Shown: positions 1 through 64,000 of the stretch, in pieces | Layout of the letters: every line of letters begins with the position of its first letter | Numbering within the stretch: position 1 is the first letter of the stretch | IMG/VR virus record: IMGVR_UViG_3300011977_000007 | Span: 32,001-96,000 of that record | Reading direction: 5' to 3' (one strand) | DNA: 64,000 bases | Origin: a virus | Taxonomy: Duplodnaviria > Caudoviricetes | Notes under the pieces: model-generated | What the model saw: only the letters and a program-made list of their open reading frames with translations | What the model was told of the DNA's origin: nothing | Database searches by the model: none | Made by a program: the position numbers and the translations under genes

Positions 1-155
1 GTTCTATCCTTTGAATCTGTTATATAAATATGATATGATGGGTCGTCACCAAGATTATCTATTAATATCTCTTTTGTTTGAGCAAGTTCTTTATCATTCA
101 ATGATAATGGTCTCAATGGTAATCTACCCATATTAAACTGATCATTTACAGACAT
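1..155 (-). CDS. Hypothetical protein, 5' part (runs off the window)
   Basis: ATG at 155 with AAGGAGG RBS and an AACA-N6-TA motif at 191..180; open frame MSVNDQFNMGRLPLRPLS... to the window edge. Confidence 0.7.
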   Translation of the reverse strand, partial: MSVNDQFNMGRLPLRPLSLNDKELAQTKEILIDNLGDDPSYHIYITDSKDR

Positions 156-240
156 CTTAATTCCTCCTTTATCGATTATTATAAGAATGTTTCGCCAAAA
201 TGCACACTTAAAACATTTATATAATTAACTTAGAAGGAGG

Positions 241-921
241 TTGAGTTATATGAATAGTAATCGATATACGCCTTCTGCAGTTGGGTTTGAGCGAATAAGT
301 AAAGAACCATTAGATAAATTTGAAATTTTTAATTCAATTGCTGAATTACAAGATTATGTATTAAATGGTCCAGCTTATCCGGGCCAAAAATGCACTGTAA
401 ATTTTTCTGATGGCAAAGTATTATCATACCAACTCATAAAGAAAGCTGATAAATGTACAATACGACCCATATATCCAATAGAAGAACATATAATGCGTAA
501 ATCTGAATATGCTAAATACGGATTTACTGATTCTGCCGTTACTGTAAAAAATCCAAGTGACGATAGTAATAAATGGTTATTGGTATATAATTATAACCCT
601 GAATATAAATACATGTATTCTAGTCGTGATGGGTACGAAATGTTAGCAGAAGCATATTCAATATTGCATAATTTACAGTTATATAATAATAATGGTATTA
701 ACCTTATGATTGTCATTAATGGAGAAATAAAGTATAAATGGAAACAAGAATACAATTTTATGCTTAGTAGTAGTACGAGTGATGTTGGTGCTTGTATTAA
801 ATATGCTCCAGATGATAGTACATTTATATGCCCGCTAGTTGTAGATGCTACATTAACTAATTATGGATTATTTCCTAAAAAGGAAAATAATAATTTCATA
901 AGTCTATATGTCGGATTATAG
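241..921 (+). CDS. Putative virion/tail-associated protein
   Basis: RBS AAGGAGG, late promoter motif at 212-223; N-terminus FERISKEPLD... resembles the PLD module of the downstream tail proteins. Confidence 0.55.
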   Translation: MSYMNSNRYTPSAVGFERISKEPLDKFEIFNSIAELQDYVLNGPAYPGQKCTVNFSDGKVLSYQLIKKADKCTIRPIYPIEEHIMRKSEYAKYGFTDSAVTVKNPSDDSNKWLLVYNYNPEYKYMYSSRDGYEMLAEAYSILHNLQLYNNNGINLMIVINGEIKYKWKQEYNFMLSSSTSDVGACIKYAPDDSTFICPLVVDATLTNYGLFPKKENNNFISLYVGL

Positions 922-932
922 GAGGTGCTAAC

Positions 933-1466
933 GTGAGTGATATAAATTTAGGGCCTTTTAGATTAAATCCTAGAGGTGAAATAAAACCTGGAGAAAAATA
1001 TAAGTTTCTTGATTTAGTGACTTATAAGGGTAGTTCATATGTAAATATTAATAATGATATTATTGATGGCGATGCAAGTATAAATGTATTACCAACACAA
1101 GAAGAGGGGGCTACAAAATATTATCAGTTAGTAGCTTCTAAAGGAGATAAAGGCGAAGCTCCAGAGCAATATGATAAATTCACTACAATTACTACTAATG
1201 ATTGGGATTATCCTACTGCAGATAAAATAAAAATATCTGGAGCTTATGATAATACTAAACCTATAAATATTTTAAATGCCTATGATGGATGCTGTGGAAT
1301 TATTGTTACTGATCTTGATATTATTTTGCCTGCGAATAGTGATGTAAGTATAGATTTTTATTATCTTACATTAAGTAATAATGAATATTTTGTTTATTCA
1401 TTTATATATGATGGTGGTAGGCAAAGATTTATATGGAATAGGACGATTTATAAAGCAAATGTTTAA
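933..1466 (+). CDS. Putative tail-associated protein
   Basis: GGAGG RBS; NPRGE..Y.FLDLVTYKGSSY..ASKGDKG pattern common in phage tail proteins. Confidence 0.55.
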   Translation: MSDINLGPFRLNPRGEIKPGEKYKFLDLVTYKGSSYVNINNDIIDGDASINVLPTQEEGATKYYQLVASKGDKGEAPEQYDKFTTITTNDWDYPTADKIKISGAYDNTKPINILNAYDGCCGIIVTDLDIILPANSDVSIDFYYLTLSNNEYFVYSFIYDGGRQRFIWNRTIYKANV

Positions 1467-2616
1467 TGGAAGACATTTAACGCACGTATTTCACAGTCAA
1501 AATAAAACAGGCATTAAAAGATATGGAGTATGCTCAACTCGTGAATATTCTATATTAGAATCCACTTTTAATAATAAAGGTGGAACTCATGAATTTAAAA
1601 ATTTATCACCTGGATTATATGCTTTTAAAACAGATACATCATGTTATATGATATCTTTACCTGTAACACTTGCTGGTGATGATAAACTAGTTATTGAAAA
1701 TAGATCTAGTGTATATACGGTAATTAATGGTATAAAGAAGATGCTAATTCCTTATGAAATGTCAGCATCATTTACAAGTAAAAGTCTTCAAGTTGTGCTT
1801 CAAAGTATGTTTCAGGGAGATACTAATGCTAACTATCTTAGTATAAATAATGCTATTAATGGATATATTGATATGATAGCAGTGGCAGGATTAACTACAA
1901 TGAGTAGGGAGAATCCTAGTCCGTATAAGCCAGCGGAACTTACATCTTTAGGTTCTTTTACGATAGAATCTAATGGTATATTGGATGGTCAGCATTCTGA
2001 ATTAACTATTAATTTAAATAATAATATTAAAAAATTACCATGTGGTAGAAGTGATTTATTCGTAATGGATGCTATTCATAAAGAATCATATATAATCTAT
2101 AGAGTTGGTAGATTAGTTCTTACAGGAAGTGAGCAATGGCAAGCTATAAAAGAAGATAATGGTCATTGTATATATTTCTTACCATTTAATCTAATTAGTA
2201 CTTCTATTAGTAATGGTGCTATAATATCCAATTATTTTCCTGGTGAATCATATGATAATATGATGCTAAAATCAAGTATTGATTATTGTATAGCAAACAG
2301 TGTAGAACAGAGTAAGCCAGGAATATATATTAAATTGCCTACAGAACTTATAGCTGAAACTGGAGTAGAAAATTTTAAGAAATATCTCAAGTATTTAGTT
2401 AATAAGAAAAATCCTGTTATAATAGAATATTTATCGAAAGATATTAGGGTTAAATCTGTATTATTGGATGATTATATTATACCTCAATATAGTCCTAATA
2501 CTAATATAAATATAGATGCGGATACTTATGCCGCATTTTTCTTTAGAACTATTAATTATGAAGATGATCCTGCTAAGAGGCCTAAACAGGACCGTAAATT
2601 ACAAATTAAAATTTAG
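1459..2616 (+). CDS. Putative tail/baseplate protein
   Basis: ORF 1381..2616; more likely start is the ATG at 1459 overlapping the upstream gene; structural operon context. Confidence 0.55.
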   Translation: MFNGRHLTHVFHSQNKTGIKRYGVCSTREYSILESTFNNKGGTHEFKNLSPGLYAFKTDTSCYMISLPVTLAGDDKLVIENRSSVYTVINGIKKMLIPYEMSASFTSKSLQVVLQSMFQGDTNANYLSINNAINGYIDMIAVAGLTTMSRENPSPYKPAELTSLGSFTIESNGILDGQHSELTINLNNNIKKLPCGRSDLFVMDAIHKESYIIYRVGRLVLTGSEQWQAIKEDNGHCIYFLPFNLISTSISNGAIISNYFPGESYDNMMLKSSIDYCIANSVEQSKPGIYIKLPTELIAETGVENFKKYLKYLVNKKNPVIIEYLSKDIRVKSVLLDDYIIPQYSPNTNINIDADTYAAFFFRTINYEDDPAKRPKQDRKLQIKI

Positions 2617-2627
2617 GAGGTAATATT

Positions 2628-3020
2628 ATGAAAATAACTTTTACTGATAAGGAAGATATAGTAGGTCTTCCTGAAGTTAATATAAAAAATAAAGTAACAG
2701 CTGCTGATATGAATGAAATTAAAAATGTTGTTAATAAGAATAGTGAGATACTTGATGATGTACAATATTCAGTAGAGCAAAGTAACGTACCAGTTGGATT
2801 TATAATGACAGTTAATAATCTTAATTCTATACCAGATAATTGGTTACCTTGCGACGGACAAGCATTAAATAAAATAGATTATAGTGCTTTATATAGAGTT
2901 ATTGGTAATGCTTATGGATCTACATCTGATACATTTAATTTACCGAACCAAAATGCTTGCTCTATTAATATAAATGCTAATTTAATTCCTAAATATTATT
3001 ATATTATACGAGCTAAATAA
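2628..3020 (+). CDS. Tail collar domain protein
   Basis: VPVG...PDNWLPCDGQALNKIDYSALYRVIG..YG...TFNLP is the phage tail collar motif. Confidence 0.8.
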   Translation: MKITFTDKEDIVGLPEVNIKNKVTAADMNEIKNVVNKNSEILDDVQYSVEQSNVPVGFIMTVNNLNSIPDNWLPCDGQALNKIDYSALYRVIGNAYGSTSDTFNLPNQNACSININANLIPKYYYIIRAK

Positions 3021-3032
3021 GGTGGTGATGAT

Positions 3033-3278
3033 ATGCAATCCGGTAATACTTTTATAAGAGGAGTATTGGAATTAGTCACTGGGCAGCCAACCATAAAGGC
3101 TAAAGTTCATGGTGTACTAAAACCATTATCAATAGAATCATCAAATGTATCATTCTCTAATGATATTACTGTTAAGGATTCTACCAAAACTAATAAAATT
3201 ATATTATCTGGTAGTTATGGGACCGAAGATCCACCAACAGATGCTGTTGAAGGACAAATATATTTTAAAATAATTTAA
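3033..3278 (+). CDS. Small tail-associated protein
   Basis: C-terminal SYGTEDPP..AVEGQIYFKI motif typical of tail fibre adaptors. Confidence 0.55.
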   Translation: MQSGNTFIRGVLELVTGQPTIKAKVHGVLKPLSIESSNVSFSNDITVKDSTKTNKIILSGSYGTEDPPTDAVEGQIYFKII

Positions 3279-3364
3279 AGAGTTTATAGTATGGTGATAG
3301 CCTAATAATGGCTATCACTATATTAAAGCTTATTCAGGGATAATTAAAGTAAAGGAGATAAGCT

Positions 3365-4420
3365 ATGGCTGTTCATAATTTTGGACCAATATATCATTCT
3401 GAATCACCCAAAAGTATGAAAATGACTGGATGGGTTGATGATGATGGAAATTATTCAATAACTTTTGCTTCTGCATTTACAGATGCAGATAGTAGTTTTA
3501 AGTATTCATGGACAATTTATGTAGGAGCAGACTCTTCAAACCCAGTAATAGAAATTCCTCAGGATACTATTAATAATGATGCTAGTTTTACTAAAACTGT
3601 TACAGGTAAAATAAGTGGTGCTAAATTTCATGCATGGGCTCATTGTGGGTGTGATGGATGTGCTAATAATACTGCACCTTTAGTAATAGCAGATATTAAT
3701 CTATATGTCCCACCAACTTTAGGTACTATAGAAGTTACCAATAGAACTACAAAGTCAATTACTGTTAAGGCTACATGGAATGATGTAAATGGCGAAGAAT
3801 ATACAAAAGCTAATGCTACTATAAAATTAGTAAAATCAGATGGCAATGTTGTTGCTACAAAAACAGAGTATTTAAAAGATGGATCTGATCCTGTTACATT
3901 TGATAATCTAGATCATAATACAGCTTATACTATAAAAGCTTCATTATCAGATGGTACTACTACATTAAATTATACCGATATCACTACAAGTACAAAGTTA
4001 TTAAAAGTAGAATATTCTAATTTAGAAATTCATCAGTATTCAGCTATTGTTAATTTCATATCATCAATAGACAATAAAAAAGAATATGACCAAACAAATA
4101 TTGCAAGGCAAAAATGTAATTTAACGAGTGCTGGTACTACATATAATGATAATATATCTTTTGAAGATGATAAAACAAGACCTGCTAATTCTAAAGTAAC
4201 CATACATGATTTAAAATCATACACTAAATATAATTTAAAGTATGATATAACCGATGGTCATAATATAGTAAGCGTAGCTATTGATTTTACTACAGTATTC
4301 CCTTATGCAAGGATAAATATAAATGGTGAATCTAAAAAAGCAATACCGTATATTTATACTAATAAAAAATGGCATATTGCTAAAGGATATATTGGTAGTA
4401 AAGAATTTAATGGTGAATGA
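3365..4420 (+). CDS. Fibronectin type III-like virion protein
   Basis: FDNLDHNTAYTI and HDLKSYTKY are FN3-like strands; AAGGAG RBS. Confidence 0.55.
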   Translation: MAVHNFGPIYHSESPKSMKMTGWVDDDGNYSITFASAFTDADSSFKYSWTIYVGADSSNPVIEIPQDTINNDASFTKTVTGKISGAKFHAWAHCGCDGCANNTAPLVIADINLYVPPTLGTIEVTNRTTKSITVKATWNDVNGEEYTKANATIKLVKSDGNVVATKTEYLKDGSDPVTFDNLDHNTAYTIKASLSDGTTTLNYTDITTSTKLLKVEYSNLEIHQYSAIVNFISSIDNKKEYDQTNIARQKCNLTSAGTTYNDNISFEDDKTRPANSKVTIHDLKSYTKYNLKYDITDGHNIVSVAIDFTTVFPYARININGESKKAIPYIYTNKKWHIAKGYIGSKEFNGE

Positions 4421-4481
4421 TTGCACCTAAACCTCTGTAATATGCGAACATAAGATTAATTTATGTAGGAGGTGCGATCAA

Positions 4482-5270
4482 ATGGAACATAATGATCCAT
4501 TAACAGTAGCCCAAGCAATTAATGATTATGGGCCATATGCAGTTATATTAGCTTTTGTATTAGTTCTATTTTTATATTGCATATGCAATGTAAATAGAAT
4601 GTATAAAAAATTTCAAAACCAATCTATAAAGAATAATGAAGAGTACAAAAATGGTATGATGGAAATTGCTAATAAAATGGTTGATCAGATGCTGGAGATT
4701 GATAAAAAGAAGAATTCCAAATCTGAACCTGATCTTATGAAGGTATTTGTTAAATTAAAAGAATCAATGCACGATTATTGCAAAGATTGTATGGATAATT
4801 TAAATGCTGATAGGTTAGCAATTTATTTATTCCATAATGGAACTCATAGCACTCATGGTGTTAAGTTTTTTAAAGTATCATGCATTTGTGAAAATGTGAG
4901 AATAGGAAGTGGTATTAGAGAGCATTCAATTGAGCACTCAAATATTCCGCTTAACTTATTTGATACTATGATTGATAATTTATTAAAAGACGGGGAGTAT
5001 ATTATTAAGAATGATGGTGATTTACAATGCATGAATTGTAGAATTTTTATATCATCTGATAAAATAAAATATGCTGTTACTGAAGCTATATTTGACAAGA
5101 ATAATGTAATTCTTGGATTTGTTATTATTGAATCTTCTAAGGATTACGATGAAAATAATATAGATTCTCAAAGACAGGAATTAAGAAAATTAATATCTCA
5201 AATATCACCAATACTTGATTATGGAGATTATATAGATATTAATATAGCGAAAACAAATTCGACTTATTAA
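4482..5270 (+). CDS. Putative holin (single TM helix plus GAF-like domain)
   Basis: Hydrophobic YAVILAFVLVLFLYCI followed by an ADRLAIYLFHNG... soluble domain, the architecture of T4 T-like holins; late promoter at 4447. Confidence 0.5.
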   Translation: MEHNDPLTVAQAINDYGPYAVILAFVLVLFLYCICNVNRMYKKFQNQSIKNNEEYKNGMMEIANKMVDQMLEIDKKKNSKSEPDLMKVFVKLKESMHDYCKDCMDNLNADRLAIYLFHNGTHSTHGVKFFKVSCICENVRIGSGIREHSIEHSNIPLNLFDTMIDNLLKDGEYIIKNDGDLQCMNCRIFISSDKIKYAVTEAIFDKNNVILGFVIIESSKDYDENNIDSQRQELRKLISQISPILDYGDYIDINIAKTNSTY

Positions 5271-5308
5271 TTAATGCACCATGGGGTAACGCCCATGGTG
5301 CCATCTTT

Positions 5309-5320
5309 AACATTTTATTA
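5309..5320 (+). promoter_or_regulatory. Phage late promoter AACA-N6-TA (also at 212, 4447, 8221, 11116, 16980, 22528, 27901, 30026 on +; 191 and 41604 on -)
   Basis: Recurring motif upstream of structural and lysis genes; matches the late promoter consensus of the AR9 non-virion RNAP. Confidence 0.8.
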
Positions 5321-5348
5321 ATAATTTATAGACAAAGGAGGAAAAGAA

Positions 5349-6950
5349 ATGGCTATTAAGATAGGCGATAATTTTCTATATAGAGGAAAGAAACCTTTAG
5401 ATGAGCGAGATTCATTTAATAATATTGCTGATATGAAAGCTTATGATGAAACTTCTTTAGATGAAGGTCATATTTCATACTGTAAAGCTACTGATAAATA
5501 TTATAAATTTAACTCATCTAATAGCGAAGATGCAAATCTTGGAAAATGGAGAGAGTATACTGTAACTCCAAGTGTTAATGCTGAAGTAGCATTTGATGAT
5601 TATGATGTAAATACTCCATATAAAACTGGCAAATATGTAGTATATAATAATATTATATATAAAGTATTAAAAGATTATACTAGTAAAGATATATCTACGG
5701 ATATTACCGATGGTAATATTGAAAAATACATTGGCGATACTTATAATGATACTAATATTAAGAAAAATATTGCGAGTATAAATAAAGCAATTGGCGATAT
5801 GTCACAATTATCTGTAGTTGGAGTTGCGGATATTGTAAGTGCATTAAATAAAATAGATTTAAGCTTTATGCAATCTATAGTTTTTAATACTAAAGTTGAT
5901 CAACAAAGTGGAAAACCTATTAAAGTATTAACTATAACTTATAAGAATAATAATAGTATTGATGTTGATATTAGCGGAATTATTACTTCTACTAATATTG
6001 GTGAGTTAAAGAATGTAGATGATACTGGAATTACTGACAAGCAGGTATTATCATATGATACTGCTAGTAATAAATATATTCCCACGACTATTGATACTTC
6101 AACAGTATTAACATCAGCTAAGAATTATACAGATTCCAAATTCAATACTTTAAATAAGCAGACTGGTATTGTTGTAGATTCAAAACCATCTATAGTTGAT
6201 AATGGTGATACTACATATACTATTACTTATATAAAAGATAAAGAGACTAAGACTACTAATGATACTAATATTTGGTTTTATTATCCTACGGGAACAGGTG
6301 ATTATTCACAGACTATTTTTATTAGTGGTACTGAAGTTACATTAAGTGTTACTGGTGGTATTGATTTAACTGATTACGTTAATAAGAATAAAGATTTAGC
6401 TAATGGTTTTACTGGGACTGAAGTAGATACTACTAAGATCACTACAATTAAAGAATTGCAGGATTTACTTAATATTGTAAATACTGCATTAGGGAAGAAG
6501 ATAGGAACGACTGACGTAATTGATGATTTATACCATCAGGATAGCGATAAGCCGCTATCCGCTAAACAAGGTAATGAAATTAAGAAATTAATCGATAATA
6601 GTATTGGTGCTATTAGTGGAAATACAATGCTTCGTAAAGTATTTGAGAATGTTAAAGCTAATGAGGAATATACATTGGATTCTGCTTTTTCTCTTAAAGG
6701 TGCATATATTTCTGGAGTTTATAAAATTCAAGATGGTACTTTAAATCAATCTGCCGAATTAAAGAAATTATCATCAAATACAAAACAGGATTTCACTAAG
6801 AATATGGATGAAATTATTATTGATGATAGTGGTGCTAAAATTAAAGATGAATATGATTATAGATTAAATGTAAACGCTGCAGGATTTTTTGAAACTAATA
6901 TTATTACTAAAAATGATTTTATTGATATTATTGGAATTGAGGTGATATAA
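5349..6950 (+). CDS. Tail fibre-like protein with shared MAIKIGDNF N-terminal module
   Basis: ~70-aa N-terminus shared with genes at 8259, 12049 and 13233; DDL...DKPLSAKQG fibre motif. Confidence 0.65.
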   Translation: MAIKIGDNFLYRGKKPLDERDSFNNIADMKAYDETSLDEGHISYCKATDKYYKFNSSNSEDANLGKWREYTVTPSVNAEVAFDDYDVNTPYKTGKYVVYNNIIYKVLKDYTSKDISTDITDGNIEKYIGDTYNDTNIKKNIASINKAIGDMSQLSVVGVADIVSALNKIDLSFMQSIVFNTKVDQQSGKPIKVLTITYKNNNSIDVDISGIITSTNIGELKNVDDTGITDKQVLSYDTASNKYIPTTIDTSTVLTSAKNYTDSKFNTLNKQTGIVVDSKPSIVDNGDTTYTITYIKDKETKTTNDTNIWFYYPTGTGDYSQTIFISGTEVTLSVTGGIDLTDYVNKNKDLANGFTGTEVDTTKITTIKELQDLLNIVNTALGKKIGTTDVIDDLYHQDSDKPLSAKQGNEIKKLIDNSIGAISGNTMLRKVFENVKANEEYTLDSAFSLKGAYISGVYKIQDGTLNQSAELKKLSSNTKQDFTKNMDEIIIDDSGAKIKDEYDYRLNVNAAGFFETNIITKNDFIDIIGIEVI

Positions 6951-8182
6951 TGACTAACTGGGCACTTAAATCTAATGGGGCGATTGCCACTGCAGACAAT
7001 TATGGTGATGCGAACGTTCCAGATAACGCAATAAATGGAAGTTTAGTTACTGGAAATAATCATAATTGGTATGGTGGAAATAGATTAATGGTAACCCTAA
7101 ATGGGAAAAAATCAATATCATCAATGAAGATTATGACTACTGATAATTGGGGGGTACATTGTAATACTTTTGATTTATACTATACTTTGGACGATTCCTT
7201 GGATGTAAATTCTGAATTATCTAAATTTAAAAAAGCTGGTACATTCAAATTTAAAAATACAAAGGATACATTAGAAGAAATAAAATTTGATAATAAATTA
7301 ATTGGAAAAAAATTTATGATTATCCCAGAAATACAAAACAATGGTGTAGCTGTAGTTGAATTTGAATTATGGGGCGATGATTTTGTAGGTGTAATATTAC
7401 AATCAAATAAAAACTATTATTCTATAGATGAAAAATATTATAATTCAAGTACAAAAAATTATAATGCAATATCCGATTTAAGCGCTAGTAATTTTAGCAA
7501 TTATGAATTTAATGTTTCTGATTTATTTAATGAAATTACGATTAATGAAGAAACATTTAAACCTATAGATAAATTTAAGAGTTTTTCTATTATATCTACA
7601 AGTCAAAATACATTAACTGTAAATGGTATTAAAGTAGATAAATCTATGATTGCAACTATGGAACCGTTATCTATGGCTGCATATGAAACAATTCATAATA
7701 TTACTGCGGATTATACTACAGAAAATAATGGTGTTATTAAACTTATTTTCTCATTTAATAAGGGTAATACTTGGAAAACGTACGATGTTTCTACTAATGC
7801 ATGGAATACTGTAAGTGTAAATATTCCCACTAAATTATACGATAATTTCACATCAGAAGAGAAATCTAATTGGGATTCTGCTAGAGATACTATATTATCC
7901 GATGGAATATCTGTACAAAATTTAGGAAATGTAGTATTTTCTACAGAAACAATTAAAACTCTTATGTTTGCCATTGCTTTTAGTAGACCTACATATGCTG
8001 ATACTTGCACTTTAAGGGGATTAAATATTAAGTATGATGGTGTAGTTACTTACATTCAGCTTGCTGTTGGTAGTGATTTAACTAAATATGAAGCTAAAGT
8101 AAGAATTACTGGAGATACTATTAGAGTTACAAGTTCTACAAACTGTGATAAATTACTTATTAGTGTAGTAACTAACGTATAA
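6950..8182 (+). CDS. Discoidin/F5-8 type C-like virion adhesion protein
   Basis: NWALKSNGAIATA..P.NAING...EFELWG N-terminal domain; C-terminal half related to the 15236 product (SFNKGNTWKTY vs SKDSGASWQTY). Confidence 0.55.
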   Translation: MTNWALKSNGAIATADNYGDANVPDNAINGSLVTGNNHNWYGGNRLMVTLNGKKSISSMKIMTTDNWGVHCNTFDLYYTLDDSLDVNSELSKFKKAGTFKFKNTKDTLEEIKFDNKLIGKKFMIIPEIQNNGVAVVEFELWGDDFVGVILQSNKNYYSIDEKYYNSSTKNYNAISDLSASNFSNYEFNVSDLFNEITINEETFKPIDKFKSFSIISTSQNTLTVNGIKVDKSMIATMEPLSMAAYETIHNITADYTTENNGVIKLIFSFNKGNTWKTYDVSTNAWNTVSVNIPTKLYDNFTSEEKSNWDSARDTILSDGISVQNLGNVVFSTETIKTLMFAIAFSRPTYADTCTLRGLNIKYDGVVTYIQLAVGSDLTKYEAKVRITGDTIRVTSSTNCDKLLISVVTNV

Positions 8183-8258
8183 AATAAGCACCATGGGATA
8201 ATGCCCATGGTGCTACCTTTAACATTTTATTAAAATAATGAATAAAGGGGGAAAAGAA

Positions 8259-10781
8259 ATGGCTATTAAGACGGGTGATAATTTCTTATATAGAGGAAAG
8301 AAGCCTTTAGACGATAGAGATAGTTTTGATACGATATCGGATATGATTGCATACGATATTAATTCGCTAGATGAAGGACATATTTCATATTGTAAGGCAA
8401 AAGATAAATATTATAAGTTTAATTCATCTAATGAAGATGATCCTACTACTGGTAAATGGAGAGAATATAATGCCGGTGGTTCTACTATAGATATAATAGA
8501 TGATCTAAATACTCAAAGTGCAATTGCTCCATTATCTGCTAATCAAGGTTATATATTAAGCCAAATGTTTTTAAGCGATTTAAAGTTTAATAGTATTACT
8601 AGGGAAGTTGAACTTATTTCTAAGAATGGTACTAAAACAACTTATTCATTGAAAACCTTTATAGATGATGTTCATAAAACCTTAATGCAGTCTAAAGCTA
8701 TTTATTGCGATAAGTTACCTACATGTGCTCAGGATAGTGATGGTAATTATATAGTTACATATGTAAAAGGTGGTACCACGTTAACAACAAGTGCTGCTAA
8801 TACATGGTTTTATTATAAAGATAATAATAGGGAAGATGTACAAACAATATTCGTTGATGGTGAAGAGATAACGATCCAATCTGGTACTATTGGTGATGTT
8901 GTTGCTATTGATCCTGTATCTAAAAATTGGTTAATTAATGGAGTTGATACTGGGGAATCTTCTAAGGGAGATGCCGGAAAAGATGGTAAATCTATTAGAT
9001 CTATTACAAAAGATGATGAAAATAATATTATTGTTACTTTCAGTGATTCAACAGTACAAAATATTGGTAAATTACAGATTGATATTCAGGGAGATTTCTT
9101 AACTGCTAATGGATTTGGTAATCTTAGGTATTATAATAGTCATTTCCAATATTATGATAAAAATACATCTACTTGGATAGATACTTCTGTCACTCCAGAT
9201 AATGTATATATTATGAATATGACACCACAGGAAATGAAGAAAATTTTTTGTGTGTATGATACAGCTTTAAGTAAATATAAACTTAAATTTAAAGAACCTG
9301 ATGATACTATTATTGATGGTCAAGTTGCTTGCATTGTTGAAAAGGTTATTATTCGTAGGAAACTTGGCTCAGTACCTACAAGTGAAACTGATGGAGAATT
9401 AGTTCTTGAAATAAAACGTAAAGATTTTGGAAGTTATAAAAATGAATATTTTGTAGATACTACTCTCTCACCTTCTGATGGTGATATTTATTATTATAAA
9501 GCATTCCCTATGAGTACAACAGGATTTTATAATACTAATCCTGCTAATGAAACAGATGGCATCAAGTGTAAGAATTATAACTTATATGGATTTAAATTAG
9601 ACCAAAATGAATCTGATCCAAATAGTATGATTACATATTTATCAGATTGTGACAACAAATATTATGAATCTGCAAAAATGAATTATACTGCTGATAAATT
9701 TAATTATGGTGATTGGGCAGATGCATGGTTTATTAAAAATTTGAAGCCTTGTATGCTAAAATATGATGGTACAGTTGATTATGAGTTGAATCCAAATGAT
9801 TATACCAAGAAACTTGATGGCACTGCTTCTGATGTTGCCAATGCTTCTTATGGTGGTAATGCTATGGTTGGTATACCAAAAATATATTGGAAGATCGTAG
9901 ATAATGGTGATAATACAGCCAATATCTATATCTGCGATAAGAAACTTGATGATGATTTTCATTGTTGGTCACATATTGATAATAATGGTAATGAGATAGA
10001 TTATTGTTATATGCCTATTTATAACGGAAGTCTTGTTAGTAGTAAACTACGAAGTTTGTCAGGGAAAACACCAATGGAGAACAAAACTACAACTAATGAA
10101 ATCACTTATGCTAAAGCAAATAACACTGGTTCGGATGTTATTTGGTATACAGAATTGTTTAATGACAGGATGTTAATCAATCTTCTATTATTGCTTATTG
10201 GTAAATCAACTGATACGCAGACTGTATTCGGAACAGGTAATAATAATTCATATGTTTCTACTTCTAATACAGGTGTTAAGAATACAGGTACTATGAATAC
10301 AAAAGGATTATTCTGGGGAAATCAGGATAATGTTAGTGGTGTCAAAGTATTTGGTATAGAACATTGGTATGGAAATATATGGAGACGTATTGGCGGTTGG
10401 ATTAATGATAAAGGCACACAGAAAATCAAGATGACTTATGGACAGTCTGACGGTTCAACATCTGACGGATATAATGAAACAGGTAGTGGATATATTTCTA
10501 TTGATGGTGCTACTCCTAGTGGTACAAGAGGTGGATATATTAGTAAGATGCTAATTACTGATAATGGTTTAATACCTACTATTATCAGTGGAAGTGCTAC
10601 TACTTATTATTGTGATGGATTTTGGTTTAATAATTCGCAAGTTGATTATGCTATGGTGGGTGGCGAATCTAACGACGTTTCTCTTGCGGGTGCGTTGTAC
10701 TCGAATCTCGACGAGGCGGTTTCGTCTGCTGGATGGTACGTCTGTGCTTCCCTTTCTTGTAAACCACTTGCAACAACTTAA
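8259..10781 (+). CDS. Tail fibre/receptor-binding protein with C-terminal C-type lectin (Mtd-like) domain
   Basis: Shared N-module; collagen-like KGDAGKDGK; C-terminal FGIEHWYGNIW...VGG...GA...L...S...ASLSC is typical of CLec-fold DGR targets. Confidence 0.7.
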   Translation: MAIKTGDNFLYRGKKPLDDRDSFDTISDMIAYDINSLDEGHISYCKAKDKYYKFNSSNEDDPTTGKWREYNAGGSTIDIIDDLNTQSAIAPLSANQGYILSQMFLSDLKFNSITREVELISKNGTKTTYSLKTFIDDVHKTLMQSKAIYCDKLPTCAQDSDGNYIVTYVKGGTTLTTSAANTWFYYKDNNREDVQTIFVDGEEITIQSGTIGDVVAIDPVSKNWLINGVDTGESSKGDAGKDGKSIRSITKDDENNIIVTFSDSTVQNIGKLQIDIQGDFLTANGFGNLRYYNSHFQYYDKNTSTWIDTSVTPDNVYIMNMTPQEMKKIFCVYDTALSKYKLKFKEPDDTIIDGQVACIVEKVIIRRKLGSVPTSETDGELVLEIKRKDFGSYKNEYFVDTTLSPSDGDIYYYKAFPMSTTGFYNTNPANETDGIKCKNYNLYGFKLDQNESDPNSMITYLSDCDNKYYESAKMNYTADKFNYGDWADAWFIKNLKPCMLKYDGTVDYELNPNDYTKKLDGTASDVANASYGGNAMVGIPKIYWKIVDNGDNTANIYICDKKLDDDFHCWSHIDNNGNEIDYCYMPIYNGSLVSSKLRSLSGKTPMENKTTTNEITYAKANNTGSDVIWYTELFNDRMLINLLLLLIGKSTDTQTVFGTGNNNSYVSTSNTGVKNTGTMNTKGLFWGNQDNVSGVKVFGIEHWYGNIWRRIGGWINDKGTQKIKMTYGQSDGSTSDGYNETGSGYISIDGATPSGTRGGYISKMLITDNGLIPTIISGSATTYYCDGFWFNNSQVDYAMVGGESNDVSLAGALYSNLDEAVSSAGWYVCASLSCKPLATT

Positions 10782-10796
10782 TAGGAGGGATTGGTT

Positions 10797-11078
10797 ATGA
10801 AATTAAATTATATAAAATCACAATCTTCTGTTAAGCCCGATTTAGTTGATACTACTTCATCTAAAGTTGTTGTGTATTTAAGACAGAATATTGTAGAAAA
10901 TATAAAGACAGATGAAATGTCTGGAAAAGAAACTGTTTTTTATGAGTATGAAGAAGCTAAACTTACTAAAGAAGAGTATGAAGAATATAAAAAGCAATTA
11001 GATATTATTAATATTGAAAAACAAAGAGCTGATATTGATTTTCTTGCTCTTCTGACAGGAGCTGATTTAGGCTATTAA
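10797..11078 (+). CDS. XkdW-like tail fibre accessory protein
   Basis: C-terminal RADIDFLALLTG, paralogous to 22588. Confidence 0.55.
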   Translation: MKLNYIKSQSSVKPDLVDTTSSKVVVYLRQNIVENIKTDEMSGKETVFYEYEEAKLTKEEYEEYKKQLDIINIEKQRADIDFLALLTGADLGY

Positions 11079-11153
11079 TTAATACGCCGTGGATACTATC
11101 CATGGCGCTATCTTTAACATTTTATTAAAATAATAAATAAAGGAGGAAATATA

Positions 11154-12026
11154 ATGGCTGTTAACGCTAAATTAACCCAAAATATTAAGGGCAAAAAGCA
11201 AATTATACATCCTGAAACTAGTGCTGAGCAAGTTTTATATGGTAATTCTACTGTTAAAAAAGCATTAGATGATTTAAAAAATGGATCATCTGGTAGCGGT
11301 AGTGGCGGATCTGAAAGGTTCGATAGAACAGATAAAACTTCAACTACAGTAGGCGGATTACCAGCTGGATCTTCTGTTAAAGATAAAACAACTAAAGAAG
11401 TTTTGGAATCTATTTTATTCCCATATCAAAAACCAGGAGTTTCTTTTTCTATTAATCCTTCTACTTCAGTATATGAAGTAGGAAACTCTATTCCGAGTAT
11501 TACATTCTCTATTAATGCTACAAAGCATAGCAATAATATTGAGAATATTAAAGTATATGTAGGAGGCACTTTGGTTACTACAATTACTGATAAAGTAGCA
11601 AATGGTGGTACATTCTCATATACTTATAATACTGCGATTAATACTAATACTACTTTTAAAGTAGAAGTATCTGATGATACTAATACTGTATCTGCTACTA
11701 AGAGTGTTACATTTACTAATAAATCTTATTTTGGATTTATTGCCGATGGTGTAACCGTAACAGATGCTGTAGTTAAAGCATTACAAAATAATAATCTTAA
11801 GACCACTAAAGCTTTAAGCTATAATGGTATTACTGCAACTAATTCTAAAATTGTATATGCTTATCCTAAATCATTTGGAGCTTTATCATCTATTCTTGAT
11901 GGTAGTGGTTTCGAATATATTTCTAGTTATACTAGAACAGAAGTAACAATTGATGGGGTAGATTACTATGTATATACTCTTACCGATCCTGTTACTGTTG
12001 ATGGTTTCTTACAGACTTATGCATAA
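11154..12026 (+). CDS. Virion structural protein (Ig-like)
   Basis: IHPETSAEQV N-terminus; ~230-aa C-terminal part paralogous to the 12049 product. Confidence 0.6.
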   Translation: MAVNAKLTQNIKGKKQIIHPETSAEQVLYGNSTVKKALDDLKNGSSGSGSGGSERFDRTDKTSTTVGGLPAGSSVKDKTTKEVLESILFPYQKPGVSFSINPSTSVYEVGNSIPSITFSINATKHSNNIENIKVYVGGTLVTTITDKVANGGTFSYTYNTAINTNTTFKVEVSDDTNTVSATKSVTFTNKSYFGFIADGVTVTDAVVKALQNNNLKTTKALSYNGITATNSKIVYAYPKSFGALSSILDGSGFEYISSYTRTEVTIDGVDYYVYTLTDPVTVDGFLQTYA

Positions 12027-12048
12027 TGTGAAAAGAGAGGTGTTTTAA

Positions 12049-13212
12049 ATGGCAATTCAAATTGGTGCTAATTTTTCATTTAAAGGAAAGAAGTTTCTTG
12101 ATGACAGACAATCATTTGATACTTTAGCTGAGATGAAGTCCTTTATCGAATCCGGGTTACCAGAAGGATTCCTTGCTTATAATAAAGAAACAGATAAATA
12201 CTATAAGTTTAATTCAACAAATGAAGATGATGCTACTCTTGGAAAGTGGAAAGAGTATGCTACAGGTGGCGGTCATACTCATGATAATAAAGATTTGCTC
12301 GATACATTAATTAATACTGGAGCTGGAGATAAGTTTTTAGCAGATGATGGAAAATATAAATCTGTCTTTGTTATTAGCAATGAAGCTCCTACTGATACCG
12401 GAGTATTCTGGATTGATGATACTGATGCTACTAAGTTATTACTTAAGATTCATAAGAGTGATGAAGATGGATGGGTAACTATTAGTGCCGCTGGTGGTGA
12501 TAAGATTACTAGAGCTGATACTACAACTGTTAAAGTTGGTGGTTTAGATGCTGGATCTTCCGTTAAAGATAAGTCCGTTGCAGATATTCTGGAATCTATC
12601 TTATTCCCATATCAGAAACCAGAAGTTTCTATTTCTATCAATCCTGCAGCTACAATTTATGAGATTGGTGCTACAGTTTCTAGCATTACATTTTCAATTA
12701 CTGCAACGAAGAAGAGTAAAGATATTACATCTATCAAGATTTATGATGGAACCCAGTTAATTAATACCATTACTGATGATGTAGCTAATGGTGGTACATT
12801 CTCATATACTTACTCATGTAATATTACTACTAATACTTCATTAAAGGTTGAAGTAACTGATGGAACTAGTACAGCGTCTGCAGTTGAGGGTATTGTATTT
12901 ACTAACAGATCTTACTATGGTTTCGTAGCTAATAATGCGACTGTAGATGATACTGCTGTTAAGGCATTACAGAAGAATAGTCTTAAGACTACTAAGGATC
13001 TTACTTATTCTGGTATTACGTGCTCATTCTCTAAACTCGTATATGCTTACCCTAAGTCATTCGGTACATTAAAGTCTATCTTAGATAATAATGGATTCGA
13101 TTATATTAGCTCTTATGAATGCAAGGAAGTAGCTATTGATGGGGTAGATTACTATGTATATGTAATGAAGGATGCTACAACTGTAGATAACTTTAAGCAG
13201 ATTTATGCTTAA
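12049..13212 (+). CDS. Virion structural protein (shared N-module plus Ig-like domain)
   Basis: MAIQIGANF module plus the domain shared with 11154 (VGGL.AGSSVKDK...ESILFPYQKP). Confidence 0.6.
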   Translation: MAIQIGANFSFKGKKFLDDRQSFDTLAEMKSFIESGLPEGFLAYNKETDKYYKFNSTNEDDATLGKWKEYATGGGHTHDNKDLLDTLINTGAGDKFLADDGKYKSVFVISNEAPTDTGVFWIDDTDATKLLLKIHKSDEDGWVTISAAGGDKITRADTTTVKVGGLDAGSSVKDKSVADILESILFPYQKPEVSISINPAATIYEIGATVSSITFSITATKKSKDITSIKIYDGTQLINTITDDVANGGTFSYTYSCNITTNTSLKVEVTDGTSTASAVEGIVFTNRSYYGFVANNATVDDTAVKALQKNSLKTTKDLTYSGITCSFSKLVYAYPKSFGTLKSILDNNGFDYISSYECKEVAIDGVDYYVYVMKDATTVDNFKQIYA

Positions 13213-13232
13213 TTAAAGGAGGTTGTTCTATT

Positions 13233-15221
13233 ATGCCAATTCAGATAGGGGACAACTTTCAATATAGAGGAAAGAAACCTTTGGATAATAGAAATAGTTT
13301 TGATACGACTTCTGAAATGAAGTCGTATCTTGACTCCTTTATTGATGAAGGTCATATCTCATATTGTAAAGAAACAAATAAGCATTATAAATATAATTCG
13401 TCTAATGAAGATGATCCTGTTTTAGGAAAATGGAGAGAATTTAATTCTGGTTCTTCTTCTGGTTCTGGAGATTCTACTCCTGCTAACATTATTGAAGTCA
13501 CCGATTTAATTAATACACCAAAAATTGGTGCTCAGCAAACTGTAACTTCAACAGATTTGAAAGCTAATATTTCTGATTTGAAAGTAAATCAGTTGGTATA
13601 TGATACCAGTGGATATATTGCTAAGATTGATTCTATCGATTCCACTCAAGATCAAATAGTATTAAAGGTTATTCATTACAATCCAAATTCTTCAGCTATT
13701 ACAGTAATCCCAGAACCAAATGATGATTCTAAATTATATTTTAGATCCAGAGAAGATGGGCAAAGTGCTGGTAAATGGATTGAATTTACTTCGGTAGATG
13801 GTACTAATATAAACGTAAAATTAAACGAAAAAGATAGCTCAAACACTACAGATGCAGATTATATACCTAAGCACGGAGAATTAGTTTACGATACTAATAA
13901 AAATATAATTGTACTTGGCGATGGTAAAACTAAATTGATTAATTTAAGAGCATTCTATTCAGTGGCTGTAACTGCACAAGATATTTTAAAATCTTTAGGA
14001 TTTACACCTGAGAATATTTTAAATAAAGGGCAACCTAATGGGTATGCTGGATTAGACGCTAATGGAATAGTTCCAGAGGCAAACCTTCCAGCAAGTGTTA
14101 CAAGTTCTTATAGTAAAGCTGATATTGATAAGAAGGATTCAGATGTATTAAATAGTGCTACTACTTTAGTAAATACCGAGGCTTCTACAGCTAGAAGTAA
14201 TGAAAATAAGATAAAGACAGATTTATCTAATCATACAAGTAATTTAGTTATTCATGTTACTCAAGATGATAAAGATAATTGGAATAAAAAAGTAGATCCT
14301 TCTGCATTAACTAATTATGATACTCATATTGCCGACGCTACAATTCATGTTACTCAGGCAGATAAAGATAAATGGAATGGCATGAATAAGAGTTACTTTG
14401 TGCAAAATATTTCTGATTTACCAACTACTGATAATGATATTGGTAATATTGGATATGTGCAAACATCAGCTGCTGGTATTACCCCTATAGCATGTGCTAC
14501 TTATATTTGGGACGGTACTCAATGGTTACAGTTAGATCAAACTCAAGTATCATTACAGTTTACTTGGAGTAATATAAGTGGAAGACCTAATGCTACGGCA
14601 TTAAAGATTGATGAAGCCGTAAATAGCTCTCATAAGCATAATAATAAAGGCGTATTAGATAAGATTTCTCAATCCGCTAATGGTAATTTTGTATTTAATG
14701 ATGTTGAGATTGGTATTAAGGTTATCTTTGAAGATACTGAAAAAGATTTACCTGATGCTGGTGCTGAAGATACTTTATATGTAGTATATAGAGATTCTCG
14801 TGTAAGAAATTACCCATCTATATCTGTATATAAAGACAAAGCATATCAAGTACTTGGTAGAGGTGCTCAAGATATACCTCAACAAGTAGGAGATATGAAT
14901 ATATTACAGCATGAATATTTTTCTGCTGCTAAGGGTGCACAGGTAATAATTAATGTAAATTCAAATCAATATTTTGCATTTTTACCTGTAGAAATATTAA
15001 AGAAAACTGAAGGTTTAAAAGCTCAAGATAAAGTAATACTTACAACTAATGATAGTGATAAATTTGTATATGATAAAGATCTTATTGCTGTATTAAATAG
15101 CGGGATAATTATTTCTCTTCAATCTATCCCATTAAAACTCGATAGTTCATCTGAGGGAACACATATGCTGTATGAAGATGTAGACTTATCGAAATATAAA
15201 GATATAAATTATATTGGATAG
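13233..15221 (+). CDS. Tail fibre protein
   Basis: MPIQIGDNF module; GELVYDT...GDGKT, KGQPNGYAGLD and IHVTQ.DK..WN fibre motifs. Confidence 0.65.
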   Translation: MPIQIGDNFQYRGKKPLDNRNSFDTTSEMKSYLDSFIDEGHISYCKETNKHYKYNSSNEDDPVLGKWREFNSGSSSGSGDSTPANIIEVTDLINTPKIGAQQTVTSTDLKANISDLKVNQLVYDTSGYIAKIDSIDSTQDQIVLKVIHYNPNSSAITVIPEPNDDSKLYFRSREDGQSAGKWIEFTSVDGTNINVKLNEKDSSNTTDADYIPKHGELVYDTNKNIIVLGDGKTKLINLRAFYSVAVTAQDILKSLGFTPENILNKGQPNGYAGLDANGIVPEANLPASVTSSYSKADIDKKDSDVLNSATTLVNTEASTARSNENKIKTDLSNHTSNLVIHVTQDDKDNWNKKVDPSALTNYDTHIADATIHVTQADKDKWNGMNKSYFVQNISDLPTTDNDIGNIGYVQTSAAGITPIACATYIWDGTQWLQLDQTQVSLQFTWSNISGRPNATALKIDEAVNSSHKHNNKGVLDKISQSANGNFVFNDVEIGIKVIFEDTEKDLPDAGAEDTLYVVYRDSRVRNYPSISVYKDKAYQVLGRGAQDIPQQVGDMNILQHEYFSAAKGAQVIINVNSNQYFAFLPVEILKKTEGLKAQDKVILTTNDSDKFVYDKDLIAVLNSGIIISLQSIPLKLDSSSEGTHMLYEDVDLSKYKDINYIG

Positions 15222-15235
15222 GCGGTGAAATTAAT

Positions 15236-16921
15236 ATGGGAACAATTTTACAATTTAAATCATGCGCATATGGCGGTGAATATACTGGTTATAATACTAC
15301 CCCTACTAATATATATTATGGATCTATGTATACGCCTGATAAAATAGGCGCATATATTAAAGAATGCTATAAAAATGATCCTAATATGGTAAACGTAGAG
15401 GGTATTGGATATGGATGGCAAAAATATACCGTTCCATATACATCTAAACTTAAATTTAGTGTTAGAGGAGCTGCTGGAGGAACCACATCAAGTGGCGCTG
15501 CTTCAATAGATCCAGTTACTGGTAAGGTAACTGGTAGCCTTAATAGACCTGGTAGAGGAGCAAAAATTGAAGGTGCGTGTTTACTTAATAAGGGTTCAAT
15601 TATATATATCTTAGTTGGTTGTAGAGGTTGGTCATCTAATGGCACTGCTTGGGGTAGTGGTGGTGGAGGAGCATCTGTAGTATTATTAGATAATCCTTCT
15701 GGTGCTTATACATTTACGCCCGTTAATAGAAAAGTTGATGTATTATTTGTTGCTGGCGGTGGTGCTGGTGCATATGTATGCTCGAGAATAGATTCGAGTA
15801 GATATGGAAACGATGCCGATATAAAGAATGGAACCAGTACAGGGGCTGGAAGTTCTAATAAAGCAAGTGGTGGTGCTGGATTAACTGCTGGAACTGGAGG
15901 GGATGAAGGTAATGCATATGCTATATTATCTGGAAATCCAAGTACTACCTCTAGTCCATATTATGGAGGATGGGGCGGTGGAGGAGTTTCATGGAATGGT
16001 GGTGGAGGAGGCGGTGGCTATAGCGGCGGAAATGCTACCGACTCTGGATTAAGTAATGGTGGAACATCATATATTAACCCCACTCTATGTACTGAAATAT
16101 TTAGAGGATATGCTACACTTGCACAAGATTCAAATAGAAATCTTGAGAATCCTTGGACTGCATATGGATTTGTAGAAATTGAGTTAGGTAGAAGCCCGGA
16201 GAAATATATTCTTGCGAAAGACTCTGATGGATATAAATATTTTAATGGTATTACGTTGCTCGATAATACCACTAATGATTCCGGTAATGATACTTGGGAA
16301 TTATTACCAGACCAGTCTTCTGTTCCAACACAAGATATTTATGAAACCTATGGTAAATATATGATTACTAGCGCTAATGGATTACAGAACAAAGTAAGAT
16401 TTCTTGTAAGTTCTAATGAGGAAGATGATACTATTGATATTTCTGGTAAAGTAAATAAAACTATAGTAGAAACTAAAGATAATAATACATCTGGTATTGA
16501 TACTATTAAGTCTATTACTTTTACCGGAAATACTGCTGGAGCTACAATTAAATTTGCCGTTTCTAAAGATAGCGGCGCTTCATGGCAAACTTATAGTAAT
16601 GGTGTTTGGAAAGATATAGATGTTACTGATAAAGATAAGTTCTTAAATGATGGATGTTATCTTGATCAAATAACTACTATTCCTGTAAATGATTGGAAGG
16701 ATTATCTTTCTAAGACATTAAGGTTTAAGTTCATTATTGATCAGAATGATACTACAGGAAATTTAATTAACGAAATTAAATTTAACGTAGACTTACTTGG
16801 ATCATGGATGCATTTTAAAGAATCGCAAGCTCAGTATGAGTATATTTCTGATACTGAATTAAAGATCACTTTCTTAGAAGCTGGAGATTATAAAGTAAAT
16901 TATTTGGATAAAATATCATAA
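15236..16921 (+). CDS. Glycine-rich virion/receptor-binding protein
   Basis: GAAGG...GRGA...VAGGGAG...GGGGGGYSGG glycine-rich domain. Confidence 0.6.
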   Translation: MGTILQFKSCAYGGEYTGYNTTPTNIYYGSMYTPDKIGAYIKECYKNDPNMVNVEGIGYGWQKYTVPYTSKLKFSVRGAAGGTTSSGAASIDPVTGKVTGSLNRPGRGAKIEGACLLNKGSIIYILVGCRGWSSNGTAWGSGGGGASVVLLDNPSGAYTFTPVNRKVDVLFVAGGGAGAYVCSRIDSSRYGNDADIKNGTSTGAGSSNKASGGAGLTAGTGGDEGNAYAILSGNPSTTSSPYYGGWGGGGVSWNGGGGGGGYSGGNATDSGLSNGGTSYINPTLCTEIFRGYATLAQDSNRNLENPWTAYGFVEIELGRSPEKYILAKDSDGYKYFNGITLLDNTTNDSGNDTWELLPDQSSVPTQDIYETYGKYMITSANGLQNKVRFLVSSNEEDDTIDISGKVNKTIVETKDNNTSGIDTIKSITFTGNTAGATIKFAVSKDSGASWQTYSNGVWKDIDVTDKDKFLNDGCYLDQITTIPVNDWKDYLSKTLRFKFIIDQNDTTGNLINEIKFNVDLLGSWMHFKESQAQYEYISDTELKITFLEAGDYKVNYLDKIS

Positions 16922-16940
16922 AATTAAAAACCATTAAATT

Positions 16941-16969
16941 TGCACTATGGGAATCCCATAGTGCATTTT
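16941..16969 (+). terminator. Intrinsic terminator
   Basis: TGCACTATGGGA-A-TCCCATAGTGCA followed by a T-run. Confidence 0.75.
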
Positions 16970-17168
16970 TGATATTAGCAACATTTCATTAATAGACTGA
17001 TTAGTCTGCTATCACTAAGAAGCATAACTACAAAGAAAAATATATTGAAATTTTTTATTTTAATTATTTATACATTATTTTATTTTTCTCGTAGTATAAA
17101 TATTGCATTCTGCGTATGATTAAATTCATACACTATATTTTTTGCTTCTTAAATATATAGAAAGGAAA

Positions 17169-17723
17169 ATGAATATTATGCAAGTAATAAAAACACCCAC
17201 TGGATTGATTGCTGTTGATGAATTAGCACAATCTATGACTCAAACAGAGTATAATAATTTACCTGCAGATAAACAGAAGGTTGGTACTTATTATATTATA
17301 AGTGGCGATGGTAAACATATAGCTCTTATTATAAAAGATGGTGTTCCACTAGATTCACTTCCTGCTAATAATGCTGCATTTACACCACCTAGTGGTATGA
17401 GTTCAACTACAGTTCAACAAGCTATAACAGAACTTTATAATAATATGAAAAATACACATAAGTCTATTACTGCAGTGGCTCCATCTACTAATTGGACTGG
17501 CAGCGCTGCTCCTTATACTAATAATATTGCTGTTGCTGGAGTAACAGCTAATAATATAGTTGAAGTTGGGTTAAGTAATAATGCGAATGACGATCAAGTT
17601 AAAGCATGTATGAAAGCAAGTATTGCTAAAATAGAACAACAAAACGGAAGATTAATATTATATGCTTATGGTACTAAACCTACGGTGGATATACCATTAT
17701 CATGCGTTATAGTAAATAATTAA
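17169..17723 (+). CDS. Tail fibre adaptor-like protein
   Basis: C-terminal ~75 aa nearly identical to the C-terminus of the 24539 product. Confidence 0.6.
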   Translation: MNIMQVIKTPTGLIAVDELAQSMTQTEYNNLPADKQKVGTYYIISGDGKHIALIIKDGVPLDSLPANNAAFTPPSGMSSTTVQQAITELYNNMKNTHKSITAVAPSTNWTGSAAPYTNNIAVAGVTANNIVEVGLSNNANDDQVKACMKASIAKIEQQNGRLILYAYGTKPTVDIPLSCVIVNN

Positions 17724-17739
17724 TAAGGAGGAAAATATT

Positions 17740-18907
17740 ATGCCAATTATTAATAGACTTCCAATCGGGGGGGGGGGCATCCTCTGAAGTAGGCATTAGT
17801 GACGGTAAAGGAATTGTAAATTTAAATATTTTTACACAAATGGATGAACCTACAAAGAAAGATGGAATTTGGATTAAAACTAATCATAAATATCAGAGAA
17901 TCATAATTAATAAACCTTATGTAGCATCAAATACTGAAACCGAAATATATTATGTACTAAATCCCGTACCATTTGACATTAGTTTTGCTCAGAAATATTC
18001 ATGTCTGCTACATGGAAATATGTATGTTGTAGGTTATATATATAATTCTAATAATGATTCGTGGACTTTTACTAATGAGCCATATGGTGTGTGGTATCAT
18101 AATGATATATATTATGCAACTTATTTGTCTAATGATGATTGGTACATATGTAGATATAATAATGGCAATCCTGTAAAAATATGCAAATTCTTGGAGAGTA
18201 GTGATAGTTTCTATGCAGTTTATAATGATGAAATATATATTAGTAATTTTGAGAATAGCACATATTATTCAATGTTTGTAAAATTTAATGGTAGTGCATA
18301 TACAGAACTTAATCCTAGCGATAGACCATCTGGTATTAGGCAAATAATATCTTATGGCGGATATTTAAATATATTTACTTTAAATGAGCATTATATATAT
18401 AATGCGGCTAATAATACTATAACGTATAAAACCTATCTCCCACGTACATATACAAATGGCTGTTGCGCAAAAGTTACGGTTCACAATAACGAGTTACATT
18501 ATTGTGCATATGATTCACATTATAAATTTAATGATTCTTCCAGTTCGTGGGTACAAGTATCTAAATGCGATGGCTTACCTAGCGATATAGATTATTTGTA
18601 TAGTGCAATTTCGTATAATGGAATTATTTATTTATTTACAGGTAAATATGATAAAAAGTTTATGTGCTTAAAATCTCCATCAGTAGTATATGATCCTAAT
18701 ACTTTAATTTTGCACAAGAAGAATACATATACTGGTACATATCTAACAGCAATTGCTGATACTTCAGCGATTATCGATGATGGAAATAATAATAATCGCT
18801 TTGTTTCCAGTTTCGATGATTGCTATTATTTTGCAGATTCTGCATTTGATTGGACTGCACCGATGTATTATGGTAATGGATCGCAATGGATAAAATTTAA
18901 AAATTAA
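17740..18907 (+). CDS. Poly-G-interrupted putative receptor-binding protein 1 (out of frame as sequenced)
   Basis: TAAGGAGG RBS, ATG 17740 MPIINRLPI, G11 at 17767-17777, then ATC CTC TGA; G10 or G13 fuses the start to ORF 17840..18907. Confidence 0.8.
17767..17777 (+). repeat. G11 homopolymer
   Basis: Directly visible, context CTTCCAATC-G11-CATC. Confidence 0.95.
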
Positions 18908-18952
18908 TATAGAGGATTTATTATCCTCTATAAATTAAAGGAGGGTAATATC

Positions 18953-20153
18953 ATGCCAACAATTAATAGACTCCCAATCGGGGGGGGGGGCATCATCTAG
19001 TGGTGCTGCCGGATTAAATATCTTTACTCAGATGAATGAACCTGAGAAGAAAGATGGTATTTGGATACAAACCAATAATCGATATGAAAAAATAATTACT
19101 GATGCTAGGATTATGGTTAATACAGATAATGGTGTTATAAGTAACAAAAGATATTTGCACTATTCTGGCACTGGTGCCCCCTCTTATTATAATTACAGTA
19201 TTGATTGTGAATATTATAATGGATCGGTATATGGATTGGTTGACTGCCAAAATGGTAGCGAAACCATATGGGTATTGCTTGTACGAATAGATAATAATAT
19301 AATTACCACTATAAATGAAAATAATGTGAAAATTAAATATATAAATAAATACATGGATAAAATATATCTTACATCCGGAACTGATAAATCTGATGGATAC
19401 TCCGTCTCTTCATTATATGTATTAAATAGTCAAATGAATCAAGAAAATTTTTTATCAATACCTATTAGTGATATATGTGGTGTTATTGAGTATAATAATA
19501 CATTACTATTTATTGGTGCTTACAATGAGTATTGCCAATTTGATGGTAATTCATTCACAACTAAGTATACGACTACTGATAATATACATGGTAATTGCGT
19601 TGTATATAACGGATATATATACACATCATCGAATGTTGGTTTATATAGATGGGATACTAATAATATTACTTTAGTATTATCGTCATTTAGAATGAATGGT
19701 CAAATGTGTGTATATAATAATAGTATTTATTATACATATGGTCCTGATTTATATAAATATAATGCAATTGATAATTCTTGTACATTAATATCCGGTAATG
19801 TACTTGATCGAGAAGGTTCAATATTATTATGCACCGATGGATATAAATTATATATGCAGACATTTAATGATAGTTGTGGTCCAGATGATAGTCTTATAAA
19901 AAATATAACTGCTAGAGTTGCCGATTATTCTTTAGCTAAACAAAATTTTGATAATAATACCGTAATATTACAGCGTGGAGAAACCGGAAATGGGAAATAT
20001 CAAACTGCATTTGCTGATTTAACTAAAAGTGTTTCTGGCGTTAATCGTTTTATTTCTGGATTCGATGACGCTTGGTTTTATAGTAGTGGAGGATTTGAAA
20101 ATTGTCCTATGTATTATGGTAATGGATTTCAATGGATAAGATTTAAAAATTAA
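18953..20153 (+). CDS. Poly-G-interrupted putative receptor-binding protein 2 (out of frame as sequenced)
   Basis: AAGGAGG RBS, ATG 18953 MPTINRLPI, G11 at 18980-18990, then ATC ATC TAG; G10 fuses to ORF 19032..20153. Confidence 0.8.
18980..18990 (+). repeat. G11 homopolymer
   Basis: Directly visible, context CTCCCAATC-G11-CATC. Confidence 0.95.
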
Positions 20154-20177
20154 AGAAGGCATTTTGCCTTCTTTTTT
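20152..20177 (+). terminator. Intrinsic terminator after RBP gene 2
   Basis: AAAGAAGGCA-TTT-TGCCTTCTTTTTT. Confidence 0.7.
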
Positions 20178-20202
20178 ATTATTAATTAAAGGAGGCGATA
20201 AA

Positions 20203-21513
20203 ATGCCTGTATTAAATAGAATAAATAGGATGCTTAGTTTTCCTATGAATAGTAGTAGTGGGGTAAGCGGGAAGTATTTTCTCGGTAGTGGACATATTTA
20301 TAATTTTAATGACAATGGTACAATTACTACTATTAATGCCCCATCCAATATATCTTTTTCATCAGCAACAAAAAATGGTAGTTATATTTGCGCTTATCGT
20401 TATAGTGACAGCAACAGTTACTACATTTATCAATATAATGGTGATTCTATAACACAGACCCAAGATATTAGTGCTTATTTAAATAACTATAATTATAGTT
20501 CTAAAATAAATGATGGCAATACATATACAATTAATAGTATTAGTAGCCCTACATTTGCTAATACTGATCAATATATTGTATTTGCAGTATCATTAAAATA
20601 TGCTTCTACTCCTTACTTACATAAAGTATATATATGTGTATTGGAATTAAATAATGGCAAATATGAAATGAGTAAAGTTATAGATTCGAATATGGGTGAT
20701 CAAAATACTGTATCTACAGGCGTATCGCTACGCGGAGTATCCGACGATTTATCATATTTTTTCGTTAGTATCGATACCCCATCCGGTAATACATACGATT
20801 CTTCTTTATATATGATATATGCTAATTCGCCTAATGCATATACAGCATGGAAAATGGATACTGAAAGAGGAACACATATTACAGTTGGATATCCTGGCGG
20901 TTCTTCTAACTGGGATGAAATTCCTAGCTTTTACCTTGCGGATAATAAATATTTTATTACCGATGTAACATCAAGTGATTTTATATACGTATATAAAATA
21001 AATGATCATAGCTCTATTACTAGAACATTTACAAGTGATTATTGCCCGCTACATACGTCAATTTCCATTAAAAATATTGAGTACATTAATAATGATTATA
21101 TAGCGCATTATACGTATAGTTATAGTAGTGACAGTTACGATCAATATTATAATTGTATATATAGGTTACAGGATAGTATTTATAATTATCGTTATTCGTC
21201 GGAACGAGAAAATGTTAATATTGGATTTTATGATTATTATGTTATACTTATAGATGATTATAGTAGAAAGACATATTATAAGTCTTCAGACGGTAAATCG
21301 TTATACGTTAAAAATAATAAATATTATCTTAATGGTAGCGAAAATAATGTAGTGACCACTGGAGAATCGGAAGTTTCAACTATGATATATCATACTAATA
21401 GTGATAACTATAATGATAGAATTTCCATAGGAAGCTATTATGGATATGATGATAATAACGGAAATTATAAATTCTTTAATATGGCAGCAAGCGTATACGG
21501 CGGCCCTTATTAA
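20203..21513 (+). CDS. Tyr/Asn/Ser-rich putative receptor-binding protein without a G tract
   Basis: AAGGAGG RBS, ATG 20203 MPVLNR, uninterrupted frame. Confidence 0.7.
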   Translation: MPVLNRINRMLSFPMNSSSGVSGKYFLGSGHIYNFNDNGTITTINAPSNISFSSATKNGSYICAYRYSDSNSYYIYQYNGDSITQTQDISAYLNNYNYSSKINDGNTYTINSISSPTFANTDQYIVFAVSLKYASTPYLHKVYICVLELNNGKYEMSKVIDSNMGDQNTVSTGVSLRGVSDDLSYFFVSIDTPSGNTYDSSLYMIYANSPNAYTAWKMDTERGTHITVGYPGGSSNWDEIPSFYLADNKYFITDVTSSDFIYVYKINDHSSITRTFTSDYCPLHTSISIKNIEYINNDYIAHYTYSYSSDSYDQYYNCIYRLQDSIYNYRYSSERENVNIGFYDYYVILIDDYSRKTYYKSSDGKSLYVKNNKYYLNGSENNVVTTGESEVSTMIYHTNSDNYNDRISIGSYYGYDDNNGNYKFFNMAASVYGGPY

Positions 21514-21546
21514 ACATATTTAATTTAATTTTTAGGAGGATTAATA

Positions 21547-22510
21547 ATGTCAATTTTAAATAAACTTCCAATTGGGGGGGGGGGCATCTGATAATACTTC
21601 CTCTGGAGAATTATTTACTAAAGATGCAATAATATCAAATGCATACTATTATTTTGATCAAATGGTACATTGTGCAACTTCAGATACGATTGTATTAGGT
21701 TATCATTTTTATTCCGATAATAAATATTGGTTTAGAAGATATACATATAAAAATAAAGTATTTACTATGTTACCTTCATTAGACCAGGTATGGAGCTCTG
21801 TAGCACGATATATCTTAGTATCAACAGATACTAGGGTATATCTTAATATAGCATCTGGATATATATATGAATACGATAATAATGATTTAGAAAATTGGAT
21901 TAATAGATATAATGATAATAATATATTTAATAGTGGGAATGGATGTGCATGTATGTTTAATAATAATATGTATGTGGTTGTTAATGATTATAATTACGTT
22001 AATGGGAATTACGAATATAATACTAATATATATTCATATGATTTTACAACCTATACGCTGTTATATTCATCTAGCTTTATTTATAATTATGCAGTACATC
22101 AGTGTATATATTATAACGGAGATATATATTTAAGATTTGGAAATCATTCTGGGGTAAAAGTATTTAATATATTAAATCATAATAATATTACAGATTTAGC
22201 TACTCCAATGAAGTATATTGGATCGATATGCGTATATAATCAATGCATATACTTTATTAGCGGAGCACAGGTAGAAGCGCAGAGGCTTTTTTATAAATAT
22301 GATGGAACTCAGTTTACATTAATATGTGATTTAACAAATCATATGAAATGTAATTATAGTTCCGATAGTATTATAATGGAAGTGATAAATAATAAATTAT
22401 ATCTTTTAGGAGATTGTATAGATAAAAGTGATAACCAAAATAGCGTATATATCTATAACTCTACGGATGGCGATTCATTTACTAAAGTATCTTGGTTATG
22501 TAGTAAGTAA
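21547..22510 (+). CDS. Poly-G-interrupted putative receptor-binding protein 3 (out of frame as sequenced)
   Basis: AGGAGG RBS, ATG 21547 MSILNKLPI, G11 at 21574-21584, then ATC TGA; G10 restores the frame of ORF 21572..22510. Confidence 0.8.
21574..21584 (+). repeat. G11 homopolymer
   Basis: Directly visible, context CTTCCAATT-G11-CATC. Confidence 0.95.
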
Positions 22511-22587
22511 TATTTTATAATTTTTAAAACAATTTAATAAATAAATATTTTTATTTACAATCAAATGGTGAAAGGAGACTATTCAAT

Positions 22588-22878
22588 ATGGCTAAGATTG
22601 ATAGTGGAAAAACTTTAGACAACAAGAAAATTGAGTATGAGATTCTTGACGATGGATATGATATCTATTTAGGTGGAAATCTTTGGATTACTCAGCACGC
22701 TCAGTATGGAAAACCGATTGATCCTGAAGGAACTTACGAAGAGAATTGTAAGAAACAGATTGAACAGATCACAACGGTTCCGGAACCAACTGTAACTCCA
22801 CAGGATAAGTTACGTGCAGATGTAGATTATCTTGCACTTATCACCGGTGTTGACTTAAATGAAAATGTATTAGCTTAA
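22588..22878 (+). CDS. XkdW-like tail fibre accessory protein
   Basis: LRADVDYLALITGVDL C-terminus; late promoter at 22528. Confidence 0.55.
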   Translation: MAKIDSGKTLDNKKIEYEILDDGYDIYLGGNLWITQHAQYGKPIDPEGTYEENCKKQIEQITTVPEPTVTPQDKLRADVDYLALITGVDLNENVLA

Positions 22879-22892
22879 GGAGGAAATATATT

Positions 22893-23111
22893 ATGGCATT
22901 CACAGCAAGAGATTTATCAAAGAAATATTACCCAAGACTTTGGCCAATTTGTCGTTTGGTTGCTTTGGTAAAAGTAGGAAAATTATCTGAAGCTGATTAT
23001 AAGGAGATTACTGGATTTACATATCCGGCTACATCAGCACCAACAGAGGAGTCAAAGGATACTAAGAATGATGCTTCTGAGACTACAGAAGATTCTAATA
23101 AGCAGAAATAA
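22893..23111 (+). CDS. XkdX-like protein
   Basis: YY..LW.....LVK.GKLSEADYKEITG pattern. Confidence 0.7.
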   Translation: MAFTARDLSKKYYPRLWPICRLVALVKVGKLSEADYKEITGFTYPATSAPTEESKDTKNDASETTEDSNKQK

Positions 23112-23205
23112 TAATTAAGAATAAATATACTGGTGCAATATAATTTGCACCAGTATACTATTTATTTTTTATATAAAATAGGATGATTTTTAAGGAGGAA
23201 AGACT

Positions 23206-24397
23206 ATGCCAGTAATAAATCGACTTCCAATCGGGGGGGGGGGGGGCATCTGAATTAGGAATTTCCAACGGTAAAGGAACTGTTGGATTGAACGTATTCA
23301 CTCAGATGGATGAACCTCAAAAGAAAGACGGAATATGGATAAAAACAAATCATACCTATCAAAATGTGATGGTAAATCAACAGTTTGCTAATTATCAAGA
23401 TGGTGTTTGGAGTGCAATTTGTCCATTGAATAATATAGGAAGGACTAAATTAGTTACAAATCAAGGTGCATTATATTTATTTAGCGATAATTATAAGTTA
23501 TATCGCCTAAATGGATCAGCATTAGAATATATTTGTGATTATAATAGTAGAACTAATGTAATGGCATCTTATAATAATTCATTATATATTATTACTGCTT
23601 CTGTAAGTACCGGATATGTATTTAAATATAATGGTATTAACTGGGAAAGAGTATCTGAATTTTATGGTACAACATATTTTGATAATTGTGTTACATTATA
23701 TAACGATCAATTATGCCTTTTTTATGGTAATAGTAATCAGACAATAAGCAACGATATATATCTATTTAATGGATCTACATTTACGCAATTATGTGATGCG
23801 ACTTTTTACGGTAGTGATAATGATAAAATACTAATAAAGAGCATTATTACTTATAATGGTAAACTATATATGTTTGGTAGTGTATCAAGATTTCCAGCAG
23901 ATGGCTTATTTTACTTTGTTTTAAATGCAGGTAATAATTGGACAAAATCAACAGTGCCAGTGACTGCAAATTCATTGTGCGTATGTACTTGCGTTTATAA
24001 TAATGAATTATATTTGTTCTATGAGGACAGAGACACTACTTATAATGATATATACTATTGTAAATATAATGGTGCATCATGGACGCTTATAGGGAAAGTT
24101 GGATATTGTGGTCAAGTTTCTTTAAATCAATATATGTACGGTGCTAGATCTTCATTATATAGATATACTTTACCGCAAAAAGTATATAATCCAAATACTG
24201 TTATTATAAATAAGGGTGATTCTCAAAATGGTGTTTATTTAACCAATATGTTTGATACGTCTTACATGGTTGGTAATAATAGCAATAGATTTGTATCTGG
24301 ATTCGATGATTGTTTTTATTTTGCAGATTCTGCATTTGATTGGGGGGCTCCAATGTATTACGGCAATGGTTCTCAATGGATTAAGTTCAAGAATTAA
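23206..24397 (+). CDS. Poly-G-interrupted putative receptor-binding protein 4 (out of frame as sequenced)
   Basis: TAAGGAGG RBS, ATG 23206 MPVINRLPI, G14 at 23233-23246, then ATC TGA; G13 fuses to ORF 23288..24397. Confidence 0.8.
23233..23246 (+). repeat. G14 homopolymer
   Basis: Directly visible, context CTTCCAATC-G14-CATC. Confidence 0.95.
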
Positions 24398-24538
24398 TTT
24401 CTACATATAAGTAATGACTTATACGTAAACAAAAATATATTATACAGTTTATATTATGTGTCAGATTACGTTGCAGCATATGCTTAGCCATATGCTGCAT
24501 AAATATTGCAATATTTATGTAAAAGGATGTGATACAAA

Positions 24539-26707
24539 TTGTTTAGAAAAATTACTTATACTGATAAAGAAGATATACTTGGCCTTGTTTCTATTGATAA
24601 TAAAAATAAAGTAACAGCTCAAGATATGAATGATATCAAGAATGCTATTAATGATAATACTACAGAATTAGATAAAATAATGGTGCATTTAGCAGGAGAT
24701 ACCATGACTGGTGCTTTAAATTTTAAAGCTAATACTTGGAATAAATATGGTTCTAATGTTGCTGTTGGAGCTATTAATACTGCCGGTACCCTAGCAGTAA
24801 AGGGATTGGATGGAAAAACTACTATTAGATTAGTTCCTAATGGAGCTACTGATAATAATGGTGTTACATGGGCAGCTAATTCTGCTACAGATTCTACTAT
24901 TAGTGGCACTCTTAATGGTAGTTTTAAAGGCCCATTAGAAGGAAATGCTGCTACAACCACGAAGCTTCAAACTGCAAGAACCATTAATGATACTTCATTC
25001 AATGGTACTGCTAATATCACTACTGCTAAATGGGGAACTGCTAGAGATATTACATTAGGATTAACAAAGAAATCTGTTAATGGTTCTACTAATATGGCAT
25101 GGACTTTAGCAGAAATGGGCGCTTTACCAGCTGCCGGTGGTAGCATGACTGGCGATATTAAATTTTCAAATGTTCAAACTGGAATGCGCGGTATTACGGG
25201 AACAGTTGGAGATAATGATAACTGGAGAGTAGTTGGTGTATCTACTGCATCGGATGCTGGATATTTAGAAATTGCTACGGCTGATGGGGGAGACGAGCCA
25301 ATATATGTAAGACAATATTCTTTTAAAGATAGTAATTCATTTGGAACTGTTGCTAGAACTGCTACAATATTAGATGCTTCTGGTAATACTACTCTGCCCG
25401 GATTATTAACTGTTAATGGTATTCATTCATCTAAAGCTTGTACTTTTGATGATAATTTAACTGTTAAAAAGAATATTACAGGTAATGGTACCCTGTCAAT
25501 AGACGGAGTTACAACTCTTAAGAATAATGCAAATATTAACGGTACTTTATCTGTTGATGGAGCTACAACACTTAAAAATACATTAAGTGTTACTGGAGCG
25601 CTTACTGTACATGGTGGTATAACCGGATCTTTAACCGGTAACGCTTCTACTGCAACTAAGTTAGCTACTGCTAGAACAATTTCTTTAACAGGATCTGTAA
25701 CTGGTAGTGGTACATTTGATGGTAGTGGTAATTTATCAATAGCCACAACAACGAATCATACACATGCATATTTACCGACTGCCGGTGGTAGCATGACTGG
25801 AAATATTAATTTTAATGGTAGAGGTAATAATTATATAGGTGCTGGTCCAAGAGATGGTGCTGGCGGTGTAGGTGAAGAATTAAATAACCTTGTAATTTCA
25901 GCATGGTATGGTGTATCTTTTACAACATTATGCGATGGAAAATATAAAAATAAAAACGCTGTAAGTATTAATACTAGAACTGGCCATGTGTATGCTAATA
26001 CTTATCATGGTGCTTTAAGTGGAAATGCTTCTACAGCTACAAAAGCAACGCAAGATTCAGCAGGACAACAAATTAATACAACTTATATTAAAGGATTATC
26101 TGTATCTGGTAGGACTATTACTTATACTAAGGGTAATGGCACTACAGGAACAATTACAACTCAAGATACCACATACCCTTTTAAAGCTATGACTATTGAT
26201 GGTAGTTATACTACAAAATATCGTACACAAACAAAAGGTAATACTGCTAGTGGCGATTATATAACCACCATAAGAAACGATACAGCTAATGTAAGTAACT
26301 CCCCCCAATATGGTTCCGGTTTAGCTTGGGGTAGGGGTGATACACATGGATATATGTATATGAGTTATAGCTCACCTGAAGCTTATGTTGGTGGTGGCAA
26401 TGCTGATAAACTTAACTGGGTTAAAAAAATAGGATTTGCTCCGATAACCACTAATGTTATTGCATATGCTGGTTGGTGGGGAGGTGGTGCTGCTCCATAC
26501 ACATGCACTATTAATATAGCAAATGTTACAGCAAGTAATGTTGTTGAAGTAGGTTTAGCTTCTAATGCAAATGATGATCAGGTTAAAGCATGCATGAAAG
26601 CAAGTATTGCTAAAATAACCCAAGCAAATGGTTCTATTACATTATATGCTTATGGGACAAAACCAACGGTAGATATACCACTTTCTATAGTAATAATGGA
26701 AAATTAA
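24539..26707 (+). CDS. Long tail fibre protein
   Basis: Repeated GNASTATKL.TARTI fibre motifs; N-terminus shared with 2628, C-terminus shared with 17169. Confidence 0.8.
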   Translation: MFRKITYTDKEDILGLVSIDNKNKVTAQDMNDIKNAINDNTTELDKIMVHLAGDTMTGALNFKANTWNKYGSNVAVGAINTAGTLAVKGLDGKTTIRLVPNGATDNNGVTWAANSATDSTISGTLNGSFKGPLEGNAATTTKLQTARTINDTSFNGTANITTAKWGTARDITLGLTKKSVNGSTNMAWTLAEMGALPAAGGSMTGDIKFSNVQTGMRGITGTVGDNDNWRVVGVSTASDAGYLEIATADGGDEPIYVRQYSFKDSNSFGTVARTATILDASGNTTLPGLLTVNGIHSSKACTFDDNLTVKKNITGNGTLSIDGVTTLKNNANINGTLSVDGATTLKNTLSVTGALTVHGGITGSLTGNASTATKLATARTISLTGSVTGSGTFDGSGNLSIATTTNHTHAYLPTAGGSMTGNINFNGRGNNYIGAGPRDGAGGVGEELNNLVISAWYGVSFTTLCDGKYKNKNAVSINTRTGHVYANTYHGALSGNASTATKATQDSAGQQINTTYIKGLSVSGRTITYTKGNGTTGTITTQDTTYPFKAMTIDGSYTTKYRTQTKGNTASGDYITTIRNDTANVSNSPQYGSGLAWGRGDTHGYMYMSYSSPEAYVGGGNADKLNWVKKIGFAPITTNVIAYAGWWGGGAAPYTCTINIANVTASNVVEVGLASNANDDQVKACMKASIAKITQANGSITLYAYGTKPTVDIPLSIVIMEN

Positions 26708-26765
26708 AAAATAATGCATTAAAGAAGCTTAATCTGTATAATATAACTTTAATTAACAAAAAATA

Positions 26766-26795
26766 AAAACAGTAGGGCTAAGCCCCTACTGTTTT
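26766..26795. terminator. Bidirectional terminator-like hairpin between convergent genes
   Basis: AAAACAGTAGGG...CCCTACTGTTTT. Confidence 0.75.
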
Positions 26796-27259
26796 ACTTC
26801 TTCTATTATATCGGGATTCATTATTAATATACTATCGCAATCCCATCCGCATAATGAATAGTACAAATCTCGGCATTCGCTAATATTTACTTCAATCGCA
26901 TCATACTCTTTAGATAATTTTTCAAAATCCAAGAATATGAATATGCTAATACCCCTAAGTAATGGTAATTTGTTTTGTGCCATTGGTAATCTAGATAGTA
27001 TATCAGTATTATTGATATATAATACTTTGGCACCATCTTTTAATTTAAATCTAAATGCATCATTCTCATCAATATCTCTAAATTCTTCATCAATGCACCA
27101 ATCTTTCCACCCAAATTTAGCATCTATTCTAGATGCCCAGAACCCCCCTCTAGGTTTTGTAAATAGTTGTATGTTTTCTATAGGCCTACACATTTCCTTA
27201 CAAAATTTCTTATGCCCGTAATGAACGTATATTGGTTTTTCCATATTAAATTCCTCCAT
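26786..27259 (-). CDS. Hypothetical protein (probable early gene)
   Basis: ORF with an early-type promoter at 27292..27275; KPRGGFWAS and WDCDSIL motifs. Confidence 0.6.
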   Translation of the reverse strand: MEEFNMEKPIYVHYGHKKFCKEMCRPIENIQLFTKPRGGFWASRIDAKFGWKDWCIDEEFRDIDENDAFRFKLKDGAKVLYINNTDILSRLPMAQNKLPLLRGISIFIFLDFEKLSKEYDAIEVNISECRDLYYSLCGWDCDSILIMNPDIIEEVKQ

Positions 27260-27274
27260 TTCTTTTATTTATAT

Positions 27275-27292
27275 TATAATATATAATTGAAA
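27275..27292 (-). promoter_or_regulatory. Putative early promoter TTTCAATTATATATTATA (identical at 50816-50833 and 56567-56584; variants at 60683-60700 - and 37859-37876 +)
   Basis: Identical 18-mer upstream of three non-structural genes; the TATATTA core resembles phiKZ/AR9 early promoters. Confidence 0.75.
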
Positions 27293-27348
27293 TTTATTAC
27301 TATTTTTACATGATGATAAAATAATATAAAGAGGAGTGAAATTTGCAT

Positions 27349-27876
27349 ATGATTAGAATAGCTGTAACTGGCCATAGATATGATAAATTATATGGATACA
27401 ATTTAAAAGATCCTAGATATATGACATTATATATTATGATTTATAGTCGTATATTTAAAGCTATAAAAGAGGATGAAGAACATAAAGTGGAATGTATTAC
27501 TGGTATGGCTTTGGGAGCTGATACTATATTTGCTATAGCCGCAATAAACTTAAAGCTAAAAGGTCATAATATACATTTAGTAGCAGCAATACCATTTAAG
27601 GGACAAGAATTAAAATGGAATGAGGATTCTATAAAAATATATAATAATATATTAAAATATGCTGATGAAATAGTTTATGTATGTAATGGTGGATACGCAC
27701 CATATAAGATGCAAAAAAGAAATGAATATATGATAGATAGATTAACAGGAGTAAATGATATGCTACTTGCGATATATAATGGTTCTAATAAAGGTGGAAC
27801 TGCAAATTGCGTTAATTACGCTAAATCTTTAGGTATAAATATTGAATATATAAATCCTTTAGAGGTACTAGCTTAA
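27349..27876 (+). CDS. SLOG/YspA-family (DUF1273-like) protein
   Basis: IAVTGHR, ITGMALGAD, RNEYMID and GGTANCVNYA motifs. Confidence 0.85.
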   Translation: MIRIAVTGHRYDKLYGYNLKDPRYMTLYIMIYSRIFKAIKEDEEHKVECITGMALGADTIFAIAAINLKLKGHNIHLVAAIPFKGQELKWNEDSIKIYNNILKYADEIVYVCNGGYAPYKMQKRNEYMIDRLTGVNDMLLAIYNGSNKGGTANCVNYAKSLGINIEYINPLEVLA

Positions 27877-27939
27877 TTGCTAGTACCTTTTATTATCTTT
27901 AACATTTTAATAAAATTATAGCAAGGAGGATATATTAAA

Positions 27940-28827
27940 ATGGCAACAGCAAAACAAATTATGGATAAAGCTATTAGTTATGTAGGTACTAAAGAGAAAC
28001 CTGCTAATAGTAATAATGTTATTTTTAACACGCATTTTTATGGTAGATCTGTAAGTGGTATCCAGTATAAATGGTGTGCTGCATTCATATGGGATATTTT
28101 TAGAATGTGCGGGGCTTCTAAATTATTTTATGATGGAAAAAAGAGTGCTTATTGCCCTTCTATTAAAAATTGGGCTGTTAAAAATAAGCTCACGGTAGAT
28201 AAATCTAAAGCTAGATATGGGGATATTGTAATTTTTGATTGGGATCATAATAAAATTCCTGATCATATAGGATTTATTGAGGACTATAAAAATGGAATCT
28301 ATTATACTATAGAGGGTAATACTTCTGTTGGCAATGATAGTAATGGTGGTTGTGTAATGCGTAGAACTAGACTTGCTAATTCTATTTGCTGCGTTATAAG
28401 ACCAAAGTATTCTAATACTAAATCTAAAGAAGTATCTGCAGATAAAGATACCGGTAATTCTAAATCATATATAGGTGATCAGAATTATTATCTTAATAAT
28501 TCTAGAGTTGGTACATGGCAGGCAGCTATGAATAAAGGTTTTGATACTAAGACTCTTACTGTAGATAATAAATTTGGTGCTAATTCACAGGCATTTGCAT
28601 CTACTCATATTCTTTGGTCTGGTCAAGCTCATAACTGTATTACTGCAATCAATTGGCTTAGAAAGACTCTGCATGACGTATATGGATATAAAGAGCTTCC
28701 AGTAACAGGATGCTGGGATGCTACATTAACTAAATATGTAAAGAAATTTCAGAAATCTGTTGGTGAAAAACAGGATGGAAAAGTTGGTCTTATTACAACA
28801 TATCATCTTCTTAAGGGTTCTAAGTAA
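27940..28827 (+). CDS. Endolysin, CHAP domain plus peptidoglycan-binding-like domains
   Basis: WCAAF, GDIVIFDW...DHIGF and TIEGNT; C-terminal FQK....DGKVG..T; late promoter at 27901. Confidence 0.85.
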   Translation: MATAKQIMDKAISYVGTKEKPANSNNVIFNTHFYGRSVSGIQYKWCAAFIWDIFRMCGASKLFYDGKKSAYCPSIKNWAVKNKLTVDKSKARYGDIVIFDWDHNKIPDHIGFIEDYKNGIYYTIEGNTSVGNDSNGGCVMRRTRLANSICCVIRPKYSNTKSKEVSADKDTGNSKSYIGDQNYYLNNSRVGTWQAAMNKGFDTKTLTVDNKFGANSQAFASTHILWSGQAHNCITAINWLRKTLHDVYGYKELPVTGCWDATLTKYVKKFQKSVGEKQDGKVGLITTYHLLKGSK

Positions 28828-28892
28828 TACATAATAGGGTGGTGTTTTACCACCCTATATATTTTTAAATTTATGAAGGGAGATGATTTATA

Positions 28893-31800
28893 ATGGGAAT
28901 TAATGCTCCAAAGCACGTAATACGAAAGCCTAAGCACATTACAAATCCGAAAGACATAGAATATATATTGTCCTTAACAGAGGATGAGGCTGCAGCTAAA
29001 AATACGATAATGGATTTATTTGCCGATTTTGGAGACGGCCCAAGATTTAATACTTATGATATTATAGAAATTCCTAAGGGATCTTATGGTAAAACTAAGA
29101 AGAATAAAAATCAATTTACAACTACAGTTGGATTATATGTATTTAATAAAGGCTGCATAGAAGATATGTCTGATGTACTGGGATATATTAATGAGCCTAT
29201 TACTGCTGATAAGTATGATGAAATAAATGAATTAGTATCATATGCTAAATTGGAAGATAAGATCACTGTACAGCAGTTGAAAGATTTTATAATACAATCT
29301 CAGATTTATATGTCTTGTACTTCAGCATTATCACCATCTCATACAATGGTTCTTCTTTTAATCTCAGATAAAATTGAGGCTAGAAAGAAACAATTATTAA
29401 AAGATAAGTATGGCGAGGCTATAAAGAAGAAAGATATTAAAGCAATGGATGCTCTTGATAAAGAACTTCTTGATTATGCAAAGGAATTATTAAAAGATGA
29501 TCCATCTGTTGATATGTTTAATTCTGGTGCTCGTTCATCATGGGGTAAAATTACTCAGCATATATAGTAATATGTGTGTTTCAATGGGGTTAATTGCAGG
29601 TAATACCTAAAGGCCTTACGCCAAAACGGAATTTGAAAAAATAAACGGTATGGTACGAAAGTAGAAAAAACGTAAGGATGCAATAAGCTGAAATAAAATT
29701 CTATTATAAATTATAATAGATGCTAAGTTGTAATAACAAGGGTTGTTCATGCAGCGAAATACCTAAGTCTATATAGATATGGTAAACGTTCAACGACTAG
29801 CCGATGACGTCGGCGGCTTTGCCTTAATGTAAAACCACAAGTTAATGGTGGAAGAAAAATCCCAGCCCTATAAATATAGGGATGACAAATAGTCTCTGCT
29901 ACTACTTAATCGTAGTGACAACTTGAAATAATATAAGTTGTGTATATAGAGTTGCGTCTATATATAAAGATATAAAAATTATATAATATAAAAATTAAAT
30001 ATAGGTAGATAATTACAATTCTCAAAACACTTCATTAAATCTGTAATGAAAGGTGGTGAGGATCGTGAGTAAAATAAATAACAATAAGCAATATTATAAA
30101 GGTCATAAATATAAAATATACCCAACTGAGGAACAAAAACAAAAGTTGGATAAATTTATAAATCTTTATAGGTACGTTTATAATTGGGCTCTTGCTAAAG
30201 AACAAGAGATATATGAATCTTATAAAAATGGTGAAAGTGAAAAATCATTTTATACTTTCTTTGATTTGTCAAAAATATTTGTACAATATAGAAATTCGCC
30301 TGAAAATAAATGGTTATTAGAATTACCCAACGGTACTGCATGTAATGCGATAAATGAATTGGTTACTGCATATACAAGGTTTTTTAATAATATTAGTGGG
30401 TATCCTAAATTTAAATCTAAGAAAAATTCTAAAAAATCATTTACAACTAGAAATGATAGATTTTATATAGATAAAAATACTGTAAAAATAGAAGGATTAG
30501 ATCTAAATGATAGAATTCAATTAGGGTTTGATTCTGAATATAATAAAGATTCTGTTCATCATAATACAGTTATATCTAAGGATACTATAGGTGATTATTA
30601 TGTGTCATTTTGTACTATTGAAGAAAAAATAGAAATTGATAATTCTGATGGTGGGGTAATAGGTATTGATTTGGGAGTTAGAAATACATTAACAACATCT
30701 GTACCTATTGAAGGTGAATATTTTCATCATCAACCATTTAATAAGATTAGTAAATTAAAACGTAATATATCTAAATTACAAGTTAAAGTATCTCACGATC
30801 AATTACGTAGACTTAATGAAGCAAAACGTACGAAAACCAAGTACGAAGACATACCTAAAAGTAAACGAGAAATTAAGAGAGAAAAAATAATAAATAAGAA
30901 ATACATTAAGATTCATAATATTAAAAATACATATTATGATACTATTATTAAACGTATTATGGATACTAAGCCTAAGGCTGTTGTAATGGAAACTTTTGAA
31001 TATAATAAAATCATACATTCACAAAAATATATGACTAAATATATGGTTGATACTTCATTTTATGATATTACTCAAAAAACAAAGTATCAATGTAATAAAA
31101 GAAATATTCCATTTATTCAGGCACCAGTGCAATATGCATCATCCCAAATATGTAGTAATTGTGGAAATAGGATTAAAATAGGTAATAAAAAGATTTATAG
31201 ATGCCCTATATGTGGTAATACGTTAGATAGAGATCTTAATGCTGCTTATAATCTCGAAGATTTTTATTATGACTATACTGGTACTAATAGATTAGTTGCT
31301 GTAAGTATAGCGTAATTCGTTTACACATTATTTAGGTTAAATAATGAATTTTAATGTACCGAGTTTTACTGTTCTCGGGATGTTAAGATCATTGAGAATT
31401 GTAAGTATATATCATTTATAAGCCCAACCAGCTTAACGTGTGGTATTCACACGGTTGATATATGAATTATGATTTGTTGATATGATAAGTAAATCATAAT
31501 TATATATTTACCTTTATAGGTTTACATATTATATGATTTTAAATACAGTAACAATTTTAAAAACATGTATGTTTCTCGTGGTACTGTTAAATTGACCGAT
31601 GGATCATTTGATATGGTTACTTCATCATATATATCTGGCCTATCAAAAGAAGATCTTGTTAAAGCAAATGATGCTGCTGTTGGTGGTCCTTATAGCCGTG
31701 CTGTAAAAACTAAAGAGGGTGGATATAATGAAAAGAAAATTCTCTATGGATTACAGCATGTAAAAGTATTACCTAAAGGATCTGATTGTGGAACTAATAG

Positions 31801-32527
31801 AACTATAGATGTGACTCTTACTAAAAAGAATATTAAGAATTGGATGTATAGTTTTGTTAAACAAGGATCTAATTTAATAGAAATTACATCTGATACTAAA
31901 GATAAATTTATTGGAAAAACTGTTAAAATGAGATATTTCTCATTATGTGAATCTAAAAATGGAATATGCGAAAAATGTGCCGGAACCTTATTTAATCGTT
32001 TGGGAATTTCCAATGTAGGATTAGCAAGTGATATATTTGGTTCTAGACTAAAGAATACTTCGATAAACTCTTGTCGCTTCATACTGGTAACAGTGTGTAG
32101 AAAATATCTTCTAATTGCTGGAACATGCTAAAGCTCTAATGCCTTAATGGAGAAGAAATTCAGAAATAAGTTTAGAGATGACTCATGGTGAAATAAAAGC
32201 TTATATATCTAATATATAGGTCCTAAAAGTTATTAAAAATGTATAATCAGCAGCGAAGCCTAATAATAATTATTAGGAACGTTCAACGACTATCCCGTTT
32301 GGTGGTGAAATTCCACAATAGGAGTACGGCCTATATGGTGGGTGAGAATCCCTTAAATGGAAATGGAGATATGTCCTCGTATACCTATACGGGGATAGTG
32401 ATATAGTCTATTATCTAGAGAAATACTAGGTCTATACTAGCGTAAAACGTTAGCTGAGAGGAAGAGTTTCCATGTGGCTCAAATTAAATTTTCAGATATG
32501 GATATAGAAGATGCATTTAATTTATAA
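28893..32527 (+). CDS. Phage multisubunit RNA polymerase beta' C-terminal subunit; join(28893..29545,31549..32064,32461..32527), 411 aa
   Basis: Spliced protein has SGARSSWGNNFKN, bridge-helix-like SRAVKTKEGGY, DCGT, C..KNGICEKCAG and trigger-loop-like SMKSFH. Confidence 0.85.
30026..30037 (+). promoter_or_regulatory. Late promoter inside the intron, upstream of tnpB
   Basis: AACA-CTTCAT-TA, about 30 nt before the tnpB start. Confidence 0.7.
30065..31315 (+). CDS. tnpB: TnpB-family RNA-guided endonuclease
   Basis: KYKIYPTEEQK helix-turn-helix, PKFKSKK, RuvC GIDLG / VMET / DRDLNAA, CSNC...CPIC zinc finger; GTG start after AAGGTGG (ORF track start 30053). Confidence 0.92.
   Translation: MSKINNNKQYYKGHKYKIYPTEEQKQKLDKFINLYRYVYNWALAKEQEIYESYKNGESEKSFYTFFDLSKIFVQYRNSPENKWLLELPNGTACNAINELVTAYTRFFNNISGYPKFKSKKNSKKSFTTRNDRFYIDKNTVKIEGLDLNDRIQLGFDSEYNKDSVHHNTVISKDTIGDYYVSFCTIEEKIEIDNSDGGVIGIDLGVRNTLTTSVPIEGEYFHHQPFNKISKLKRNISKLQVKVSHDQLRRLNEAKRTKTKYEDIPKSKREIKREKIINKKYIKIHNIKNTYYDTIIKRIMDTKPKAVVMETFEYNKIIHSQKYMTKYMVDTSFYDITQKTKYQCNKRNIPFIQAPVQYASSQICSNCGNRIKIGNKKIYRCPICGNTLDRDLNAAYNLEDFYYDYTGTNRLVAVSIA
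31316..31548 (+). ncRNA. Putative TnpB omega-RNA scaffold
   Basis: Structured non-coding region between the tnpB stop and the intron 3' end, the expected position for omega-RNA; boundaries inferred. Confidence 0.5.
32065..32460 (+). mobile_element. Group I intron, ORF-less, 396 nt
   Basis: Exon ends ...CGAU, P1 CGAU/GUCG with U.G pair; AAACUCUU pairs with the 3' exon AAGAGUUU (P10); ends in G; splicing gives AT|G in SMKSFH. Confidence 0.92.
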
Positions 32528-32565
32528 ATTAATGTCTAATACTACATTTATGTAATTATAAATAA

Positions 32566-32973
32566 ATGGAGGATAATTCTATGGTAAAATCTTATATTAA
32601 TCTAGCGGAAGAAGTTGGTAATAAAATGATTATGAATCCGACCATTAAAGTACAATATACATACCAAATTGGTGACTACGCATATGGTAGAATAGATGTG
32701 TTTTATCCTGGCATATGGTATGGTACATTATGGGCAGTTGAATATATGGTCGATACTAATAAAGTTATAAATGAACGATGTTATGGTGGAGCTATGATTT
32801 ATACAACAGAGCAAGATAAATATCCAAAGATTCCACATGAAATTATTATAGATTATTTTAATAATTTTATGAAGAATCCTGAATCTTCTTTACAAGATAC
32901 TGAATCTATTGATCTTGAAAAAGAATTATCTATCAGAAATATGCCGATTAGTGTATTATCTGAAGAAAAATAA
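32566..32973 (+). CDS. Hypothetical protein
   Basis: ORF track; alternative start at 32581 after GGAGG. Confidence 0.6.
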   Translation: MEDNSMVKSYINLAEEVGNKMIMNPTIKVQYTYQIGDYAYGRIDVFYPGIWYGTLWAVEYMVDTNKVINERCYGGAMIYTTEQDKYPKIPHEIIIDYFNNFMKNPESSLQDTESIDLEKELSIRNMPISVLSEEK

Positions 32974-33108
32974 AAAATGAATACTCAGCTATTTCATCAA
33001 ACTATGTTATTAGAAATTTTATTAGAGAGTGGTTAATTCCACTCTCTTAAATTTTATAATTCTTAGGACAAGTAATTAAATTAATATTAAGGAGGTACTA
33101 TAAACACT

Positions 33109-36100
33109 ATGTATGTAATTAAACGTAATGGAAAGCAAGCAGTTTTTGATAAAACAAAAATTGTAGTGGCAGTCTCAAAAGCCAATAAAGAAGTATTAGA
33201 AAATAAATTATCTGATGATCAGATTAATAATATTGCAGATACTATAGAATCAAGAGCAAAACAATTTTCTAGAGCCTTAAATATAGAAGAAATTCAAGAC
33301 ATGGTAGAAAATCTAATCATGTATTATAATAAGTATGAGGTTGCCAAAGCATACGTATTATATAGATATAAGCAGAAAGAAAATAGAGATAATGGCAATT
33401 TATTTAATAAAGTAAATGCAATTGTAAATAATGAGGATGAGGAAACTAAACAGGAAAACTCAAATAAAGATTCGGATATTATATCTGTGCAAAGAGATTA
33501 TATTGCCGGTGAAGTATCAAAGGCAATGGTTAGACAAGAGAAATATCCTAAATACATTATGGATGCTCATGATGCTGGATTAATTCATGTTCATGATTGT
33601 GATTATAAAATTTGTAAAGAAACTAATTGCTGCTTGGATAATGTTGATGATATGCTTCAAAATAGTACGGTTATTAGTAAAACAAAAATTGATACTCCAC
33701 ATACATTCCCTACAGCGTGCAATATTGCAACCCAAGCAATGGCACAAGTTGCATCTTCGCAATATGGCGGCCAATCTGTATCTCTTTACCATTTAGTAAA
33801 ATTTGTTGAGGTTAGTCGTCGTGCTATTATTAAAGCTGTTGAAGAAGATCATGTACCAGATGAGTATAAACAAGAAGCTATAAATAGAAGACTAAGAAAA
33901 GAAATTAGTAGTGGCATACAGACTATTCAATATCAGATTATTACGCTTGCAACTACTAATGGTCAAGCTCCATTTGTTACTTTATTTATGTATCTTAATG
34001 AAGCAGAAACAGAGCAAGAAAAAGAAGACCTTGCAATGGTAATTGAAGAGGTATTAAAGCAAAGAATCAAGGGTGTTAAGAATAAAAAAGGCGTTTGGGT
34101 AACTCCTGCTTTTCCTAAACTTATATATGTATTAGAGGATGATAATATAACAAAAGATTCTAAATATTTTTATCTTACAGAATTAGCAGCAAAATGTACT
34201 GCAAAGAGAATGGTTCCAGATTATATTTCTGAGAAGAAATTAATAGAATTAAAGTATCCTACAGAAAAACTCTTACATATTAAGGATCGTAGAGATCAGT
34301 GGGGTGATGAGCGTATTTGGGGGAGAAACGTATTTAAAAATGTCACTGATGAGGAATGCAATAAGCTTCAAAATATAGTTGATAATAGATTTAATAAGGA
34401 ATATATTATTCCGGATGAAACTAAAGCTATTATCAAGAAATATGGATTAAAAATGGCTGATATTGTGCCTAAAGCATACCCATGCATAAACAAAACCTGT
34501 GCCTAATATTAGTGATAATATTAGCAAACCTGTCTAAAAGGAGAAAGTCTTAATATACTGACCTGATATTAAGATAACTTACCTTACTAAATTTATATAC
34601 CTATATTATTAGCGCATATATGAAATAATGAAAGGATAAATAATATGTGGGCTGATCTTATAGGATAAGAAAATATATAGATATATAATAAAAGTCTAAC
34701 GACTATCGAAAACGCTGGTATTCGAGAAATACGATATCGGGAAGTGAGTAGAGTAGAGCCATATATTATGATAGAACCATTTATATGGTAGGGTGATGGG
34801 TAGAGTAAACCCCTTTAAATCGAAAAGATAGGATGTCTTATTTTGGTAAAAGAAATAAGCATGTGATATAGTCTAGTTCAGCGATATAATACTCATTTAA
34901 CGTTCTATGTTTAAGTATTATAGCGGCTGGGGGTGTAGGTCCTTCTTAACTCCTGATTACATCCATTATAAAACTTATGGAAGGTTTAATCAGTCAGTAT
35001 GTACTATTAATTTAGTTGATGTAGCATTATCATCACAAAAAAATATTGATGAATTTTGGAAGATATTTGATGAACGATTAGATTTATGCTATGAAGCATT
35101 AATGATTGATCATAATTATCTTATGAAAACACCATCTGATATAGCGCCAATGCAATGGCAAGATGGAAATTTAGCTAGATTGGAAAAGGGGGAAACTATT
35201 GATAAATTATTAGTAAATAATTACAGTACAATTTCCTTAGGATATGCTGGATTATCTGAATGTGTTAGATATATGACAGGTAAATCCCATACAAATTCAG
35301 AAGCTAAGCCATTTGCATTATCCATAATGAGGCATTTAAATGATAAATGCGATGAATGGAGGGAAAAAACAAATGTATCATTTAGTCTTTATGGTACGCC
35401 TATAGAATCGACAACATATACATTTGCTAAAAATCTTCAAAAGAGATTTGGTATCATTAAAGATATAACTGATCGTAATTATATTACTAATAGCTATCAT
35501 ATTCCTGTATTTGAAAAGATTGATGCTTTCAGTAAATTAAAATTTGAATCTGAGTTTCAGGAATTATCTCCAGGTGGTTAAATGAACTTTTACATAGCCT
35601 TAAATAGCCACCTTGAAATTATGTGAACGCTTGATATGCGGTGTAAATAGTTTTATATTATTTGCTAACGGGGGACACTTAAGTGGAAATCCCGTGCCAA
35701 GCCTATAATATTTTATTATAGGAAGGTGTACAGACTAATTTACCCTGGATTTGATCACCAGTGGGAAGTGCATAGGGTGAGAAGCAGAGGTTACCTGCTA
35801 CGCTAAGATATAGTCGGAAGGAGATAAAATTATGTATAAATGTGATATTTGTGGAAGAGAGCTAAAAAAGAAAAATATGCTACATGGATATAATTTATGC
35901 AGTAAACATATGCATCAATTATTAAATCATGGAAAATTTTTAGATAACAATCCAAGAACACAAAATGACTTAAATGGATATAAAATTATTGGTAAAATTG
36001 TAATTTTTGATTTATATGATGGAATATTATCAAATAAAATTAGTGAGTTTATTATTGATTTTGATGATATAGAAATTGTAAAATATCATAAATGGAGACT

Positions 36101-36898
36101 TTCTCATAATCATGTAGTTACTGGATCTGGAGCATTAGGCACACAACGAGAATTAAGTTGGGTTATTATGCATCTTGATAATAGAGATGAGAAAAATAAA
36201 AATATTGTAATCGACTATGTAGATGGAAATCCGTTAAATAATAGAAAATCAAATCTTAGAATATGCACTCAAGCTCAAAATGTAATAAATAAGAAATTTA
36301 TGAGTACTAATACTAATGGATTTATAGGGGTTAGTTATAAGAAAGATAGAAATTGTTATGATCCAGAGATAAGATTAGGATATGTAAGATGCCATTTAGG
36401 TCAGGTAAAATCTATGGAAGAAGCTGTATATAAAAGAATGATAGCTGAAGAGTTAGTTTTTGGAGAATTTTGCAATGAAGCAGAACATAATAAAAAATTA
36501 GAATTTACTAAAAATATTCCATATGAAAGAAAAAAAGAGCTCGAAGAAATCACAAAACAAAAATTGATAGCTAAAGGCCTTTGGCAATAAGCTATGTAGA
36601 AGTTCCAAATATGCAAAATAATATAGAAGCTGTAATATCAGTTATTCAATTTATATATGATAATATTATATATGCTGAACTTAACACTAAGTCTGATTAC
36701 TGTGAAGTATGTGGATATGATGGTGAGATTAAAATTGTTGAAGATGATAATGGTAAACTTGTATGGGAATGCCCTAAGTGCCATAATAGAGATCAGCATA
36801 AAATGTGCATTGCGCGAAGAACATGCGGTTATATAGGTACACATTATTGGAATCAAGGTAGAACTCAGGAAATAAAAGATAGAGTTCTTCATTTATAA
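33109..36898 (+). CDS. nrdD: Anaerobic (class III) ribonucleotide reductase; join(33109..34487,34930..35578,36584..36898), 780 aa
   Basis: ATP-cone MYVIKRNG; QYGGQS; spliced YPCMGCRSFL and LSPGGAISYVE; YGTPIES; glycyl-radical RRTCGYIG. Confidence 0.95.
34488..34929 (+). mobile_element. Group I intron, ORF-less, 442 nt
   Basis: P1 GCAU/GUGC with U.G pair; CTAACGACTATC and GATATAGTC core; terminal G; restores CMGCRS. Confidence 0.92.
35579..36583 (+). mobile_element. Group I intron with HNH endonuclease ORF, 1005 nt
   Basis: P1 GGUGGU/GCCACC; ACAGACTAA and GATATAGTC core; terminal G; restores PGG|AISY. Confidence 0.92.
35832..36590 (+). CDS. Intron-encoded HNH-AP2 homing endonuclease (possibly inactive)
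   Basis: IDYVDGNPLNNRKSNLRICT..QN followed by an AP2-like GFIGVSY...HLG...EEAV..R..AE domain; N-terminal Cys/His cluster. Confidence 0.85.
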   Translation: MYKCDICGRELKKKNMLHGYNLCSKHMHQLLNHGKFLDNNPRTQNDLNGYKIIGKIVIFDLYDGILSNKISEFIIDFDDIEIVKYHKWRLSHNHVVTGSGALGTQRELSWVIMHLDNRDEKNKNIVIDYVDGNPLNNRKSNLRICTQAQNVINKKFMSTNTNGFIGVSYKKDRNCYDPEIRLGYVRCHLGQVKSMEEAVYKRMIAEELVFGEFCNEAEHNKKLEFTKNIPYERKKELEEITKQKLIAKGLWQ

Positions 36899-36919
36899 AA
36901 ATCTAATGGAGTGATTAAT

Positions 36920-37462
36920 ATGAATTATGCTACAATAAAATATTGTGATATTGCAAATGGGGAGGGAGTTAGAACCTCCCTATTTGTATCTGGTTGTCCA
37001 CACCATTGTACTGGTTGCTTTAATGAAATAGCTTGGGACTATAATTATGGCGATACATATGATGATGAAATTCAGGATAAAATACTAGATTCTTTAAATT
37101 ATCCTTATATTACTGGATTATCCATATTAGGTGGTGAACCCTTATGCTTTAATAATATTTATAGAGTTAGTAAATTAATTAAAGAATGTAGAAAAAGATA
37201 TGGTGATTCGAAAGATATATGGATTTACAGTGGATATACTTTAGAAGAATTAAAGGATCAATATGAAAAAGGGCAGAGTATATTTTTTAGAATATGCTAT
37301 AATATTATTATTAATAATATAGATGTTTTAGTGGATGGAAGATTTGTTGAAGATTTGAAAGATATATCTCTTAAATTCAGAGGATCATCTAACCAAAGAA
37401 TTATTAATATGAAAGAAACAATAAAGAGCAATAATATTAAATTATATTACACGGAGGATTAA
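36920..37462 (+). CDS. nrdG: Anaerobic RNR activating enzyme
   Basis: NGEGVRTSLFVSGCPHHCTGCFN radical SAM motif, LGGEP, FRGSSNQR; follows nrdD. Confidence 0.95.
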   Translation: MNYATIKYCDIANGEGVRTSLFVSGCPHHCTGCFNEIAWDYNYGDTYDDEIQDKILDSLNYPYITGLSILGGEPLCFNNIYRVSKLIKECRKRYGDSKDIWIYSGYTLEELKDQYEKGQSIFFRICYNIIINNIDVLVDGRFVEDLKDISLKFRGSSNQRIINMKETIKSNNIKLYYTED

Positions 37463-37483
37463 GATATGGAGGAGGATTGAAAT

Positions 37484-37798
37484 ATGAAATATCCAGTTAT
37501 TACATTATGTGGCAGCACTAGATTTAAAGATGAATTTATGCAGGCTCAGAAAGAACTTACTTTAAAAGGAAATATTGTAATTTCTGTTGGATTATTTGGG
37601 CATTCTGGCGATAATGAAGTATTTACTAATAAAGAAACTAAAATTATGCTCGATGATATGCATAAAAGAAAAATAGATATGGCTGATAGTATATTTATTA
37701 TTAATAAAAATGGATATATTGGCGATAGCACCAAATCAGAAATAGAATATGCAATTAAGCATAATAAGAAAGTTTTATATTTAGAGCCTGTAGATTAA
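37484..37798 (+). CDS. Nucleoside deoxyribosyltransferase-like (DUF4406-related) protein
   Basis: ITLCGSTRFK...HKRKIDMAD...GYIGDSTKSEIEYA. Confidence 0.6.
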   Translation: MKYPVITLCGSTRFKDEFMQAQKELTLKGNIVISVGLFGHSGDNEVFTNKETKIMLDDMHKRKIDMADSIFIINKNGYIGDSTKSEIEYAIKHNKKVLYLEPVD

Positions 37799-37898
37799 AT
37801 ATGTGCTGAGAGGGTGATACCTCTCAGCATACTTTTATGAATTTCTAAATATTGAAATTTATAATTGTATATTATAATTGTGGAGGTGAAAGATAAAT

Positions 37899-38219
37899 AT
37901 GAAGACTGTTAAATCGGCAATAAAAAATACAGATACATTTACCGGTGAGACTAAACTAAAAGATTCAATTGAATATGATAAGAATGGCAATATCGTACGT
38001 AATTTATGTGATGGGATAGAGACAAAAAATACATACGATAAATATGGAAACCTTATCAGAATGGAGCAGTCTAATGGATACTGGGCCATATTTAAATACT
38101 ATAAAAATGGCTATTTGGAATTTTATAATAATTCCGATGGATATGCGGAAGCATATTTACCTGACGGGAAACGTGCATGGATCAATAAGAAAGGAAGGAA
38201 TACTGATGAAAAAAATTGA
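37899..38219 (+). CDS. YD-repeat-like small protein
   Basis: YDKNGN / YDKYGN / YYKNGY repeats; early promoter at 37859. Confidence 0.55.
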
Positions 38220-39285
38220 GAATTATACAACAGAAATGGTACTGGAAGCTGTGAAGAAATATATTGAGGATAATAATATCACTGATGATGATATGAAACA
38301 AACTTTATATCTCATCGGGCTGGATAAGTTCTTAGAAGCTAGGAATAATGGATATAAGTATTCATTTTCCTACTATGTTGCTCATAATAAGGGAGTAGAG
38401 AAAATCATAAAAGAGTATGTTAATGAAGAAGAAATTGATATGCTTGATCTCGATAATGTGTACTATATACAGAGAATCCCAATGAGCAATGCAAGCGATA
38501 TTATCTTGCAGTGTATTCACGATTGCCTTAACGCTAGAGAGATTAATGTCTTATATAAAAGGTTTGTAGAGTTAAAAACCTTGGAAACAACCGGCAAAGA
38601 GTTTGGTGTAACAAGAGACCGTATACGTCAAATAGAAGCTAGAGCTTTAAGAAAAATAAGATTTAATTCATTTTATAGAGCTCAGCTTGCCGATATGCTC
38701 AATAGCAACTGCATTAATTACCCAGATTTTATAAACAAATTTGGGGCTATGATTAATGGAACATATCAACCTGATTATAAGAAGCCATCGCCACAGCAAG
38801 ATAACAATATGTCAAAGCCAAGAGAAAAAATGGTATTCTATACAGGCCAGGAAATCAAAGCGATGAAAGAAGCTGCGGCAAGAAAGAAAGCTGAACAGGA
38901 AAGATTGAAGATTATAGATGAAATAATAGCTCCAATTGATATTAATGATGCTTATTACTTTTATTATAATTCAAAGCTTACTGGTCTTGACATGATTACT
39001 GAGGCTATCGAGAGATTTAATGTTACTAATTGTATTGCAGGATATGTTCCTACAATAGAATATTTAGGAACAACTACTAAAGGTGAGAAGACATTCACGC
39101 TTAAGTGCAAGGGTAAGCATTATAAAATTTATTTACGTGAAGAAGTTGATACATTTGTCCTTGAAGGTGATAGAAATCTTGTATACGATTATAAACGTGT
39201 ATATGGATTGAAACACAATGTTAATGTGATAGCGAATTATATCGCTGATCATTATGATGAGTTTGGAGGTAACGAAAATGAATAA
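38206..39285 (+). CDS. Sigma-70 region 4 domain-containing protein
   Basis: [11 protein letters not shown]...[26 protein letters not shown]; ATG at 38206 after AGGAAGG. Confidence 0.75.
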
Positions 39286-39913
39286 AGTATGTGTATTAAC
39301 ACCGATTGATGGCGGCGAAGATTTATACAATAAAATAAAGGATGCTTGCAACAAATTAATAAATGCTGGTAAAGACGTAGAATGGAACTCATATATCGTG
39401 ATGCATTTGGCGGTTCCAGAATTGTTACCGTTTACGTTTCAGCAAAAGCTGTATATTGAGTTATTATCCGGTATAGATATTGTATACTTAATGGCTGGAT
39501 GGGAGGATGTACCAACTAATAAGCTGATATATAAAGCTGCAAAACAACTTGGTATCGAGATAGTAAGTTTGCAGGAAAAGTGTAGCAATATCAATGCACA
39601 GGATACTATTTTTATTAGTGGTCCTATTAGCAATGTACCTAATTATCGTGAGAATTTTAAAAGAGCACAAAAGTATCTTAAATCCCTTGGATACAAAAAC
39701 ATAATCAATCCAGCAAAAATAGTAAAATTGATACCGGACTCTATTAGTTATGATAATGCTCTTGATATTGATTTGCATTTTCTCTCATTATGTAATAAAA
39801 TATATGTACTTAATAATTGGGAGAAATCTACCGGCTCTAGCACGGAGGTTAGATATGCTGAAAAGCATGGTATTGAAATAATCTTTGAAGATTATAAACC
39901 AATTGAGGTTTAA
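39278..39913 (+). CDS. Tandem DUF4406-like protein
   Basis: IFISGPIS...INPA...[11 protein letters not shown], plus a degenerate N-terminal copy (YLMAGWE). Confidence 0.7.
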
Positions 39914-39950
39914 TAAAGTGGAGGGGTAATTCCCTCCACTTTTATTTTTT
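39913..39950 (+). terminator. Intrinsic terminator
   Basis: ATAAAGTGGAGGG...CCCTCCACTTTATTTTTT. Confidence 0.75.
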
Positions 39951-40162
39951 ACTTAATATTATTTATAATTATGAAATAAACATATTTAAAGGATGAAATT
40001 AATATGAGCAGCATTATTGTACGGAACGGTGAATTGGGAATGATTGTAGAGGATCATGTAGATTCAAAAAAGAAAAGATTTTTACCATGTGGTCATGGTG
40101 CATATAACATGTCAAATTTGGAAGAAAATGATGATATTAAATGAGCAACGCCGGATGAAAAA

Positions 40163-40378
40163 ATGGATTTTATTAAACGAGAATATCATAATAAAGATAG
40201 AATTATAAATACGTATGAAGTTGGTGATTATCAAATCATCGAATATACTACATGTAATCCTCATGGGAAGTTAGTATATCGCCCATATATTGATTATAGT
40301 GATATTCATAGAATATATAACTCATTAGATGCAGCCTTGCTTGGGGTTATGGCATATAAATATGAAGGTTGCAATTAG
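40163..40378 (+). CDS. Hypothetical protein (possibly C-terminally frameshifted)
   Basis: ORF track; a plausible continuation ADEYICKLLGIKW lies in another frame after the TAG. Confidence 0.45.
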   Translation: MDFIKREYHNKDRIINTYEVGDYQIIEYTTCNPHGKLVYRPYIDYSDIHRIYNSLDAALLGVMAYKYEGCN

Positions 40379-40453
40379 CAGATGAATATATATGCAAATT
40401 ACTTGGTATTAAATGGTAAAAAATATAGGTAGGGATTTACTCCCTACCTAAAA

Positions 40454-40894
40454 TTAATTTTTTGGTCGTTCTTCACTATTTACATTAAATTCCAATACGT
40501 AATTCATAACCGCCATATATACACGTTTACCAATTAGGTCGCCAATATGGTCTGAATTACATATAAATTCAAGTTTCTTCATTAAGAGTACTGGTAAACG
40601 TTCAGTAATTTCATTTACTATATATTCACGCATCTCAGCTTCTATATTATTAGTGATATAGTATATGTTTTTAGGCTTTAACTCAAATATAACATATTCT
40701 TCAATTACATCTTTAATTAGCATATCTAAATTTTCAATAATAGTATTATCAATTTGCGTATCTTTAATTAACTTATCTGACTCTATTTTATTTTTTTGGT
40801 ATGCAATATCTAATGCCCTAGATATACTTCTCCATGCTAATAAAATAACCAAATAAATTGCAATGATAATAGAAATAATAATAAATTTGTCCAT
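40454..40894 (-). CDS. Hypothetical membrane-anchored protein
   Basis: N-terminal TM segment FIIISIIIAIYLVILLAW; GGAGGG RBS. Confidence 0.7.
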   Translation of the reverse strand: MDKFIIISIIIAIYLVILLAWRSISRALDIAYQKNKIESDKLIKDTQIDNTIIENLDMLIKDVIEEYVIFELKPKNIYYITNNIEAEMREYIVNEITERLPVLLMKKLEFICNSDHIGDLIGKRVYMAVMNYVLEFNVNSEERPKN

Positions 40895-40939
40895 AATAGT
40901 CCCTCCATAATATAATATATTAATATTATGTGTAGCTAA

Positions 40940-41569
40940 TTAATAATTATTATTATACATTTGCCATGATAATATTTGATCTCTAGCTTTAACTTCACTA
41001 GGACTAAATGATCCATTATATTGTTCTTCTTGCTTTAATTGTAATAATAATTTAAAACTAATATCGAGAGTCATACCATCTATGTATTTACTTATAAAAT
41101 CAAATGGGAATCCAAAGCATTGTCTGATACTTATAAACTCTGATGGATCAGAATGATATTTTTGATGCTCAGTTTCATCTAAGATAATAATACATACTTG
41201 GTTATTTCTATGAGCCTCTTCTAGTTCTTGTAATACTTCAAATGTAGTAACGCATCCTTTATAATTTAGTATATGCTCGGTTATCATAATTGTCATATAT
41301 TCAAGACTAATCATATTATGATGCGCCTCTAGATTAACCATTTCGCTTGTAATTGAAGCATGTCTTTGATCTCTGTATAATCCTAAATCATAAAGATGCT
41401 GCTTATAATCCCTCCAAAATTGAGATCTTCTAAATTTATTATCAATATTATATATAAATCTTTTATATATCTCGGTATCCATTAATGTATCTCTGGTTTG
41501 TGCAAAGCATATGCCAAATTCATTACTTGGATCATAAATAATTGGATTATTATTCATTGTGATATCCAT
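40940..41569 (-). CDS. Hypothetical protein
   Basis: GGAGG RBS, late promoter motif at 41604..41593. Confidence 0.7.
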   Translation of the reverse strand: MDITMNNNPIIYDPSNEFGICFAQTRDTLMDTEIYKRFIYNIDNKFRRSQFWRDYKQHLYDLGLYRDQRHASITSEMVNLEAHHNMISLEYMTIMITEHILNYKGCVTTFEVLQELEEAHRNNQVCIIILDETEHQKYHSDPSEFISIRQCFGFPFDFISKYIDGMTLDISFKLLLQLKQEEQYNGSFSPSEVKARDQILSWQMYNNNY

Positions 41570-41654
41570 ATTAATACCTCCATTAACATTATTAATGTAA
41601 TGTTTTAGACTAAAGAGAGAATGATTATTTGGAAATTATAAGGGGGAATTTTTA

Positions 41655-41822
41655 ATGGTTACAGCATTAGAAAAGGATAAGGATGGTAATGTGATATACG
41701 AAGCACATGATGACGGATTCTATGAAATAAGTACATATGAGCAAGGACAATTAGTAAGACAAGAAACACATTATTCAAATGGTATAGTTGATGTAGATCA
41801 TTATAACATAAGTAGAGGTTAA
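41655..41822 (+). CDS. Small hypothetical protein (55 aa, not in ORF track)
   Basis: AAGGGGG RBS, MVTALEKDKDGNVIYE...SRG*. Confidence 0.5.
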   Translation: MVTALEKDKDGNVIYEAHDDGFYEISTYEQGQLVRQETHYSNGIVDVDHYNISRG

Positions 41823-41876
41823 TTCCTCTACTTATTTTTTTTGCTTTTGCACATAGTATTAATTTAAAGAAGGAGG

Positions 41877-44800
41877 TTGGGTAAATTGATAAATGTAGAA
41901 AAAACCATAACCGATAATCCGTTTGTTGACAATCTAATTTATTATTCAAAATACCTTGCATTGAATTGCATCATTAAAGATGAAGATGATGCATTATCTC
42001 ATGAAACTCCAGAATCATATAAAGCTGGTGAAACATATATAGCATGTATTGAAGGCAAAGCTAAATATGAAATGTTTGATGCAATTCCAGAAGAAATATT
42101 GGAAAAGTATATTACAAAATCGACAAATTTAGACGTTTTTGCTAATAATATGAGCGCATTTTCTGCGTACTTAAATTCATTAGGTCTGCATGAAAGAACA
42201 GTTAAGTTAAATAATATATCTAAAGTTGCGCAAACTGTATATATTGATCATTATGATATAATGACTGATTATGTGAAGAACCTTCCAGAAACATGGTTAG
42301 ATGATAATAAAGAATTATATGAAAAATGTAAAGATAGTCAAGCTAAATATTATGATTTATTTGATGCTTTACCTACATATACCAGAAAAAGAATATTGAT
42401 TCAATATTTAAATAATTATGAAGACACAAATATTGACGATATAAATTCTTCTTTAGATAAATTTCAAGAATATATTGATGCCCGTATTGATGACGTTATT
42501 AAAATTGAATTGGATAATATTAGTAAAGCAATGAATAATGTATTCTTAAGTCATTATGAAATAATGCAAGAAAGAGGATACATTACTAAAGTAAGCCAAA
42601 ATAATTGGTATGATTATATAACCTATGATTCAGTTAATAAATCCTGTGAAGCTGGATTAGCAACTTATAAGGATTTATATAATCTTTTCCCAGAAGATGA
42701 TTTAAGAGATTCATTATCTTTAATTATGGATGAATCTACAATAAATAATATTATAAATGCAGGATTACAGGCATTAACAGAGTTCTTTGCAGTTAATGAT
42801 ACTAATAGAACATTGCAATCAATTCTTAATAAAGATATGATGGAGAAGTATTCTGCTAATTATCATCAATATGCTAATACAGATATTTATAATAAATGTA
42901 AAAATAATACTATTGGATACTATGAATTATATAAATATCTTCCAACTGAAACTCAAAAAATGGTAATAAATACGGAAATTGAAGAATATACAAATACAAA
43001 AGTATATTCTGAAAATAAGCAGTTGTTAAATTCATACTTGAATGGATTACCTATAGATGAGGCTAATGAAATTAGAAAAAATATAACTAATGATATGATG
43101 ACTTGGTACGTAGATAATTTTAACGAAACTAATAATTATTATAGAACCCTTATAGGATTATCGCCAATTATTGGTGGTGCCAGCTATGAATATGAAGACA
43201 CATTATTACAAAGCCAGATAGATCCTATAAATTATCATAAATTTGGAAAGCAATTAATAAATATGATTCCTGAGGGTATATATCCAGAATCCCATTGGTA
43301 TGCACCAATTAGTTCATATGATAATTATGATATTGGTATACTGGAAGAATTTGGTGTATTAGATGCATATGTTCAATTATGCAAATCAACTATGTATTCT
43401 GAAAGATATTCATATTTTAGATTTTTAGGAGATAATAAGATTAATTTATACAGAGCAAGAAAAGCTGGTAATTTTGAATTATTGGCATTACCGACTATTG
43501 ATAATAATGATATGAAAGATAAATTTGTAGATGCATATGTTGTAAATAGAGATTATGTCATAAAAACTGTATACTCTGATGCATATAAATTTCAGTCAGA
43601 TTATTATAATAAATTCATTATTATTTTTATCTTAGTAAATACTATAATGGATATATTATCTGGTATTTCAGATATGCTTATAAATAGAAAAGTATTTGAT
43701 GCAAGATGTATTAAATATTTATTTGAATCTTATGGTATTCCATATTATTCAGAAATACCAATAAAATATCAGCAAGCAATGCTAAAAAATCTTAATATAT
43801 TACTTAAATATAAATCTAGTACTAGAAATATGGTAGATATTTGTAGTTTATTTGGATTTTCAGATATTAAAGTATTTGGATATTACATGCTTAAAGAGCA
43901 TGTTGTTGATGGTTATTATGGCGAATATGTTTACAAAGAGCATAACGATATTAGTTATGATTTAGATGAATTATATGTAATAGATGATTCTAACGGTAAA
44001 TATAAAGACGCTAACGGAGTAAGATATACTAAATTATTAGAGTATCGTAATTATAGAGAAGATAAGTATCTTAAAGAAATATCTATTGTAAATGATGATG
44101 GTGAAATATCTAAAAAGAAAATTATTAATAATGCTGAAGATGTATATATAATGGATAAATGGAATAATGCAGTAACAGTCGCTAAAAATAATAAGACTGG
44201 ATTATATGAAGAAATTGGAAAAGCGGAAAATATTTATCATTTCATTCCATTATTAGAAACAGATTATTTTTATAAGATAAAAGACTATGATCCTAACCAT
44301 TGCTGCTATAACGATCACACTCAAGAGTATTTTAGTAAAATAGGAGCAAATACAAGTGAAGCAGCCCTTAAATTTGTTAAAGTTCCTGTAAATGAATCAT
44401 TAACAGATTATAAGAGTGATCCTGAATATATTTCTACATATGATGAAATAACTCTTAATGATGAGGGTAATACTTGGGATGGTGGATTAGTTCATGAAGA
44501 TTTAAAAGAGAAAATTGGTAATTATGAATTCAACGCTGTTCTTTCTAAATATGTATCTGTAGAAACAGTTACTGAAATGACAAATATGGCATTCCAAGTA
44601 TCATATTTCTATAATATGATATTTGATAATTATTATAGTGAAGATAAACTTACTGTAGAAATTCCATATCTTAAAGTAGGCCATAAATTTAAATTTATGG
44701 ATATTGTATGCTATTTATTCGCATTAATGTATTATTATAATGGAATAAAAGATAATATAATGTATTCTCCAACTCAAATATTGTATGTAAAGGGCTATAA

Positions 44801-47800
44801 CTTTAATGGTGATTTGAATAAAGTTATGGAAGATACATTAGCTTTTACTACAAAAGATGAAGATGGTAATATATTAAAATTAGCAGATAGAGAAAATATT
44901 TTTGATATTAATGAAAATATAAAAAAGAGAAATTACGATTATATTAAAGAATTTACTGATAATGGTATGAAGATTAAATCATTTAATCTTAAGGCGGATA
45001 TAGATGCCTTAGATAAATGGTTATCACAATTCCAAATGTCATTAGATGATTTTATTGTATATGATGAGGAAGAAGCAAAGAAGCATGGATTTGATCAAGT
45101 GATTACTTTAAGGAATTTTTATTCTTTAAATAACTCATTCTATCAAAAAGATATATTTAAGCCAAACTTAATCCCATCAGCATACAATAATATTATTAAA
45201 TATGCATTTGATTATGCACTATATGAAAAACAATTCATAAACGATATTAATGATTGTACTCATGAATATATTATTATTAAAATAATTACTATAGTAAATA
45301 AGAATGATAAAAAAGACGATACTAAGAAAGATAATAATGCGGATAAAGATACATCAGATAATATAAACACAACAACAATAACAGCTACAGATGATGTATT
45401 TGATTATTATTATAGAGCATTACAATTTACTTTAGGTAAATATAAATATCAGCCAGATGATACAAGAGGTGATTACAAACCAGGATCTAATCCAGAACCG
45501 GAAGATCCGGAAATACAAATTACTGAAAAATATATGGAAGTATTAGATGGTAGAGATGAATTTGTATATATAATGGATTATAATGAATATATTACTCGTA
45601 GTAATCAACCATATGTAATATATAAAAAATACCATAAAGTGGGAAATGATTATATTACTTATTCTCCAGAATATTATACTTATGATGGAACAAACTATTC
45701 ACCATTAGTAAGTGGTAATATTTTTATTAAAGATTTGGATGGTAAATTTATATTTGCTGCAGATCATTATTATTCTTATGATAGTAAAACTTATACAGAA
45801 ATTACTGATAATAAATACTTTTATACTGATAATAATAATTATAAGATTCTTAAATTTGGTGATTATTATATATTAATAAATGGTAAATATGATCTTGATC
45901 CTAATAACTGTTATGTAGTTGTAGAGCAAGATGGTGTAAAACAATATGTATTGGTTAAAGATTTACCTAACTACGAAAATCATGAAGTACAGCCAGAAGA
46001 TTGCTATATATTGCATTCAGATGGTCATTTTATTAATCTTGTGGATACAGATTTTTATAGAAAGCAAGATGACGGTACTTATAAATATGATAAAGAAATT
46101 TGCTATATAAGAACTGATAAGGTGACTAATTACTATGATCCCACAGATAATCCTGTTATATATTATGAAAAGCTTACGGACTATTATGATAGAACAAATT
46201 ACGTTATCCATACAGATATTAGATATGTAAAAAATAGCGACGGGGTTTATATTCCAGAAAGTGATCTTATAGATCCTAATAATTGTTATTATAAATCTGG
46301 CAATAAATATTATCTTGTAGTAGAAAATTTATGTAAATTTGCTAAATATAAACACCCATTAGGAATTGAATATAATATTATAATGAATGATAAATATGAT
46401 TATAATAGGTATGCATTATCAGATAATAGATATGTATACGCTCCCGATAGCACAGTACGTTATACAATTGATAGCGATACTAATTATATAATTGCTTTAT
46501 CAACTACAGCTAAATATGAAGATACTAAGAGTATGATTGTTACCCTTAATCAGAAAGTTAATGCTGGATACAAATTTACTGAAGATCAAGATAAATATAA
46601 TCCTGAAAAGACAGATAAGATATGGGATGAAAATGATTGGTTCTATAATGATCCGTCTTATCAAGATACTAATATAGGTATGAATGGTGAGAATACTTGG
46701 TATTATAAAAAACCAGAACCTAATCCAGTAGCAGAAGATGAAGAAGAGCCTAATACTGTTGGTTCCGGGTATTATCTTTCTGCAGAAACATATATTGGTG
46801 ATACTAAGCTTGAAAAGGGTATTAAATATTATATGGCTATGGATGTTGAAACTAATTTTTCTGGTCAATTACAAATATCTTGTGATGCTGATGATTCATG
46901 CATCGATGCTACTTGCAGAATATATGATGTGAAAGAAGGAGTTAAATTCCATGTAGATCAAGTATTCACAGCTAATGGAAATGAAAGCTCTAGGGTTAAA
47001 TTTTTAGTATATAATTTCAAAGATTATCCGATAGATATAGGGGATTATATTATCATTAGTAATATGAGATTTATGAAATCATTTAATAAAGATTATATTC
47101 CTCAGGATATACCATCATATGATAAATTACAAGAGATTTATAAAACTAATGAGGCTATATATAAATATTTAATCACAATGATGCAAAACTGTTCTGATTA
47201 TGATACTTATCAAATCTATAAAAAATTATATGATTCATTGATGGTATCTGAATACAATAAAGAAGCATTTAAATTAGAAGATGGTACTTATGCTAAAACA
47301 TATACTGACTTCTTACAAACTAGAGATTCAGTATTATATGAAAGGCTAATGTATTTCTTATCTTTAGATGAAGACTCTATGCATAAAGAAATTGCAGATA
47401 ATATTATTGAGATTACTTACGCTATTGATGACTGTGTTGATACTTATAGTTATGGATATTTATATTCATACTTCCCTGCAGTATCTGCAAATTATATTCA
47501 GCAGTATATTAGTAAAATTATTAATTTCTTTAAATCATGGAAAACTCATTTATTAGGAATTAATACTATTTATAAATTTGATGATCCTATAGAAAATGCA
47601 GTGAAGATATTGGAAGATCAACAATATCGAAATAAGGATTTCCATCCAGATCATGTTTATATATCACATTCAGCATTTGTAAATCCAATGGATGCTACAG
47701 ATTGTGCTGGACATAAATATAGTGATAAATATCCTGATCTAGTACAAATTTCTAATAGATATAGTGATAAAGTAAATATAGATGATAGGGTTAGAATTAT

Positions 47801-48056
47801 TGTTAGAGATGCTAATATGATTAAATATACTGATAATTATGAAAATATTCATTTAATCCTTAACAATGATGAAATTGAAGCATCTGTAGATGAAAACGGA
47901 AACCTTATTGTAAATGATGAATCTGGATTAAGCATAAGCATTCCTAACGATCTTGTTCTTACTACAGATGAAAATGATAATGATGTATTTGGATCTCAGG
48001 ATATTGAAGATCTTACAGAATCTAGTGATATATTAGGAGGTAATAAAAATGAATAA
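41877..48056 (+). CDS. Very large virion structural protein, probable baseplate component (2059 aa)
   Basis: Size, late-type CACA-N6-TA motif upstream, baseplate-wedge-like LFESYGIP...LLKYKSS segment. Confidence 0.55.
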   Translation: MGKLINVEKTITDNPFVDNLIYYSKYLALNCIIKDEDDALSHETPESYKAGETYIACIEGKAKYEMFDAIPEEILEKYITKSTNLDVFANNMSAFSAYLNSLGLHERTVKLNNISKVAQTVYIDHYDIMTDYVKNLPETWLDDNKELYEKCKDSQAKYYDLFDALPTYTRKRILIQYLNNYEDTNIDDINSSLDKFQEYIDARIDDVIKIELDNISKAMNNVFLSHYEIMQERGYITKVSQNNWYDYITYDSVNKSCEAGLATYKDLYNLFPEDDLRDSLSLIMDESTINNIINAGLQALTEFFAVNDTNRTLQSILNKDMMEKYSANYHQYANTDIYNKCKNNTIGYYELYKYLPTETQKMVINTEIEEYTNTKVYSENKQLLNSYLNGLPIDEANEIRKNITNDMMTWYVDNFNETNNYYRTLIGLSPIIGGASYEYEDTLLQSQIDPINYHKFGKQLINMIPEGIYPESHWYAPISSYDNYDIGILEEFGVLDAYVQLCKSTMYSERYSYFRFLGDNKINLYRARKAGNFELLALPTIDNNDMKDKFVDAYVVNRDYVIKTVYSDAYKFQSDYYNKFIIIFILVNTIMDILSGISDMLINRKVFDARCIKYLFESYGIPYYSEIPIKYQQAMLKNLNILLKYKSSTRNMVDICSLFGFSDIKVFGYYMLKEHVVDGYYGEYVYKEHNDISYDLDELYVIDDSNGKYKDANGVRYTKLLEYRNYREDKYLKEISIVNDDGEISKKKIINNAEDVYIMDKWNNAVTVAKNNKTGLYEEIGKAENIYHFIPLLETDYFYKIKDYDPNHCCYNDHTQEYFSKIGANTSEAALKFVKVPVNESLTDYKSDPEYISTYDEITLNDEGNTWDGGLVHEDLKEKIGNYEFNAVLSKYVSVETVTEMTNMAFQVSYFYNMIFDNYYSEDKLTVEIPYLKVGHKFKFMDIVCYLFALMYYYNGIKDNIMYSPTQILYVKGYNFNGDLNKVMEDTLAFTTKDEDGNILKLADRENIFDINENIKKRNYDYIKEFTDNGMKIKSFNLKADIDALDKWLSQFQMSLDDFIVYDEEEAKKHGFDQVITLRNFYSLNNSFYQKDIFKPNLIPSAYNNIIKYAFDYALYEKQFINDINDCTHEYIIIKIITIVNKNDKKDDTKKDNNADKDTSDNINTTTITATDDVFDYYYRALQFTLGKYKYQPDDTRGDYKPGSNPEPEDPEIQITEKYMEVLDGRDEFVYIMDYNEYITRSNQPYVIYKKYHKVGNDYITYSPEYYTYDGTNYSPLVSGNIFIKDLDGKFIFAADHYYSYDSKTYTEITDNKYFYTDNNNYKILKFGDYYILINGKYDLDPNNCYVVVEQDGVKQYVLVKDLPNYENHEVQPEDCYILHSDGHFINLVDTDFYRKQDDGTYKYDKEICYIRTDKVTNYYDPTDNPVIYYEKLTDYYDRTNYVIHTDIRYVKNSDGVYIPESDLIDPNNCYYKSGNKYYLVVENLCKFAKYKHPLGIEYNIIMNDKYDYNRYALSDNRYVYAPDSTVRYTIDSDTNYIIALSTTAKYEDTKSMIVTLNQKVNAGYKFTEDQDKYNPEKTDKIWDENDWFYNDPSYQDTNIGMNGENTWYYKKPEPNPVAEDEEEPNTVGSGYYLSAETYIGDTKLEKGIKYYMAMDVETNFSGQLQISCDADDSCIDATCRIYDVKEGVKFHVDQVFTANGNESSRVKFLVYNFKDYPIDIGDYIIISNMRFMKSFNKDYIPQDIPSYDKLQEIYKTNEAIYKYLITMMQNCSDYDTYQIYKKLYDSLMVSEYNKEAFKLEDGTYAKTYTDFLQTRDSVLYERLMYFLSLDEDSMHKEIADNIIEITYAIDDCVDTYSYGYLYSYFPAVSANYIQQYISKIINFFKSWKTHLLGINTIYKFDDPIENAVKILEDQQYRNKDFHPDHVYISHSAFVNPMDATDCAGHKYSDKYPDLVQISNRYSDKVNIDDRVRIIVRDANMIKYTDNYENIHLILNNDEIEASVDENGNLIVNDESGLSISIPNDLVLTTDENDNDVFGSQDIEDLTESSDILGGNKNE

Positions 48057-49026
48057 AATTAAATATTTGAGTGACCATTATCGCCCAAATGATAAATATA
48101 AAATTATAGATCCTCAACGGGTTACTTCTAAAGTAGAATTTTTTAATGATGCTACTGGAGAACGTATCTGGGAGCCATTACATAATAAAACAGTAATTGC
48201 AGGGTCAGCATTAACAGCTATGAAGTTATTTGATTTAGACAGAAATGTGTTAGAATCAACCCCTACATATGATAAAGAATTAAATAACAACGATGCAATT
48301 CCATATGGATCTAGTGTTAGAGTAATTGAAGGAGCAGATGGTACTACATATCCTACAGTGGCAATTAAAAATGCTAATGGGGATGTAATAGGATCTGTTC
48401 ATGATGAAACACAAAGAATTATACGTGGATTTTGTGTTGGTCAGGGTGGTGCAGGATTAGACATTTCGGATGTATTTGAAGTACAATACTGTAGCTGGAT
48501 AACTCCTGATAATTTAGTACCATTTAGATATCCATTAATAAGTGCAGATAATGTTGACGAATCTATGTATAAAGGTAAAACTGAACTTACTTTAAATAAT
48601 GGCCAGATAAGACACGCATATTATTTTAAAGAATTTTCTAACAGTCCTAGACTTGAACAAAATTATATGTCAACTGTTGGTACTTTTACTGATAGTATTA
48701 GTTCAAGTACAGTATATAAAAATACTGCATCTGCTGATGCGGCTAGAAGTTATGTAGAATGCCATTTAAAAATTACTAGAGATGATTGTAGAGAATTCTT
48801 TATTGCTCATAAAGGATTAGAGAATGCTAAGGTTAACCAAATTTCTTTAGTATCGGCATGGAAGAAAACTGTTGAAGTTACTAAAATGAATAGTGATGGA
48901 AACTCAGTAACAAATAAATATGAATATTTACAAGACATTAGACCATTCTCATTACTTAATATTCCAAATGAAATATTAAGTGATATGGAAAAATCTATTA
49001 GTATTATTTATACTTTATATTTTTAA
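48049..49026 (+). CDS. Putative baseplate/virion protein
   Basis: Overlaps the upstream gene; HNKTVIAG...FCVG.GG...IIYTLYF. Confidence 0.55.
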   Translation: MNKIKYLSDHYRPNDKYKIIDPQRVTSKVEFFNDATGERIWEPLHNKTVIAGSALTAMKLFDLDRNVLESTPTYDKELNNNDAIPYGSSVRVIEGADGTTYPTVAIKNANGDVIGSVHDETQRIIRGFCVGQGGAGLDISDVFEVQYCSWITPDNLVPFRYPLISADNVDESMYKGKTELTLNNGQIRHAYYFKEFSNSPRLEQNYMSTVGTFTDSISSSTVYKNTASADAARSYVECHLKITRDDCREFFIAHKGLENAKVNQISLVSAWKKTVEVTKMNSDGNSVTNKYEYLQDIRPFSLLNIPNEILSDMEKSISIIYTLYF

Positions 49027-49105
49027 AAATACTTGTACGCTAGTAGTACAATGCTACTAGCGTACTTTATTTGAAGAAAGATTATAAAAAGAAGGTGAAA
49101 TAATT

Positions 49106-50281
49106 ATGAGAAGGATGACAATGATAGAATATATTAATTCTAGATTTAAACGTATAGAAGATTCTATAAATAATTATGCTAATGGAAAAGATGTAGATCA
49201 AATAAAATTATTAGAAGATGATATTAAAGTATCAGAAGCAAATAAGCAAGTAAGAAATATTATCCCTAATAATGACATTAGAAACATGGTTAATCCTGAA
49301 GATATCATCCAAGATTCTACACATAGATTCATTACAGATGTGGAAAAAGAAGAAATTAAAGAAAAAATGATATCTAAAACCACTCTTGCTGCAGTGGAAA
49401 ATGATATCGTTAATAATTTAAAAATTACAATTAATCAGCAAATTGATAATATTATTAATAATAAAGGTGCTACAGATGCAATTAATAAAATAATTAAAAT
49501 TACGAGTGAGAATAAGGACGCTATTGATTTATTTAAAAACCTTATTGATAAAGATGAATTAAAATCTCATGAACAAAATGGATTGCATATTACAGAAAAA
49601 GATCGTATTGCATTAAATCTTTTATTGAAATTTATAGATAAAGGATGCGCCGATTGGAATGCTTCTGAAGGAGAACCTAATTATATTAGAAACAAGCCAG
49701 AATCTCTTAAAGCTAATGGTGGTAATAGTGATACGGTTGGTGGCTGTAGAGCAGAAGATTTATTTACAAAACAAATTGCAAAAAATATTATAGGCATTTA
49801 TAATAATCCTACTAAATATTCTGCTAATGATGTAAATATATATCTTAATGAAGAAAATAAAGATTCAATATCTAAATATTTAAATAGCAATTGCTTAACA
49901 TATTTTCGTGAGGGCTATTATAGAATTAATGAATTTAAAATTCCAATTAATAGTAATATTAGTGGAGTTGGTATAGGAACACAAATCGATCATTGTGGCG
50001 TAAGTATTGATAATAATTGTAAGGTTAGTGATATATATTTTTCTAATAGTTTAGTTAATATAATTTGTAACGAATCAGAGATTGTAGATGCGGTATTTAA
50101 AAATTGCCATATTTGGATAACGGCTTCTAGATGTATTATTAAAAATTGTAGATTTATTAATTGCCCGATACATACAGATGGTATTAATAATAGTATTATT
50201 ACTGATAATATTTGTAGTGGATCAACAAATCAAATTATTTATTATGGCGGAAATAATATTATAAAGAATCTATATGTATAA
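49106..50281 (+). CDS. Putative virion protein with C-terminal beta-helix
   Basis: QDSTHRFITD, ADWN.....YIRNKP and ANGGNSDTVGG fibre motifs; repetitive I/N/C-rich C-terminus. Confidence 0.55.
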   Translation: MRRMTMIEYINSRFKRIEDSINNYANGKDVDQIKLLEDDIKVSEANKQVRNIIPNNDIRNMVNPEDIIQDSTHRFITDVEKEEIKEKMISKTTLAAVENDIVNNLKITINQQIDNIINNKGATDAINKIIKITSENKDAIDLFKNLIDKDELKSHEQNGLHITEKDRIALNLLLKFIDKGCADWNASEGEPNYIRNKPESLKANGGNSDTVGGCRAEDLFTKQIAKNIIGIYNNPTKYSANDVNIYLNEENKDSISKYLNSNCLTYFREGYYRINEFKIPINSNISGVGIGTQIDHCGVSIDNNCKVSDIYFSNSLVNIICNESEIVDAVFKNCHIWITASRCIIKNCRFINCPIHTDGINNSIITDNICSGSTNQIIYYGGNNIIKNLYV

Positions 50282-50320
50282 AAAAATAATCCGGTAGGCG
50301 TTTTGCCTACCGGTATTTTT
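50281..50320. terminator. Bidirectional terminator between convergent genes
   Basis: CCGGTAGGC-GTTTT-GCCTACCGG flanked by A- and T-runs. Confidence 0.75.
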
Positions 50321-50321
50321 A

Positions 50322-50786
50322 TTAACTACAATATTCATACACATAATCTACTTTCCGAACTATATATAAATCTGGAGCAATTAAATTTTGATTATCGTCA
50401 TACCATACTCCATTGATATATGCTAATATATGTTTCGCTCCAGCTATTGCATACCTGCCTTCTTTATGCTCATACATAAATTGTGCTATAGATTGATGAG
50501 TTGTCACCATTGGTATTCTTTTATATCCATACGATATAAGAATATCTCTCGTAATGTAATCATAATTAGGATGTAACATACCATAATCATATGCGATCTT
50601 AAATTGCAATTTTAATACATCATCATATGACATATTCAAAAGTCTAGAAATTGTTCTTGTGGAACAATCCATTCTTCTCTTAGGCAATTTTGTTTTATAA
50701 TCAAAATTATTATGCCTAAGTTTAATCCCTAATGCATCTACAATAAACCTATTTTCTTTTAAAATTTTGTCATTCTTCTTTTTCAT
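50322..50786 (-). CDS. Hypothetical protein (probable early gene)
   Basis: DCSTRTIS...HILAYING..YD pattern; early promoter at 50833..50816. Confidence 0.6.
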   Translation of the reverse strand: MKKKNDKILKENRFIVDALGIKLRHNNFDYKTKLPKRRMDCSTRTISRLLNMSYDDVLKLQFKIAYDYGMLHPNYDYITRDILISYGYKRIPMVTTHQSIAQFMYEHKEGRYAIAGAKHILAYINGVWYDDNQNLIAPDLYIVRKVDYVYEYCS

Positions 50787-50838
50787 TATAATTATCCTCC
50801 TTTATATATTATAAATATAATATATAATTGAAAATAAT

Positions 50839-52155
50839 TTAATGTATTCTGCTAGAAGTAAGATCTTTTAATTGTGCTAATGTATTATTTACATAATCCA
50901 TATCTAAATATATTCCTATTACTGTAGTTACATTTTCACATGATAATTTCATATGGCATATTAATGAACTCCAATCCATATGATATTCTCTTTCTAATCC
51001 ATCGTTAAATAATTTAATATTTATAAATAATGATGGATTTATATGAATATAATTAGCATGAGTAATCAATTGCTCAATATCGGAGCCTTTAAACAAATCT
51101 GTGAAATCAATATCAATACATTTACCAATATCTGATTCATCAACCATATATTCAGTTGTAGACGCAAGTTTCCAATTATGCTCATCTAATTCTGGAACTT
51201 GAGTTTTTATAGCTCTCATAACACTTATCATTCCATCACTATTAGTAGGTTTACTATTAATATATTTTTGCTCACATTGAGAATAATAAGTATAGCAATA
51301 TGGCGCTGTCATTTCAATTTCTACATTAAAATTTATAGTATAATTTGTTAAGATAGTATTTTGTCTTTCACCATCATCCATGTCTGGCATTTCTGATTTA
51401 ATATGAGCAACACAATTCGGTACTTTGATAAAGAATTCTTTATTACCGTTTGCACATCTTAATTTATATACGAATGGTATATATGAATGAGCATTTAAAT
51501 ATCTTAATAATTCTAATGGCTTATCTACATTTAATTGCTCATCTACAGTGAATCCATGATTACATGCAATTTCTGCAATTATTTCTTTAGGAACGTGAAT
51601 ATCGAGCGTTAAATTTTGTGTCTCTGTATATCCTGCACGATGCATTATTTTTATGAATTCAAACAAATCAAGTTCCTCAGCTCTCGTATTTACGCGCATT
51701 TTGAACGTAAAATTCATCAGAATTGTCTTAAACATAATTTGCAAATATTTTGTATTGCAAGTAGAAGTATCAAAAAAGAATGTTCCTTCAAATCTAGAAC
51801 GTCTTAATAGCATTGGTATTTCTGGTGATGAATCTATCCATCCTCTATTATTAGTCATATCTATTGATGGGATAATTGCTAATATTGGATTGACTCTTCT
51901 AAGCTTTTCATCTATATCGCTATATTTTCTAAACTCATCAAACGAATGTTTACCATCTACATATATTGAATTAAAATAATGATGAGCAAACTTATTTAAA
52001 AACCATTCTTTTGCAAATTCTACACATACTGCATACGCTTGATATTGACTTGGGATTGTAACACTAGACATTAATAATCTAGGTTGTCTGTTATCTATAT
52101 CATGTGGTTTTATTTCCCTCATATTTCCCGAAAATACATGAGTAGGTTTTTCCAT
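50839..52155 (-). CDS. Putative virion structural protein
   Basis: 438-aa ORF, AAGGAGG RBS, GACA-N6-TA late-type motif upstream. Confidence 0.5.
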   Translation of the reverse strand: MEKPTHVFSGNMREIKPHDIDNRQPRLLMSSVTIPSQYQAYAVCVEFAKEWFLNKFAHHYFNSIYVDGKHSFDEFRKYSDIDEKLRRVNPILAIIPSIDMTNNRGWIDSSPEIPMLLRRSRFEGTFFFDTSTCNTKYLQIMFKTILMNFTFKMRVNTRAEELDLFEFIKIMHRAGYTETQNLTLDIHVPKEIIAEIACNHGFTVDEQLNVDKPLELLRYLNAHSYIPFVYKLRCANGNKEFFIKVPNCVAHIKSEMPDMDDGERQNTILTNYTINFNVEIEMTAPYCYTYYSQCEQKYINSKPTNSDGMISVMRAIKTQVPELDEHNWKLASTTEYMVDESDIGKCIDIDFTDLFKGSDIEQLITHANYIHINPSLFINIKLFNDGLEREYHMDWSSLICHMKLSCENVTTVIGIYLDMDYVNNTLAQLKDLTSSRIH

Positions 52156-52232
52156 ATCTATAGCCTCCTTTACAAATTATAAATATGTCCAACGAGAAAA
52201 AAAGAACGAGGGAGTTAACCCTCGTTCTATTT

Positions 52233-52472
52233 CTATAGATTGTCTTTATCTATAACTACTGCAGCAATAATATTTTTATTATAGTCGGAGATTAATTTAT
52301 CTAAGGTATCTGTTATTTTTTCATCTAATGTATCATAATCAGTACCATAGATAATTGCAGGATTATCTGAATCCTGCTTTTCATCATTCTCAATATTAAT
52401 ATTATGCTCTTCTAAAAAGTCTTCTACAATATCAATAATGCATGCAGAATACTGTCTTAATTTAAACGTCAT
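52233..52472 (-). CDS. Hypothetical protein
   Basis: ORF in a tightly packed minus-strand operon. Confidence 0.6.
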   Translation of the reverse strand: MTFKLRQYSACIIDIVEDFLEEHNINIENDEKQDSDNPAIIYGTDYDTLDEKITDTLDKLISDYNKNIIAAVVIDKDNL

Positions 52473-52474
52473 TA

Positions 52475-52738
52475 TTAATTTTCGCTACCTTTAATATTTA
52501 ATTTATATGCCGATAAGTCAGTACCACGGATGACTGTGCTTCCAAACCATATGTTGAAAGGATCATCATGTATAAATGATCTTCTTGCTATTTCATTAAT
52601 AGAATCAATAGTATCTTGAGCTTCGTCATAATTATCCTTTCCAGCTTCAAATGTAATACTATCTTCTATTACGGCACCGTTTTTAAGCCAGAATGTACCT
52701 TCAACCACTATGTCTTTTTGTAATTTGAGTTTATTCAT
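52475..52738 (-). CDS. Hypothetical protein
   Basis: AAGGAGG RBS. Confidence 0.65.
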   Translation of the reverse strand: MNKLKLQKDIVVEGTFWLKNGAVIEDSITFEAGKDNYDEAQDTIDSINEIARRSFIHDDPFNIWFGSTVIRGTDLSAYKLNIKGSEN

Positions 52739-52755
52739 AATTATACCTCCTTAGA

Positions 52756-53100
52756 TTAATCTTCCCATAGTTTTCTTTCATCTATAATAGTACGACCAGC
52801 TTGATCTACAATTTTGATAGGATCAGTTTCCCATTCACATCCACAATTTGGGCATTTGAATTTATAAATATGGTATATTTCACTAGTAATACCTAAGTTG
52901 CTAAACATACGTTTTAGTAGCCCATCGTTTTTATCATGAAATACATATTGATATGAAAATGGAACAAGATTAAATCTCTTAACGCCATTTCCAAAATCAA
53001 TCTCTTCATGATCGCATCCACATTTAGGACATACTCTACATCTTCTTGCTTCTTCAAGATTTTCGGAATCAATTGCATCTGGATCAAATGTTATTTGCAT
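52756..53100 (-). CDS. Zinc-ribbon hypothetical protein
   Basis: CPKCG and CPNCG pairs. Confidence 0.65.
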   Translation of the reverse strand: MQITFDPDAIDSENLEEARRCRVCPKCGCDHEEIDFGNGVKRFNLVPFSYQYVFHDKNDGLLKRMFSNLGITSEIYHIYKFKCPNCGCEWETDPIKIVDQAGRTIIDERKLWED

Positions 53101-53375
53101 ACTCTTACCCCCTTAAAATTATCAATCCAGCTCATATTAATAAGCTGAATATTATTCTTTACTTTTTCTGCATCTTCTTCTTTAAGAAAGTACAATGTAT
53201 TATAATACATTGTAATCATTTTTTGATTGTATTTATTTACTTGCACCTCCTCAATACTTCCTAAATACACGGTAAATACTTTTGTCCCTATAGGAATAAG
53301 CATACTATTTGGTATTAAAGCTCTTTTCTTATAAGGGAGATATGCAGTGCTCATGTTAAAATCAAACTCTTTCAT
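53091..53375 (-). CDS. Hypothetical protein
   Basis: ATG at 53375 after AAGGAGG. Confidence 0.6.
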   Translation of the reverse strand: MKEFDFNMSTAYLPYKKRALIPNSMLIPIGTKVFTVYLGSIEEVQVNKYNQKMITMYYNTLYFLKEEDAEKVKNNIQLINMSWIDNFKGVRVCK

Positions 53376-53391
53376 TTTAAACCTCCTTGTA

Positions 53392-53652
53392 TTAAAAGAA
53401 TCCCTGATCCGATAACCTACCAGTTTTAACCTCCTCAGAAAACTCTGAAGTTCTGATCTTTGCCATATATGCATATTCTTTACAAGTCTGCAAACGACTA
53501 TCTATACTTGTAGCATAGTAAGAATTAACACCGCAATTATTAATTATATTTTGTGATTCTTCTATTAATTTAATAGCCTCATCAAGCTTAGCTAAAAGGT
53601 TAGTGTTAGTTTCTGCTAAGTTTTTCTTTTGCTCCTCATTGATTTCTATCAT
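53392..53652 (-). CDS. Hypothetical coiled-coil protein
   Basis: AAGGAGG RBS. Confidence 0.6.
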   Translation of the reverse strand: MIEINEEQKKNLAETNTNLLAKLDEAIKLIEESQNIINNCGVNSYYATSIDSRLQTCKEYAYMAKIRTSEFSEEVKTGRLSDQGFF

Positions 53653-53663
53653 AATAATCCTCC

Positions 53664-54308
53664 TTAATAATTATAACCATTATTTGGTAAGCTATATGAA
53701 GTTTGGTTCATACATTGATAATATGACATAATATCGCTATTTAGCATAGCATATGAGATAGAATCATTATTATCATGGCTACATATATTATCAAGATCAT
53801 ACCCACATTTAATAATAAAATCATGAAGACCACGATGTTTACTTGCAAAAAGATCGATATCACGCATTAAGTTTTCAATAATATGATCTGTGGAGAATAC
53901 GTATTCTCCATTTTTATCATAACAACCTTCATTTTGTACGAATATCATGAAAAACATATCTATGTTATTAGGGTTATTATGGAAGAACTCCAGTAACCAA
54001 CTATCATTGCGCACGATATTATAAGCAATTGATTTGAATTGCTCCGTATCAATAGTACTATTTAGCTTCAATTGTTTATTGAATCCTTTATAAAATAGTA
54101 TATATGCTCTAACCAATTGTTGATCTTGGTCTAATAATGATAGATCGAATTGATCCTTTTTCAAGTATTCAATTTCATGATTAATTGCATTTTCCTTTGT
54201 ATAGTGCTGCTCACCATCCGACGTATGATATTTATTATCATAATACTTTACGTTATGAGCAGCCATTTCCTCTAAGCTATAGTTTTTAATCATCTGATAA
54301 TTATTCAT
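53664..54308 (-). CDS. Hypothetical protein
   Basis: AGGAGG RBS. Confidence 0.65.
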   Translation of the reverse strand: MNNYQMIKNYSLEEMAAHNVKYYDNKYHTSDGEQHYTKENAINHEIEYLKKDQFDLSLLDQDQQLVRAYILFYKGFNKQLKLNSTIDTEQFKSIAYNIVRNDSWLLEFFHNNPNNIDMFFMIFVQNEGCYDKNGEYVFSTDHIIENLMRDIDLFASKHRGLHDFIIKCGYDLDNICSHDNNDSISYAMLNSDIMSYYQCMNQTSYSLPNNGYNY

Positions 54309-54317
54309 AATTTCCTC

Positions 54318-54947
54318 CTATATTTCACATTTTTTCCATGCTATAATATCCTCTGCTAAATGGTCTATACAATCAGAATCCTCATAGCAATATCCACAAT
54401 CGTAAAAACTGCTAATGGTTCTCATTGCTTTATAAGTTTCTCCATTTTTAGATAATATAATAATATGCTCACCTAATGCTGGTAATTCGCTTTTTGTTTC
54501 TATGAATCCTTCAGGAATTTTCAATTCATTACTTTTTCTATAAAGATAGAGATGGTATTCATTAGTTTTAGCTACTAAATATCCGGGTGCAATCAATTTA
54601 TTTTTTCTTAAAAGCTCTAAAGATTTTAATTGAGCTTCATTTGACCCTTTAGATGAAGATAAAATTGACTCATACCATACTGATATTAAATCATATTTAT
54701 CTACTATAAAATGGACTGGTGAAAATTCTCTAGGAATATATTCCTCAATATTCTCCATTTTTATATTTTCTTTATCGCAATAATATTGCAATAAGCACAT
54801 TTGATGAGATGGGCGGGCAAGTATTACTTGCCCATCATTATCGATGATTATCTCACAATAATGATTCCATTCATCAGGATTCTTTTTAGTTAATTCTATA
54901 AATTCTTCTATAGAATATTTTTTATTGCTAATACCATAGTTATACAT
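54318..54947 (-). CDS. Hypothetical protein
   Basis: AAGGCGG RBS; YCEIII...ARPSHQ. Confidence 0.65.
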   Translation of the reverse strand: MYNYGISNKKYSIEEFIELTKKNPDEWNHYCEIIIDNDGQVILARPSHQMCLLQYYCDKENIKMENIEEYIPREFSPVHFIVDKYDLISVWYESILSSSKGSNEAQLKSLELLRKNKLIAPGYLVAKTNEYHLYLYRKSNELKIPEGFIETKSELPALGEHIIILSKNGETYKAMRTISSFYDCGYCYEDSDCIDHLAEDIIAWKKCEI

Positions 54948-54964
54948 ATAACACCGCCTTAGTT

Positions 54965-55543
54965 TTATTTATCATTAGAGCCTGTTTCGTATTTTGTCCC
55001 TTTCCAATCTAATCCATCTATTACATATCGAGATAATTCTCTCAAAATACTATCTGGAACTTGTTTAATAAATCTATCCATACAAACAGTTTTTCTATTG
55101 GTTTTATAACTATCAATAAGCTGCATTATTTCTTCAAGAGTGATATCTTTATTGTCAATCTCTATAAATTTAGGATACCATCTATCTGAAAATACGCCAT
55201 TATAATAATCAGTTGCGCTCATTCCAGTTTCCATAGGAACCATATAACCTCGATCATATAAGATTTCACCGACAGGTTTTTCTTTATCATTACCTTTAAA
55301 AATATCTTCAGTAATTGTTCTACTATCGTATGGCGAAAAATCCGAGCAATACATTACATATACATCTTTCCCTGGATTTTCCATATCCGGTTCTATATCT
55401 GCGCCAATAATATTTGCAGCTCCACAACCTGCGCAGATTAAGAGGAAATCTTTATTGTCTTTCAAGCATTTATTAATTTTTTCATTTGGAATAGCATGAA
55501 TTCTCCCACATTTACAAATTCTAATATTGTACTTTTTACTCAT
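54965..55543 (-). CDS. Hypothetical Cys-motif protein
   Basis: CKCGRIH and CAGCG motifs. Confidence 0.65.
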   Translation of the reverse strand: MSKKYNIRICKCGRIHAIPNEKINKCLKDNKDFLLICAGCGAANIIGADIEPDMENPGKDVYVMYCSDFSPYDSRTITEDIFKGNDKEKPVGEILYDRGYMVPMETGMSATDYYNGVFSDRWYPKFIEIDNKDITLEEIMQLIDSYKTNRKTVCMDRFIKQVPDSILRELSRYVIDGLDWKGTKYETGSNDK

Positions 55544-55573
55544 AATATATACTTCCTTTCTTATATGAATTTA

Positions 55574-55969
55574 TTAATAATCTTGCTCGTCAATTATTTT
55601 ATTGCCTAAAAATGAAATATTATTAGTATTACATTCTCCTTGACATCCGTTAGTAGCCCATACTAATACATTTGCCATATTTAAAACTTCTGCACAACTA
55701 AATACCATAAATAATTGATTATCTTCATAATCAATATCGGTATTATCTGTAGTCCACATAATACTATGGATATCTTCATTTAATGATGTGATATCTGAAA
55801 TATTATATGGCTCCGGGCAAAGTAATAATTCGCCATTCCATGATGCTTTATCATCATAAGGTCCGCCTGTTTTTATATGCAAATCTTCATCTGCATAATG
55901 TGGTTATCATGTAGTAAATACTGTGCCTATTGGCATCTTACCTAAAGTTTCTTTAGTTACAATCTTCAT
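55574..55969 (-). pseudogene. Hypothetical gene interrupted by in-frame TGA TAA
   Basis: AGGAGG RBS plus ATG 55969 MKIVTKETLGKMPIGTVFTT, then TGA TAA (55909..55904), continuing in the same frame into ORF 55574..55882. Confidence 0.7.
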
Positions 55970-56002
55970 TTTACTTACCTCCTAATATATATTTGGATGT
56001 AT

Positions 56003-56524
56003 TTAGATTAATCCTTTTTCGATTAATTCTCCTAAGTAATAATATCTACATAAGCAATTCCAATTAATTAGGTACTCTTTACCAAGAATGTATTTAACAC
56101 AATTTTCTACTTTATCTAATTCATCAATCCATTTATCCCAATTGTCTGCAATGAACTGACAGTACTTTTCACCGCTTCCACGTAAAAAGCATCTACCAAC
56201 CCATTCAGCTTTCATCTTTTTATCAGGATAAACTAATGTGAAATGAATCCCATTCTTGATCAAAGCATCTATAACTTCTTTATGGCTACTTATAAAGATA
56301 TAATCAACTTTCCCAATATTCTCTTTAATGTGCTGAATATAATTCTTTGGAAATTCAGGATTGCGGTACTTTTCAAATTTATCTGAATTTACTGGATTAT
56401 GATAATAACACCAATTAAACTGACTACTATCACTATCTAGAATTTTATAGCCTTTCTCATTTAATTTTTTAAAAGTATATGTTTTCCCACAAGCATGAAA
56501 TGCACTAATAATTTTTGTCTTCAT
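56003..56524 (-). CDS. P-loop kinase-like protein
   Basis: IISAFHACGKT...ILDSDSS; early promoter at 56584..56567. Confidence 0.6.
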   Translation of the reverse strand: MKTKIISAFHACGKTYTFKKLNEKGYKILDSDSSQFNWCYYHNPVNSDKFEKYRNPEFPKNYIQHIKENIGKVDYIFISSHKEVIDALIKNGIHFTLVYPDKKMKAEWVGRCFLRGSGEKYCQFIADNWDKWIDELDKVENCVKYILGKEYLINWNCLCRYYYLGELIEKGLI

Positions 56525-56662
56525 ATTGTTTATCCTCCATAATTATATTTTTATTCTATATACATATATAATATATAATTGAAAATATTTTAAAATAGAA
56601 AAAATATAATAGTAGTTATTTTAATCTTTTTTGAATAAGGGGATTTCTCCCCTTATTCATAT

Positions 56663-57151
56663 TTAATCACTATATAATGCTTTATAAAATGATATTTTCA
56701 ACTTACTGTATTCTTCATACAGCTTAATAAACCGCTTTGTAGATGAATATCTAGGAACATAGTTATCTATCCCACTACCATCATTGAATCTACCATGCAG
56801 AATCATATTATTAATCCATCTATTAAAATGATTCATAATAATACCATCTGTATGAGCATCCCATTTATAAAACGCAATTATCATGAATCCATTAGGATTA
56901 TCGATTCTATACCCATAACACCCGTTATTCATTTTTCCGGGAGCTAAAATAGTATCAGTAGATTCATCATACAGTGCAGGCTCATTATATTTTAATACTT
57001 CTACAAATTGTTCTCTAGTCCATCTTTCTTTAATAATTGAGCATTTGCTTCTATCATAATTAAAAGCTACAATAGTCGCAAAATAATTTAAATTTGCACG
57101 ACAATCATTCTTTTTGCACTTTGTGCATTTTCTTTCTTTAATATTATCCAT
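56663..57151 (-). CDS. Hypothetical protein
   Basis: AGGAG RBS. Confidence 0.6.
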   Translation of the reverse strand: MDNIKERKCTKCKKNDCRANLNYFATIVAFNYDRSKCSIIKERWTREQFVEVLKYNEPALYDESTDTILAPGKMNNGCYGYRIDNPNGFMIIAFYKWDAHTDGIIMNHFNRWINNMILHGRFNDGSGIDNYVPRYSSTKRFIKLYEEYSKLKISFYKALYSD

Positions 57152-57163
57152 GATAATTATCTC

Positions 57164-57439
57164 CTAGACAAATCTATACTCCTGTTTAACATCAGGGTAT
57201 TTTTCCTTATCAACTTTAGATAAGAACATTTCTTTAGGTCTAACATATACCTGACCATCACCATATAATGCCTGATAGCATACAAACTTTTCTCCAGTCT
57301 CAGTATGCTGTGCATCCATAGAAATAATTCTATAAAGATACATTGTTGGAAAATTCCTCAATACTTCATCAGATAATGTCTCTCTCTTGAAATGCCTTAC
57401 AATATCTCCTGCTTTTAAATTTCTAACTTCATTACTCAT
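57164..57439 (-). CDS. DUF1653-family protein
   Basis: VRHFK...AQHTETGE..V.YQALYG....YVRPKEMFLS.VDKEKYP...QEYRF. Confidence 0.85.
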   Translation of the reverse strand: MSNEVRNLKAGDIVRHFKRETLSDEVLRNFPTMYLYRIISMDAQHTETGEKFVCYQALYGDGQVYVRPKEMFLSKVDKEKYPDVKQEYRFV

Positions 57440-58193
57440 TTTCTTTTTCCTCCTCATTTTCTTCACATTTTTCATCTACTACTAATCCACCATCTTTTTT
57501 AGATTCATTAATTCTGGTGATATTAGCATCTATACCAAATTTATCTTTAAGAAAATTAATGTAATACATTCTTTCATCGCGATATGTGTATTTATCCGCC
57601 ACAAGTTCTAATAATGCAGTAATTAAATGACTACATGGTGTACATTCACCGCAAAAATCTCCTCCATCAATATTTTCGCATGATGTACTATTTTCTAATA
57701 AGAATTTATCCTTTTGATATAAGAAGTGTATAATATCTTTCTTATAATAATATCTAAGAGGAAATCTCACACCAATATCGGTATGCTGAAAATGAGCTGC
57801 TGCTGTAATAACCTTAATAAGATCATCCATGTGAGTCAATGCCTGATCACCACAAATATAACTCAAATCTATTTCATCACAATCGCTAGTTAATAAGCAC
57901 ATATATGGTAACCACATTAATGGTTGAGCTAAACCACGATTACTATTAGGCCAATAGCTGCATTCAGTATCAATACCAATATTAGCATTAATAACATTAA
58001 GTTTGCAGTTATAATATTTAGCCTTAAGATAATCAATGATTTTCTTTCTAGCTTCAGTCTCCCTATTTACTTTTTCTTTACCAAGTAAATTAGATTCAAT
58101 ACATACAATTGTAACTTCACTTTCCTCTTGCATTAATTCATTGAGTAAGTATGTTGAATCAAATCCACCGCTGAATAACATTGCTTTTTTCAT
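57432..58193 (-). CDS. QueC-like PP-loop ATPase
   Basis: LFSGGFDS PP-loop; FPL....K..I; SC.......CGECTPC zinc motif. Confidence 0.75.
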   Translation of the reverse strand: MKKAMLFSGGFDSTYLLNELMQEESEVTIVCIESNLLGKEKVNRETEARKKIIDYLKAKYYNCKLNVINANIGIDTECSYWPNSNRGLAQPLMWLPYMCLLTSDCDEIDLSYICGDQALTHMDDLIKVITAAAHFQHTDIGVRFPLRYYYKKDIIHFLYQKDKFLLENSTSCENIDGGDFCGECTPCSHLITALLELVADKYTYRDERMYYINFLKDKFGIDANITRINESKKDGGLVVDEKCEENEEEKENE

Positions 58194-59020
58194 GATAATA
58201 ATACCTCCTTAGAATCACTACAATATTTTACAAATTCTACACCGTTAGGCGCAAACATATTAAGCATTGCGCATACTAAATTATAGCTTAATCCTGAATG
58301 GTCTTGTCCATTAAATATGCTTTTTGCTTCTGCAAAATGATTATTCGAATCTGTAGCTTTATTAAGCTCTTTAATAATTTCAAGAGTTGCATCCAATTCC
58401 ATACCATGGTATATATCCCTTAATCTTATAGGTACAATTGCATACCACTGATCTAATTTATCATCTGCAATAACACCTTTAGCTAAAGCATTATACTTTT
58501 TAGTTAAAGTAGAAATTTTCTTTTGAAATTCCTTTTCTGCCTTTTCATAATCTAATTCTACTTCTTTCTGCTTATTACCATTTGCGCATACTCTAGAGTA
58601 GATTTCATCTACATTTAAATTATCAGAATAAATAGGATGACCATTAAACAATGCATATACTAAATTAGTACCGACAATATTAGGGTTTACTGTTCTTATA
58701 TATTCAATAGCCTGATTAAGATAACGTAATGGTGGAAGCTGAATTTCTTTATACTGTTTCTTCAAATTCTCAATAGCATTAATAGCGGCAAATTCACCAT
58801 TAAATCTATCATAAACTCCGGAAGAAAGTTTATCTCTACCAATATCACATTTGATATTTTTACCATTGATGACATTAATTTTTCTATCTTTATTTACAAA
58901 GTAAGCAATATCATTAAGAGTAATTACTTTATTCATATCTGTTTTTTCTGTTGGTATTGCAGCATCATATAATGCTTTTACCAACTTAACTTTATTTAAT
59001 CCTTCGATATCAATTTTCAT
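58190..59020 (-). CDS. Hypothetical protein
   Basis: GGAGG RBS, 276 aa. Confidence 0.65.
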   Translation of the reverse strand: MKIDIEGLNKVKLVKALYDAAIPTEKTDMNKVITLNDIAYFVNKDRKINVINGKNIKCDIGRDKLSSGVYDRFNGEFAAINAIENLKKQYKEIQLPPLRYLNQAIEYIRTVNPNIVGTNLVYALFNGHPIYSDNLNVDEIYSRVCANGNKQKEVELDYEKAEKEFQKKISTLTKKYNALAKGVIADDKLDQWYAIVPIRLRDIYHGMELDATLEIIKELNKATDSNNHFAEAKSIFNGQDHSGLSYNLVCAMLNMFAPNGVEFVKYCSDSKEVLLS

Positions 59021-59043
59021 TTTATATACCTCCGTATTTATTT

Positions 59044-59277
59044 TTATAATGTAGCCGGACTAATGTTAATTATTCGTTCATCATTAGTCCTTACAATAGT
59101 CCAATAACTCCCAATTCTCGGATCATTTTGTATATTTAATGATTCGTCATTGGCTCTTACATATAAATACCGTAGCTCAGGAATTTCATCATCTGGCTCT
59201 ATCATTTTAATAGTGCCTTTATAAGTTACTGTATAATCTACAAGATCTAATACTTCAATTATATCGCCAACTTTCAT
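59044..59277 (-). CDS. Hypothetical protein
   Basis: GGAGG RBS. Confidence 0.6.
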   Translation of the reverse strand: MKVGDIIEVLDLVDYTVTYKGTIKMIEPDDEIPELRYLYVRANDESLNIQNDPRIGSYWTIVRTNDERIINISPATL

Positions 59278-59278
59278 A

Positions 59279-59776
59279 TTAAGCCTCCATTACCTGTAAC
59301 CAAAACTCTTTTGTATCACATGCATTAAATTTATTACCATTACTATCGGTTGCTTTATCTTTAATAGTAGCATCATATTTTGATATATACTCATTATAAA
59401 TTTCAGGATCTTTTAAAATAGGCCATCTAAGTGGAAATGCACCTACTACATCCGATGGTGTAATTTCATACCCTCTAGGTATTGGAGATCCCTTTTTATC
59501 TTTAATGCTTTGCAAAAGATCCATTAATATAGCCTGAACCAATCCTGGATTTTCTCCGCTAAAAAGTCCTAATAATAATAATAACTCATCTGGAAGCTCT
59601 ATACCAACATCAAAGGCTTCAAATTTTTTAGTTAAAATTTTTGCCGTAAATGAATTTTTCATAATTATATCATGTGCTTCTTCATCATGTTGTGTTCCTA
59701 ATTTATGCCATTTATTATAGACCATATCACATAAATTTTCAATTTCTTTTACTTCCTTATTATCCATATTAATCAC
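59279..59776 (-). CDS. Hypothetical protein
   Basis: ORF track; likely start at ATG 59767 after GAGGTG. Confidence 0.6.
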   Translation of the reverse strand: MINMDNKEVKEIENLCDMVYNKWHKLGTQHDEEAHDIIMKNSFTAKILTKKFEAFDVGIELPDELLLLLGLFSGENPGLVQAILMDLLQSIKDKKGSPIPRGYEITPSDVVGAFPLRWPILKDPEIYNEYISKYDATIKDKATDSNGNKFNACDTKEFWLQVMEA

Positions 59777-59822
59777 CTCATAAAATTATTAGGAGGTATC
59801 ACTAAGGATACCTCCTTTATTA

Positions 59823-60086
59823 TTAATTCATAACAAACCAATCTTCTGCTAAACAGTCATTTACACTTGGAACCCATGTTGATACTGTTCCATTAACATT
59901 TTTAATTGCAAAATAAGGATTGTAATTAACTTTACCATCCTCGTCGGCAATATCTATTGCTGCTTTAGTATAAGCTGAGAATCTTCCTGCTGGTACAAGA
60001 AATACAAACATACCTTTACCGTTCCAGCCATCCCTTGATACTTTAGCGCCTTTCTTTATTTCTTCTAAAGCTTCACCAAAATTCAT
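59823..60086 (-). CDS. DUF2829-family protein
   Basis: MNFGEALE..K.G.KV.R.GWNGKGMFVFL...WVPS..D.LAEDW. Confidence 0.85.
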   Translation of the reverse strand: MNFGEALEEIKKGAKVSRDGWNGKGMFVFLVPAGRFSAYTKAAIDIADEDGKVNYNPYFAIKNVNGTVSTWVPSVNDCLAEDWFVMN

Positions 60087-60087
60087 T

Positions 60088-60642
60088 TTAAAACTCCACT
60101 CCCTGATTATGTTTATTAACAACTCTTGCTACTTCTACCTTAGTTCTATCATTTTTTACATTCTGATAATCGCATAAATTATCAAATATACGATCAAAAT
60201 GATTATTGATGGCATTATTAATTTCGTTCTGCATACTGGAGACGCATGCAGATAAGTACATTGCAAAATCTGTATCCATATTAGCAGTATCTTTATTAAA
60301 ATCACCGGTGTCATACAAGGCAAGCGCTGCTGGATCATGATCTCCGTATGTTACCTGAGATTTGTCTACAGGTTCTGATGGTTCTGTGCAATCATCGCAA
60401 TATGCAACTTCTAAGTTTGCAATATCTTCATCAGAAGCAGCAATTGAAAAATGTCCATCACCAACTGTATAAACAGGTGTATCTGGATCTAATGTACTGA
60501 AAAAGTGAGCGAGATTACCAGCTTTCATTTCTACATTACCCATTGTATCCTCACAATGATTTCCGCATTTGCACATATGTTCTACCTCCTTAGCTGTTTG
60601 TAAATCTTTCTGTTTTTTGTTTCTCATTTTTATTTCCTCCAT
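60088..60642 (-). CDS. Hypothetical protein (probable early gene)
   Basis: ORF track; early promoter at 60700..60683. Confidence 0.6.
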   Translation of the reverse strand: MEEIKMRNKKQKDLQTAKEVEHMCKCGNHCEDTMGNVEMKAGNLAHFFSTLDPDTPVYTVGDGHFSIAASDEDIANLEVAYCDDCTEPSEPVDKSQVTYGDHDPAALALYDTGDFNKDTANMDTDFAMYLSACVSSMQNEINNAINNHFDRIFDNLCDYQNVKNDRTKVEVARVVNKHNQGVEF

Positions 60643-60715
60643 TTTCTTTTATTATATAGAAGTTTATACCTCTATATATTTATATAATATATAATTATAA
60701 ATTCCTTTATTTAGA

Positions 60716-60994
60716 TTAAATAAACAGGCATTTAAGCACATATGCTATAATTGTCCATATAGTATATCTAGTACAATTCCTAAGAAATGATACAGATATA
60801 CTTTCATCATCATTAGCAATATGATTAGCTTTATCAACTAATATGAAATCTATAATAAGTACGATTCCTAAACTTTGAGTATTATTTAATACAGGGAATC
60901 CATTGAATAATTCTGGAATATACCAATTATATATTGCTTTAAAGCATGCTACTCGTATTATAAATTGAACTATCATATAGATAAATTCTACCAT
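60716..60994 (-). CDS. Hypothetical membrane protein
   Basis: Three hydrophobic segments; ATG 60994 after GGAGG. Confidence 0.65.
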   Translation of the reverse strand: MVEFIYMIVQFIIRVACFKAIYNWYIPELFNGFPVLNNTQSLGIVLIIDFILVDKANHIANDDESISVSFLRNCTRYTIWTIIAYVLKCLFI

Positions 60995-61046
60995 TTTTAT
61001 CCCTCCATCAAAAAATAAAGAGGGAGCTATAAACTCCCTCAATATT

Positions 61047-64000
61047 TTATCTCATTGCTTGTAATCTTTTAATTTTAGCAATTTCATCTTCTGTATATTC
61101 ACATAATGATTTCATAGAATTAGCATTAATAATTGTATCTCTAGAATGCATCATATCCATATTACAACGTCCATCATTTTTTGAAATAAACATTTGTCTT
61201 GGAGATATGATATTCTCTGCTGCTTCTATAAATGCTCTTGAATATAACAGAAGGATATTTAATGTGTCCAGTATCTTCACACTAGTCGTTAATTAGTGCA
61301 GTTCTCTTACGAACTTCTATGGTTTTTCTCCATATGTTGAGACTATATCATCATCTCTATGAGATGCTTCTCCACTTCGATTTAAAGGGTTCTCACCTAC
61401 CTACTTAGGCCCTACTCCTGTTGACGAATTTCACGTCCCTTCCGGGGATAGTCGTTGAACTATATTAAAAATATAGCTGCTGATTATACATTGTTAATAC
61501 TACTTAGCACTCTATACAGTATAGAGTTTTTTCTCAGCTTATAGCATCTTAGAACTTGTTTCTGTCTTTCGACTCCTAATTATAGGCATCTAAGCTTTAG
61601 CATTTCCCAGCAATTCAAAGAAGATACTTAATATATTACTATATTAAGCGGCAATACATAATTTACCATCGACCGTAAAACGTAAGCTAAGAGCATACGT
61701 TTTAAATAGACTATATCTTCATCCATTATATGGATGCTTTGCTTTTTGATTTAAATGGCCTTATTGCTGCTTTGCCATACCTATATAATGGGCTCTACTC
61801 TAATAACTTGATAGTCGTTGAACTTTCTATAATAATAACTATTATAGTTTAGCTGCTGATTGTACATTATTAATGAACTTTAGCATTTACATAATTCGAC
61901 ACAGCATTACATAAACTTTTTCTCAGCATAGTTCATCTTTAGAATTTTTTCTATCTTTCGATAACATTCACGCTTATTATTACTAATTACGTTGTAGTTT
62001 CTAAAGCATTAATACCTCCCAGCAATTTACAAAGATTTAACCTATATATTACTATATAAGTGACCCCGATGATTTGTTGAGTCTGCAGCAAGTAATTTTA
62101 ATATTAACAGTGAAATACTCATGGTGTAATCCATATTAATTCCTACAACACGACAAAATAATATTCCTCCGTAGCTAATTGTAGGGTTTCTGTTACAATA
62201 TCTTCACACTAGTCGTTAATTAGCGCAGTTCTCTTATGAACTTCCTAGGTATTTCTCCTAGAGTTGAGACTATATCATTACCCATATATATATATGGGTA
62301 TGCTTCCACTTCGATTTAAGAGATTCTCACTCACCTACTTAGGTCCTACTCCAATTGACGATTTTCACGTCCCGTATAGGGGATAGTCGTTGAACGTTCC
62401 TAATAAAATATATTAGGCTTCGCTGCTGATTATACATTGCATAATACCTTAGGACGTATCTATTTTATAAATACGCTTTTATTTCACCATAGTACATCTC
62501 TTCTACTTGTTTCTATCTTTCGATACCTTATATATTATATAGGCTAGAGAGCTTTAGCATTTCCCAGCAATTCAAAAGCATTCGTACACCATATTACTAT
62601 GATATACGGACTAACGTTAATCAGTACAGGTAATCCGCCATCTGAATCTTTAATTAAACCATCTATAATATCATAGACAATCTGATCAAATCCAATCTGT
62701 GCTTTATACCATTTCTTATATGCATCTGCATATGAAAAATTATAAGTCCTTACAAGTATATTAATTATTACCTGTTGTAATAATTCACATAAGCCATGAT
62801 ATGGTAATTTTACCTGATCTGGCATTAAATGTACATCTTGTCTAATAACCGAACGGCTACTAAACGAGTCGGCGGGTTCACATAGGTCGTTAATCTATGC
62901 AGTTTTCTTATGAACTTCTCTAGGTGTTACCTAGAAGCCCAGACTATATCACATACCTTATCTTATAAGGCATCTTTCTTTTTCGATTTAAGGGGTTCTC
63001 ACCCACCACTTGGCCCTACTCCTGTTGGCATTTTATTAAGGGCTGCCCAATGGGATAGTCGTTGAACGTTCCTAATAAAATATATTAGGCTTCGCTGCTG
63101 ATTATACATTGCATAATACCTTAGGACGTATATCAATATATACGCTTTTATTTCACCATAGTACATCTCACTAATTATTTCTATCTTTCGATGCCCTATA
63201 TAGAAGAGGGATAGTGAGCTTTAGCATTTCCCAGCAATTTAAAAAGATTCACGCACTATATTGCTATAATACGTGGGCTGATGATAGTTAACCTACCCAT
63301 TTTGTTCACATAGGTCGTTAATCTATGCAGTTCTCTTATGAACTTCTCTAGTTTTTCTCTAGATGATCAGATTATATCATTATACTTTATTCAAGTATTC
63401 TTCCACTTTGATTTAAGGGATTCTCACCCACCACTTGGCCCTACTCCTATTGCTGAATTTCACAGCCCTTCCGGGGATAGTCGTTGAACGTTCCTAATAA
63501 GATATTAGGCTTCGCTGCTGATTATACATTATACGTTATTTAGGACGTATATAATATATACGCTTTTATTTCACCATGTAACATCTCTCTACTTGTTTCT
63601 GAATTTCTTCACCTTATTATAGGCTAGAGAGCTTTAGCATTTCCCAGCAATTCAAAAGATTATTCGACACTGTGTTACCACAATGAAGCGGCTTAGATAC
63701 AAACCGATCGAAGATCTTAAATCTCCTTTTTTACCTTCAAGAATTTCTTTAAGCTCAGTATATAAAGCATTAAATTCAACCTGAATATCGTATAATACTT
63801 CATATTTATTTTTCTTTTGTCTATCTGGTACTAATTTATCATTATTAGCCTGATATACTAAATGAGCTAAAAGATTATAATTCTCATTAGTTTTTTCATA
63901 TTTAAGACTACCAGCATTATCCAATTTGGTAGGTCTTAATAATGTAGTAAATACAGGAATGGATTGAGTAAATACAATATCTTTATGACGCATTATATCA
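61047..64000 (-). CDS. Phage multisubunit RNA polymerase beta' N-terminal (catalytic) subunit, 5'-truncated; exons 64000..63703, 63297..63291, 62869..62620, 62195..62080, 61672..61665, 61268..61047
   Basis: Spliced protein reads GKKGDLRSSIGGRYSFSSRSVI, VLINRNPTI and LAADFDGDTLN; all exon phases are consistent. Confidence 0.92.
61269..61664 (-). mobile_element. Group I intron E, ORF-less, 396 nt
   Basis: P1 UGGU/GCCG, terminal G; splice GGT|GAC (Gly|Asp of DFDGD). Confidence 0.9.
61673..62079 (-). mobile_element. Group I intron D, ORF-less, 407 nt
   Basis: P1 GACU/GGUC, P10 CAUCG/CGAUG, terminal G; splice T|TC (Phe of DFDGD). Confidence 0.9.
62196..62619 (-). mobile_element. Group I intron C, ORF-less, 424 nt
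   Basis: P1 UACUGAU/GUCCGUA (one mismatch), terminal G; splice AT|T restores INRNP. Confidence 0.9.
62870..63290 (-). mobile_element. Group I intron B, ORF-less, 421 nt
   Basis: P1 GUAGGU/GCCCAC (one mismatch), terminal G; splice gives T|AC (Tyr). Confidence 0.85.
63298..63702 (-). mobile_element. Group I intron A, ORF-less, 405 nt
   Basis: P1 CGGU/GCCG, terminal G, conserved core. Confidence 0.9.

Follow-up and report, generated by a model that had tools for sequence, protein, structure and literature searches.

The region between positions 17740 and 24397 of the window (the whole 64,000-nucleotide stretch of viral DNA analysed here, part of a 110,263-bp record) probably holds a phase-variable array of alternative tail-tip proteins, comparable to the poly-G receptor-binding genes of the Fletchervirus phages. 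Four genes of this array carry a long run of G inside the coding sequence, and related phages carry the same cassette with runs of varying length, some of which restore the reading frame. The phage, an uncultured jumbo phage of the gut, has a genome of about 260–300 kb; its host is probably a member of the gut Clostridia, and phages with the poly-G cassette were seen in gut samples from pigs, cattle and humans.

Organization of the array

Each of the four switched genes (genes 1, 2, 4 and 5, all on the + strand) opens with an AGGAGG-type ribosome binding site (RBS) and a nine-codon leader of the consensus M(P/S)xxN(R/K)LPI, with the tract directly after codon 9 and always 27 nt from the ATG (ATG at 17740, 18953, 21547 and 23206). 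The tracts measure G11 in genes 1, 2 and 4 (17767–17777, 18980–18990 and 21574–21584) and G14 in gene 5 (23233–23246). As written, the four products are only 14–15 aa long, while the frame that begins with the tract's final G stays open for 376, 387, 308 and 383 codons, respectively. All four tracts are thus one G too long; one G fewer joins leader and body, and in the consensus of the window every switched gene is off. An earlier note, made from the letters of the window, had described these sites, the early stops and the frame offset, and in all of this it was right; only its body size of 310–370 aa needs correction, the fused products having about 320–399 aa. The note had also seen no comparable G run elsewhere in the window, and this extends to the complete 110,263-bp record, in which these are the only runs of at least eight G and in which a full scan found no run of at least eight C. 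Counted as overlapping matches, 8-G runs occur 19 times, against 0.19 expected from shuffled sequences.

Immediately upstream of the array lies a 193-aa gene (17142–17723, + strand), whose pairing with Kelch fibre genes is conserved and which has an orthologue in the genome G001. Gene 1 follows with its RBS and leader MPIINRLPI (17725–17766, AAGGAGG at 17725–17731) and a body at 17777–18907 that contains the adaptor motif LNIFTQMDEPxKKDGIWIKTN and a conserved C-terminus of about 60 aa, and is 41% identical to gene 5. A terminator-like palindromic hairpin (18908–18932, strand not assigned) separates it from gene 2, which has the leader MPTINRLPI (18953–18979), a body at 18990–20153 and, at its 3′ end, an intrinsic-terminator-like hairpin followed by a T run (20152–20174, + strand). 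Beyond the tractless gene 3 (see below) comes gene 4, with the leader MSILNKLPI (21547–21573) and a body (21584–22510) predicted to be a Kelch propeller that lacks both the adaptor and the C-terminal segment common to the other three; it matches Kelch_2 (E 3e-4) and is placed in the paralogue family by hhalign (probability 97.7%). The array is then interrupted by two small conserved genes of 96 and 72 aa (22588–23111, + strand), a pair also found inside the arrays of relatives; in two of these (L071 and L094) a small gene at the same place has a weak match to Phage_XkdX. Past another terminator-like hairpin (23126–23157, + strand), gene 5 has the leader MPVINRLPI (23206–23232) and a body (23246–24397) with a Kelch_KLHDC2 family match (E 8e-8, below cutoff).

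Genes 1, 2 and 5 share one architecture, an adaptor (LNIFTQxxEPxKKDGIWIxTN), a variable propeller and a conserved C-terminus; their ends are constant and the middle is variable. The structure prediction suggested in the earlier note was carried out with AF2 and gave a six-bladed Kelch propeller with a pLDDT of 75, exceeding 85 over most of residues 70–320. Foldseek matched the model to the Kelch domains of Keap1, KLHL and NS1-BP (TMt 0.58–0.66, probability 1.0), and the model also resembles virion proteins of other jumbo phages. The switched bodies are accordingly modelled as six-bladed Kelch beta-propellers, a membership that applies at the level of the fold, the Pfam Kelch matches being below gathering cutoffs. 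Neighbouring genes have PHROG tail matches and form a tail-fibre module, and from this context together with the propeller fold we infer that the switched proteins bind receptors and affect host range.

Gene 3 (20203–21513, + strand, 436 aa, starting MPVLNR) lacks a tract and reads in frame, as had been noted. It had also been taken for the default receptor-binding protein of the array, a role that is not supported. Gene 3 belongs to a conserved family of its own, in which the N-terminus MPVLNRINRMLSFP is invariant and all seven known members are without a tract, and homology to the other four genes is undetectable beyond the first six residues (hhalign probability 6%). Its AF2 model has a low pLDDT (58) and generic beta-propeller matches only.

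Leader and body form a single protein

Evidence that the leaders are translated into the bodies came from natural alleles. Seven homologues (P0012, P0013, P0018, P0021, P0022, P0031 and P0041) start with MPxINxLPIGGG(G)AS and run on into the body, and the contigs looked up for such homologues have G10, G5AG7 or GGT followed by G7, all in frame. The G10 allele of gene 5 itself encodes a protein of 395 aa (P0059), and natural G10 alleles encode exactly the predicted LPIGGGAS fusion. Both states thus exist in nature: off alleles of the window and its relatives yield peptides of 13–21 aa and in-frame alleles the full fusion. Codons 2–9 of the leader have a pN/pS of 0.33 (14 distinct leaders) and the segment from the tract to the first Met, which begins with LNIFTQ, a pN/pS of 0.08, so that both evolve as coding sequence. 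On these comparisons of sequences the fused leader–body proteins are real.

The earlier note had considered translation from the downstream Met as a way in which its reading could fail. This start is contradicted by the purifying selection on the codons that precede it, by the variability of the position among homologues (FTQQ, FTQP, FTQS, FTQL) and by the lack of an RBS 5′ of the first downstream Met. Gene callers do place the body starts at internal Met or TTG codons, and 25 of the 50 adaptor-retaining homologues in the protein search start at a Met inside the adaptor, the position of the first downstream Met in the window.

Tract length and its variation

The glycine linker does not require a homopolymer. 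GGG accounts for 7.1% of the Gly codons in the ORFs of the window, where only one other in-frame GGGGGG exists, and relatives write the linker as GGT GGT GGG or GGC GGC GGT GGA. The rarity of GGG and this use of other Gly codons show DNA-level selection for the homopolymer, which the protein sequence itself does not demand.

Tract lengths were read at the level of consensus sequences and contigs, and mixture within a population is suggested by disagreement between assemblers and by contig breaks. Four assemblies of near-identical sequence were compared, two of them (L074 and L075) from run SRR948125 and one (L073) identified by sample name only. The gene 5 tract is G14 in the window and G10, in frame, in L073 and L074, while the gene 2 tract is G11 in the window and G12 in L075, a Logan assembly of SRR948125. 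A gene 2 relative with the same flank (L076/L077) has an in-frame G10, and the gene 1 orthologue in L078/L079 has G9 without the following C, likewise out of frame. Among the Logan contigs of the run that best covers the locus, ends and starts fall inside the gene 4 tract; Logan contigs also stop at that of gene 5, which none of them spans. G001 and a human-gut contig of 267 kb differ at one gene (G8 versus G9) and both end inside a tract, and a scaffold from pig gut is broken by an N gap at one tract.

The relatives of 262–267 kb carry six or seven switched genes each, with tracts of G8–G11, some in frame. The 262-kb relative L070 has seven, two on and five off, with G9, G10 and G11 tracts side by side, and, judged from gene-call coordinates, two of the tracts differ in length, by +2 and +1 nt, in the sister contig recovered from a different sample. 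Between samples, the pairs G8/G9, G9/G11 and G10/G11 were found. In G001 all five evaluable switched genes are off, and two further G runs lie outside the array genes proper, one in a small gene at the upstream edge of the array and the other on the opposite strand about 2 kb downstream. Tabulating G runs in related genomes, a check proposed in the earlier note, shows at consensus level that length varies between assemblies and samples. The contingency locus proposed there is supported, from consensus sequences, by length polymorphism, natural G10 alleles, rare GGG codons and contig breaks; the default role of gene 3 gains no support.

The states are not evenly represented. Of about 28 lineage-by-gene observations counted by hand, a set that is skewed by the way the contigs were found and is not phylogenetically independent, about 17 would be restored by losing one G and about 4 by gaining one, while about 7 are already in frame. 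No other length comes close to G11 in frequency, and G11 followed by CATC was seen at about 15 loci, compared with four for G10 followed by CATC. Simple random switching does not explain this excess of one G too many; it requires that the off state be selected, that a G10/G11 toggle be biased towards insertion, or that the genes be expressed when off. Because the excess is unexplained, there is room for slippage-based decoding.

A probable phase-variable array and alternative explanations

In the mechanism that we favour, each switched gene is a unit with its own RBS, a nine-residue peptide and a Gly3–4 linker written as an unbroken run of G. Slipped-strand mispairing during replication of the phage DNA would, we infer, alter the length of the run; lengths of 3n+1 (G10, G13) would give the full protein and all others a stop after 14–19 residues. 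Paralogues would switch independently, heritably and reversibly, and the phage population would therefore carry mixed tail-tip repertoires, a form of bet-hedging over host surface variants.

Instead of this DNA switching, or on top of it, the tracts could be decoded by slippage, with G11 or G14 as the normal resting genotype. Either RNA polymerase slippage on the G run (late genes are thought to be transcribed by the phage's own multisubunit RNA polymerase) or a +1 ribosomal shift on the rare GGG codons would then supply virions with low doses of several alternative tips. Such recoding fits the roughly 17 of 28 observations that need exactly a +1 ribosomal shift or a one-nucleotide deletion in the transcript, the off state of four of four genes in the window and five of five in G001 with all bodies still open, and the scarcity of GGG in the ORFs of the window, rare codons being known to favour +1 slippage. 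A programmed site would however be expected to be fixed, while orthologous or identical genes have G8, G9, G10, G11, G12 and G14, in-frame G10 and homopolymer-free alleles exist, and some off alleles require the opposite shift. The G8–G14 range at related genes is not that of a fixed-length slippery site acting as the sole route to the full protein, and we regard recoding as unlikely. A more elaborate version, to which we give a slightly smaller chance still, makes one G too many the designed rest, from which polymerase slippage or a +1 shift would give a low, tunable output of tips; virions would be mosaics of several tips, G10 would be a heritable ‘locked high’ allele, and the switch would have two tiers, phenotypic and genetic.

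It is very unlikely that the tracts are sequencing or assembly artefacts and truly fixed in frame at G10, G10, G10 and G13. Short reads cope poorly with runs of at least 11 G, assemblies linked to the same sequencing run give different lengths (G14 and G10, G11 and G12) and contigs break at the tracts, and homopolymer sequencing error could cause both the disagreement and the breaks. Yet four assemblies made with different software repeat G11 at genes 1, 2 and 4, and G11 is found again in no fewer than seven further samples or studies (MEGAHIT, SPAdes and the IMG pipeline). The same contigs also hold G10, G9 and G8 (G9, G10 and G11 in L070), which speaks against a uniform bias of +1, and random error would leave about one third of the tracts in frame and would not favour one wrong frame. 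We attach even less credence to a leader-peptide switch by translational coupling of the Streptococcus gallolyticus pil1 type, in which a stop set by the tract controls initiation of the body. The leaders are indeed short ORFs with their own strong RBS that end one or two codons past the tract, and the internal starts chosen by gene callers would suit this scheme, but separate leader and body cistrons were rejected since the natural on alleles are in-frame fusions making one leader–body protein. The strong purifying selection over some 20 codons between tract and Met, and the unconserved Met without a preceding RBS, also stand against it. Hardest of all to credit is that these are decaying pseudogenes, the tracts being frozen frameshifts in redundant fibre genes. 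That would account for the off consensus of all four genes in the window and of most genes in the relatives, but the bodies stay open for 300–430 codons in 29% G+C DNA in every lineage, with lineages diverged to 35–50% identity and a dN/dS of 0.4–0.6; moreover, the tract is always the only lesion, and on alleles occur.

Comparison with known switches

Contingency loci with a 5′-proximal poly-G tract are familiar from bacteria such as Campylobacter jejuni, Neisseria and Haemophilus. The array resembles them in the position of the tract near the 5′ end of the ORF, which is why the off products are so small, in the one-nucleotide difference between on and off and in the presence of several paralogues that would switch independently, but it is viral. 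Among phages, inversion of the Mu G segment and the P1 C segment and the DGR-targeted Mtd of Bordetella phage BPP-1 diversify host range. They too let a single genome produce virions that differ in their receptor-binding tips, by site-specific inversion or mutagenic retrohoming, whereas here homopolymer slippage would do so. To our knowledge, receptor-binding proteins switched by poly-G have been demonstrated only in Campylobacter phages.

These Fletchervirus phages encode as many as four receptor-binding proteins, and poly-G makes two of these phase-variable (Sorensen et al. 2021, Cell Rep 35:109214, as summarised in PMC8713573 and bioRxiv 10.1101/2025.10.21.683753). As far as these summaries describe them, they are lytic and choose among their receptor-binding proteins by frameshift in G runs of about 7–11 within the coding sequence, which gives phenotypically mixed phage populations. 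In the present phage, likewise lytic, several alternative, putative receptor-binding proteins would be switched in this way and populations would be mixed as well. Measured against the same summaries, the present array differs in residing in a gut jumbo phage with a probable Clostridia host, in a different protein family (predicted Kelch propellers), in repeating one cassette design, a nine-codon leader plus a tract doubling as Gly linker, four to seven times per array, and in having most copies off in the consensus. In T2, T4 and other coliphages, contingency loci likewise combine reversible frameshifts by homopolymer slippage with bet-hedging in phage populations; their tracts are short (at least 6), spread over many gene classes and under-represented in tail fibres (Gomez, Barrick & Waters, bioRxiv 10.1101/2025.10.21.683753). 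Here, by contrast, they are long (G8–G14), confined to the tail-tip array except for the two additional runs of G001, and kept against codon bias.

The locus suggests that poly-G bet-hedging was built independently as a standard cassette, in which a G run also serving as Gly linker joins a docking leader to a swappable Kelch propeller, and multiplied four to seven times. If so, a consensus genome would not reveal the host range of such phages, gene callers would systematically mis-start these genes, and breaks of metagenomic contigs in tail modules might be a signature of switching. The array would also provide a concrete family in which phage-side phase variation can be measured in the gut.

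Unswitched counterparts of the fibres are found in prophage-like regions of Clostridia, namely Anaeromassilibacillus senegalensis (L102) and Clostridium minihomine (L097), which share the adaptor (NIFCQPxEPxKKDGIWI), the propeller and a C-terminal YxGNGxxW. In L102 the Kelch fibre gene is directly preceded by a 160-aa homologue of the upstream partner gene of the array, and a Gly-rich linker comes after a short peptide at the N-terminus of the fibre. In contrast to the array, the linker in both is written with mixed Gly codons and no homopolymer, and the fibre gene is present as a single copy, from which we take these fibres to be unswitched.

Poly-G-interrupted genes in the array

Four of the five array genes carry a poly-G tract shortly after their start, at an ATG-to-tract distance of exactly 27 nt in every case, with an AGGAGG-type RBS before each ATG. 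In gene 1 (ATG at 17740, leader MPIINRLPI) a G11 tract at 17767–17777 precedes a body frame open for 376 codons. Genes 2 (ATG at 18953, MPTINRLPI, tract at 18980–18990, 387 codons) and 4 (ATG at 21547, MSILNKLPI, tract at 21574–21584, 308 codons) also have G11, while gene 5 (ATG at 23206, MPVINRLPI, 383 codons) has G14 at 23233–23246. As written, the out-of-frame products are only 14–15 residues long; the body frame starts at the last G of the tract, and removal of one G joins leader and body as LPI-GGG-AS. This is the one-G-out-of-frame arrangement that the earlier note had described. Its remark that no comparably long G run occurs elsewhere in the window extends to the entire 110,263-bp record, which has no other G or C run of 8 or more (longest A and T runs, 8). 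G8 gives 19 overlapping matches vs 0.19 expected from dinucleotide-preserving shuffles. Gene 3 (20203–21513) is, as also noted there, tractless and in frame. An alternative genetic code was ruled out as the cause of the early stops: they mix TGA and TAG, further stops follow in that frame and the other ORFs of the window are long under table 11. The five upstream regions, when aligned, revealed no shared promoter, the RBS alone being conserved, and a sigma-70 scan stayed at chance level.

Database homologues of body 5 number 53, and 50 retain the adaptor region. Of these 50, 25 start at a Met codon inside the adaptor (MNEP, MDEP, MTEP), the position of the first downstream Met in the window. 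At least 12 others begin with the leader and continue straight into the body, e.g. MPTINRLPIGGGASSSGAAGLNIFTQMNEP (database protein P0041) and MPTINKLPIGGGGASSEVGISDGKG (P0013), because their contigs hold G10, G5AG7 or GGT+G7 at the tract, all in frame. Leader codons 2–9 have a pN/pS of 0.33 (14 distinct leaders, with changes such as AGA/CGA, CTT/CTC and ATC/ATT), and the LNIFTQ segment, from the tract to the first Met, one of 0.08 (11 distinct versions). That Met is swapped for Q, P, S or L in homologues and has no RBS upstream. Together, these comparisons indicate that the fused leader–body protein is a real product, bearing out the fusion of upstream start and propeller body proposed earlier, and make both internal initiation at the downstream Met and a separate-cistron leader-peptide switch unlikely.

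Variation in tract length

Tract variation was judged from contigs and consensus sequences, the 21 runs listed for the locus, none of them an RNA run, being kept as contigs of the Logan assembly set. Four near-identical assemblies were compared: the window, L074 and L075 (both from run SRR948125) and L073 (identified by sample name only). Among these, genes 1 and 4 have G11 in each assembly spanning them, gene 2 has G12 in the Logan assembly and G11 in the other three, and gene 5 has G14 in the window vs G10 in two others, giving an in-frame 395-aa product (P0059). When the Logan contigs of four runs were set against the locus, they showed contig breaks and differences of ±1–2 G only; they stop inside the third tract (gene 4), and the fourth (gene 5) is spanned by none of them. 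Length variation in related genomes, which the earlier note had suggested looking for, is also found at contig level: G001, a related IMG/VR genome, has G8 vs G9 in a human-gut 267-kb contig at one gene. A 262-kb relative (L070) carries seven switched genes (G11, G11, G10, G10, G9, G10 and G11; two on, five off), and coordinates in its sister contig, from another sample, move by +2 nt and +1 nt over two of the tracts. From gene-call coordinates and lengths, G11 would replace G9 at one gene of the sister contig, and another gene that is on in L070 would have an off allele. An on/off flip at the 15267 gene was ruled out, as the 403-aa call there starts at a TTG in the body frame and implies G11, still off; the state change is limited to the 17319 gene.

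Assemblies also tend to break at these sites. G001 ends inside a tract (265684–265692), the human-gut 267-kb contig begins at one and a pig-gut scaffold is interrupted at one by an N gap. Such breaks, as an end, a start or an N gap, are thus seen in several independent assemblies (end of G001, start of contig L090, L071:13057–13066 in a relative, end of L075), and contig breaks in tail modules may serve as a signature of such switches.

Selection and the nature of the proposed switch

The glycine linker can be encoded without a homopolymer. The same linker reads GGT GGT GGG in L095 and has GGT, GGC and GGA codons among other residues in L071 (both relatives), and is GGC GGC GGT GGA in L102, a Clostridia prophage-like region. 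Since GGG is rare (7.1% of the Gly codons in long ORFs of the window) and relatives use other Gly codons, the homopolymer is retained for its properties as DNA rather than for the peptide it encodes. With both G10 and 13-nt versions keeping the frame, the linker tolerates length changes in steps of three. In every lineage the sole lesion is at the tract, and bodies diverged to 35–50% identity remain open for 300–430 codons in 29% G+C DNA, with dN/dS of 0.4–0.6, which rules out simple decay of the switched genes.

The best reading is that the tracts probably mediate slipped-strand phase variation, as in Fletchervirus phages, which encode as many as four receptor-binding proteins and switch two of these by polyG (PMC8713573; bioRxiv 10.1101/2025.10.21.683753). 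The main feature left without explanation is a skew of states toward one G too many. Counted by hand as lineage-by-gene observations, the last four contigs by eye, ~17 are one G too long, ~4 one G too short and ~7 on; G11+CATC occurs at ~15 loci vs G10+CATC at 4. Against equal thirds, the chi-square (also by hand) is ~9.9 with 2 df, for observations neither independent nor sampled without bias. A G10/G11 toggle combined with selection against expression, or an insertion bias, would produce such a skew. It would also be accounted for by expression from the G11 genotype itself, via transcriptional slippage or +1 ribosomal shifting on the rare GGG codons, an alternative that we consider unlikely. 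A pure sequencing or assembly artefact is also unlikely, given that G11 is reproduced across several assemblers and studies and that contigs with G11 also carry G8–G10 tracts. The principle of slipped-strand switching is already known; what this putative case adds is a new group of phages with their likely host, a new family of proteins, a uniform cassette present in 4–7 copies and a predominance of off states.

Structure of the array proteins

For the on allele of gene 5 that occurs naturally, an AlphaFold2 model (30-sequence alignment, mean pLDDT 75) supports the propeller-like body of the earlier note, predicting a disordered leader and linker (residues 1–26), a short beta adaptor (27–60), a confident six-bladed Kelch-type propeller (~65–320) and a conserved, poorly modelled C-terminus. 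Foldseek matched the model to the Kelch domains of Keap1, KLHL and NS1-BP at TMt ~0.6, and also to virion or Kelch-like proteins of the jumbo phages PhiPA3, Noxifer, EL and G; Pfam gave only sub-threshold Kelch matches to the array proteins. A variable middle in genes 1, 2 and 5 is flanked by an adaptor and C-terminal ~60 residues common to all three. Their body frames (17777–18907, 18990–20153 and 23246–24397) have near-identical adaptors and C-termini (NRFVSGFDD...YYGNGSQWIKFKN) and divergent propellers, a pattern that suggests cassette exchange by recombination between constant ends. Gene 4 is a propeller alone, without the shared adaptor and C-terminal segments.

Gene 3 comes from another family, whose 7 members are all tractless with an invariant N-terminus, MPVLNRINRMLSFP (20203–20244), unchanged even where homologues are 37% identical. 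Aligned as DNA, gene 3 has non-repetitive sequence where the tract would be, and this N-terminus may be a docking peptide related to the leader of the switched genes. Its low-confidence model (pLDDT 58), with generic propeller matches, establishes no role. Given this and its separate tractless family, its proposed part as the default receptor-binding protein is a conjecture.

Genomic context, relatives and possible host

The array sits in a tail module, with PHROG tail or tail-fibre matches at 8238–10781, 13233–15221 and 24539–26707 and a CHAP endolysin downstream. Just upstream, at 15236–16921, lies the gene of a 561-aa protein with an ALK/LTK-type glycine-rich domain (PF12810, E 1.9e-10), kept in all relatives. 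PHROGs gave no match for any of the five array proteins. Elsewhere in the window are a TnpB/IS605-type ORF (30053–31315), whose L073 orthologue has Pfam HTH_OrfB_IS605 and Cas12f1-like_TNB matches, and the largest ORF (2059 aa, 41877–48056).

The 110,263-bp record is 35% complete by CheckV, as would fit a jumbo phage. Among the relatives found, the nearest is G001 (IMGVR_UViG_3300045988_173509; 265,692 bp, 98% complete), to which ENA assemblies added others of 262 and 267 kb. The sources given by sample labels and run records are pig, bovine and human gut, feces and manure. No relative of the array or of P0059 turned up when 50,697 phage records were searched by megablast and tblastn, and two conserved phage proteins used as queries returned only uncultured or distant matches, with no cultured phage alike. 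Pattern scans of IMG/VR gave no match at the protein level and G001 as the sole match at the DNA level, and the 10 matches to leader plus tract in JGI metagenomes were all unrelated high-GC sequences or chance.

Prophage-like regions of Clostridia, in Anaeromassilibacillus senegalensis, Clostridium minihomine and MAGs, combine the adaptor motif with a Kelch-type body and a C-terminal YxGNGxxW motif, which offers a clue to the host; the first two suggest hosts of the Oscillospiraceae type. The A. senegalensis region also has the upstream partner gene of the array (160–193 aa). No G homopolymer precedes the adaptor in the N-terminal stretch of the regions read. In an uncultured Clostridia MAG (L098:2971–4126), the adaptor (MQGNVLGQIGGSIGLNIFTQPNEPAKKDGIWIKTDKK) and a 345-aa Kelch body lie in different frames, separated by an A6 run near 3074–3080; either an erroneous frameshift or a poly-A switch could account for this.

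G001 has two further long G runs. Just upstream of its first switched fibre gene (L069:10240–10610) lies a small additional gene that the window lacks; it consists of MAVLNNLMTGSTDYNVVLQACKDALSQS, a G11 tract and, in another frame, ~90 more codons, and appears to be a second type of poly-G-interrupted gene at the array edge. About 2 kb downstream of the array, on the minus strand (L068:10785–10793), a G9 run is followed by an open frame of 115 codons.

Follow-up and report, generated by a model that had tools for sequence, protein, structure and literature searches.

Four neighbouring paralogous genes of an uncultured, AT-rich gut jumbo phage with its own multisubunit RNA polymerase are each interrupted, immediately after codon 9, by a long run of G, the length of which determines whether a short leader and a long body are read as one protein. 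In the stretch of 64,000 nucleotides analysed here (the window), which belongs to a record of 110,263 bp with 29% G+C, all four runs have an out-of-frame length, and in-frame alleles exist in other assemblies. We assign a probability of about 0.6 to the reading that the four tracts are contingency loci with a common leader and a single modal length of 11, whose phases are therefore not independent of each other.

All four genes lie on the plus strand and are built alike. The leader of gene 1 (17740..17787) starts with ATG at 17740, enters a G11 run at 17767-17777, and meets TGA at 17785-17787 in the frame of the ATG. Its body (17777..18907) is open for 376 codons in the +1 frame and contains a conserved N module (LNIFTQMDEPxKKDGIWI) as well as a C module ending in WIKFKN. 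The leader of gene 2 (18953..19000; ATG at 18953, G11 at 18980-18990, TAG at 18998-19000) precedes a body of 387 codons (18990..20153), again open in the +1 frame. Gene 3 has the leader MSILNKLPI (21547..21591; ATG at 21547, G11 at 21574-21584, TGA at 21589-21591) and a body of 308 codons (21584..22510), which is a distant propeller-type paralogue with an hhalign probability of 92%. Gene 4 carries the longest run (leader 23206..23253; ATG at 23206, G14 at 23233-23246, TGA at 23251-23253), followed by a body of 383 codons (23246..24397). In the ATG frame, the runs of genes 1 to 4 continue with GGC ATC CTC TGA, GGC ATC ATC TAG, GGC ATC TGA, and GGC ATC TGA, respectively. Recomputing coordinates and frames confirmed the observation in the preliminary description that the lengths of 11, 11, 11, and 14 are all 3n+2 and are followed by GGC ATC (CTC/ATC) and a stop. 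The sole long open frame after each run is the one shifted by +1, and the continuity of each gene requires one G fewer or two more.

Each leader ATG is preceded by a strong AAGGAGG Shine-Dalgarno site, and the four leader peptides follow the pattern M-P/S-x-I/L-N-R/K-L-P-I. The leader DNA is much more conserved than the bodies, with invariant columns through the Shine-Dalgarno site, the ATG, and CCAAT, whereas the body proteins are 29-42% identical. No other G or C run longer than 6 occurs in the whole record, and only 0.01 runs of at least 10 G are expected by chance from shuffled sequences, placing the homopolymers far above chance. GGG is the rarest glycine codon of the genome, making up 7% of its glycine codons. 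Out of frame, stops account for 8-17% of codons, and for about 17% in the ATG frame after a run that is one G too long. Early stops after the runs are therefore expected, and they arise from homologous Ala-Ser-Ser/Glu codons.

Other ways of reading the bodies were considered and rejected. An alternative genetic code is contradicted by the ATG frame, which hits TGA, TAG, and TAA in quick succession. Internal initiation or reinitiation would need a body-frame start codon near the tract or the leader stop, where there is none. Moreover, the Met in ...FTQM(D/N)EP... varies among homologues, which can have P, L, Q, T, or I at this position.

The array is flanked on both sides by tail fibre genes, and the long G runs are confined to this fibre module. 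Upstream, a tail-fibre-type gene on the plus strand (13233..15221) has Mtd_N and PHROG tail fibre matches, which puts the array in the fibre module, and a tail fibre protein gene downstream (24539..26707, plus strand) matches several PHROG tail fibre families. An ORF of 449 codons (20164..21513, plus strand) begins 11 nt past gene 2; it has neither a tract nor similarity to the paralogue family, and a sister phage has a syntenic ORF of 443 codons after the matching gene. On the minus strand, a gene of 157 codons (26786..27259) is intact with a G6 run only, and its sister-phage orthologue has G9, one G out of frame.

The bodies combine conserved N and C modules, found in dozens of homologues, with a variable centre. 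Gene 4 was modelled as a six-bladed beta-propeller with Kelch and sialidase-like matches. In this model, the glycine run falls within the disordered N-terminal 24 residues, so that extra glycines would be tolerated. We regard the four products as candidate receptor-binding or fibre-tip proteins, which presumably bind receptors.

The number of G differs between alleles and toggles the full-length product, since in-frame database proteins consist of the leader, then the codons of the G run, then the body. Gene 4, with G14 here, has 10 G and is in frame in another public assembly of the same strain (P0106), with 100% identity between the two proteins across 383 aa. Gene 1 has an orthologue in frame, P0084, and further in-frame alleles are P0130, P0131, P0141, P0160, P0165, P0168, P0174, and P0180. 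At least five other gene clusters at 90% identity contain both ON and OFF alleles. In two pairs of alleles, P0026/P0153 and P0165/P0065, the members share a cluster and are a single step apart, with 10 G (ON) in one and 11 G (OFF) in the other, and P0168 and P0167 represent an ON/OFF difference at one gene between two near-identical genomes of ~262 kb. Lengths of 13 and 16 G are also in frame (P0027 and P0176, which differ in length from each other). Altogether, run lengths of 7, 8, 9, 10, 11, 13, 14, and 16 were seen or inferred, with no fixed length. The in-frame share is 18/48 among cluster representatives and 27/96 among distinct sequences (69 out of frame), or about 28-37%, near the one third expected under free switching. 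The 11-G state recurs in independent contigs (P0004 on four and P0157, corresponding to gene 3, on two). Long intragenic runs, length variation between near-identical genomes, and ON/OFF toggling, three features of homopolymer contingency loci, are thus present.

We propose that replication slippage alters the number of G at these hypermutable tracts. Such a change would either fuse the nine-codon leader with a fibre-tip protein, a variable beta-propeller, or separate the two, and each candidate receptor-binding gene would switch ON and OFF heritably and randomly. With the same leader and flanks in all paralogues, the in-frame length is 3n+1 for each of them, and the tracts of this lineage may cluster at a mode of 11, the OFF length adjoining the commonest ON length of 10. 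The shared 3n+2 phase would then, in the simplest view, be a by-product of the common leader and the modal length. The odds of 1 in 27 previously given for four agreeing phases assume independent draws, yet near-identical leaders and flanks are common to the four tracts and three lengths are equal. A metagenome consensus would report the majority state at each locus, and it would appear OFF everywhere if sub-populations each express a different paralogue.

The phase bias recurs in the sister phage, which is 96% identical. There, 6 of the 7 readable tracts are one G too long (ON+1), including those in two genes that are not fibre paralogues. Pooling the two genomes whose DNA was read, this record and the sister phage, gives 11 tracts, of which 10 are ON+1 and one ON-1, with no tract in frame. 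A length of exactly 11 in the same leader context accounts for six of the ten ON+1 cases. The bias also persists at lengths 8, 9, 10, and 14 and in the two unrelated genes, an observation that speaks against the modal-length account. Positional orthologues of this phage and its sister have lengths of 11/9, 11/8, and 14/11; two of the pairs (14 vs 11 and 11 vs 8) differ by exactly 3 G and keep the phase. The shared phase is thus not peculiar to this contig.

As a control, near-start poly-G tracts of other viral contigs (n=49) comprised 24 in frame, 16 ON+1, and 9 ON-1, with only 4 of the 49 having at least 11 G, which makes the control a weaker test for the longest runs. The tracts from the sister-phage metagenome (3300045988) were divided into 10 in frame, 10 ON+1, and 3 ON-1, and those from elsewhere into 14, 6, and 6. 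If the tracts are independent, the probability of finding 10 of 11 ON+1 and none ON is ~1e-4 with the control share of 0.33 as the expectation and 0.006 with 1/2; the shared leaders inflate these statistics. In the two genomes read, the ON+1 bias is real. For poly-G, a mutation spectrum has been measured only in Campylobacter jejuni; it predicts a neutral mode of 9 (PMC3401435) and was rejected as the cause, because 9 is ON-1 here rather than ON+1; this phage's replication would need a different set point.

A rather unlikely alternative is that ON+1 is a selected, leaky state in which genes one G too long yield a constant minority product. Either ribosomes would shift by +1 at the rare GGG codons, pushed by a Shine-Dalgarno-like action of the run's 5' part similar to that in prfB, or the multisubunit RNA polymerase of the phage would omit one G, and every virion would carry small amounts of several receptor-binding proteins. 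The excess of ON+1 over lengths from 8 to 14, without a single ON tract and with two non-fibre genes included, agrees with such a state, as do the phase kept in the two orthologue pairs, the recurrent 11-G state, the rarity of GGG, and the control survey, which speaks against an artefact. However, the tracts vary in length, the same genes often have in-frame alleles, one of them in the same strain, and the statistics owe part of their force to the shared leaders. Recoding signals of the expected kinds were not found either. RNAalifold gave no conserved stimulatory RNA structure (consensus -3.6 kcal/mol, with an unfavourable covariation term); only 4/6 sequences have a small hairpin, and sequences folded singly had z-scores between -0.04 and -3.6 but neither a fold in common nor covariation. 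No stop or hungry codon directly follows a shift codon at the four tracts: the stop that had been placed next to GGG-G actually lies 2-3 codons beyond the last GGG. Nor is the out-of-frame arrangement conserved among homologues (27 in-frame vs 69 out-of-frame distinct alleles). Quadruplet decoding was rejected, as neither phage has a tRNA-Gly or a four-base-anticodon tRNA; the 110-kb record has no tRNA, and the sister phage (98% complete) only tRNA-Met, Tyr, Gln, and Ser. Bacterial RNA polymerase slippage is reported to produce insertions in A/T runs, none in G/C runs, and few deletions (PMC5574713). Rescue of these genes would require a deletion in a G run, which the reported slippage does not match. 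The earlier preference for programmed slippage over random switching is therefore not upheld, given the in-frame alleles, including gene 4 with 10 G, which show that random switching takes place, and the missing recoding signals. A more far-reaching version, which we consider slightly less likely still, would have a run of ~11 G as a built-in recoding site, operating through rare GGG codons and a Shine-Dalgarno-like pull or through deletions by the phage RNA polymerase, and ON+1 as the selected working state. If true, host range would be set by a switch with three levels (off, dim, full): out-of-frame paralogues would each be expressed at a fixed, low level, one of them would rise to the full level once its DNA slipped to an in-frame length, and a single tract would undergo both genetic and translational slippage.

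The remaining explanations are weaker. Gene conversion between near-identical leaders, copying one tract length into several paralogues, is improbable as the sole cause. It would fit the leader DNA being far more conserved than the bodies and three tracts being exactly 11 long, but codon-3 leader variants (I, T, V, and SIL type) are retained between positional orthologues although their tract lengths differ, so that lengths must have changed since any conversion, and the two unrelated ON+1 genes are left unexplained. We see a similarly small, if anything smaller, chance that long G runs gain one G during sequencing or assembly and that the genes are truly in frame, the systematic miscall that the preliminary description had named as the mundane alternative. 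The two genomes were assembled from metagenomes, the sister contig breaks off within a G run, and tract 4 was called with 14 and 10 G in two assemblies of the same strain, suggesting that long tracts are hard to call. Nevertheless, poly-G tracts of other phages in the sister metagenome are in frame as often as ON+1 (10 each), and among those from elsewhere in-frame tracts outnumber ON+1 (14 vs 6). The allelic series of 9, 10, and 11 G is called in all three phases, independent assemblies reproduced 11 G at two tracts, and if every run had been called one G too long, the many database alleles now in frame would be broken genes. With PCR stutter, runs usually become shorter. A/T runs of 7-8 do not interrupt long ORFs in the assembly, a weak test of general homopolymer error. 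Finally, decaying pseudogenes, in which the tracts no longer matter, are hardly credible. All four genes are out of frame in this assembly, but the bodies remain open over 308-387 codons despite the out-of-frame stop density, which indicates that the genes are alive, and both the conserved N and C modules and the frequent in-frame alleles point the same way.

Known recoding sites differ from these tracts. In prfB, +1 ribosomal frameshifting relies on a Shine-Dalgarno-like element and a shift codon directly beside a stop. The futC gene of Helicobacter pylori has, in addition to a poly-C switch, a separate cassette for -1 translational frameshifting (an A-AAA-AAG heptamer followed by a structure), by which the OFF state is partly rescued. 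Unlike in futC, no such cassette follows the tracts described here. A homopolymer or slippery codon could pass a fixed fraction of product to another frame, and in prfB the Shine-Dalgarno-like element is similar to the G run. Yet prfB and the sites of programmed transcriptional slippage known from IS elements and dnaX (Baranov et al., 2005; PMC1088944) show features that were not found here: conservation of length and of the out-of-frame arrangement, an A/T run or a shift codon directly beside a stop, and defined stimulators.

The contingency-locus reading has closer precedents. To our knowledge, experimental proof of poly-G phase variation in receptor-binding genes is confined to Campylobacter phages. 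In Fletchervirus phages, the genes for receptor-binding proteins contain hypermutable poly-G tracts (Sorensen et al., 2021, Cell Rep 35:109214; as relayed in PMC8713573, PMC12633550, and PMC10579305). According to these accounts, the runs are intragenic as here (7-11 G there), a length change means ON or OFF, each phage has several alternative receptor-binding proteins, and populations are phenotypically mixed. The present system differs in having 4-7 paralogues in one array with a shared nine-codon leader and a tract always after codon 9, Kelch-like beta-propellers, longer tracts (mode 11, up to 14-16), and one OFF phase common to nearly all tracts of the two genomes read (10/11); it belongs to a jumbo phage that is uncultured and AT-rich and has its own RNA polymerase, and it is described here from sequence. 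The poly-G/C contingency loci of C. jejuni (Bayliss et al., 2012; PMC3401435) are likewise homopolymers within a reading frame, with single-unit steps and length-dependent mutability, and the idea of a modal length set by mutation extends to both systems, but they are cellular rather than viral, and the mode of 11 here, as opposed to the neutral mode of 9, points to another set point or to selection. Phage bet-hedging loci (Gomez, Barrick and Waters, 2025, preprint; PMC12633550) are similar as short reversible repeats in phage genes that create population heterogeneity. Those are mostly A/T runs of 6-9 nt in T-even and other phages and are under-represented in tail fibres, whereas long G runs lie in a fibre module here.

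Megablast and tblastn detected no close DNA relatives among GenBank phages, pattern and protein scans of IMG/VR returned only the sister phage plus distant tract-free relatives, a metagenome scan added four distant relatives, all without G runs, and a scan of a genome collection found no relatives. Distant relatives spell the same glycine linker with GGT/GGC codons, in frame, which suggests that the homopolymer is a derived and selected feature.

A poly-G device thus appears to gate a whole propeller-type fibre-tip array in an uncultured gut jumbo phage, and stochastic host-range switching is on this basis probably widespread among large gut phages. The one-G-too-long bias raises the question of whether the OFF state has a mutational ON+1 bias or is kept for leakage. 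A consensus assembly would conceal which receptor-binding proteins the phage population expresses. We also observed that gene callers miss or truncate such genes, with out-of-frame alleles being called from internal starts.

The window covers bases 32001-96000 of an IMG/VR virus record of 110,263 bp with 29% G+C; with a CheckV completeness of 35%, the record represents only part of a jumbo-phage genome. The sole G/C runs longer than six in the whole record are four poly-G tracts, namely G11 at window 17767, G11 at 18980, G11 at 21574 and G14 at 23233, whereas 0.01 runs of ten G are expected in shuffled sequence. Every tract begins at codon 10 of a frame opening with AAGGAGG, a spacer and ATG, and encoding the common leader M-P/S-x-I/L-N-R/K-L-P-I; past the tract, this frame reads GGC and then a stop within two to three codons. 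The single long open frame 3' of each tract (376, 387, 308 and 383 codons for genes 1-4) is shifted by +1. Each gene thus carries one G in excess (ON+1), the in-frame length being 3n+1 (10 or 13). The preliminary description of the tracts, with lengths of 11, 11, 11 and 14, a common phase and GGC before a nearby stop, was exact on re-reading.

Three of the four genes and their homologues carry an N module (...LNIFTQMNEPEKKDGIWI...) and a C module (...NRFVSGFDDCFYFAD...WIKFKN) with a variable centre between them, and gene 3 is a more distant paralogue. Pfam returned weak Kelch matches. AlphaFold2 predicted a six-bladed beta-propeller (pLDDT 82) for the full-length database allele P0106, in which residues 1-24, including the glycine run, are modelled as disordered, and Foldseek matched Kelch, DDB1, sialidase and endosialidase propellers. 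Genes matching tail fibres flank the array on both sides. The array context and the propeller fold thus support well, though they do not prove, that the genes are putative exchangeable fibre tips or receptor-binding proteins.

Switching at these tracts is real. A profile search returned 82 protein clusters, and we read the members of 30. P0106, from a 170,169-bp ENA contig, matches gene 4 at 100% identity across all 383 residues, and its N-terminus MPVINRLPIGGGAS corresponds to 10 G in frame, as against 14 G in the window. On the same contig, gene 3 has a tract of exactly 11 G (P0157), and genes 1 and 2 are present as out-of-frame calls. ON (in-frame) and OFF alleles also share single 90%-identity clusters: P0165 with P0065, P0168 (262,011-bp contig) with P0167 (261,926-bp contig), and P0026 (10 G) with P0153 (11 G). 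Other 90%-identity clusters are likewise mixed, for example those of P0084, P0130, P0131, P0141, P0160, P0174 and P0180, and in-frame tracts occur at both 13 G and 16 G (P0027, P0176). Of the distinct sequences, 27 had in-frame tracts, 11 could be proven ON+1, and another 58 were out of frame in an unassigned phase. About 18 of 48 cluster representatives were in frame, near the one third expected under free switching. We read the tracts as hypermutable contingency loci turned ON and OFF at random. The switch itself is of an already known type, that of the poly-G phase-variable phage receptor-binding genes of Sorensen et al. (2021).

The G homopolymer is a derived feature, because distant relatives encode an in-frame glycine linker in GGT/GGC codons and GGG is the rarest glycine codon in the window's phage (7%); most plausibly, it was retained for its mutability. 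Two such in-frame relatives (L062 and L066, both at about 7950-8050) have an N-terminal linker of mixed GGT/GGC/GGA codons, which represents the state preceding the homopolymer's evolution.

Phases were counted in two genomes read as DNA, the window's record and the sister phage IMGVR_UViG_3300045988_173509 (265,692 bp, 98% complete), in which a neighbouring protein is 96% identical. Every G/C run of at least 8 in the sister phage is confined to some 11 kb around the same array. Its fibre paralogues carry tracts of 9 (ON-1, one G too short), 10 (ON+1, the in-frame length being 9), 8, 11 and A + G10 (all ON+1); a small extra ORF (11) and a minus-strand gene (9) are also ON+1, and a tract at the contig end is unreadable in length and state. 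Pooled, the two genomes gave 10 ON+1, 1 ON-1 and none in frame (P = 0.006 if the two OFF phases were equally likely). The common phase noted in the preliminary description thus extends to the sister phage and is a real quantitative peculiarity of the lineage.

The mundane alternative, a systematic overcall of G runs by one base, is very unlikely because tracts in a control scan of IMG/VR (AGGAGG, spacer, ATG, 5-13 codons and G9 or longer, with the frame classified per match) fell in all phases. The 49 unambiguous tracts comprised 24 in frame, 16 ON+1 and 9 ON-1, and those from metagenome 3300045988, the sister's own sample, 10, 10 and 3; in several gene families, tracts of 9, 10 and 11 G each occupied the phase expected for their length. 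The case against an overcall is weaker for the longest runs, which are thinly covered (4 of 49 tracts with at least 11 G). A slight overall ON+1 excess is possible (16 versus 9, not significant); 10 of 11 against the control share of 0.33 gives a nominal P of about 1e-4. The preference of the preliminary description for programmed slippage over random switching found no support. The sequence bears no mark of programmed recoding: tract length is not conserved, and RNAalifold on six paralogue sequences found no conserved structure 3' of the tracts (-3.6 kcal/mol, covariation term unfavourable). The stops are present but not adjacent to the slippery codons, and are expected anyway from homology and from the roughly 17% of codons that are stops in that frame. 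In four of six paralogues (window 18989-19010; sister stretch L016 1273-1292, 6734-6750 and 8027-8045), the last G of the tract opens a short hairpin (GCAUC, loop, GGUGC or GAUGC), which genes 1 and 4 lack; its GCAUC/GGUGC sequence is dictated by Ala-Ser-Ser-Gly-Ala codons. Neither a tRNA-Gly nor a tRNA with a four-base anticodon is encoded in the 110,263-bp record or the sister phage. Rescue by RNA polymerase would require a one-base deletion in the G run, unlike transcriptome-wide slippage in E. coli and Buchnera, where insertions occurred in A/T runs only, none in G/C, and homopolymer deletions were few (PMC5574713), although the phage's own polymerase may behave differently. Ordinary decoding of an in-frame tract is the normal route to protein, because the same genes have in-frame alleles, one even in the same strain.

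The phases are not independent draws, since the leader is almost invariant among all the fibre paralogues and their flanks read ATC/ATT-G(n)-CATC; the in-frame class 3n+1 is therefore common to all of them. A modal tract length near 11 in this phage's replication would then yield the same phase automatically; a length of exactly 11 is found in six of the ten ON+1 tracts, and the other five tracts (4 ON+1, 1 ON-1) show no significant bias. Moreover, as a consensus assembly reports the majority state, sub-populations each with a different paralogue ON could leave every locus reading OFF. Weaknesses remain, as the only measured spectrum, from C. jejuni, has a neutral mode of 9 (PMC3401435), a length that would correspond to ON-1 at these tracts, and tracts of 8, 9, 10 and 14 G share the bias. 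For these reasons a leaky ON+1 state maintained by selection stays a live rival, albeit an unlikely one. Gene conversion of the leaders is a quite improbable source of the common phase. The likeness of the 5' ends suggests either strong constraint or gene conversion, as bodies behind near-identical leaders share only 29-42% protein identity between paralogues. At the DNA level, near-identity spans the Shine-Dalgarno site, the ATG and the nine leader codons (window 17725-17780, 18938-18993 and 23191-23250; L016 leaders).

Metagenome 3300045988 supplies 44 of the 105 near-start poly-G loci of the pattern scan (L067-L171), and several unrelated phage gene families in it form allelic series of 9/10/11/14 G (for example L090/L103/L152 and L146/L077/L117). 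The sister contig ends inside a leader's poly-G tract (L017 9992-10000; MPTINRLPI and at least 9 G), and its first bases (L016 1-30) resume the body of that gene; the break in the assembly thus lies at the tract, a point where the genome probably closes or is circularly permuted. The small sister ORF, absent from the window, separates a conserved gene of 193 codons from the first fibre paralogue; it carries G11 (L017 9631-9641) behind codon 6 (MLFPNQ), and its body, roughly 90 codons long, is out of frame by one G. A non-fibre 157-codon gene of unassigned function has acquired a switch in one lineage, as it is intact with only a G6 run in the window (26786-27259, minus strand), whereas G9 puts its sister orthologue out of frame by one G (L016 10785-10793, minus strand). 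Finally, a 449-codon ORF with no family match (window 20164-21513) begins 11 nt past gene 2, is syntenic with the sister's 443-codon ORF behind the matching gene, and may encode a partner or a chaperone that is expressed according to the state of tract 2.

Follow-up and report, generated by a model that had tools for sequence, protein, structure and literature searches.

How a tnpB gene came to lie within a group I intron of a phage RNA polymerase gene, and how such a unit could spread, are the questions raised by this locus. The stretch of DNA that we analysed, a window of 64,000 nucleotides, belongs to a 110-kb IMG/VR record (IMGVR_UViG_3300011977_000007, here G000; CheckV completeness ~35%, G+C ~30%) of an uncultured jumbo phage. 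The insert that splits the polymerase gene has three parts, namely a group I intron core, an intact tnpB and ~230 nt of structured 3' RNA. This is the anatomy that had been described in an earlier, sequence-only reading of the window (core, a TnpB of ~416 aa, ~230 nt of RNA and then the 3' exon), and we found all of its parts in place (Table 1).

Table 1. Features of the interrupted RNA polymerase gene and of the element inserted in it, numbered from the first letter of the window.
Feature	Position	Strand	Basis
Exon 1 of the RNA polymerase beta-prime-like gene (C-terminal half), ending ...SGARSSWG(G)	28893..29545	+	ORF list; L003 homologue
TGGGG, 5' flank of the element, predicted TAM and 5' strand of P1	29541..29545	+	sequence; kept in six empty alleles
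Whole IStron, 2003 nt, starting U and ending ...AUACAG	29546..31548	+	absent as a unit from L003
Group I (IA2-like) ribozyme core	29546..29930	+	partial Rfam match; intron alignment with CbISt3, L007 and L008; compensatory pairs
Internal guide CUC	29554-29556	+	pairs with exon GGG (29543-29545)
Start of P3	near 29586	+	core alignment
J6/7-P7, GUUCAACGACUA	29788-29799	+	core alignment; read by eye
P7 3' strand, AUAGUCU	29889-29895	+	core alignment; read by eye
P9	~29897-29920	+	core alignment
Outer long-range AU-rich helix around tnpB, 5' arm	29975..29994	+	inverted repeat I6; pairs with 31521-31540 (20 nt, 85%)
Inner long-range helix, 5' arm	30006..30025	+	inverted repeat I4; pairs with 31392-31411 (20 nt, 90%)
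tnpB, 416 aa, GTG start	30065..31315	+	ORF 30053-31315; RBS AAAGGTGGTGAGG just upstream; start as in P0001
Structured 3' RNA, predicted omega/reRNA scaffold, overlapping the intron 3' strands and terminal G	31316..31548	+	fold
First 3' hairpin, CCGAG-loop-CUCGG followed by GAUGUUAAG, nexus-like scaffold stem-loop	31359..31378	+	conserved in L007, c-st and L016
Exon 2 of the same beta-prime-like gene	31549..32064	+	L003 alignment; reading frame
Predicted guide/target TAACAATTTTAAAAAC, first 16 nt of exon 2	31549..31564	+	analogy with CboIStron and ISFba1
Second group I intron, ORF-less, classical, in the same gene	32065..32460	+	frame and L003 protein; boundaries approximate

The two ORFs flanking the element had no Pfam match, and the gene was recognized through its intact homologue in a near-identical phage (L003, a 265-kb contig that is 98% complete and ~97% identical to the window over exon 1). 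Because this homologue matched phrog_2962 'RNA polymerase beta subunit' (9e-64), chain D of the AR9 nvRNAP (7S00_D) and residues ~710-945 of bacterial beta-prime, we assign the split gene to a C-terminal beta-prime-like subunit. The alignment with L003 covers window positions 28000-29548 and continues straight at 31550-32067, which gives a precise empty site: TCATCATGGGG is followed directly by AAACAACTTC (in a longer reading, by AAACAACTTCAAAAAC), where the occupied allele has TGGGG, the element and then TAACAATTTTAAAAAC. Joining the window exons restores SGARSSWGNNFKNMY exactly as in the empty allele, and translates in frame into SGARSSWG-NNFKNMY, the same junction protein as that of L003. 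The insertion point lies in the SGARxx motif, immediately ahead of the bridge-helix region; the earlier reading had already placed it in a highly conserved RNAP motif.

Relatives without the element, which the same reading had suggested looking for, do exist. Besides L003, whose genome yielded no tnpB when searched, five more IMG/VR contigs carry the empty site, and TGGGG is kept in 6/6 of these alleles. The beta-prime site is empty in the genome from which L007 comes, a 313-kb complete phage genome with terminal repeats. Scanning IMG/VR for the junction between exon 1 and intron returned no second copy with the element. The second intron of the gene (Table 1), which follows a 5' exon ending in U and itself ends in G, is absent from L003 too.

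The 5' 400 nt of the element align throughout with the introns of CbISt3 (from phage c-st), L007 and L008, of which the L008 intron is certified by Rfam at 59.8 bits. The window core itself scored 29.7 bits at 29696-29917 in a 461-nt search, under the gathering score of 50, and Rfam searches of 3.3 kb at the gathering score and at E 10 missed the ribozyme. RNAalifold revealed 16 pairs with compensatory changes, located in P3, P6 and peripheral hairpins, and P8 could be seen by eye. P1 folds through pairing of exon GGG and internal CUC, so that a G-C pair sits at the splice junction (G29545-C29554). In L007 it is an exon GAG that pairs with the same internal CUC. A P1 with a G-C junction has been described for group B IStrons (PMC4227781, PMC13565253).

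The only long ORF of the element is tnpB, and the element has no ORF for a protein homing endonuclease (LAGLIDADG, GIY-YIG, HNH, His-Cys or PD-(D/E)xK). Comparison with a 98%-identical protein, P0001, indicates that the GTG at 30065 is probably the true start. Pfam recognized Cas12f1-like_TNB (8.9e-18) and HTH_OrfB_IS605 (2.7e-14), with OrfB_IS605 under the cut-off, and the best PDB match was the IS607-type TnpB 8IAZ (E 7e-30). The RuvC D/E/D triad and zinc finger, already read as intact from the window, proved invariant (D202, E309, D390 and the four cysteines of CxxC...CxxC) in an alignment of 36 sequences that includes relatives 41-98% identical. The gene is single-copy within the 110-kb record. 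The 98%-identical TnpB stands for a cluster of 28 member sequences from other assemblies; P0002 and P0003 are ~70% identical and P0004 and P0005 ~60%, and the clade was found mostly on jumbo-phage-sized contigs. A scan of viral contigs with P0002 gave no match, and profile scans of metagenome and genome contigs with generic patterns recovered, among the matches listed, only relatives of at most 34% identity.

Downstream of tnpB, the segment 31300-31548 folds at -57.7 kcal/mol (z -3.4 against shuffles). The loop ACUGU of its first hairpin (31368-31372) can pair with the terminal ACAG of the element (31545-31548). Judged by eye in three sequences, this loop-to-end pairing covaries: CUGU/ACAG in the window, CUGCU/AGCAG in L007 and CGAUAC/GUAUCG in c-st. 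We identify the predicted pairing with the published nexus-to-3'-end pseudoknot, which in the window would comprise only 4 bp within the element. From this covariation we infer the guide position: since the pairing puts the scaffold end at the splice site, which is also the element end, the guide should start at 31549. The sequence-only reading had arrived at the same start and had named the exon 1 end, TGGGG, as the TAM, and comparison is consistent with both predictions. The guide start fits the loop-to-end pairing in L007 and c-st, and in both CboIStron (10.1101/2023.11.20.567912) and ISFba1 (PMC11061315) the guide is the flank at the right end. The 5' flanks, TGGGG in the window and CGGAG in L007, resemble published IS607-type TAMs, which are TGGG for CboIStron (10.1101/2023.11.20.567912), where splicing competes with guide-RNA formation, and AGGAG or GAGGG for IS607 TnpBs (Ren 2024, PMC11061315). 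Within the 110-kb record the predicted guide has a perfect match only at its own junction, with ATACAG, not a TAM, directly upstream.

RAGATH-18 (RF03064) found no match in the window, either at the gathering score or at E 10. The motif lies 3' of tnpB in 17/18 of the tnpB-bearing relative loci that we searched; neither the window nor L007 has it. Because RAGATH-18 is the conserved core of IS607 guide RNAs, the guide RNA of the element could be impaired. The window keeps the first hairpin, together with the GGAUGUUAAG-type motif that follows it. By eye, 31386-31471 may be a diverged equivalent of RAGATH-18.

L007 carries a sister element (2529-4445) that is collinear with the window's element from end to end and encodes a TnpB 45% identical to it. 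This element splits a different gene, RNA polymerase beta (phrog_3295), at another ultra-conserved polymerase motif, the GDK of the GDK...GGKG catalytic region; it is inserted after CGGAG and ends in GCAG. L007 retains the long helices around the ORF, formed there by other sequences. The inner helix has its counterpart in 2966-2978 paired with 4315-4327 (13 nt, 92%), and the outer helix is replaced by a GC-rich pair seen by eye, GGCTCCCG at 2950-2957 with CGGGAGCC at 4431-4438, which lies as far from the 3' end as the outer helix of the window. The 3' architecture of L007 is of the same variant type as that of the window. We also examined the reading, raised beforehand as the case against a homing unit, that tnpB is an independent IS nested in an older intron. 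It was rejected because a near-identical phage, L003, lacks the whole unit; the end-to-end collinearity of L007 and the loop-to-end pairing speak against it as well. The inner-helix 5' arm (30013-30028) resembles the predicted guide in 13/16 bases, which we attribute to chance, as L007 has nothing similar.

IStrons became known as transposon-intron chimeras between 2000 and 2014. In autonomous members of group B a serine-recombinase TnpA is present, and it is often deleted. By sequence comparison, the window's element is a tnpA-less, CAG-ending IStron of this IS607-related group, in which intron, tnpB and guide RNA are fused and the DNA ends coincide with the splice sites. Group B comprises BcISt1, CbISt1-4 and the CboIStron of C. 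botulinum BKT015925 (PMC4227781; 10.1101/2023.11.20.567912), and is marked by GG-ending insertion sites, a U owned by the element, a 5' exon with an unusual final G and very long AU-rich repeats enclosing the ORF (PMC4227781). The element of the window shares with these IStrons a 5' IA2-type core homologous to CbISt3, a GG-ending site and U as first base (TGGGG/UAAAAU, the 5' exon ending in G), pairing of the exon G with an internal C, long AU-rich helices that enclose the ORF, a TnpB of IS607 type, a predicted guide-RNA region overlapping the 3' splice site, and element ends that are splice sites. It differs from them in lacking tnpA, in its ACAG terminus (CAG and not the CGG of group B), in the undetected RAGATH-18, and in residing in a jumbo phage, with the phage's own RNA polymerase gene as target. 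CbISt3 of phage c-st carries both tnpA and tnpB downstream of its intron, and the window TnpB is only ~30% identical to that of c-st.

The homing intron 'rather than a transposon' of the sequence-only reading is not upheld, as the element is an IStron of group B type and IStrons are transposon-intron chimeras. Nor is this kind of element new, as that reading had implied. IStrons of the Clostridium botulinum phages c-st (CbISt3) and D-1873 (CbISt4) have been catalogued, a tnpB-only IStron, CsISt1, has been published (PMC4227781), and a 2026 review proposed that tnpA-less IStrons could spread via TnpB-driven intron homing (PMC13565253). CsISt1 of Clostridium sporogenes, compared here by its description, is likewise a group B outlier with tnpB (ORF B) only and a CAG terminus (PMC4227781). 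It differs in its chromosomal location, its length of 2369 nt and its insertion after AG (PMC4227781); the L007 element, too, has an AG-ending site (GGAG). A missing tnpA is a state common to the window's element, CsISt1 and the CdiIStrons. The IS607 TnpB of ISFba1 (PMC11061315; 8IAZ) resembles that of the window in its RuvC triad, its G-rich 5' TAM (predicted here), a guide located 3' of a ~190-nt scaffold and scaffold pseudoknots (predicted in the window); unlike the window's element, ISFba1 has no intron and does have RAGATH-18. With T4 td/I-TevI and the AR9 RNA polymerase intron with its HNH gene, the element has in common the self-splicing type of intron, a conserved motif of an essential gene as insertion site, intron-plus and intron-minus alleles among close relatives, and a flank divergence suggestive of co-conversion. 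What sets it apart is its ORF, which encodes an RNA-guided TnpB and lies at the 3' end, within long-range helices.

We next consider how the element may move. The absence of tnpA, noted from the window, extends to the whole 110-kb record (~35% of the genome), in which neither serine (PF00239) nor Y1 (PF01797) tnpA had a match and, as the wider search for tnpA or further tnpB copies also showed, tnpB remains single. PF00239 was absent also from a related phage genome, G001 (98% complete), and from G004, the complete genome with the sister element. The gap between ribozyme and tnpB is too small for a tnpA. Furthermore, the core dinucleotides differ, with GG at the left flank and AG at the right end; IStron work reports that such mismatched dinucleotides block excision by serine TnpA (PMC4227781; 10.1101/2023.11.20.567912).

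Of the modes of spread considered, RNA-guided homing has the best support and is plausible. Within the gene, differences from L003 accumulate near the insert (25/300 within 150 nt versus 32/872 elsewhere, Fisher p 0.003), and do so on the downstream side alone (17/150 versus 12/369, p 0.0006); they are mostly synonymous. Set against the whole 9-kb alignment, which is unevenly diverged, the excess is not significant (p 0.15). Such a pattern is expected from co-conversion by a diverged donor, and we take it as a within-gene hint that suggests this process. Each empty allele has 2-4 synonymous (wobble) mismatches to the predicted guide, in L003 at positions 1, 7 and 10; at the average divergence of the gene, at least 3 mismatches in 16 have p 0.04. 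None of the six empty alleles offers a perfect guide target, and the known relatives may therefore be poor substrates.

For the element we infer a cycle of splicing, guide-RNA processing, TAM recognition, cleavage and homing. In the polymerase pre-mRNA, the two nested long-range helices would close off the 1.5-kb tnpB insert and place the terminal G (31548) at the ribozyme core. With the exon G paired to the internal CUC, the intron would be excised, leaving the expected junction ...CAUGGGG joined to UAACAAUUUU (GGGG/UAAC), and the polymerase subunit would be made. TnpB would be translated from the same transcript or from the excised intron, and would bind the 3' ~190-230 nt as its guide RNA, which would read through the right end into exon 2 (TAACAATTTTAAAAAC...). 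The complex would then cut DNA in which TGGGG stands directly before the guide sequence, as in the intron-less allele of a co-infecting phage that is very closely related. The phage's own allele should escape cutting because ACAG replaces the TAM. Recombinational repair off the intron-carrying genome would finally give the cut genome a copy of the element and of some flanking exon. Overall, we consider a tnpA-less group B IStron that splices and whose TnpB guides homing into intron-less alleles to be the best explanation, and on balance a probable one.

The element could instead be a non-autonomous transposon that is stranded in the polymerase gene, having entered by IS607-type insertion through a serine TnpA of the host or another element acting in trans, and persisting by splicing, with TnpB at most restoring it after rare excision. 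The G-rich target and the element ends fit IS607-type insertion (PMC4227781; 10.1101/2023.11.20.567912), phage c-st has IStrons with tnpA, and the location of relatives in different genes (beta-prime here, beta in L007) requires some mechanism of relocation. We nevertheless regard this origin as unlikely, given the unmatched GG and AG dinucleotides, of a kind reported to block TnpA excision, and the lack of tnpA in two near-complete related genomes (G001 and G004). The full conservation of TnpB, moreover, implies use, and the divergence of the flanks suggests entry by recombination.

Another reading takes TnpB and its guide RNA mainly as a weapon that destroys the genomes of co-infecting intron-less relatives, conversion being minor. 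Competitor exclusion is a known effect of phage homing endonucleases (reviewed in PMC13565253), the target gene is essential, and the TAM is kept in every empty allele found. The 2-4 guide mismatches of these alleles, some of them near the TAM, would make the natural competitors found so far poor targets, however, and we give this reading little credence. It seems just as improbable that the element is an inert relic, which still splices by its ribozyme but whose guide RNA has degenerated and whose TnpB has lost its guided nuclease activity. Decay would account for the failure to match RAGATH-18 even at E 10, when most relatives have it 3' of tnpB, and for the short pseudoknot. It would leave unexplained that the catalytic and zinc residues of TnpB are invariant and that a clade with identities of 41-98% has kept the ORF intact. 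The conserved first hairpin and GGAUGUUAAG-type motif, and the same variant 3' architecture in L007, point to a scaffold that is diverged but maintained.

Returning to TnpB-guided homing, a broader version of it can be put forward tentatively. The tnpA-less IStrons of this TnpB clade might form a phage-resident, non-transposing lineage that spreads among jumbo phages solely by RNA-guided homing, at Gly-codon (GG) sites that are ultra-conserved in RNA polymerase genes. Phages with synonymous changes in the 16-nt target would then be naturally resistant, and the matching flank would travel with the element by co-conversion. We see this generalization as possible, though rather doubtful at present.

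The homing concept itself has been published, and to it our analysis adds that no tnpA was found in the record or in two near-complete related phage genomes, a 45%-identical sister element in an RNA polymerase beta gene, and empty alleles that keep TGGGG and mismatch the predicted guide. Together, the allele with the element, the 97%-identical empty allele and the TAM-keeping empty alleles with wobble-only guide differences constitute natural test material. The predicted scaffold, diverged beyond the RAGATH-18 model, may be of some interest for the range of TnpB tools. Because the ORF encodes an RNA-guided TnpB, the choice of target would follow the flanking exon sequence and not the protein. 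If TnpB does drive homing, this would be a natural case of intron mobility programmed by the RNA of the flank rather than by a protein endonuclease, and its setting would be lytic-type jumbo phages that encode no transposase.

The phage of the 110-kb record is unusually intron-rich, since the P7 motif GTTCAACGACTA occurs in 11 copies across the record, including genome positions ahead of the window. The RNA polymerase gene that holds the tnpA-less IStron also carries a second group I intron of the classical kind, in which U is the last base of the 5' exon and G the last intron base. Rfam at gathering score gave no report of a group I intron at this position, and the close-relative phage contig L003 lacks the intron. 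The window and L003 also differ by other segments that one of them has and the other lacks. Window positions 35579-36583 (approx. 1 kb) have no counterpart in L003, while L003 7678-8029 (approx. 350 nt) and 9736-10190 (approx. 450 nt) have none in the window. Additional mobile introns or genes for endonucleases, located near the ribonucleotide reductase genes, probably account for these segments.

Introns and IStron located in the window and in phage c-st
Feature	Location	Strand	Remarks
Second group I intron	window 32065-32460		classical, ORF-less; same RNA polymerase gene as the IStron
Group I intron	window 61317-61674	-	Rfam
Group I intron	window 62245-62641	-	Rfam
Group I intron	window 62920-63300	-	Rfam
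CbISt3, published IStron	L002 (Clostridium phage c-st) 3464-5951		between small ORF CST134 and tape-measure gene CST131

The published CbISt3 has the 3' terminus ...CGUAUCGG. CGAUAC, in the loop of its hairpin, complements the terminal GUAUCG. The inner long-range helix of the window element has a 5' arm (30013-30028, TTACAATTCTCAAAAC) in which 13 of 16 bases agree with the predicted guide. This resemblance is probably due to chance in AT-rich sequence, because nothing similar was seen in L007, the locus with the sister IStron.

The 17-nt intron-core motif ACGAAAGTAGAAAAAAC is present in more than 117 viral contigs of IMG/VR. Among the 117 fetched loci (L251-L367), a tnpB match lay at most about 1 kb downstream in only about six, so IStrons are a minority of the phage introns with this type of core. 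Many relatives of the window TnpB, at 35-71% identity, sit on contigs of 150-313 kb (P0002, P0003, P0037, P0053, P0060, P0069, P0076, P0083, P0086 and P0112), which suggests that this TnpB clade is common in jumbo phages.

Follow-up and report, generated by a model that had tools for sequence, protein, structure and literature searches.

Five group I introns and two micro-exons in a jumbo-phage gene for the catalytic RNA polymerase subunit beta'-N

How does a phage RNA polymerase gene yield an intact catalytic subunit when the region encoding its most conserved motifs consists mainly of intervening sequence, and does such a crowding of introns amount to a regulatory device? These questions are raised by a gene at the end of a 64,000-nucleotide stretch of DNA from an uncultured giant phage (Duplodnaviria; Caudoviricetes), hereafter called the window, which covers positions 32,001 to 96,000 of the IMG/VR record IMGVR_UViG_3300011977_000007. 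The source contig is 110 kb long and 35% complete by CheckV. In the initial annotation, made from the sequence alone, the locus was described as an RNA polymerase (RNAP) gene carrying five group I introns and two micro-exons of 7 and 8 nt, and the introns were proposed to act as a timing or condition gate. We found that the arrangement is real and unusually crowded, and that it is best seen as an accumulation of known selfish elements rather than a demonstrated regulatory switch.

The gene lies on the minus strand, and its exon-intron map is given in Table 1. The described layout was confirmed to the base. Exons account for 381 of the 2434 nt between positions 61269 and 63702 (7 + 250 + 116 + 8 nt), the introns for 2053 nt. 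As had been read, the catalytic motif ADFDGD is encoded as GCA GAC T / TC GAT GGT / GAC over three exons, and the reading of GGRYSFSSR needs the 7-nt exon GGTAGGT. Removal of the five intervening stretches leaves a single open frame of 506 codons. Aligned with 48 uninterrupted homologues, the spliced protein is gap-free at all five junctions and the junction residues are invariant. In the resulting alignment of 49 sequences, G306, G307 and R308 are invariant and ungapped, and D430, F431, D432, G433 and D434 vary hardly or not at all, likewise without gaps. Because their removal gives one 506-codon frame with junction residues invariant in 48 homologues, this set of introns lies far beyond chance. 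All five insertions fall in the three most conserved blocks of the protein, GGRxxFSxR, LINRNPT and ADFDGD. Any retained intron terminates the frame or shifts it, and the earlier statement that an intact catalytic subunit needs five excisions therefore holds. Skipping of a micro-exon would shift the frame as well, with 7 nt lost on joining exon 1 to exon 3 and 8 nt on joining exon 4 to exon 6.

Table 1. Features of the interrupted beta'-N gene (positions are those of the window; the gene reads from higher to lower positions)
Feature	Position	Strand	Description
Exon 1	64620..63703	-	918 nt, aa 1-306, ends ...KKGDLRSSIG; starts 620 nt past the window end
Exon 1, portion within the window	63703..64000	-	
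Intron 1	63702..63298	-	405 nt, group I, no ORF; follows ...CGGT, ends ...AAAATG
Exon 2	63297..63291	-	7-nt micro-exon GGTAGGT; G307, R308 and base 1 of Y309
Intron 2	63290..62870	-	421 nt, group I, no ORF
Exon 3	62869..62620	-	250 nt; aa 309-392, YSFSSRSVI... to ...GGLPVLI
Intron 3	62619..62196	-	424 nt, group I, no ORF; flanked by CTGAT and TAACAGA
Exon 4	62195..62080	-	116 nt; aa 392-431, NRNPTISYGG... to ...LLAAD and base 1 of F431
Intron 4	62079..61673	-	407 nt, group I, no ORF
Exon 5	61672..61665	-	8-nt micro-exon TCGATGGT; finishes F431, encodes D432 and G433 of ADFDGD
Intron 5	61664..61269	-	396 nt, group I, no ORF; flanked by GGT and GAC
Exon 6	61268..61047	-	222 nt including stop; aa 434-506, DTLNILLLY... 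to end
Terminator-like hairpin and T-run	61020..61040	-	directly 3' of the stop codon

Full-length alignments place the 506-aa product among the beta'-N subunits of jumbo-phage RNA polymerases, with AR9 gp270 as the type. The alignment of the reconstructed protein to the AR9 beta' subunit, proposed earlier as a check, gave 32% identity with gp270 (blastp, E 1e-53), and phiR1-37 g274 was 31% identical (E 5e-56); both matches are colinear. When the translation of exon 1 was compared with AR9, the sole match was g270, which is annotated as a non-virion RNAP subunit. The family assignment rests on full-length alignments because Pfam searches on single exons gave just a weak PF00623 match, in exon 3; the same domain is present in uninterrupted relatives. 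The spliced protein contains the motifs CDCG...CPSCG, GGRYSFSSR, LINRNPT and AADFDGD and ends 72 aa past DFDGD. It thereby combines full-length homology with the (N/A)ADFDGD metal site, the CxC...CxxC zinc site and the NRxP block of beta'-N subunits, and, like them, it terminates soon after the double-psi barrel. Translation starts at a TTG codon located 7 nt downstream of AAGGAGG, and M1 is invariant among 19 aligned homologues. A terminator and a TATATTAT motif are found 5' of the gene; the motif is reported at early promoters of AR9 and MarsHill. The gene is predicted to be monocistronic and to encode the N-terminal, catalytic half of beta', with AR9 gp270 as its closest named relative. No second copy was detected by tblastn in the 110-kb contig, which represents only about 35% of the genome.

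The group I nature of the introns was examined with the covariance model RF00028, as had been suggested, and all five introns matched. Introns 3, 2 and 5 scored above the gathering score of 50 (58.4, 53.3 and 51.4 bits, respectively). Introns 1 (44.2 bits, E 2.6e-9) and 4 (35.6 bits, E 1e-6) scored below it but nevertheless matched the full model, from position 1 to 253. Each intron follows a T (GGT, GGT, GAT, ACT and GGT, in this order) and ends in G. P1 hairpins of 5-7 bp were predicted for introns 1, 3, 4 and 5, including 7 bp for intron 1 and 6 bp with a UAAC loop for intron 3; that of intron 2 is weak, with approximately 4 bp (GGUU/AGCC). The guide of intron 4 can pair with every base of the 8-nt exon 5, giving a predicted P10 of 8 bp and -9.1 kcal/mol. 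A fold of 71 pairs is shared by 10 members of the intron family, with 96.3% of positions paired vs 83.6% in shuffled sequences; none of 500 shuffles reached the observed pairing, and controls in which the fold was slid along the sequence gave 33-46%. Compensatory double changes occur in 39 of the 71 pairs, and in P3 five of the seven pairs are compensated. Covariation strongly supports the common fold, including the core helices P3-P9 and the P3/P7 pseudoknot. P7 is 98.3% paired. The sole unpaired cell among 60 is an uncompensated C.A mismatch in intron 1, and given this mismatch intron 1 may splice poorly; all other helices are intact. Between the 5' strand of P7 and the 3' strand of P3, a conserved insert of approximately 70 nt contains two small hairpins that covary, as seen with a model that is not subgroup-specific. 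Extra P7.1/P7.2 hairpins between P7 and P3' are the hallmark of subgroup IA, the phage type.

A working mRNA is predicted to arise from five independent self-splicing reactions, whose occurrence, order and yield we deduce from sequence. To recognize its 5' exon, each ribozyme would pair with 3-6 exon bases in a short P1 helix, the last of them as U.G, and the terminal G would mark the end of the intron. Exons of 7 and 8 nt would be long enough, since P1 uses only 3-6 exon bases and the intron ends on its terminal G. Each micro-exon would act as 3' exon for the upstream intron and as P1 substrate for the downstream one, and because it serves both, the flanking ribozymes would compete for the same bases. 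The likely cost of the arrangement would be a multiplicative loss of mRNA yield. We also considered whether intron 1-exon 2-intron 2 and intron 4-exon 5-intron 5 might each be a twintron or a single large intron. These readings were rejected, as every intron is a complete match to the model (1-253), relatives carry either partner alone, and intron-less alleles keep the 7 and 8 bases between the neighbours as exon sequence.

The introns belong to a family that is spread over the phage genome. Four of the five are paralogues with 67-79% identity, and intron 4 is the most divergent (55-58% to the others). In the 110-kb contig nhmmer gave 12 matches, which amount to at least 11 copies of the family, and Listeria phage LPJP1 and Vibrio phage vB_pir03 have members of it too; the AR9 intron was not detected by the family profile. 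None of the five introns contains an ORF longer than 55 aa, and none a homing endonuclease gene. A single HNH_3 match is present in the contig, at approximately 36.2 kb of the window, and the GIY-YIG, HNH and LAGLIDADG_1 profiles found no match in the contig. For spread by reverse splicing a reverse transcriptase was sought, and no PF00078 match was found in the contig or in a 98%-complete relative.

Related phages carry a variety of alleles of this gene. One of these phages, L010, is 99% identical in amino acids and 96.6% in nucleotides and has three introns, partly at other sites. Its site 1 reads uninterrupted as ATC GGG GGG CGG T. Site 3 is also uninterrupted (CTG ATT AAT AGA AAT CCT), with an intron of its own 11 nt further on, and at site 5 TCGATGGT is joined straight to GAC. 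The two remaining sites are occupied in both phages, by introns that are 90% (intron 2, an orthologue) and 96% (intron 4) identical. Introns are lacking from sites 1, 2 and 3 in P0001, from sites 1 and 2 in P0127 and from sites 1-4 in P0132, so that an intron-less allele exists for each of the five sites among near-identical phages. Overall, alleles with at least 90% identity use seven insertion sites between them, combined in many ways. Between zero and three interruptions were counted in each of 27 IMG/VR relatives, and none to two introns in 26 more distant relatives. Database ORFs that end early suggest that the clade has 12 or more insertion sites. ORFs whose tails come from reading through into intron 1 are present on dozens of separate contigs (P0121-P0125, P0128 and P0134), which indicates that site 1 is stably occupied in nature. 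Codon differences between the present gene and that of L010 comprise 47 synonymous and 4 non-synonymous changes, and the exons are under strong purifying selection in the spliced frame. The exact five-intron combination was found in no other viral contig by two exact-pattern scans for the junctions. A lone metagenome match to the micro-exon junction pattern lies in an unrelated primase-like gene and is a chance match. The adjacencies of introns 1 and 2 and of introns 4 and 5 cannot be assembly chimeras, because the exon shared by each pair is only 7-8 nt long; for the linkage of the introns over the 250-nt and 116-nt exons we rely on the assembly.

The shifting of intron sites among such close alleles suggests a rapid turnover of selfish elements, and the most probable explanation, which we hold with good confidence, is that five ORF-less introns of one phage-borne family have been stacked by chance in the beta'-N gene and form no dedicated control device. 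The introns would be in a rapid flux of gain and loss in a hot zone within an essential gene, and the five-intron state would be one chance stacking of independently polymorphic insertions. The proposed gate, in which five serial splicing steps delay the non-virion RNAP or make it depend on features of the host such as its GTP, Mg2+ or translation state and thereby time late transcription, found no support and appears very unlikely. The active subunit logically needs all five excisions, the yields would multiply over the five introns, and a separate promoter region with the early-type TATATTAT motif belongs to this gene, so that the subunit would be made early and needed for late genes. However, even alleles that are 90-99% identical differ in their introns: L010 copes with three introns, partly at other sites, and more distant relatives carry two at most. 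The introns are also ordinary paralogous copies of a genome-wide family of at least 11 members, and nothing in the sequence marks them as regulated. Independent ribozymes would moreover splice in parallel, with a delay set by the slowest and not by the sum. This non-conservation speaks against regulation as an ancient role; the introns may still affect timing or yield at present. It would be highly improbable, on the other hand, that the allele is a crippled variant or a strain chimera not fully spliced to a working mRNA, even though intron 1 has the P7 mismatch, intron 2 a weak P1, and the five-intron combination is confined to one contig that is itself a fragment. The read-through ORFs on independent contigs, the selection on the spliced frame, the intact remaining helices and micro-exons too short to be assembly joints all speak against it.

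A benefit of the introns at the DNA level was also weighed. Each of them destroys a conserved DNA target, and if homing or competitor nucleases cut there, the five-intron allele would be a multiply immunised RNAP gene favoured in co-infection. The intron-borne HNH nuclease gp210 of PhiPA3 nicks the intron-less phiKZ vRNAP gene where the conserved aspartates are encoded and confers a competitive advantage (PMC11620839), AR9 has an HNH-bearing intron exactly at site 5, HNH_3 ORFs are present in this phage and its relative, and the insertion sites coincide with the most conserved motifs. Synonymous differences to L010 cluster beside polymorphic sites, as expected of co-conversion, but also away from intron sites. 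In addition, no nuclease is encoded in or adjoining the five introns, and purely selfish homing predicts the pattern equally well; we regard such protection as quite improbable. It is likewise unlikely, if a little less so, that the stack as a whole is adaptive, combining a multiply immunised RNAP gene with a forced order of splicing that would provide a built-in kinetic check on RNAP production. The order would be forced because each micro-exon must serve both neighbouring ribozymes, and the predicted guide pairing of intron 1 amounts to -9.3 kcal/mol with intron 2 removed vs -4.6 before. The chance stacking of selfish introns, with an apparent absence of any regulatory role, is therefore retained as the reading of this locus.

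The presence of group I introns in AR9-type RNAP genes, stated earlier as established, was borne out by AR9 itself, the intron of g270 lying exactly at the position of intron 5 (bioRxiv 10.1101/2020.12.14.422802). AR9 g270/g271 belong to the same gene family and are interrupted between the same GGT (Gly) and GAC (Asp) codons of D-x-D-G/D, the junction reading GAC GGT / GAC; the AR9 gene, however, has one intron of 897 nt carrying an HNH endonuclease gene, in contrast to five of approximately 400 nt without ORFs here. Group I introns at the conserved aspartates were likewise described for PhiPA3, where the gp210 intron interrupts the vRNAP gene gp211/209 (PMC11620839), and predicted for a jumbo-phage RNAP subunit gene of phiKZ (PMC10914365). 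PhiPA3 differs in having a single intron, with an HNH nuclease as a weapon and in a virion-RNAP gene, whereas the five introns found here are devoid of nuclease. Many ORF-less group I introns that fragment essential genes genome-wide are also known from Jug and crAss-like phages; these are of another lineage, and their terL, nrdD and polymerase genes are in 2-3 fragments (PMC12880540). Jug phages have 18.5 of them per genome, and for part of the introns in such intron-rich huge phages there are metatranscriptome reads in support of splicing (PMC12880540). The present phage has at least 11 copies in 110 kb, five of them in one 1.5-kb coding sequence.

Several related self-splicing group I introns in one phage gene have a precedent in orf142 of Staphylococcus phage Twort, for which Landthaler and Shub reportedly described three group I introns and exon skipping in 1999. 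In the available text on Bastillevirinae, polymerase and terminase genes carry up to three introns as compared to five here, three also being the maximum including Twort, and micro-exons are not mentioned (PMC11878797). The density called extreme in the initial annotation is thus upheld: five is the highest count that we found, against zero to three in the 27 IMG/VR relatives and at most three per gene in that part of the phage literature (PMC11878797). Five ribozymes share 381 nt of coding sequence here, a crowding of group I introns for which we found no equal in a phage gene, and two of the exons are near the minimum length for a P1 helix. The closest likeness for these exons comes from placozoan mitochondrial cox1, where a micro-exon shorter than the P1 helix or about its length lies between two complete and independent group IB introns a few bases apart (PMC5436844). 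That exon, however, has 1 nt, belongs to an organelle gene and is fixed in the phylum, whereas the phage exons of 7 and 8 nt are polymorphic.

The main value of the locus lies in a natural allele series, in which phages with 90-99% identity carry from none to all five introns, at seven sites. Such a series makes it possible to measure directly what self-splicing introns cost or bring to an essential gene, how introns free of endonucleases move and how neighbouring ribozymes with a common exon interfere. The locus also calls for caution with annotations. That standard annotation would miss the gene, as had been expected, is seen in its relatives, which appear as ORFs of approximately 320, 400 and 430 aa without Pfam match, and public protein sets mostly show the subunit as unnamed fragments of these sizes.

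The gene for the RNAP beta'-N subunit (AR9 gp270-like) lies on the minus strand, with its start 620 nt past the window end, and was read as six exons separated by five introns (see table). The boundaries agree exactly with those of the initial annotation. Between 61269 and 63702 there are 381 nt of exon and 2053 nt of intron, and the six joined exons form a single open frame of 506 codons, containing a CxC...CxxC zinc site and the motifs KKGDLRSSIGGRYSFSSRSVI, LINRNPT and AADFDGD.

Positions of the exons, introns and related features (window coordinates unless another record is named)
Feature	Position	Strand	Remarks
Exon 1	64620..63703	minus	918 nt
Intron 1	63702..63298	minus	405 nt
Exon 2	63297..63291	minus	7 nt, GGTAGGT
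Intron 2	63290..62870	minus	421 nt
Exon 3	62869..62620	minus	250 nt
Intron 3	62619..62196	minus	424 nt
Exon 4	62195..62080	minus	116 nt
Intron 4	62079..61673	minus	407 nt
Exon 5	61672..61665	minus	8 nt, TCGATGGT
Intron 5	61664..61269	minus	396 nt
Exon 6	61268..61047	minus	222 nt including stop
HNH_3 endonuclease match	~36198-36284	plus	contig's only one, inside 258-aa open frame
Family member	32073-32429	plus	in another RNAP gene
Family member	29561-29809	plus	in other RNA polymerase gene; part of TnpB-carrying intron
gyrB with four family introns	G000 5964-9748	minus	outside window
Family member	Listeria phage LPJP1 (L040) 2934-3339		after rpoB; nhmmer E 2e-44
Family member	Vibrio phage vB_pir03 (L039) 2688-3085		between two ORFs, each named RNA polymerase beta prime subunit; nhmmer E 4e-32
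Synonymous clusters	~63715-63291, 62195-62100, 61265-61250		beside polymorphic intron sites

As read from the sequence, the splice junctions are correct, three independent lines of evidence being in agreement. Protein alignment, a check proposed in the initial annotation, showed the spliced product to be colinear with AR9 gp270 (E 1e-53) and phiR1-37 g274 (E 5e-56). In addition, 48 uninterrupted database relatives (498-536 aa, 49-71% identical) align gap-free at every junction, with no variation at G306, G307, R308, D430, D432, G433 and D434 and hardly any at I392, N393 and F431. The coding sequence of a close phage relative (L010), identical at 96.6% of nucleotides and 99% of residues, is uninterrupted at sites 1, 3 and 5 and carries introns at site 2, site 4 and a sixth site 11 nt downstream of site 3, with no others. 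Within one 90%-identity protein cluster, P0001 and P0127 are uninterrupted at sites 1 and 2, and P0132 at sites 1-4, with a break at site 5. Together, these alleles provide a natural empty site for each of the five introns. Codon differences to L010 are 47 synonymous against 4 non-synonymous, indicating that the spliced frame is under purifying selection. The exact five-intron combination was found on one contig only, and the linkage of the introns across the 250-nt and 116-nt exons depends on the assembly. An assembly joint was rejected as the origin of either tandem intron pair, which it cannot be.

The covariance model Rfam RF00028 matched all five introns over its whole length, in line with their earlier assignment to group I; three scored above the curated cut-off of 50 bits (58.4, 53.3 and 51.4 bits) and two under it (44.2 bits, E 2.6e-9; 35.6 bits, E 1e-6). 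Introns 1, 2, 3 and 5 share 67-79% mutual identity, and intron 4 is 55-58% identical to those four. The closest sequence to intron 1 (79%) is an L010 intron at a different site, which argues for movement between sites and not descent in place. Profile searching of the 110-kb contig for the family gave 12 matches, taken to represent at least 11 copies: five in the RNAP gene, four in gyrB, one at 32073-32429 and one near 29561. All four gyrB introns follow a GGT codon, with a GCC guide; just 18 nt separates two of them, and the first, at 1466 nt, has room for an ORF. Family members also lie unannotated in the published jumbo-phage genomes LPJP1 and vB_pir03. A 71-pair structure comprising P2, P3, P4-P6 with extensions, a P7 pseudoknot, two P7-P3' hairpins and P9-P9.2 was 96.3% paired over ten members (shuffles 83.6%, slid controls 33-46%), with compensatory changes at 39 of the 71 pairs. 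The P7 of intron 1 (GACUAU/AUAAUC) contains an uncompensated C.A, the sole unpaired P7 cell among 60.

The five introns are endonuclease-free, and no ORF longer than 55 aa is present in any of them. A PF00078 search of this contig and of a 98%-complete relative found no reverse transcriptase, and HNH_3 ORFs are few in this phage and the relative; the one on the contig may encode a homing nuclease, either free-standing or borne on an intron.

Group I ribozymes recognize their 5' exon solely through P1. By prediction, the P1 hairpin involves 3-6 exon bases, the last of them in U.G, and comprises 7 bp in intron 1, 6 bp in intron 3, 5 bp in both intron 4 and intron 5, and only about 4 bp in intron 2, so that exons of 7 and 8 nt would be just long enough. 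Every base of exon 5 (8 nt) has a complement in the intron 4 guide region (P10, -9.1 kcal/mol), and the last four bases of this exon also serve intron 5 as P1 partner. Intron 2 has exon 2 as its P1 partner, and pairing of the intron 1 guide is stronger when exon 2 is already joined to exon 3 (-9.3 kcal/mol) than when intron 2 still follows it (-4.6 kcal/mol). Since micro-exon bases can pair with both neighbours, adjacent ribozymes would compete for the same few bases, and an order of splicing, or interference between them, is plausible. Skipping of either micro-exon would shift the frame. Micro-exons likewise occur between two group I introns in mitochondria, where they can be as short as 1 nt (PMC5436844), compared with 7 and 8 nt here.

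The density called extreme in the initial annotation is indeed the highest found. By tblastn, 27 IMG/VR relatives gathered by alignment query have 0-3 interruptions in this gene, most of them none. Among the best 120 database proteins, 48 are whole and the remainder end at a few hot spots; read-through tails of the broken proteins indicate at least 12 distinct insertion sites, all in the stretch from codon 293 to codon 434. In the phage literature consulted, no gene has more than three introns, the number reached in Bastillevirinae (PMC11878797) and, by a title cited there, in Twort orf142. Jug phages (360-402 kb) average 18.5 introns per genome (PMC12880540).

That active enzyme would depend on five excisions follows logically from the anatomy, as had been pointed out. 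The further proposal that the introns gate the RNAP by timing or condition is not supported, because the intron set varies among alleles 90-99% identical, relatives manage without it, and the five introns are unexceptional copies from a family that is spreading. They are best interpreted as selfish elements that are rapidly gained and lost at a hot zone, a load that would impose a multiplicative cost on mRNA yield.

Occupied sites might protect the gene from nucleases such as phiPA3 gp210, which cuts a competitor's intron-less RNAP gene (PMC11620839). Synonymous differences to L010 cluster beside the polymorphic intron sites (codons 302-308, 393-395, 405-420 and 435-439; GGT GGT AGG here is GGG GGG CGG in L010), as expected from co-conversion; however, such clusters are present elsewhere in the gene too, and we consider a protective role improbable. 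The clusters have the look of tracts left by co-conversion, or of exon bases adapted to P1.

The contig (110,263 bp, IMG/VR viral), of which the window covers bases 32001-96000, has a CheckV completeness of 35%; a near-identical phage record of 265,692 bp is rated 98% complete, so that the source is a jumbo phage with a genome of some 266 kb. Some 110 nt upstream of the RNAP gene start, a terminator-like hairpin is followed by an AT-rich stretch with TATATTAT, a motif described from early promoters of AR9 and MarsHill. The TTG start is preceded by a strong Shine-Dalgarno sequence, and a terminator follows the stop. On these signals the gene looks like a monocistronic and probably early unit, which would fit a non-virion RNAP subunit, a tentative assignment taken from the best match in AR9.

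Two observations were made on the minus strand of the DNA past the window end (L007, numbered as window coordinates minus 60000). At L007 4801-5187 (window-equivalent 64801-65187), a 21-codon ATG ORF overlaps a start-less 115-codon open frame; because the classic -1 slippery heptamer T TTA AAC lies where they overlap, the pair may represent either a gene expressed by programmed frameshifting or one that is broken. This segment is missing upstream of the same RNAP gene in L010. At L007 5327-7060 lie two alternating pairs of paralogous proteins of about 135 aa, with a PIPDYTK motif in every C-terminal part.
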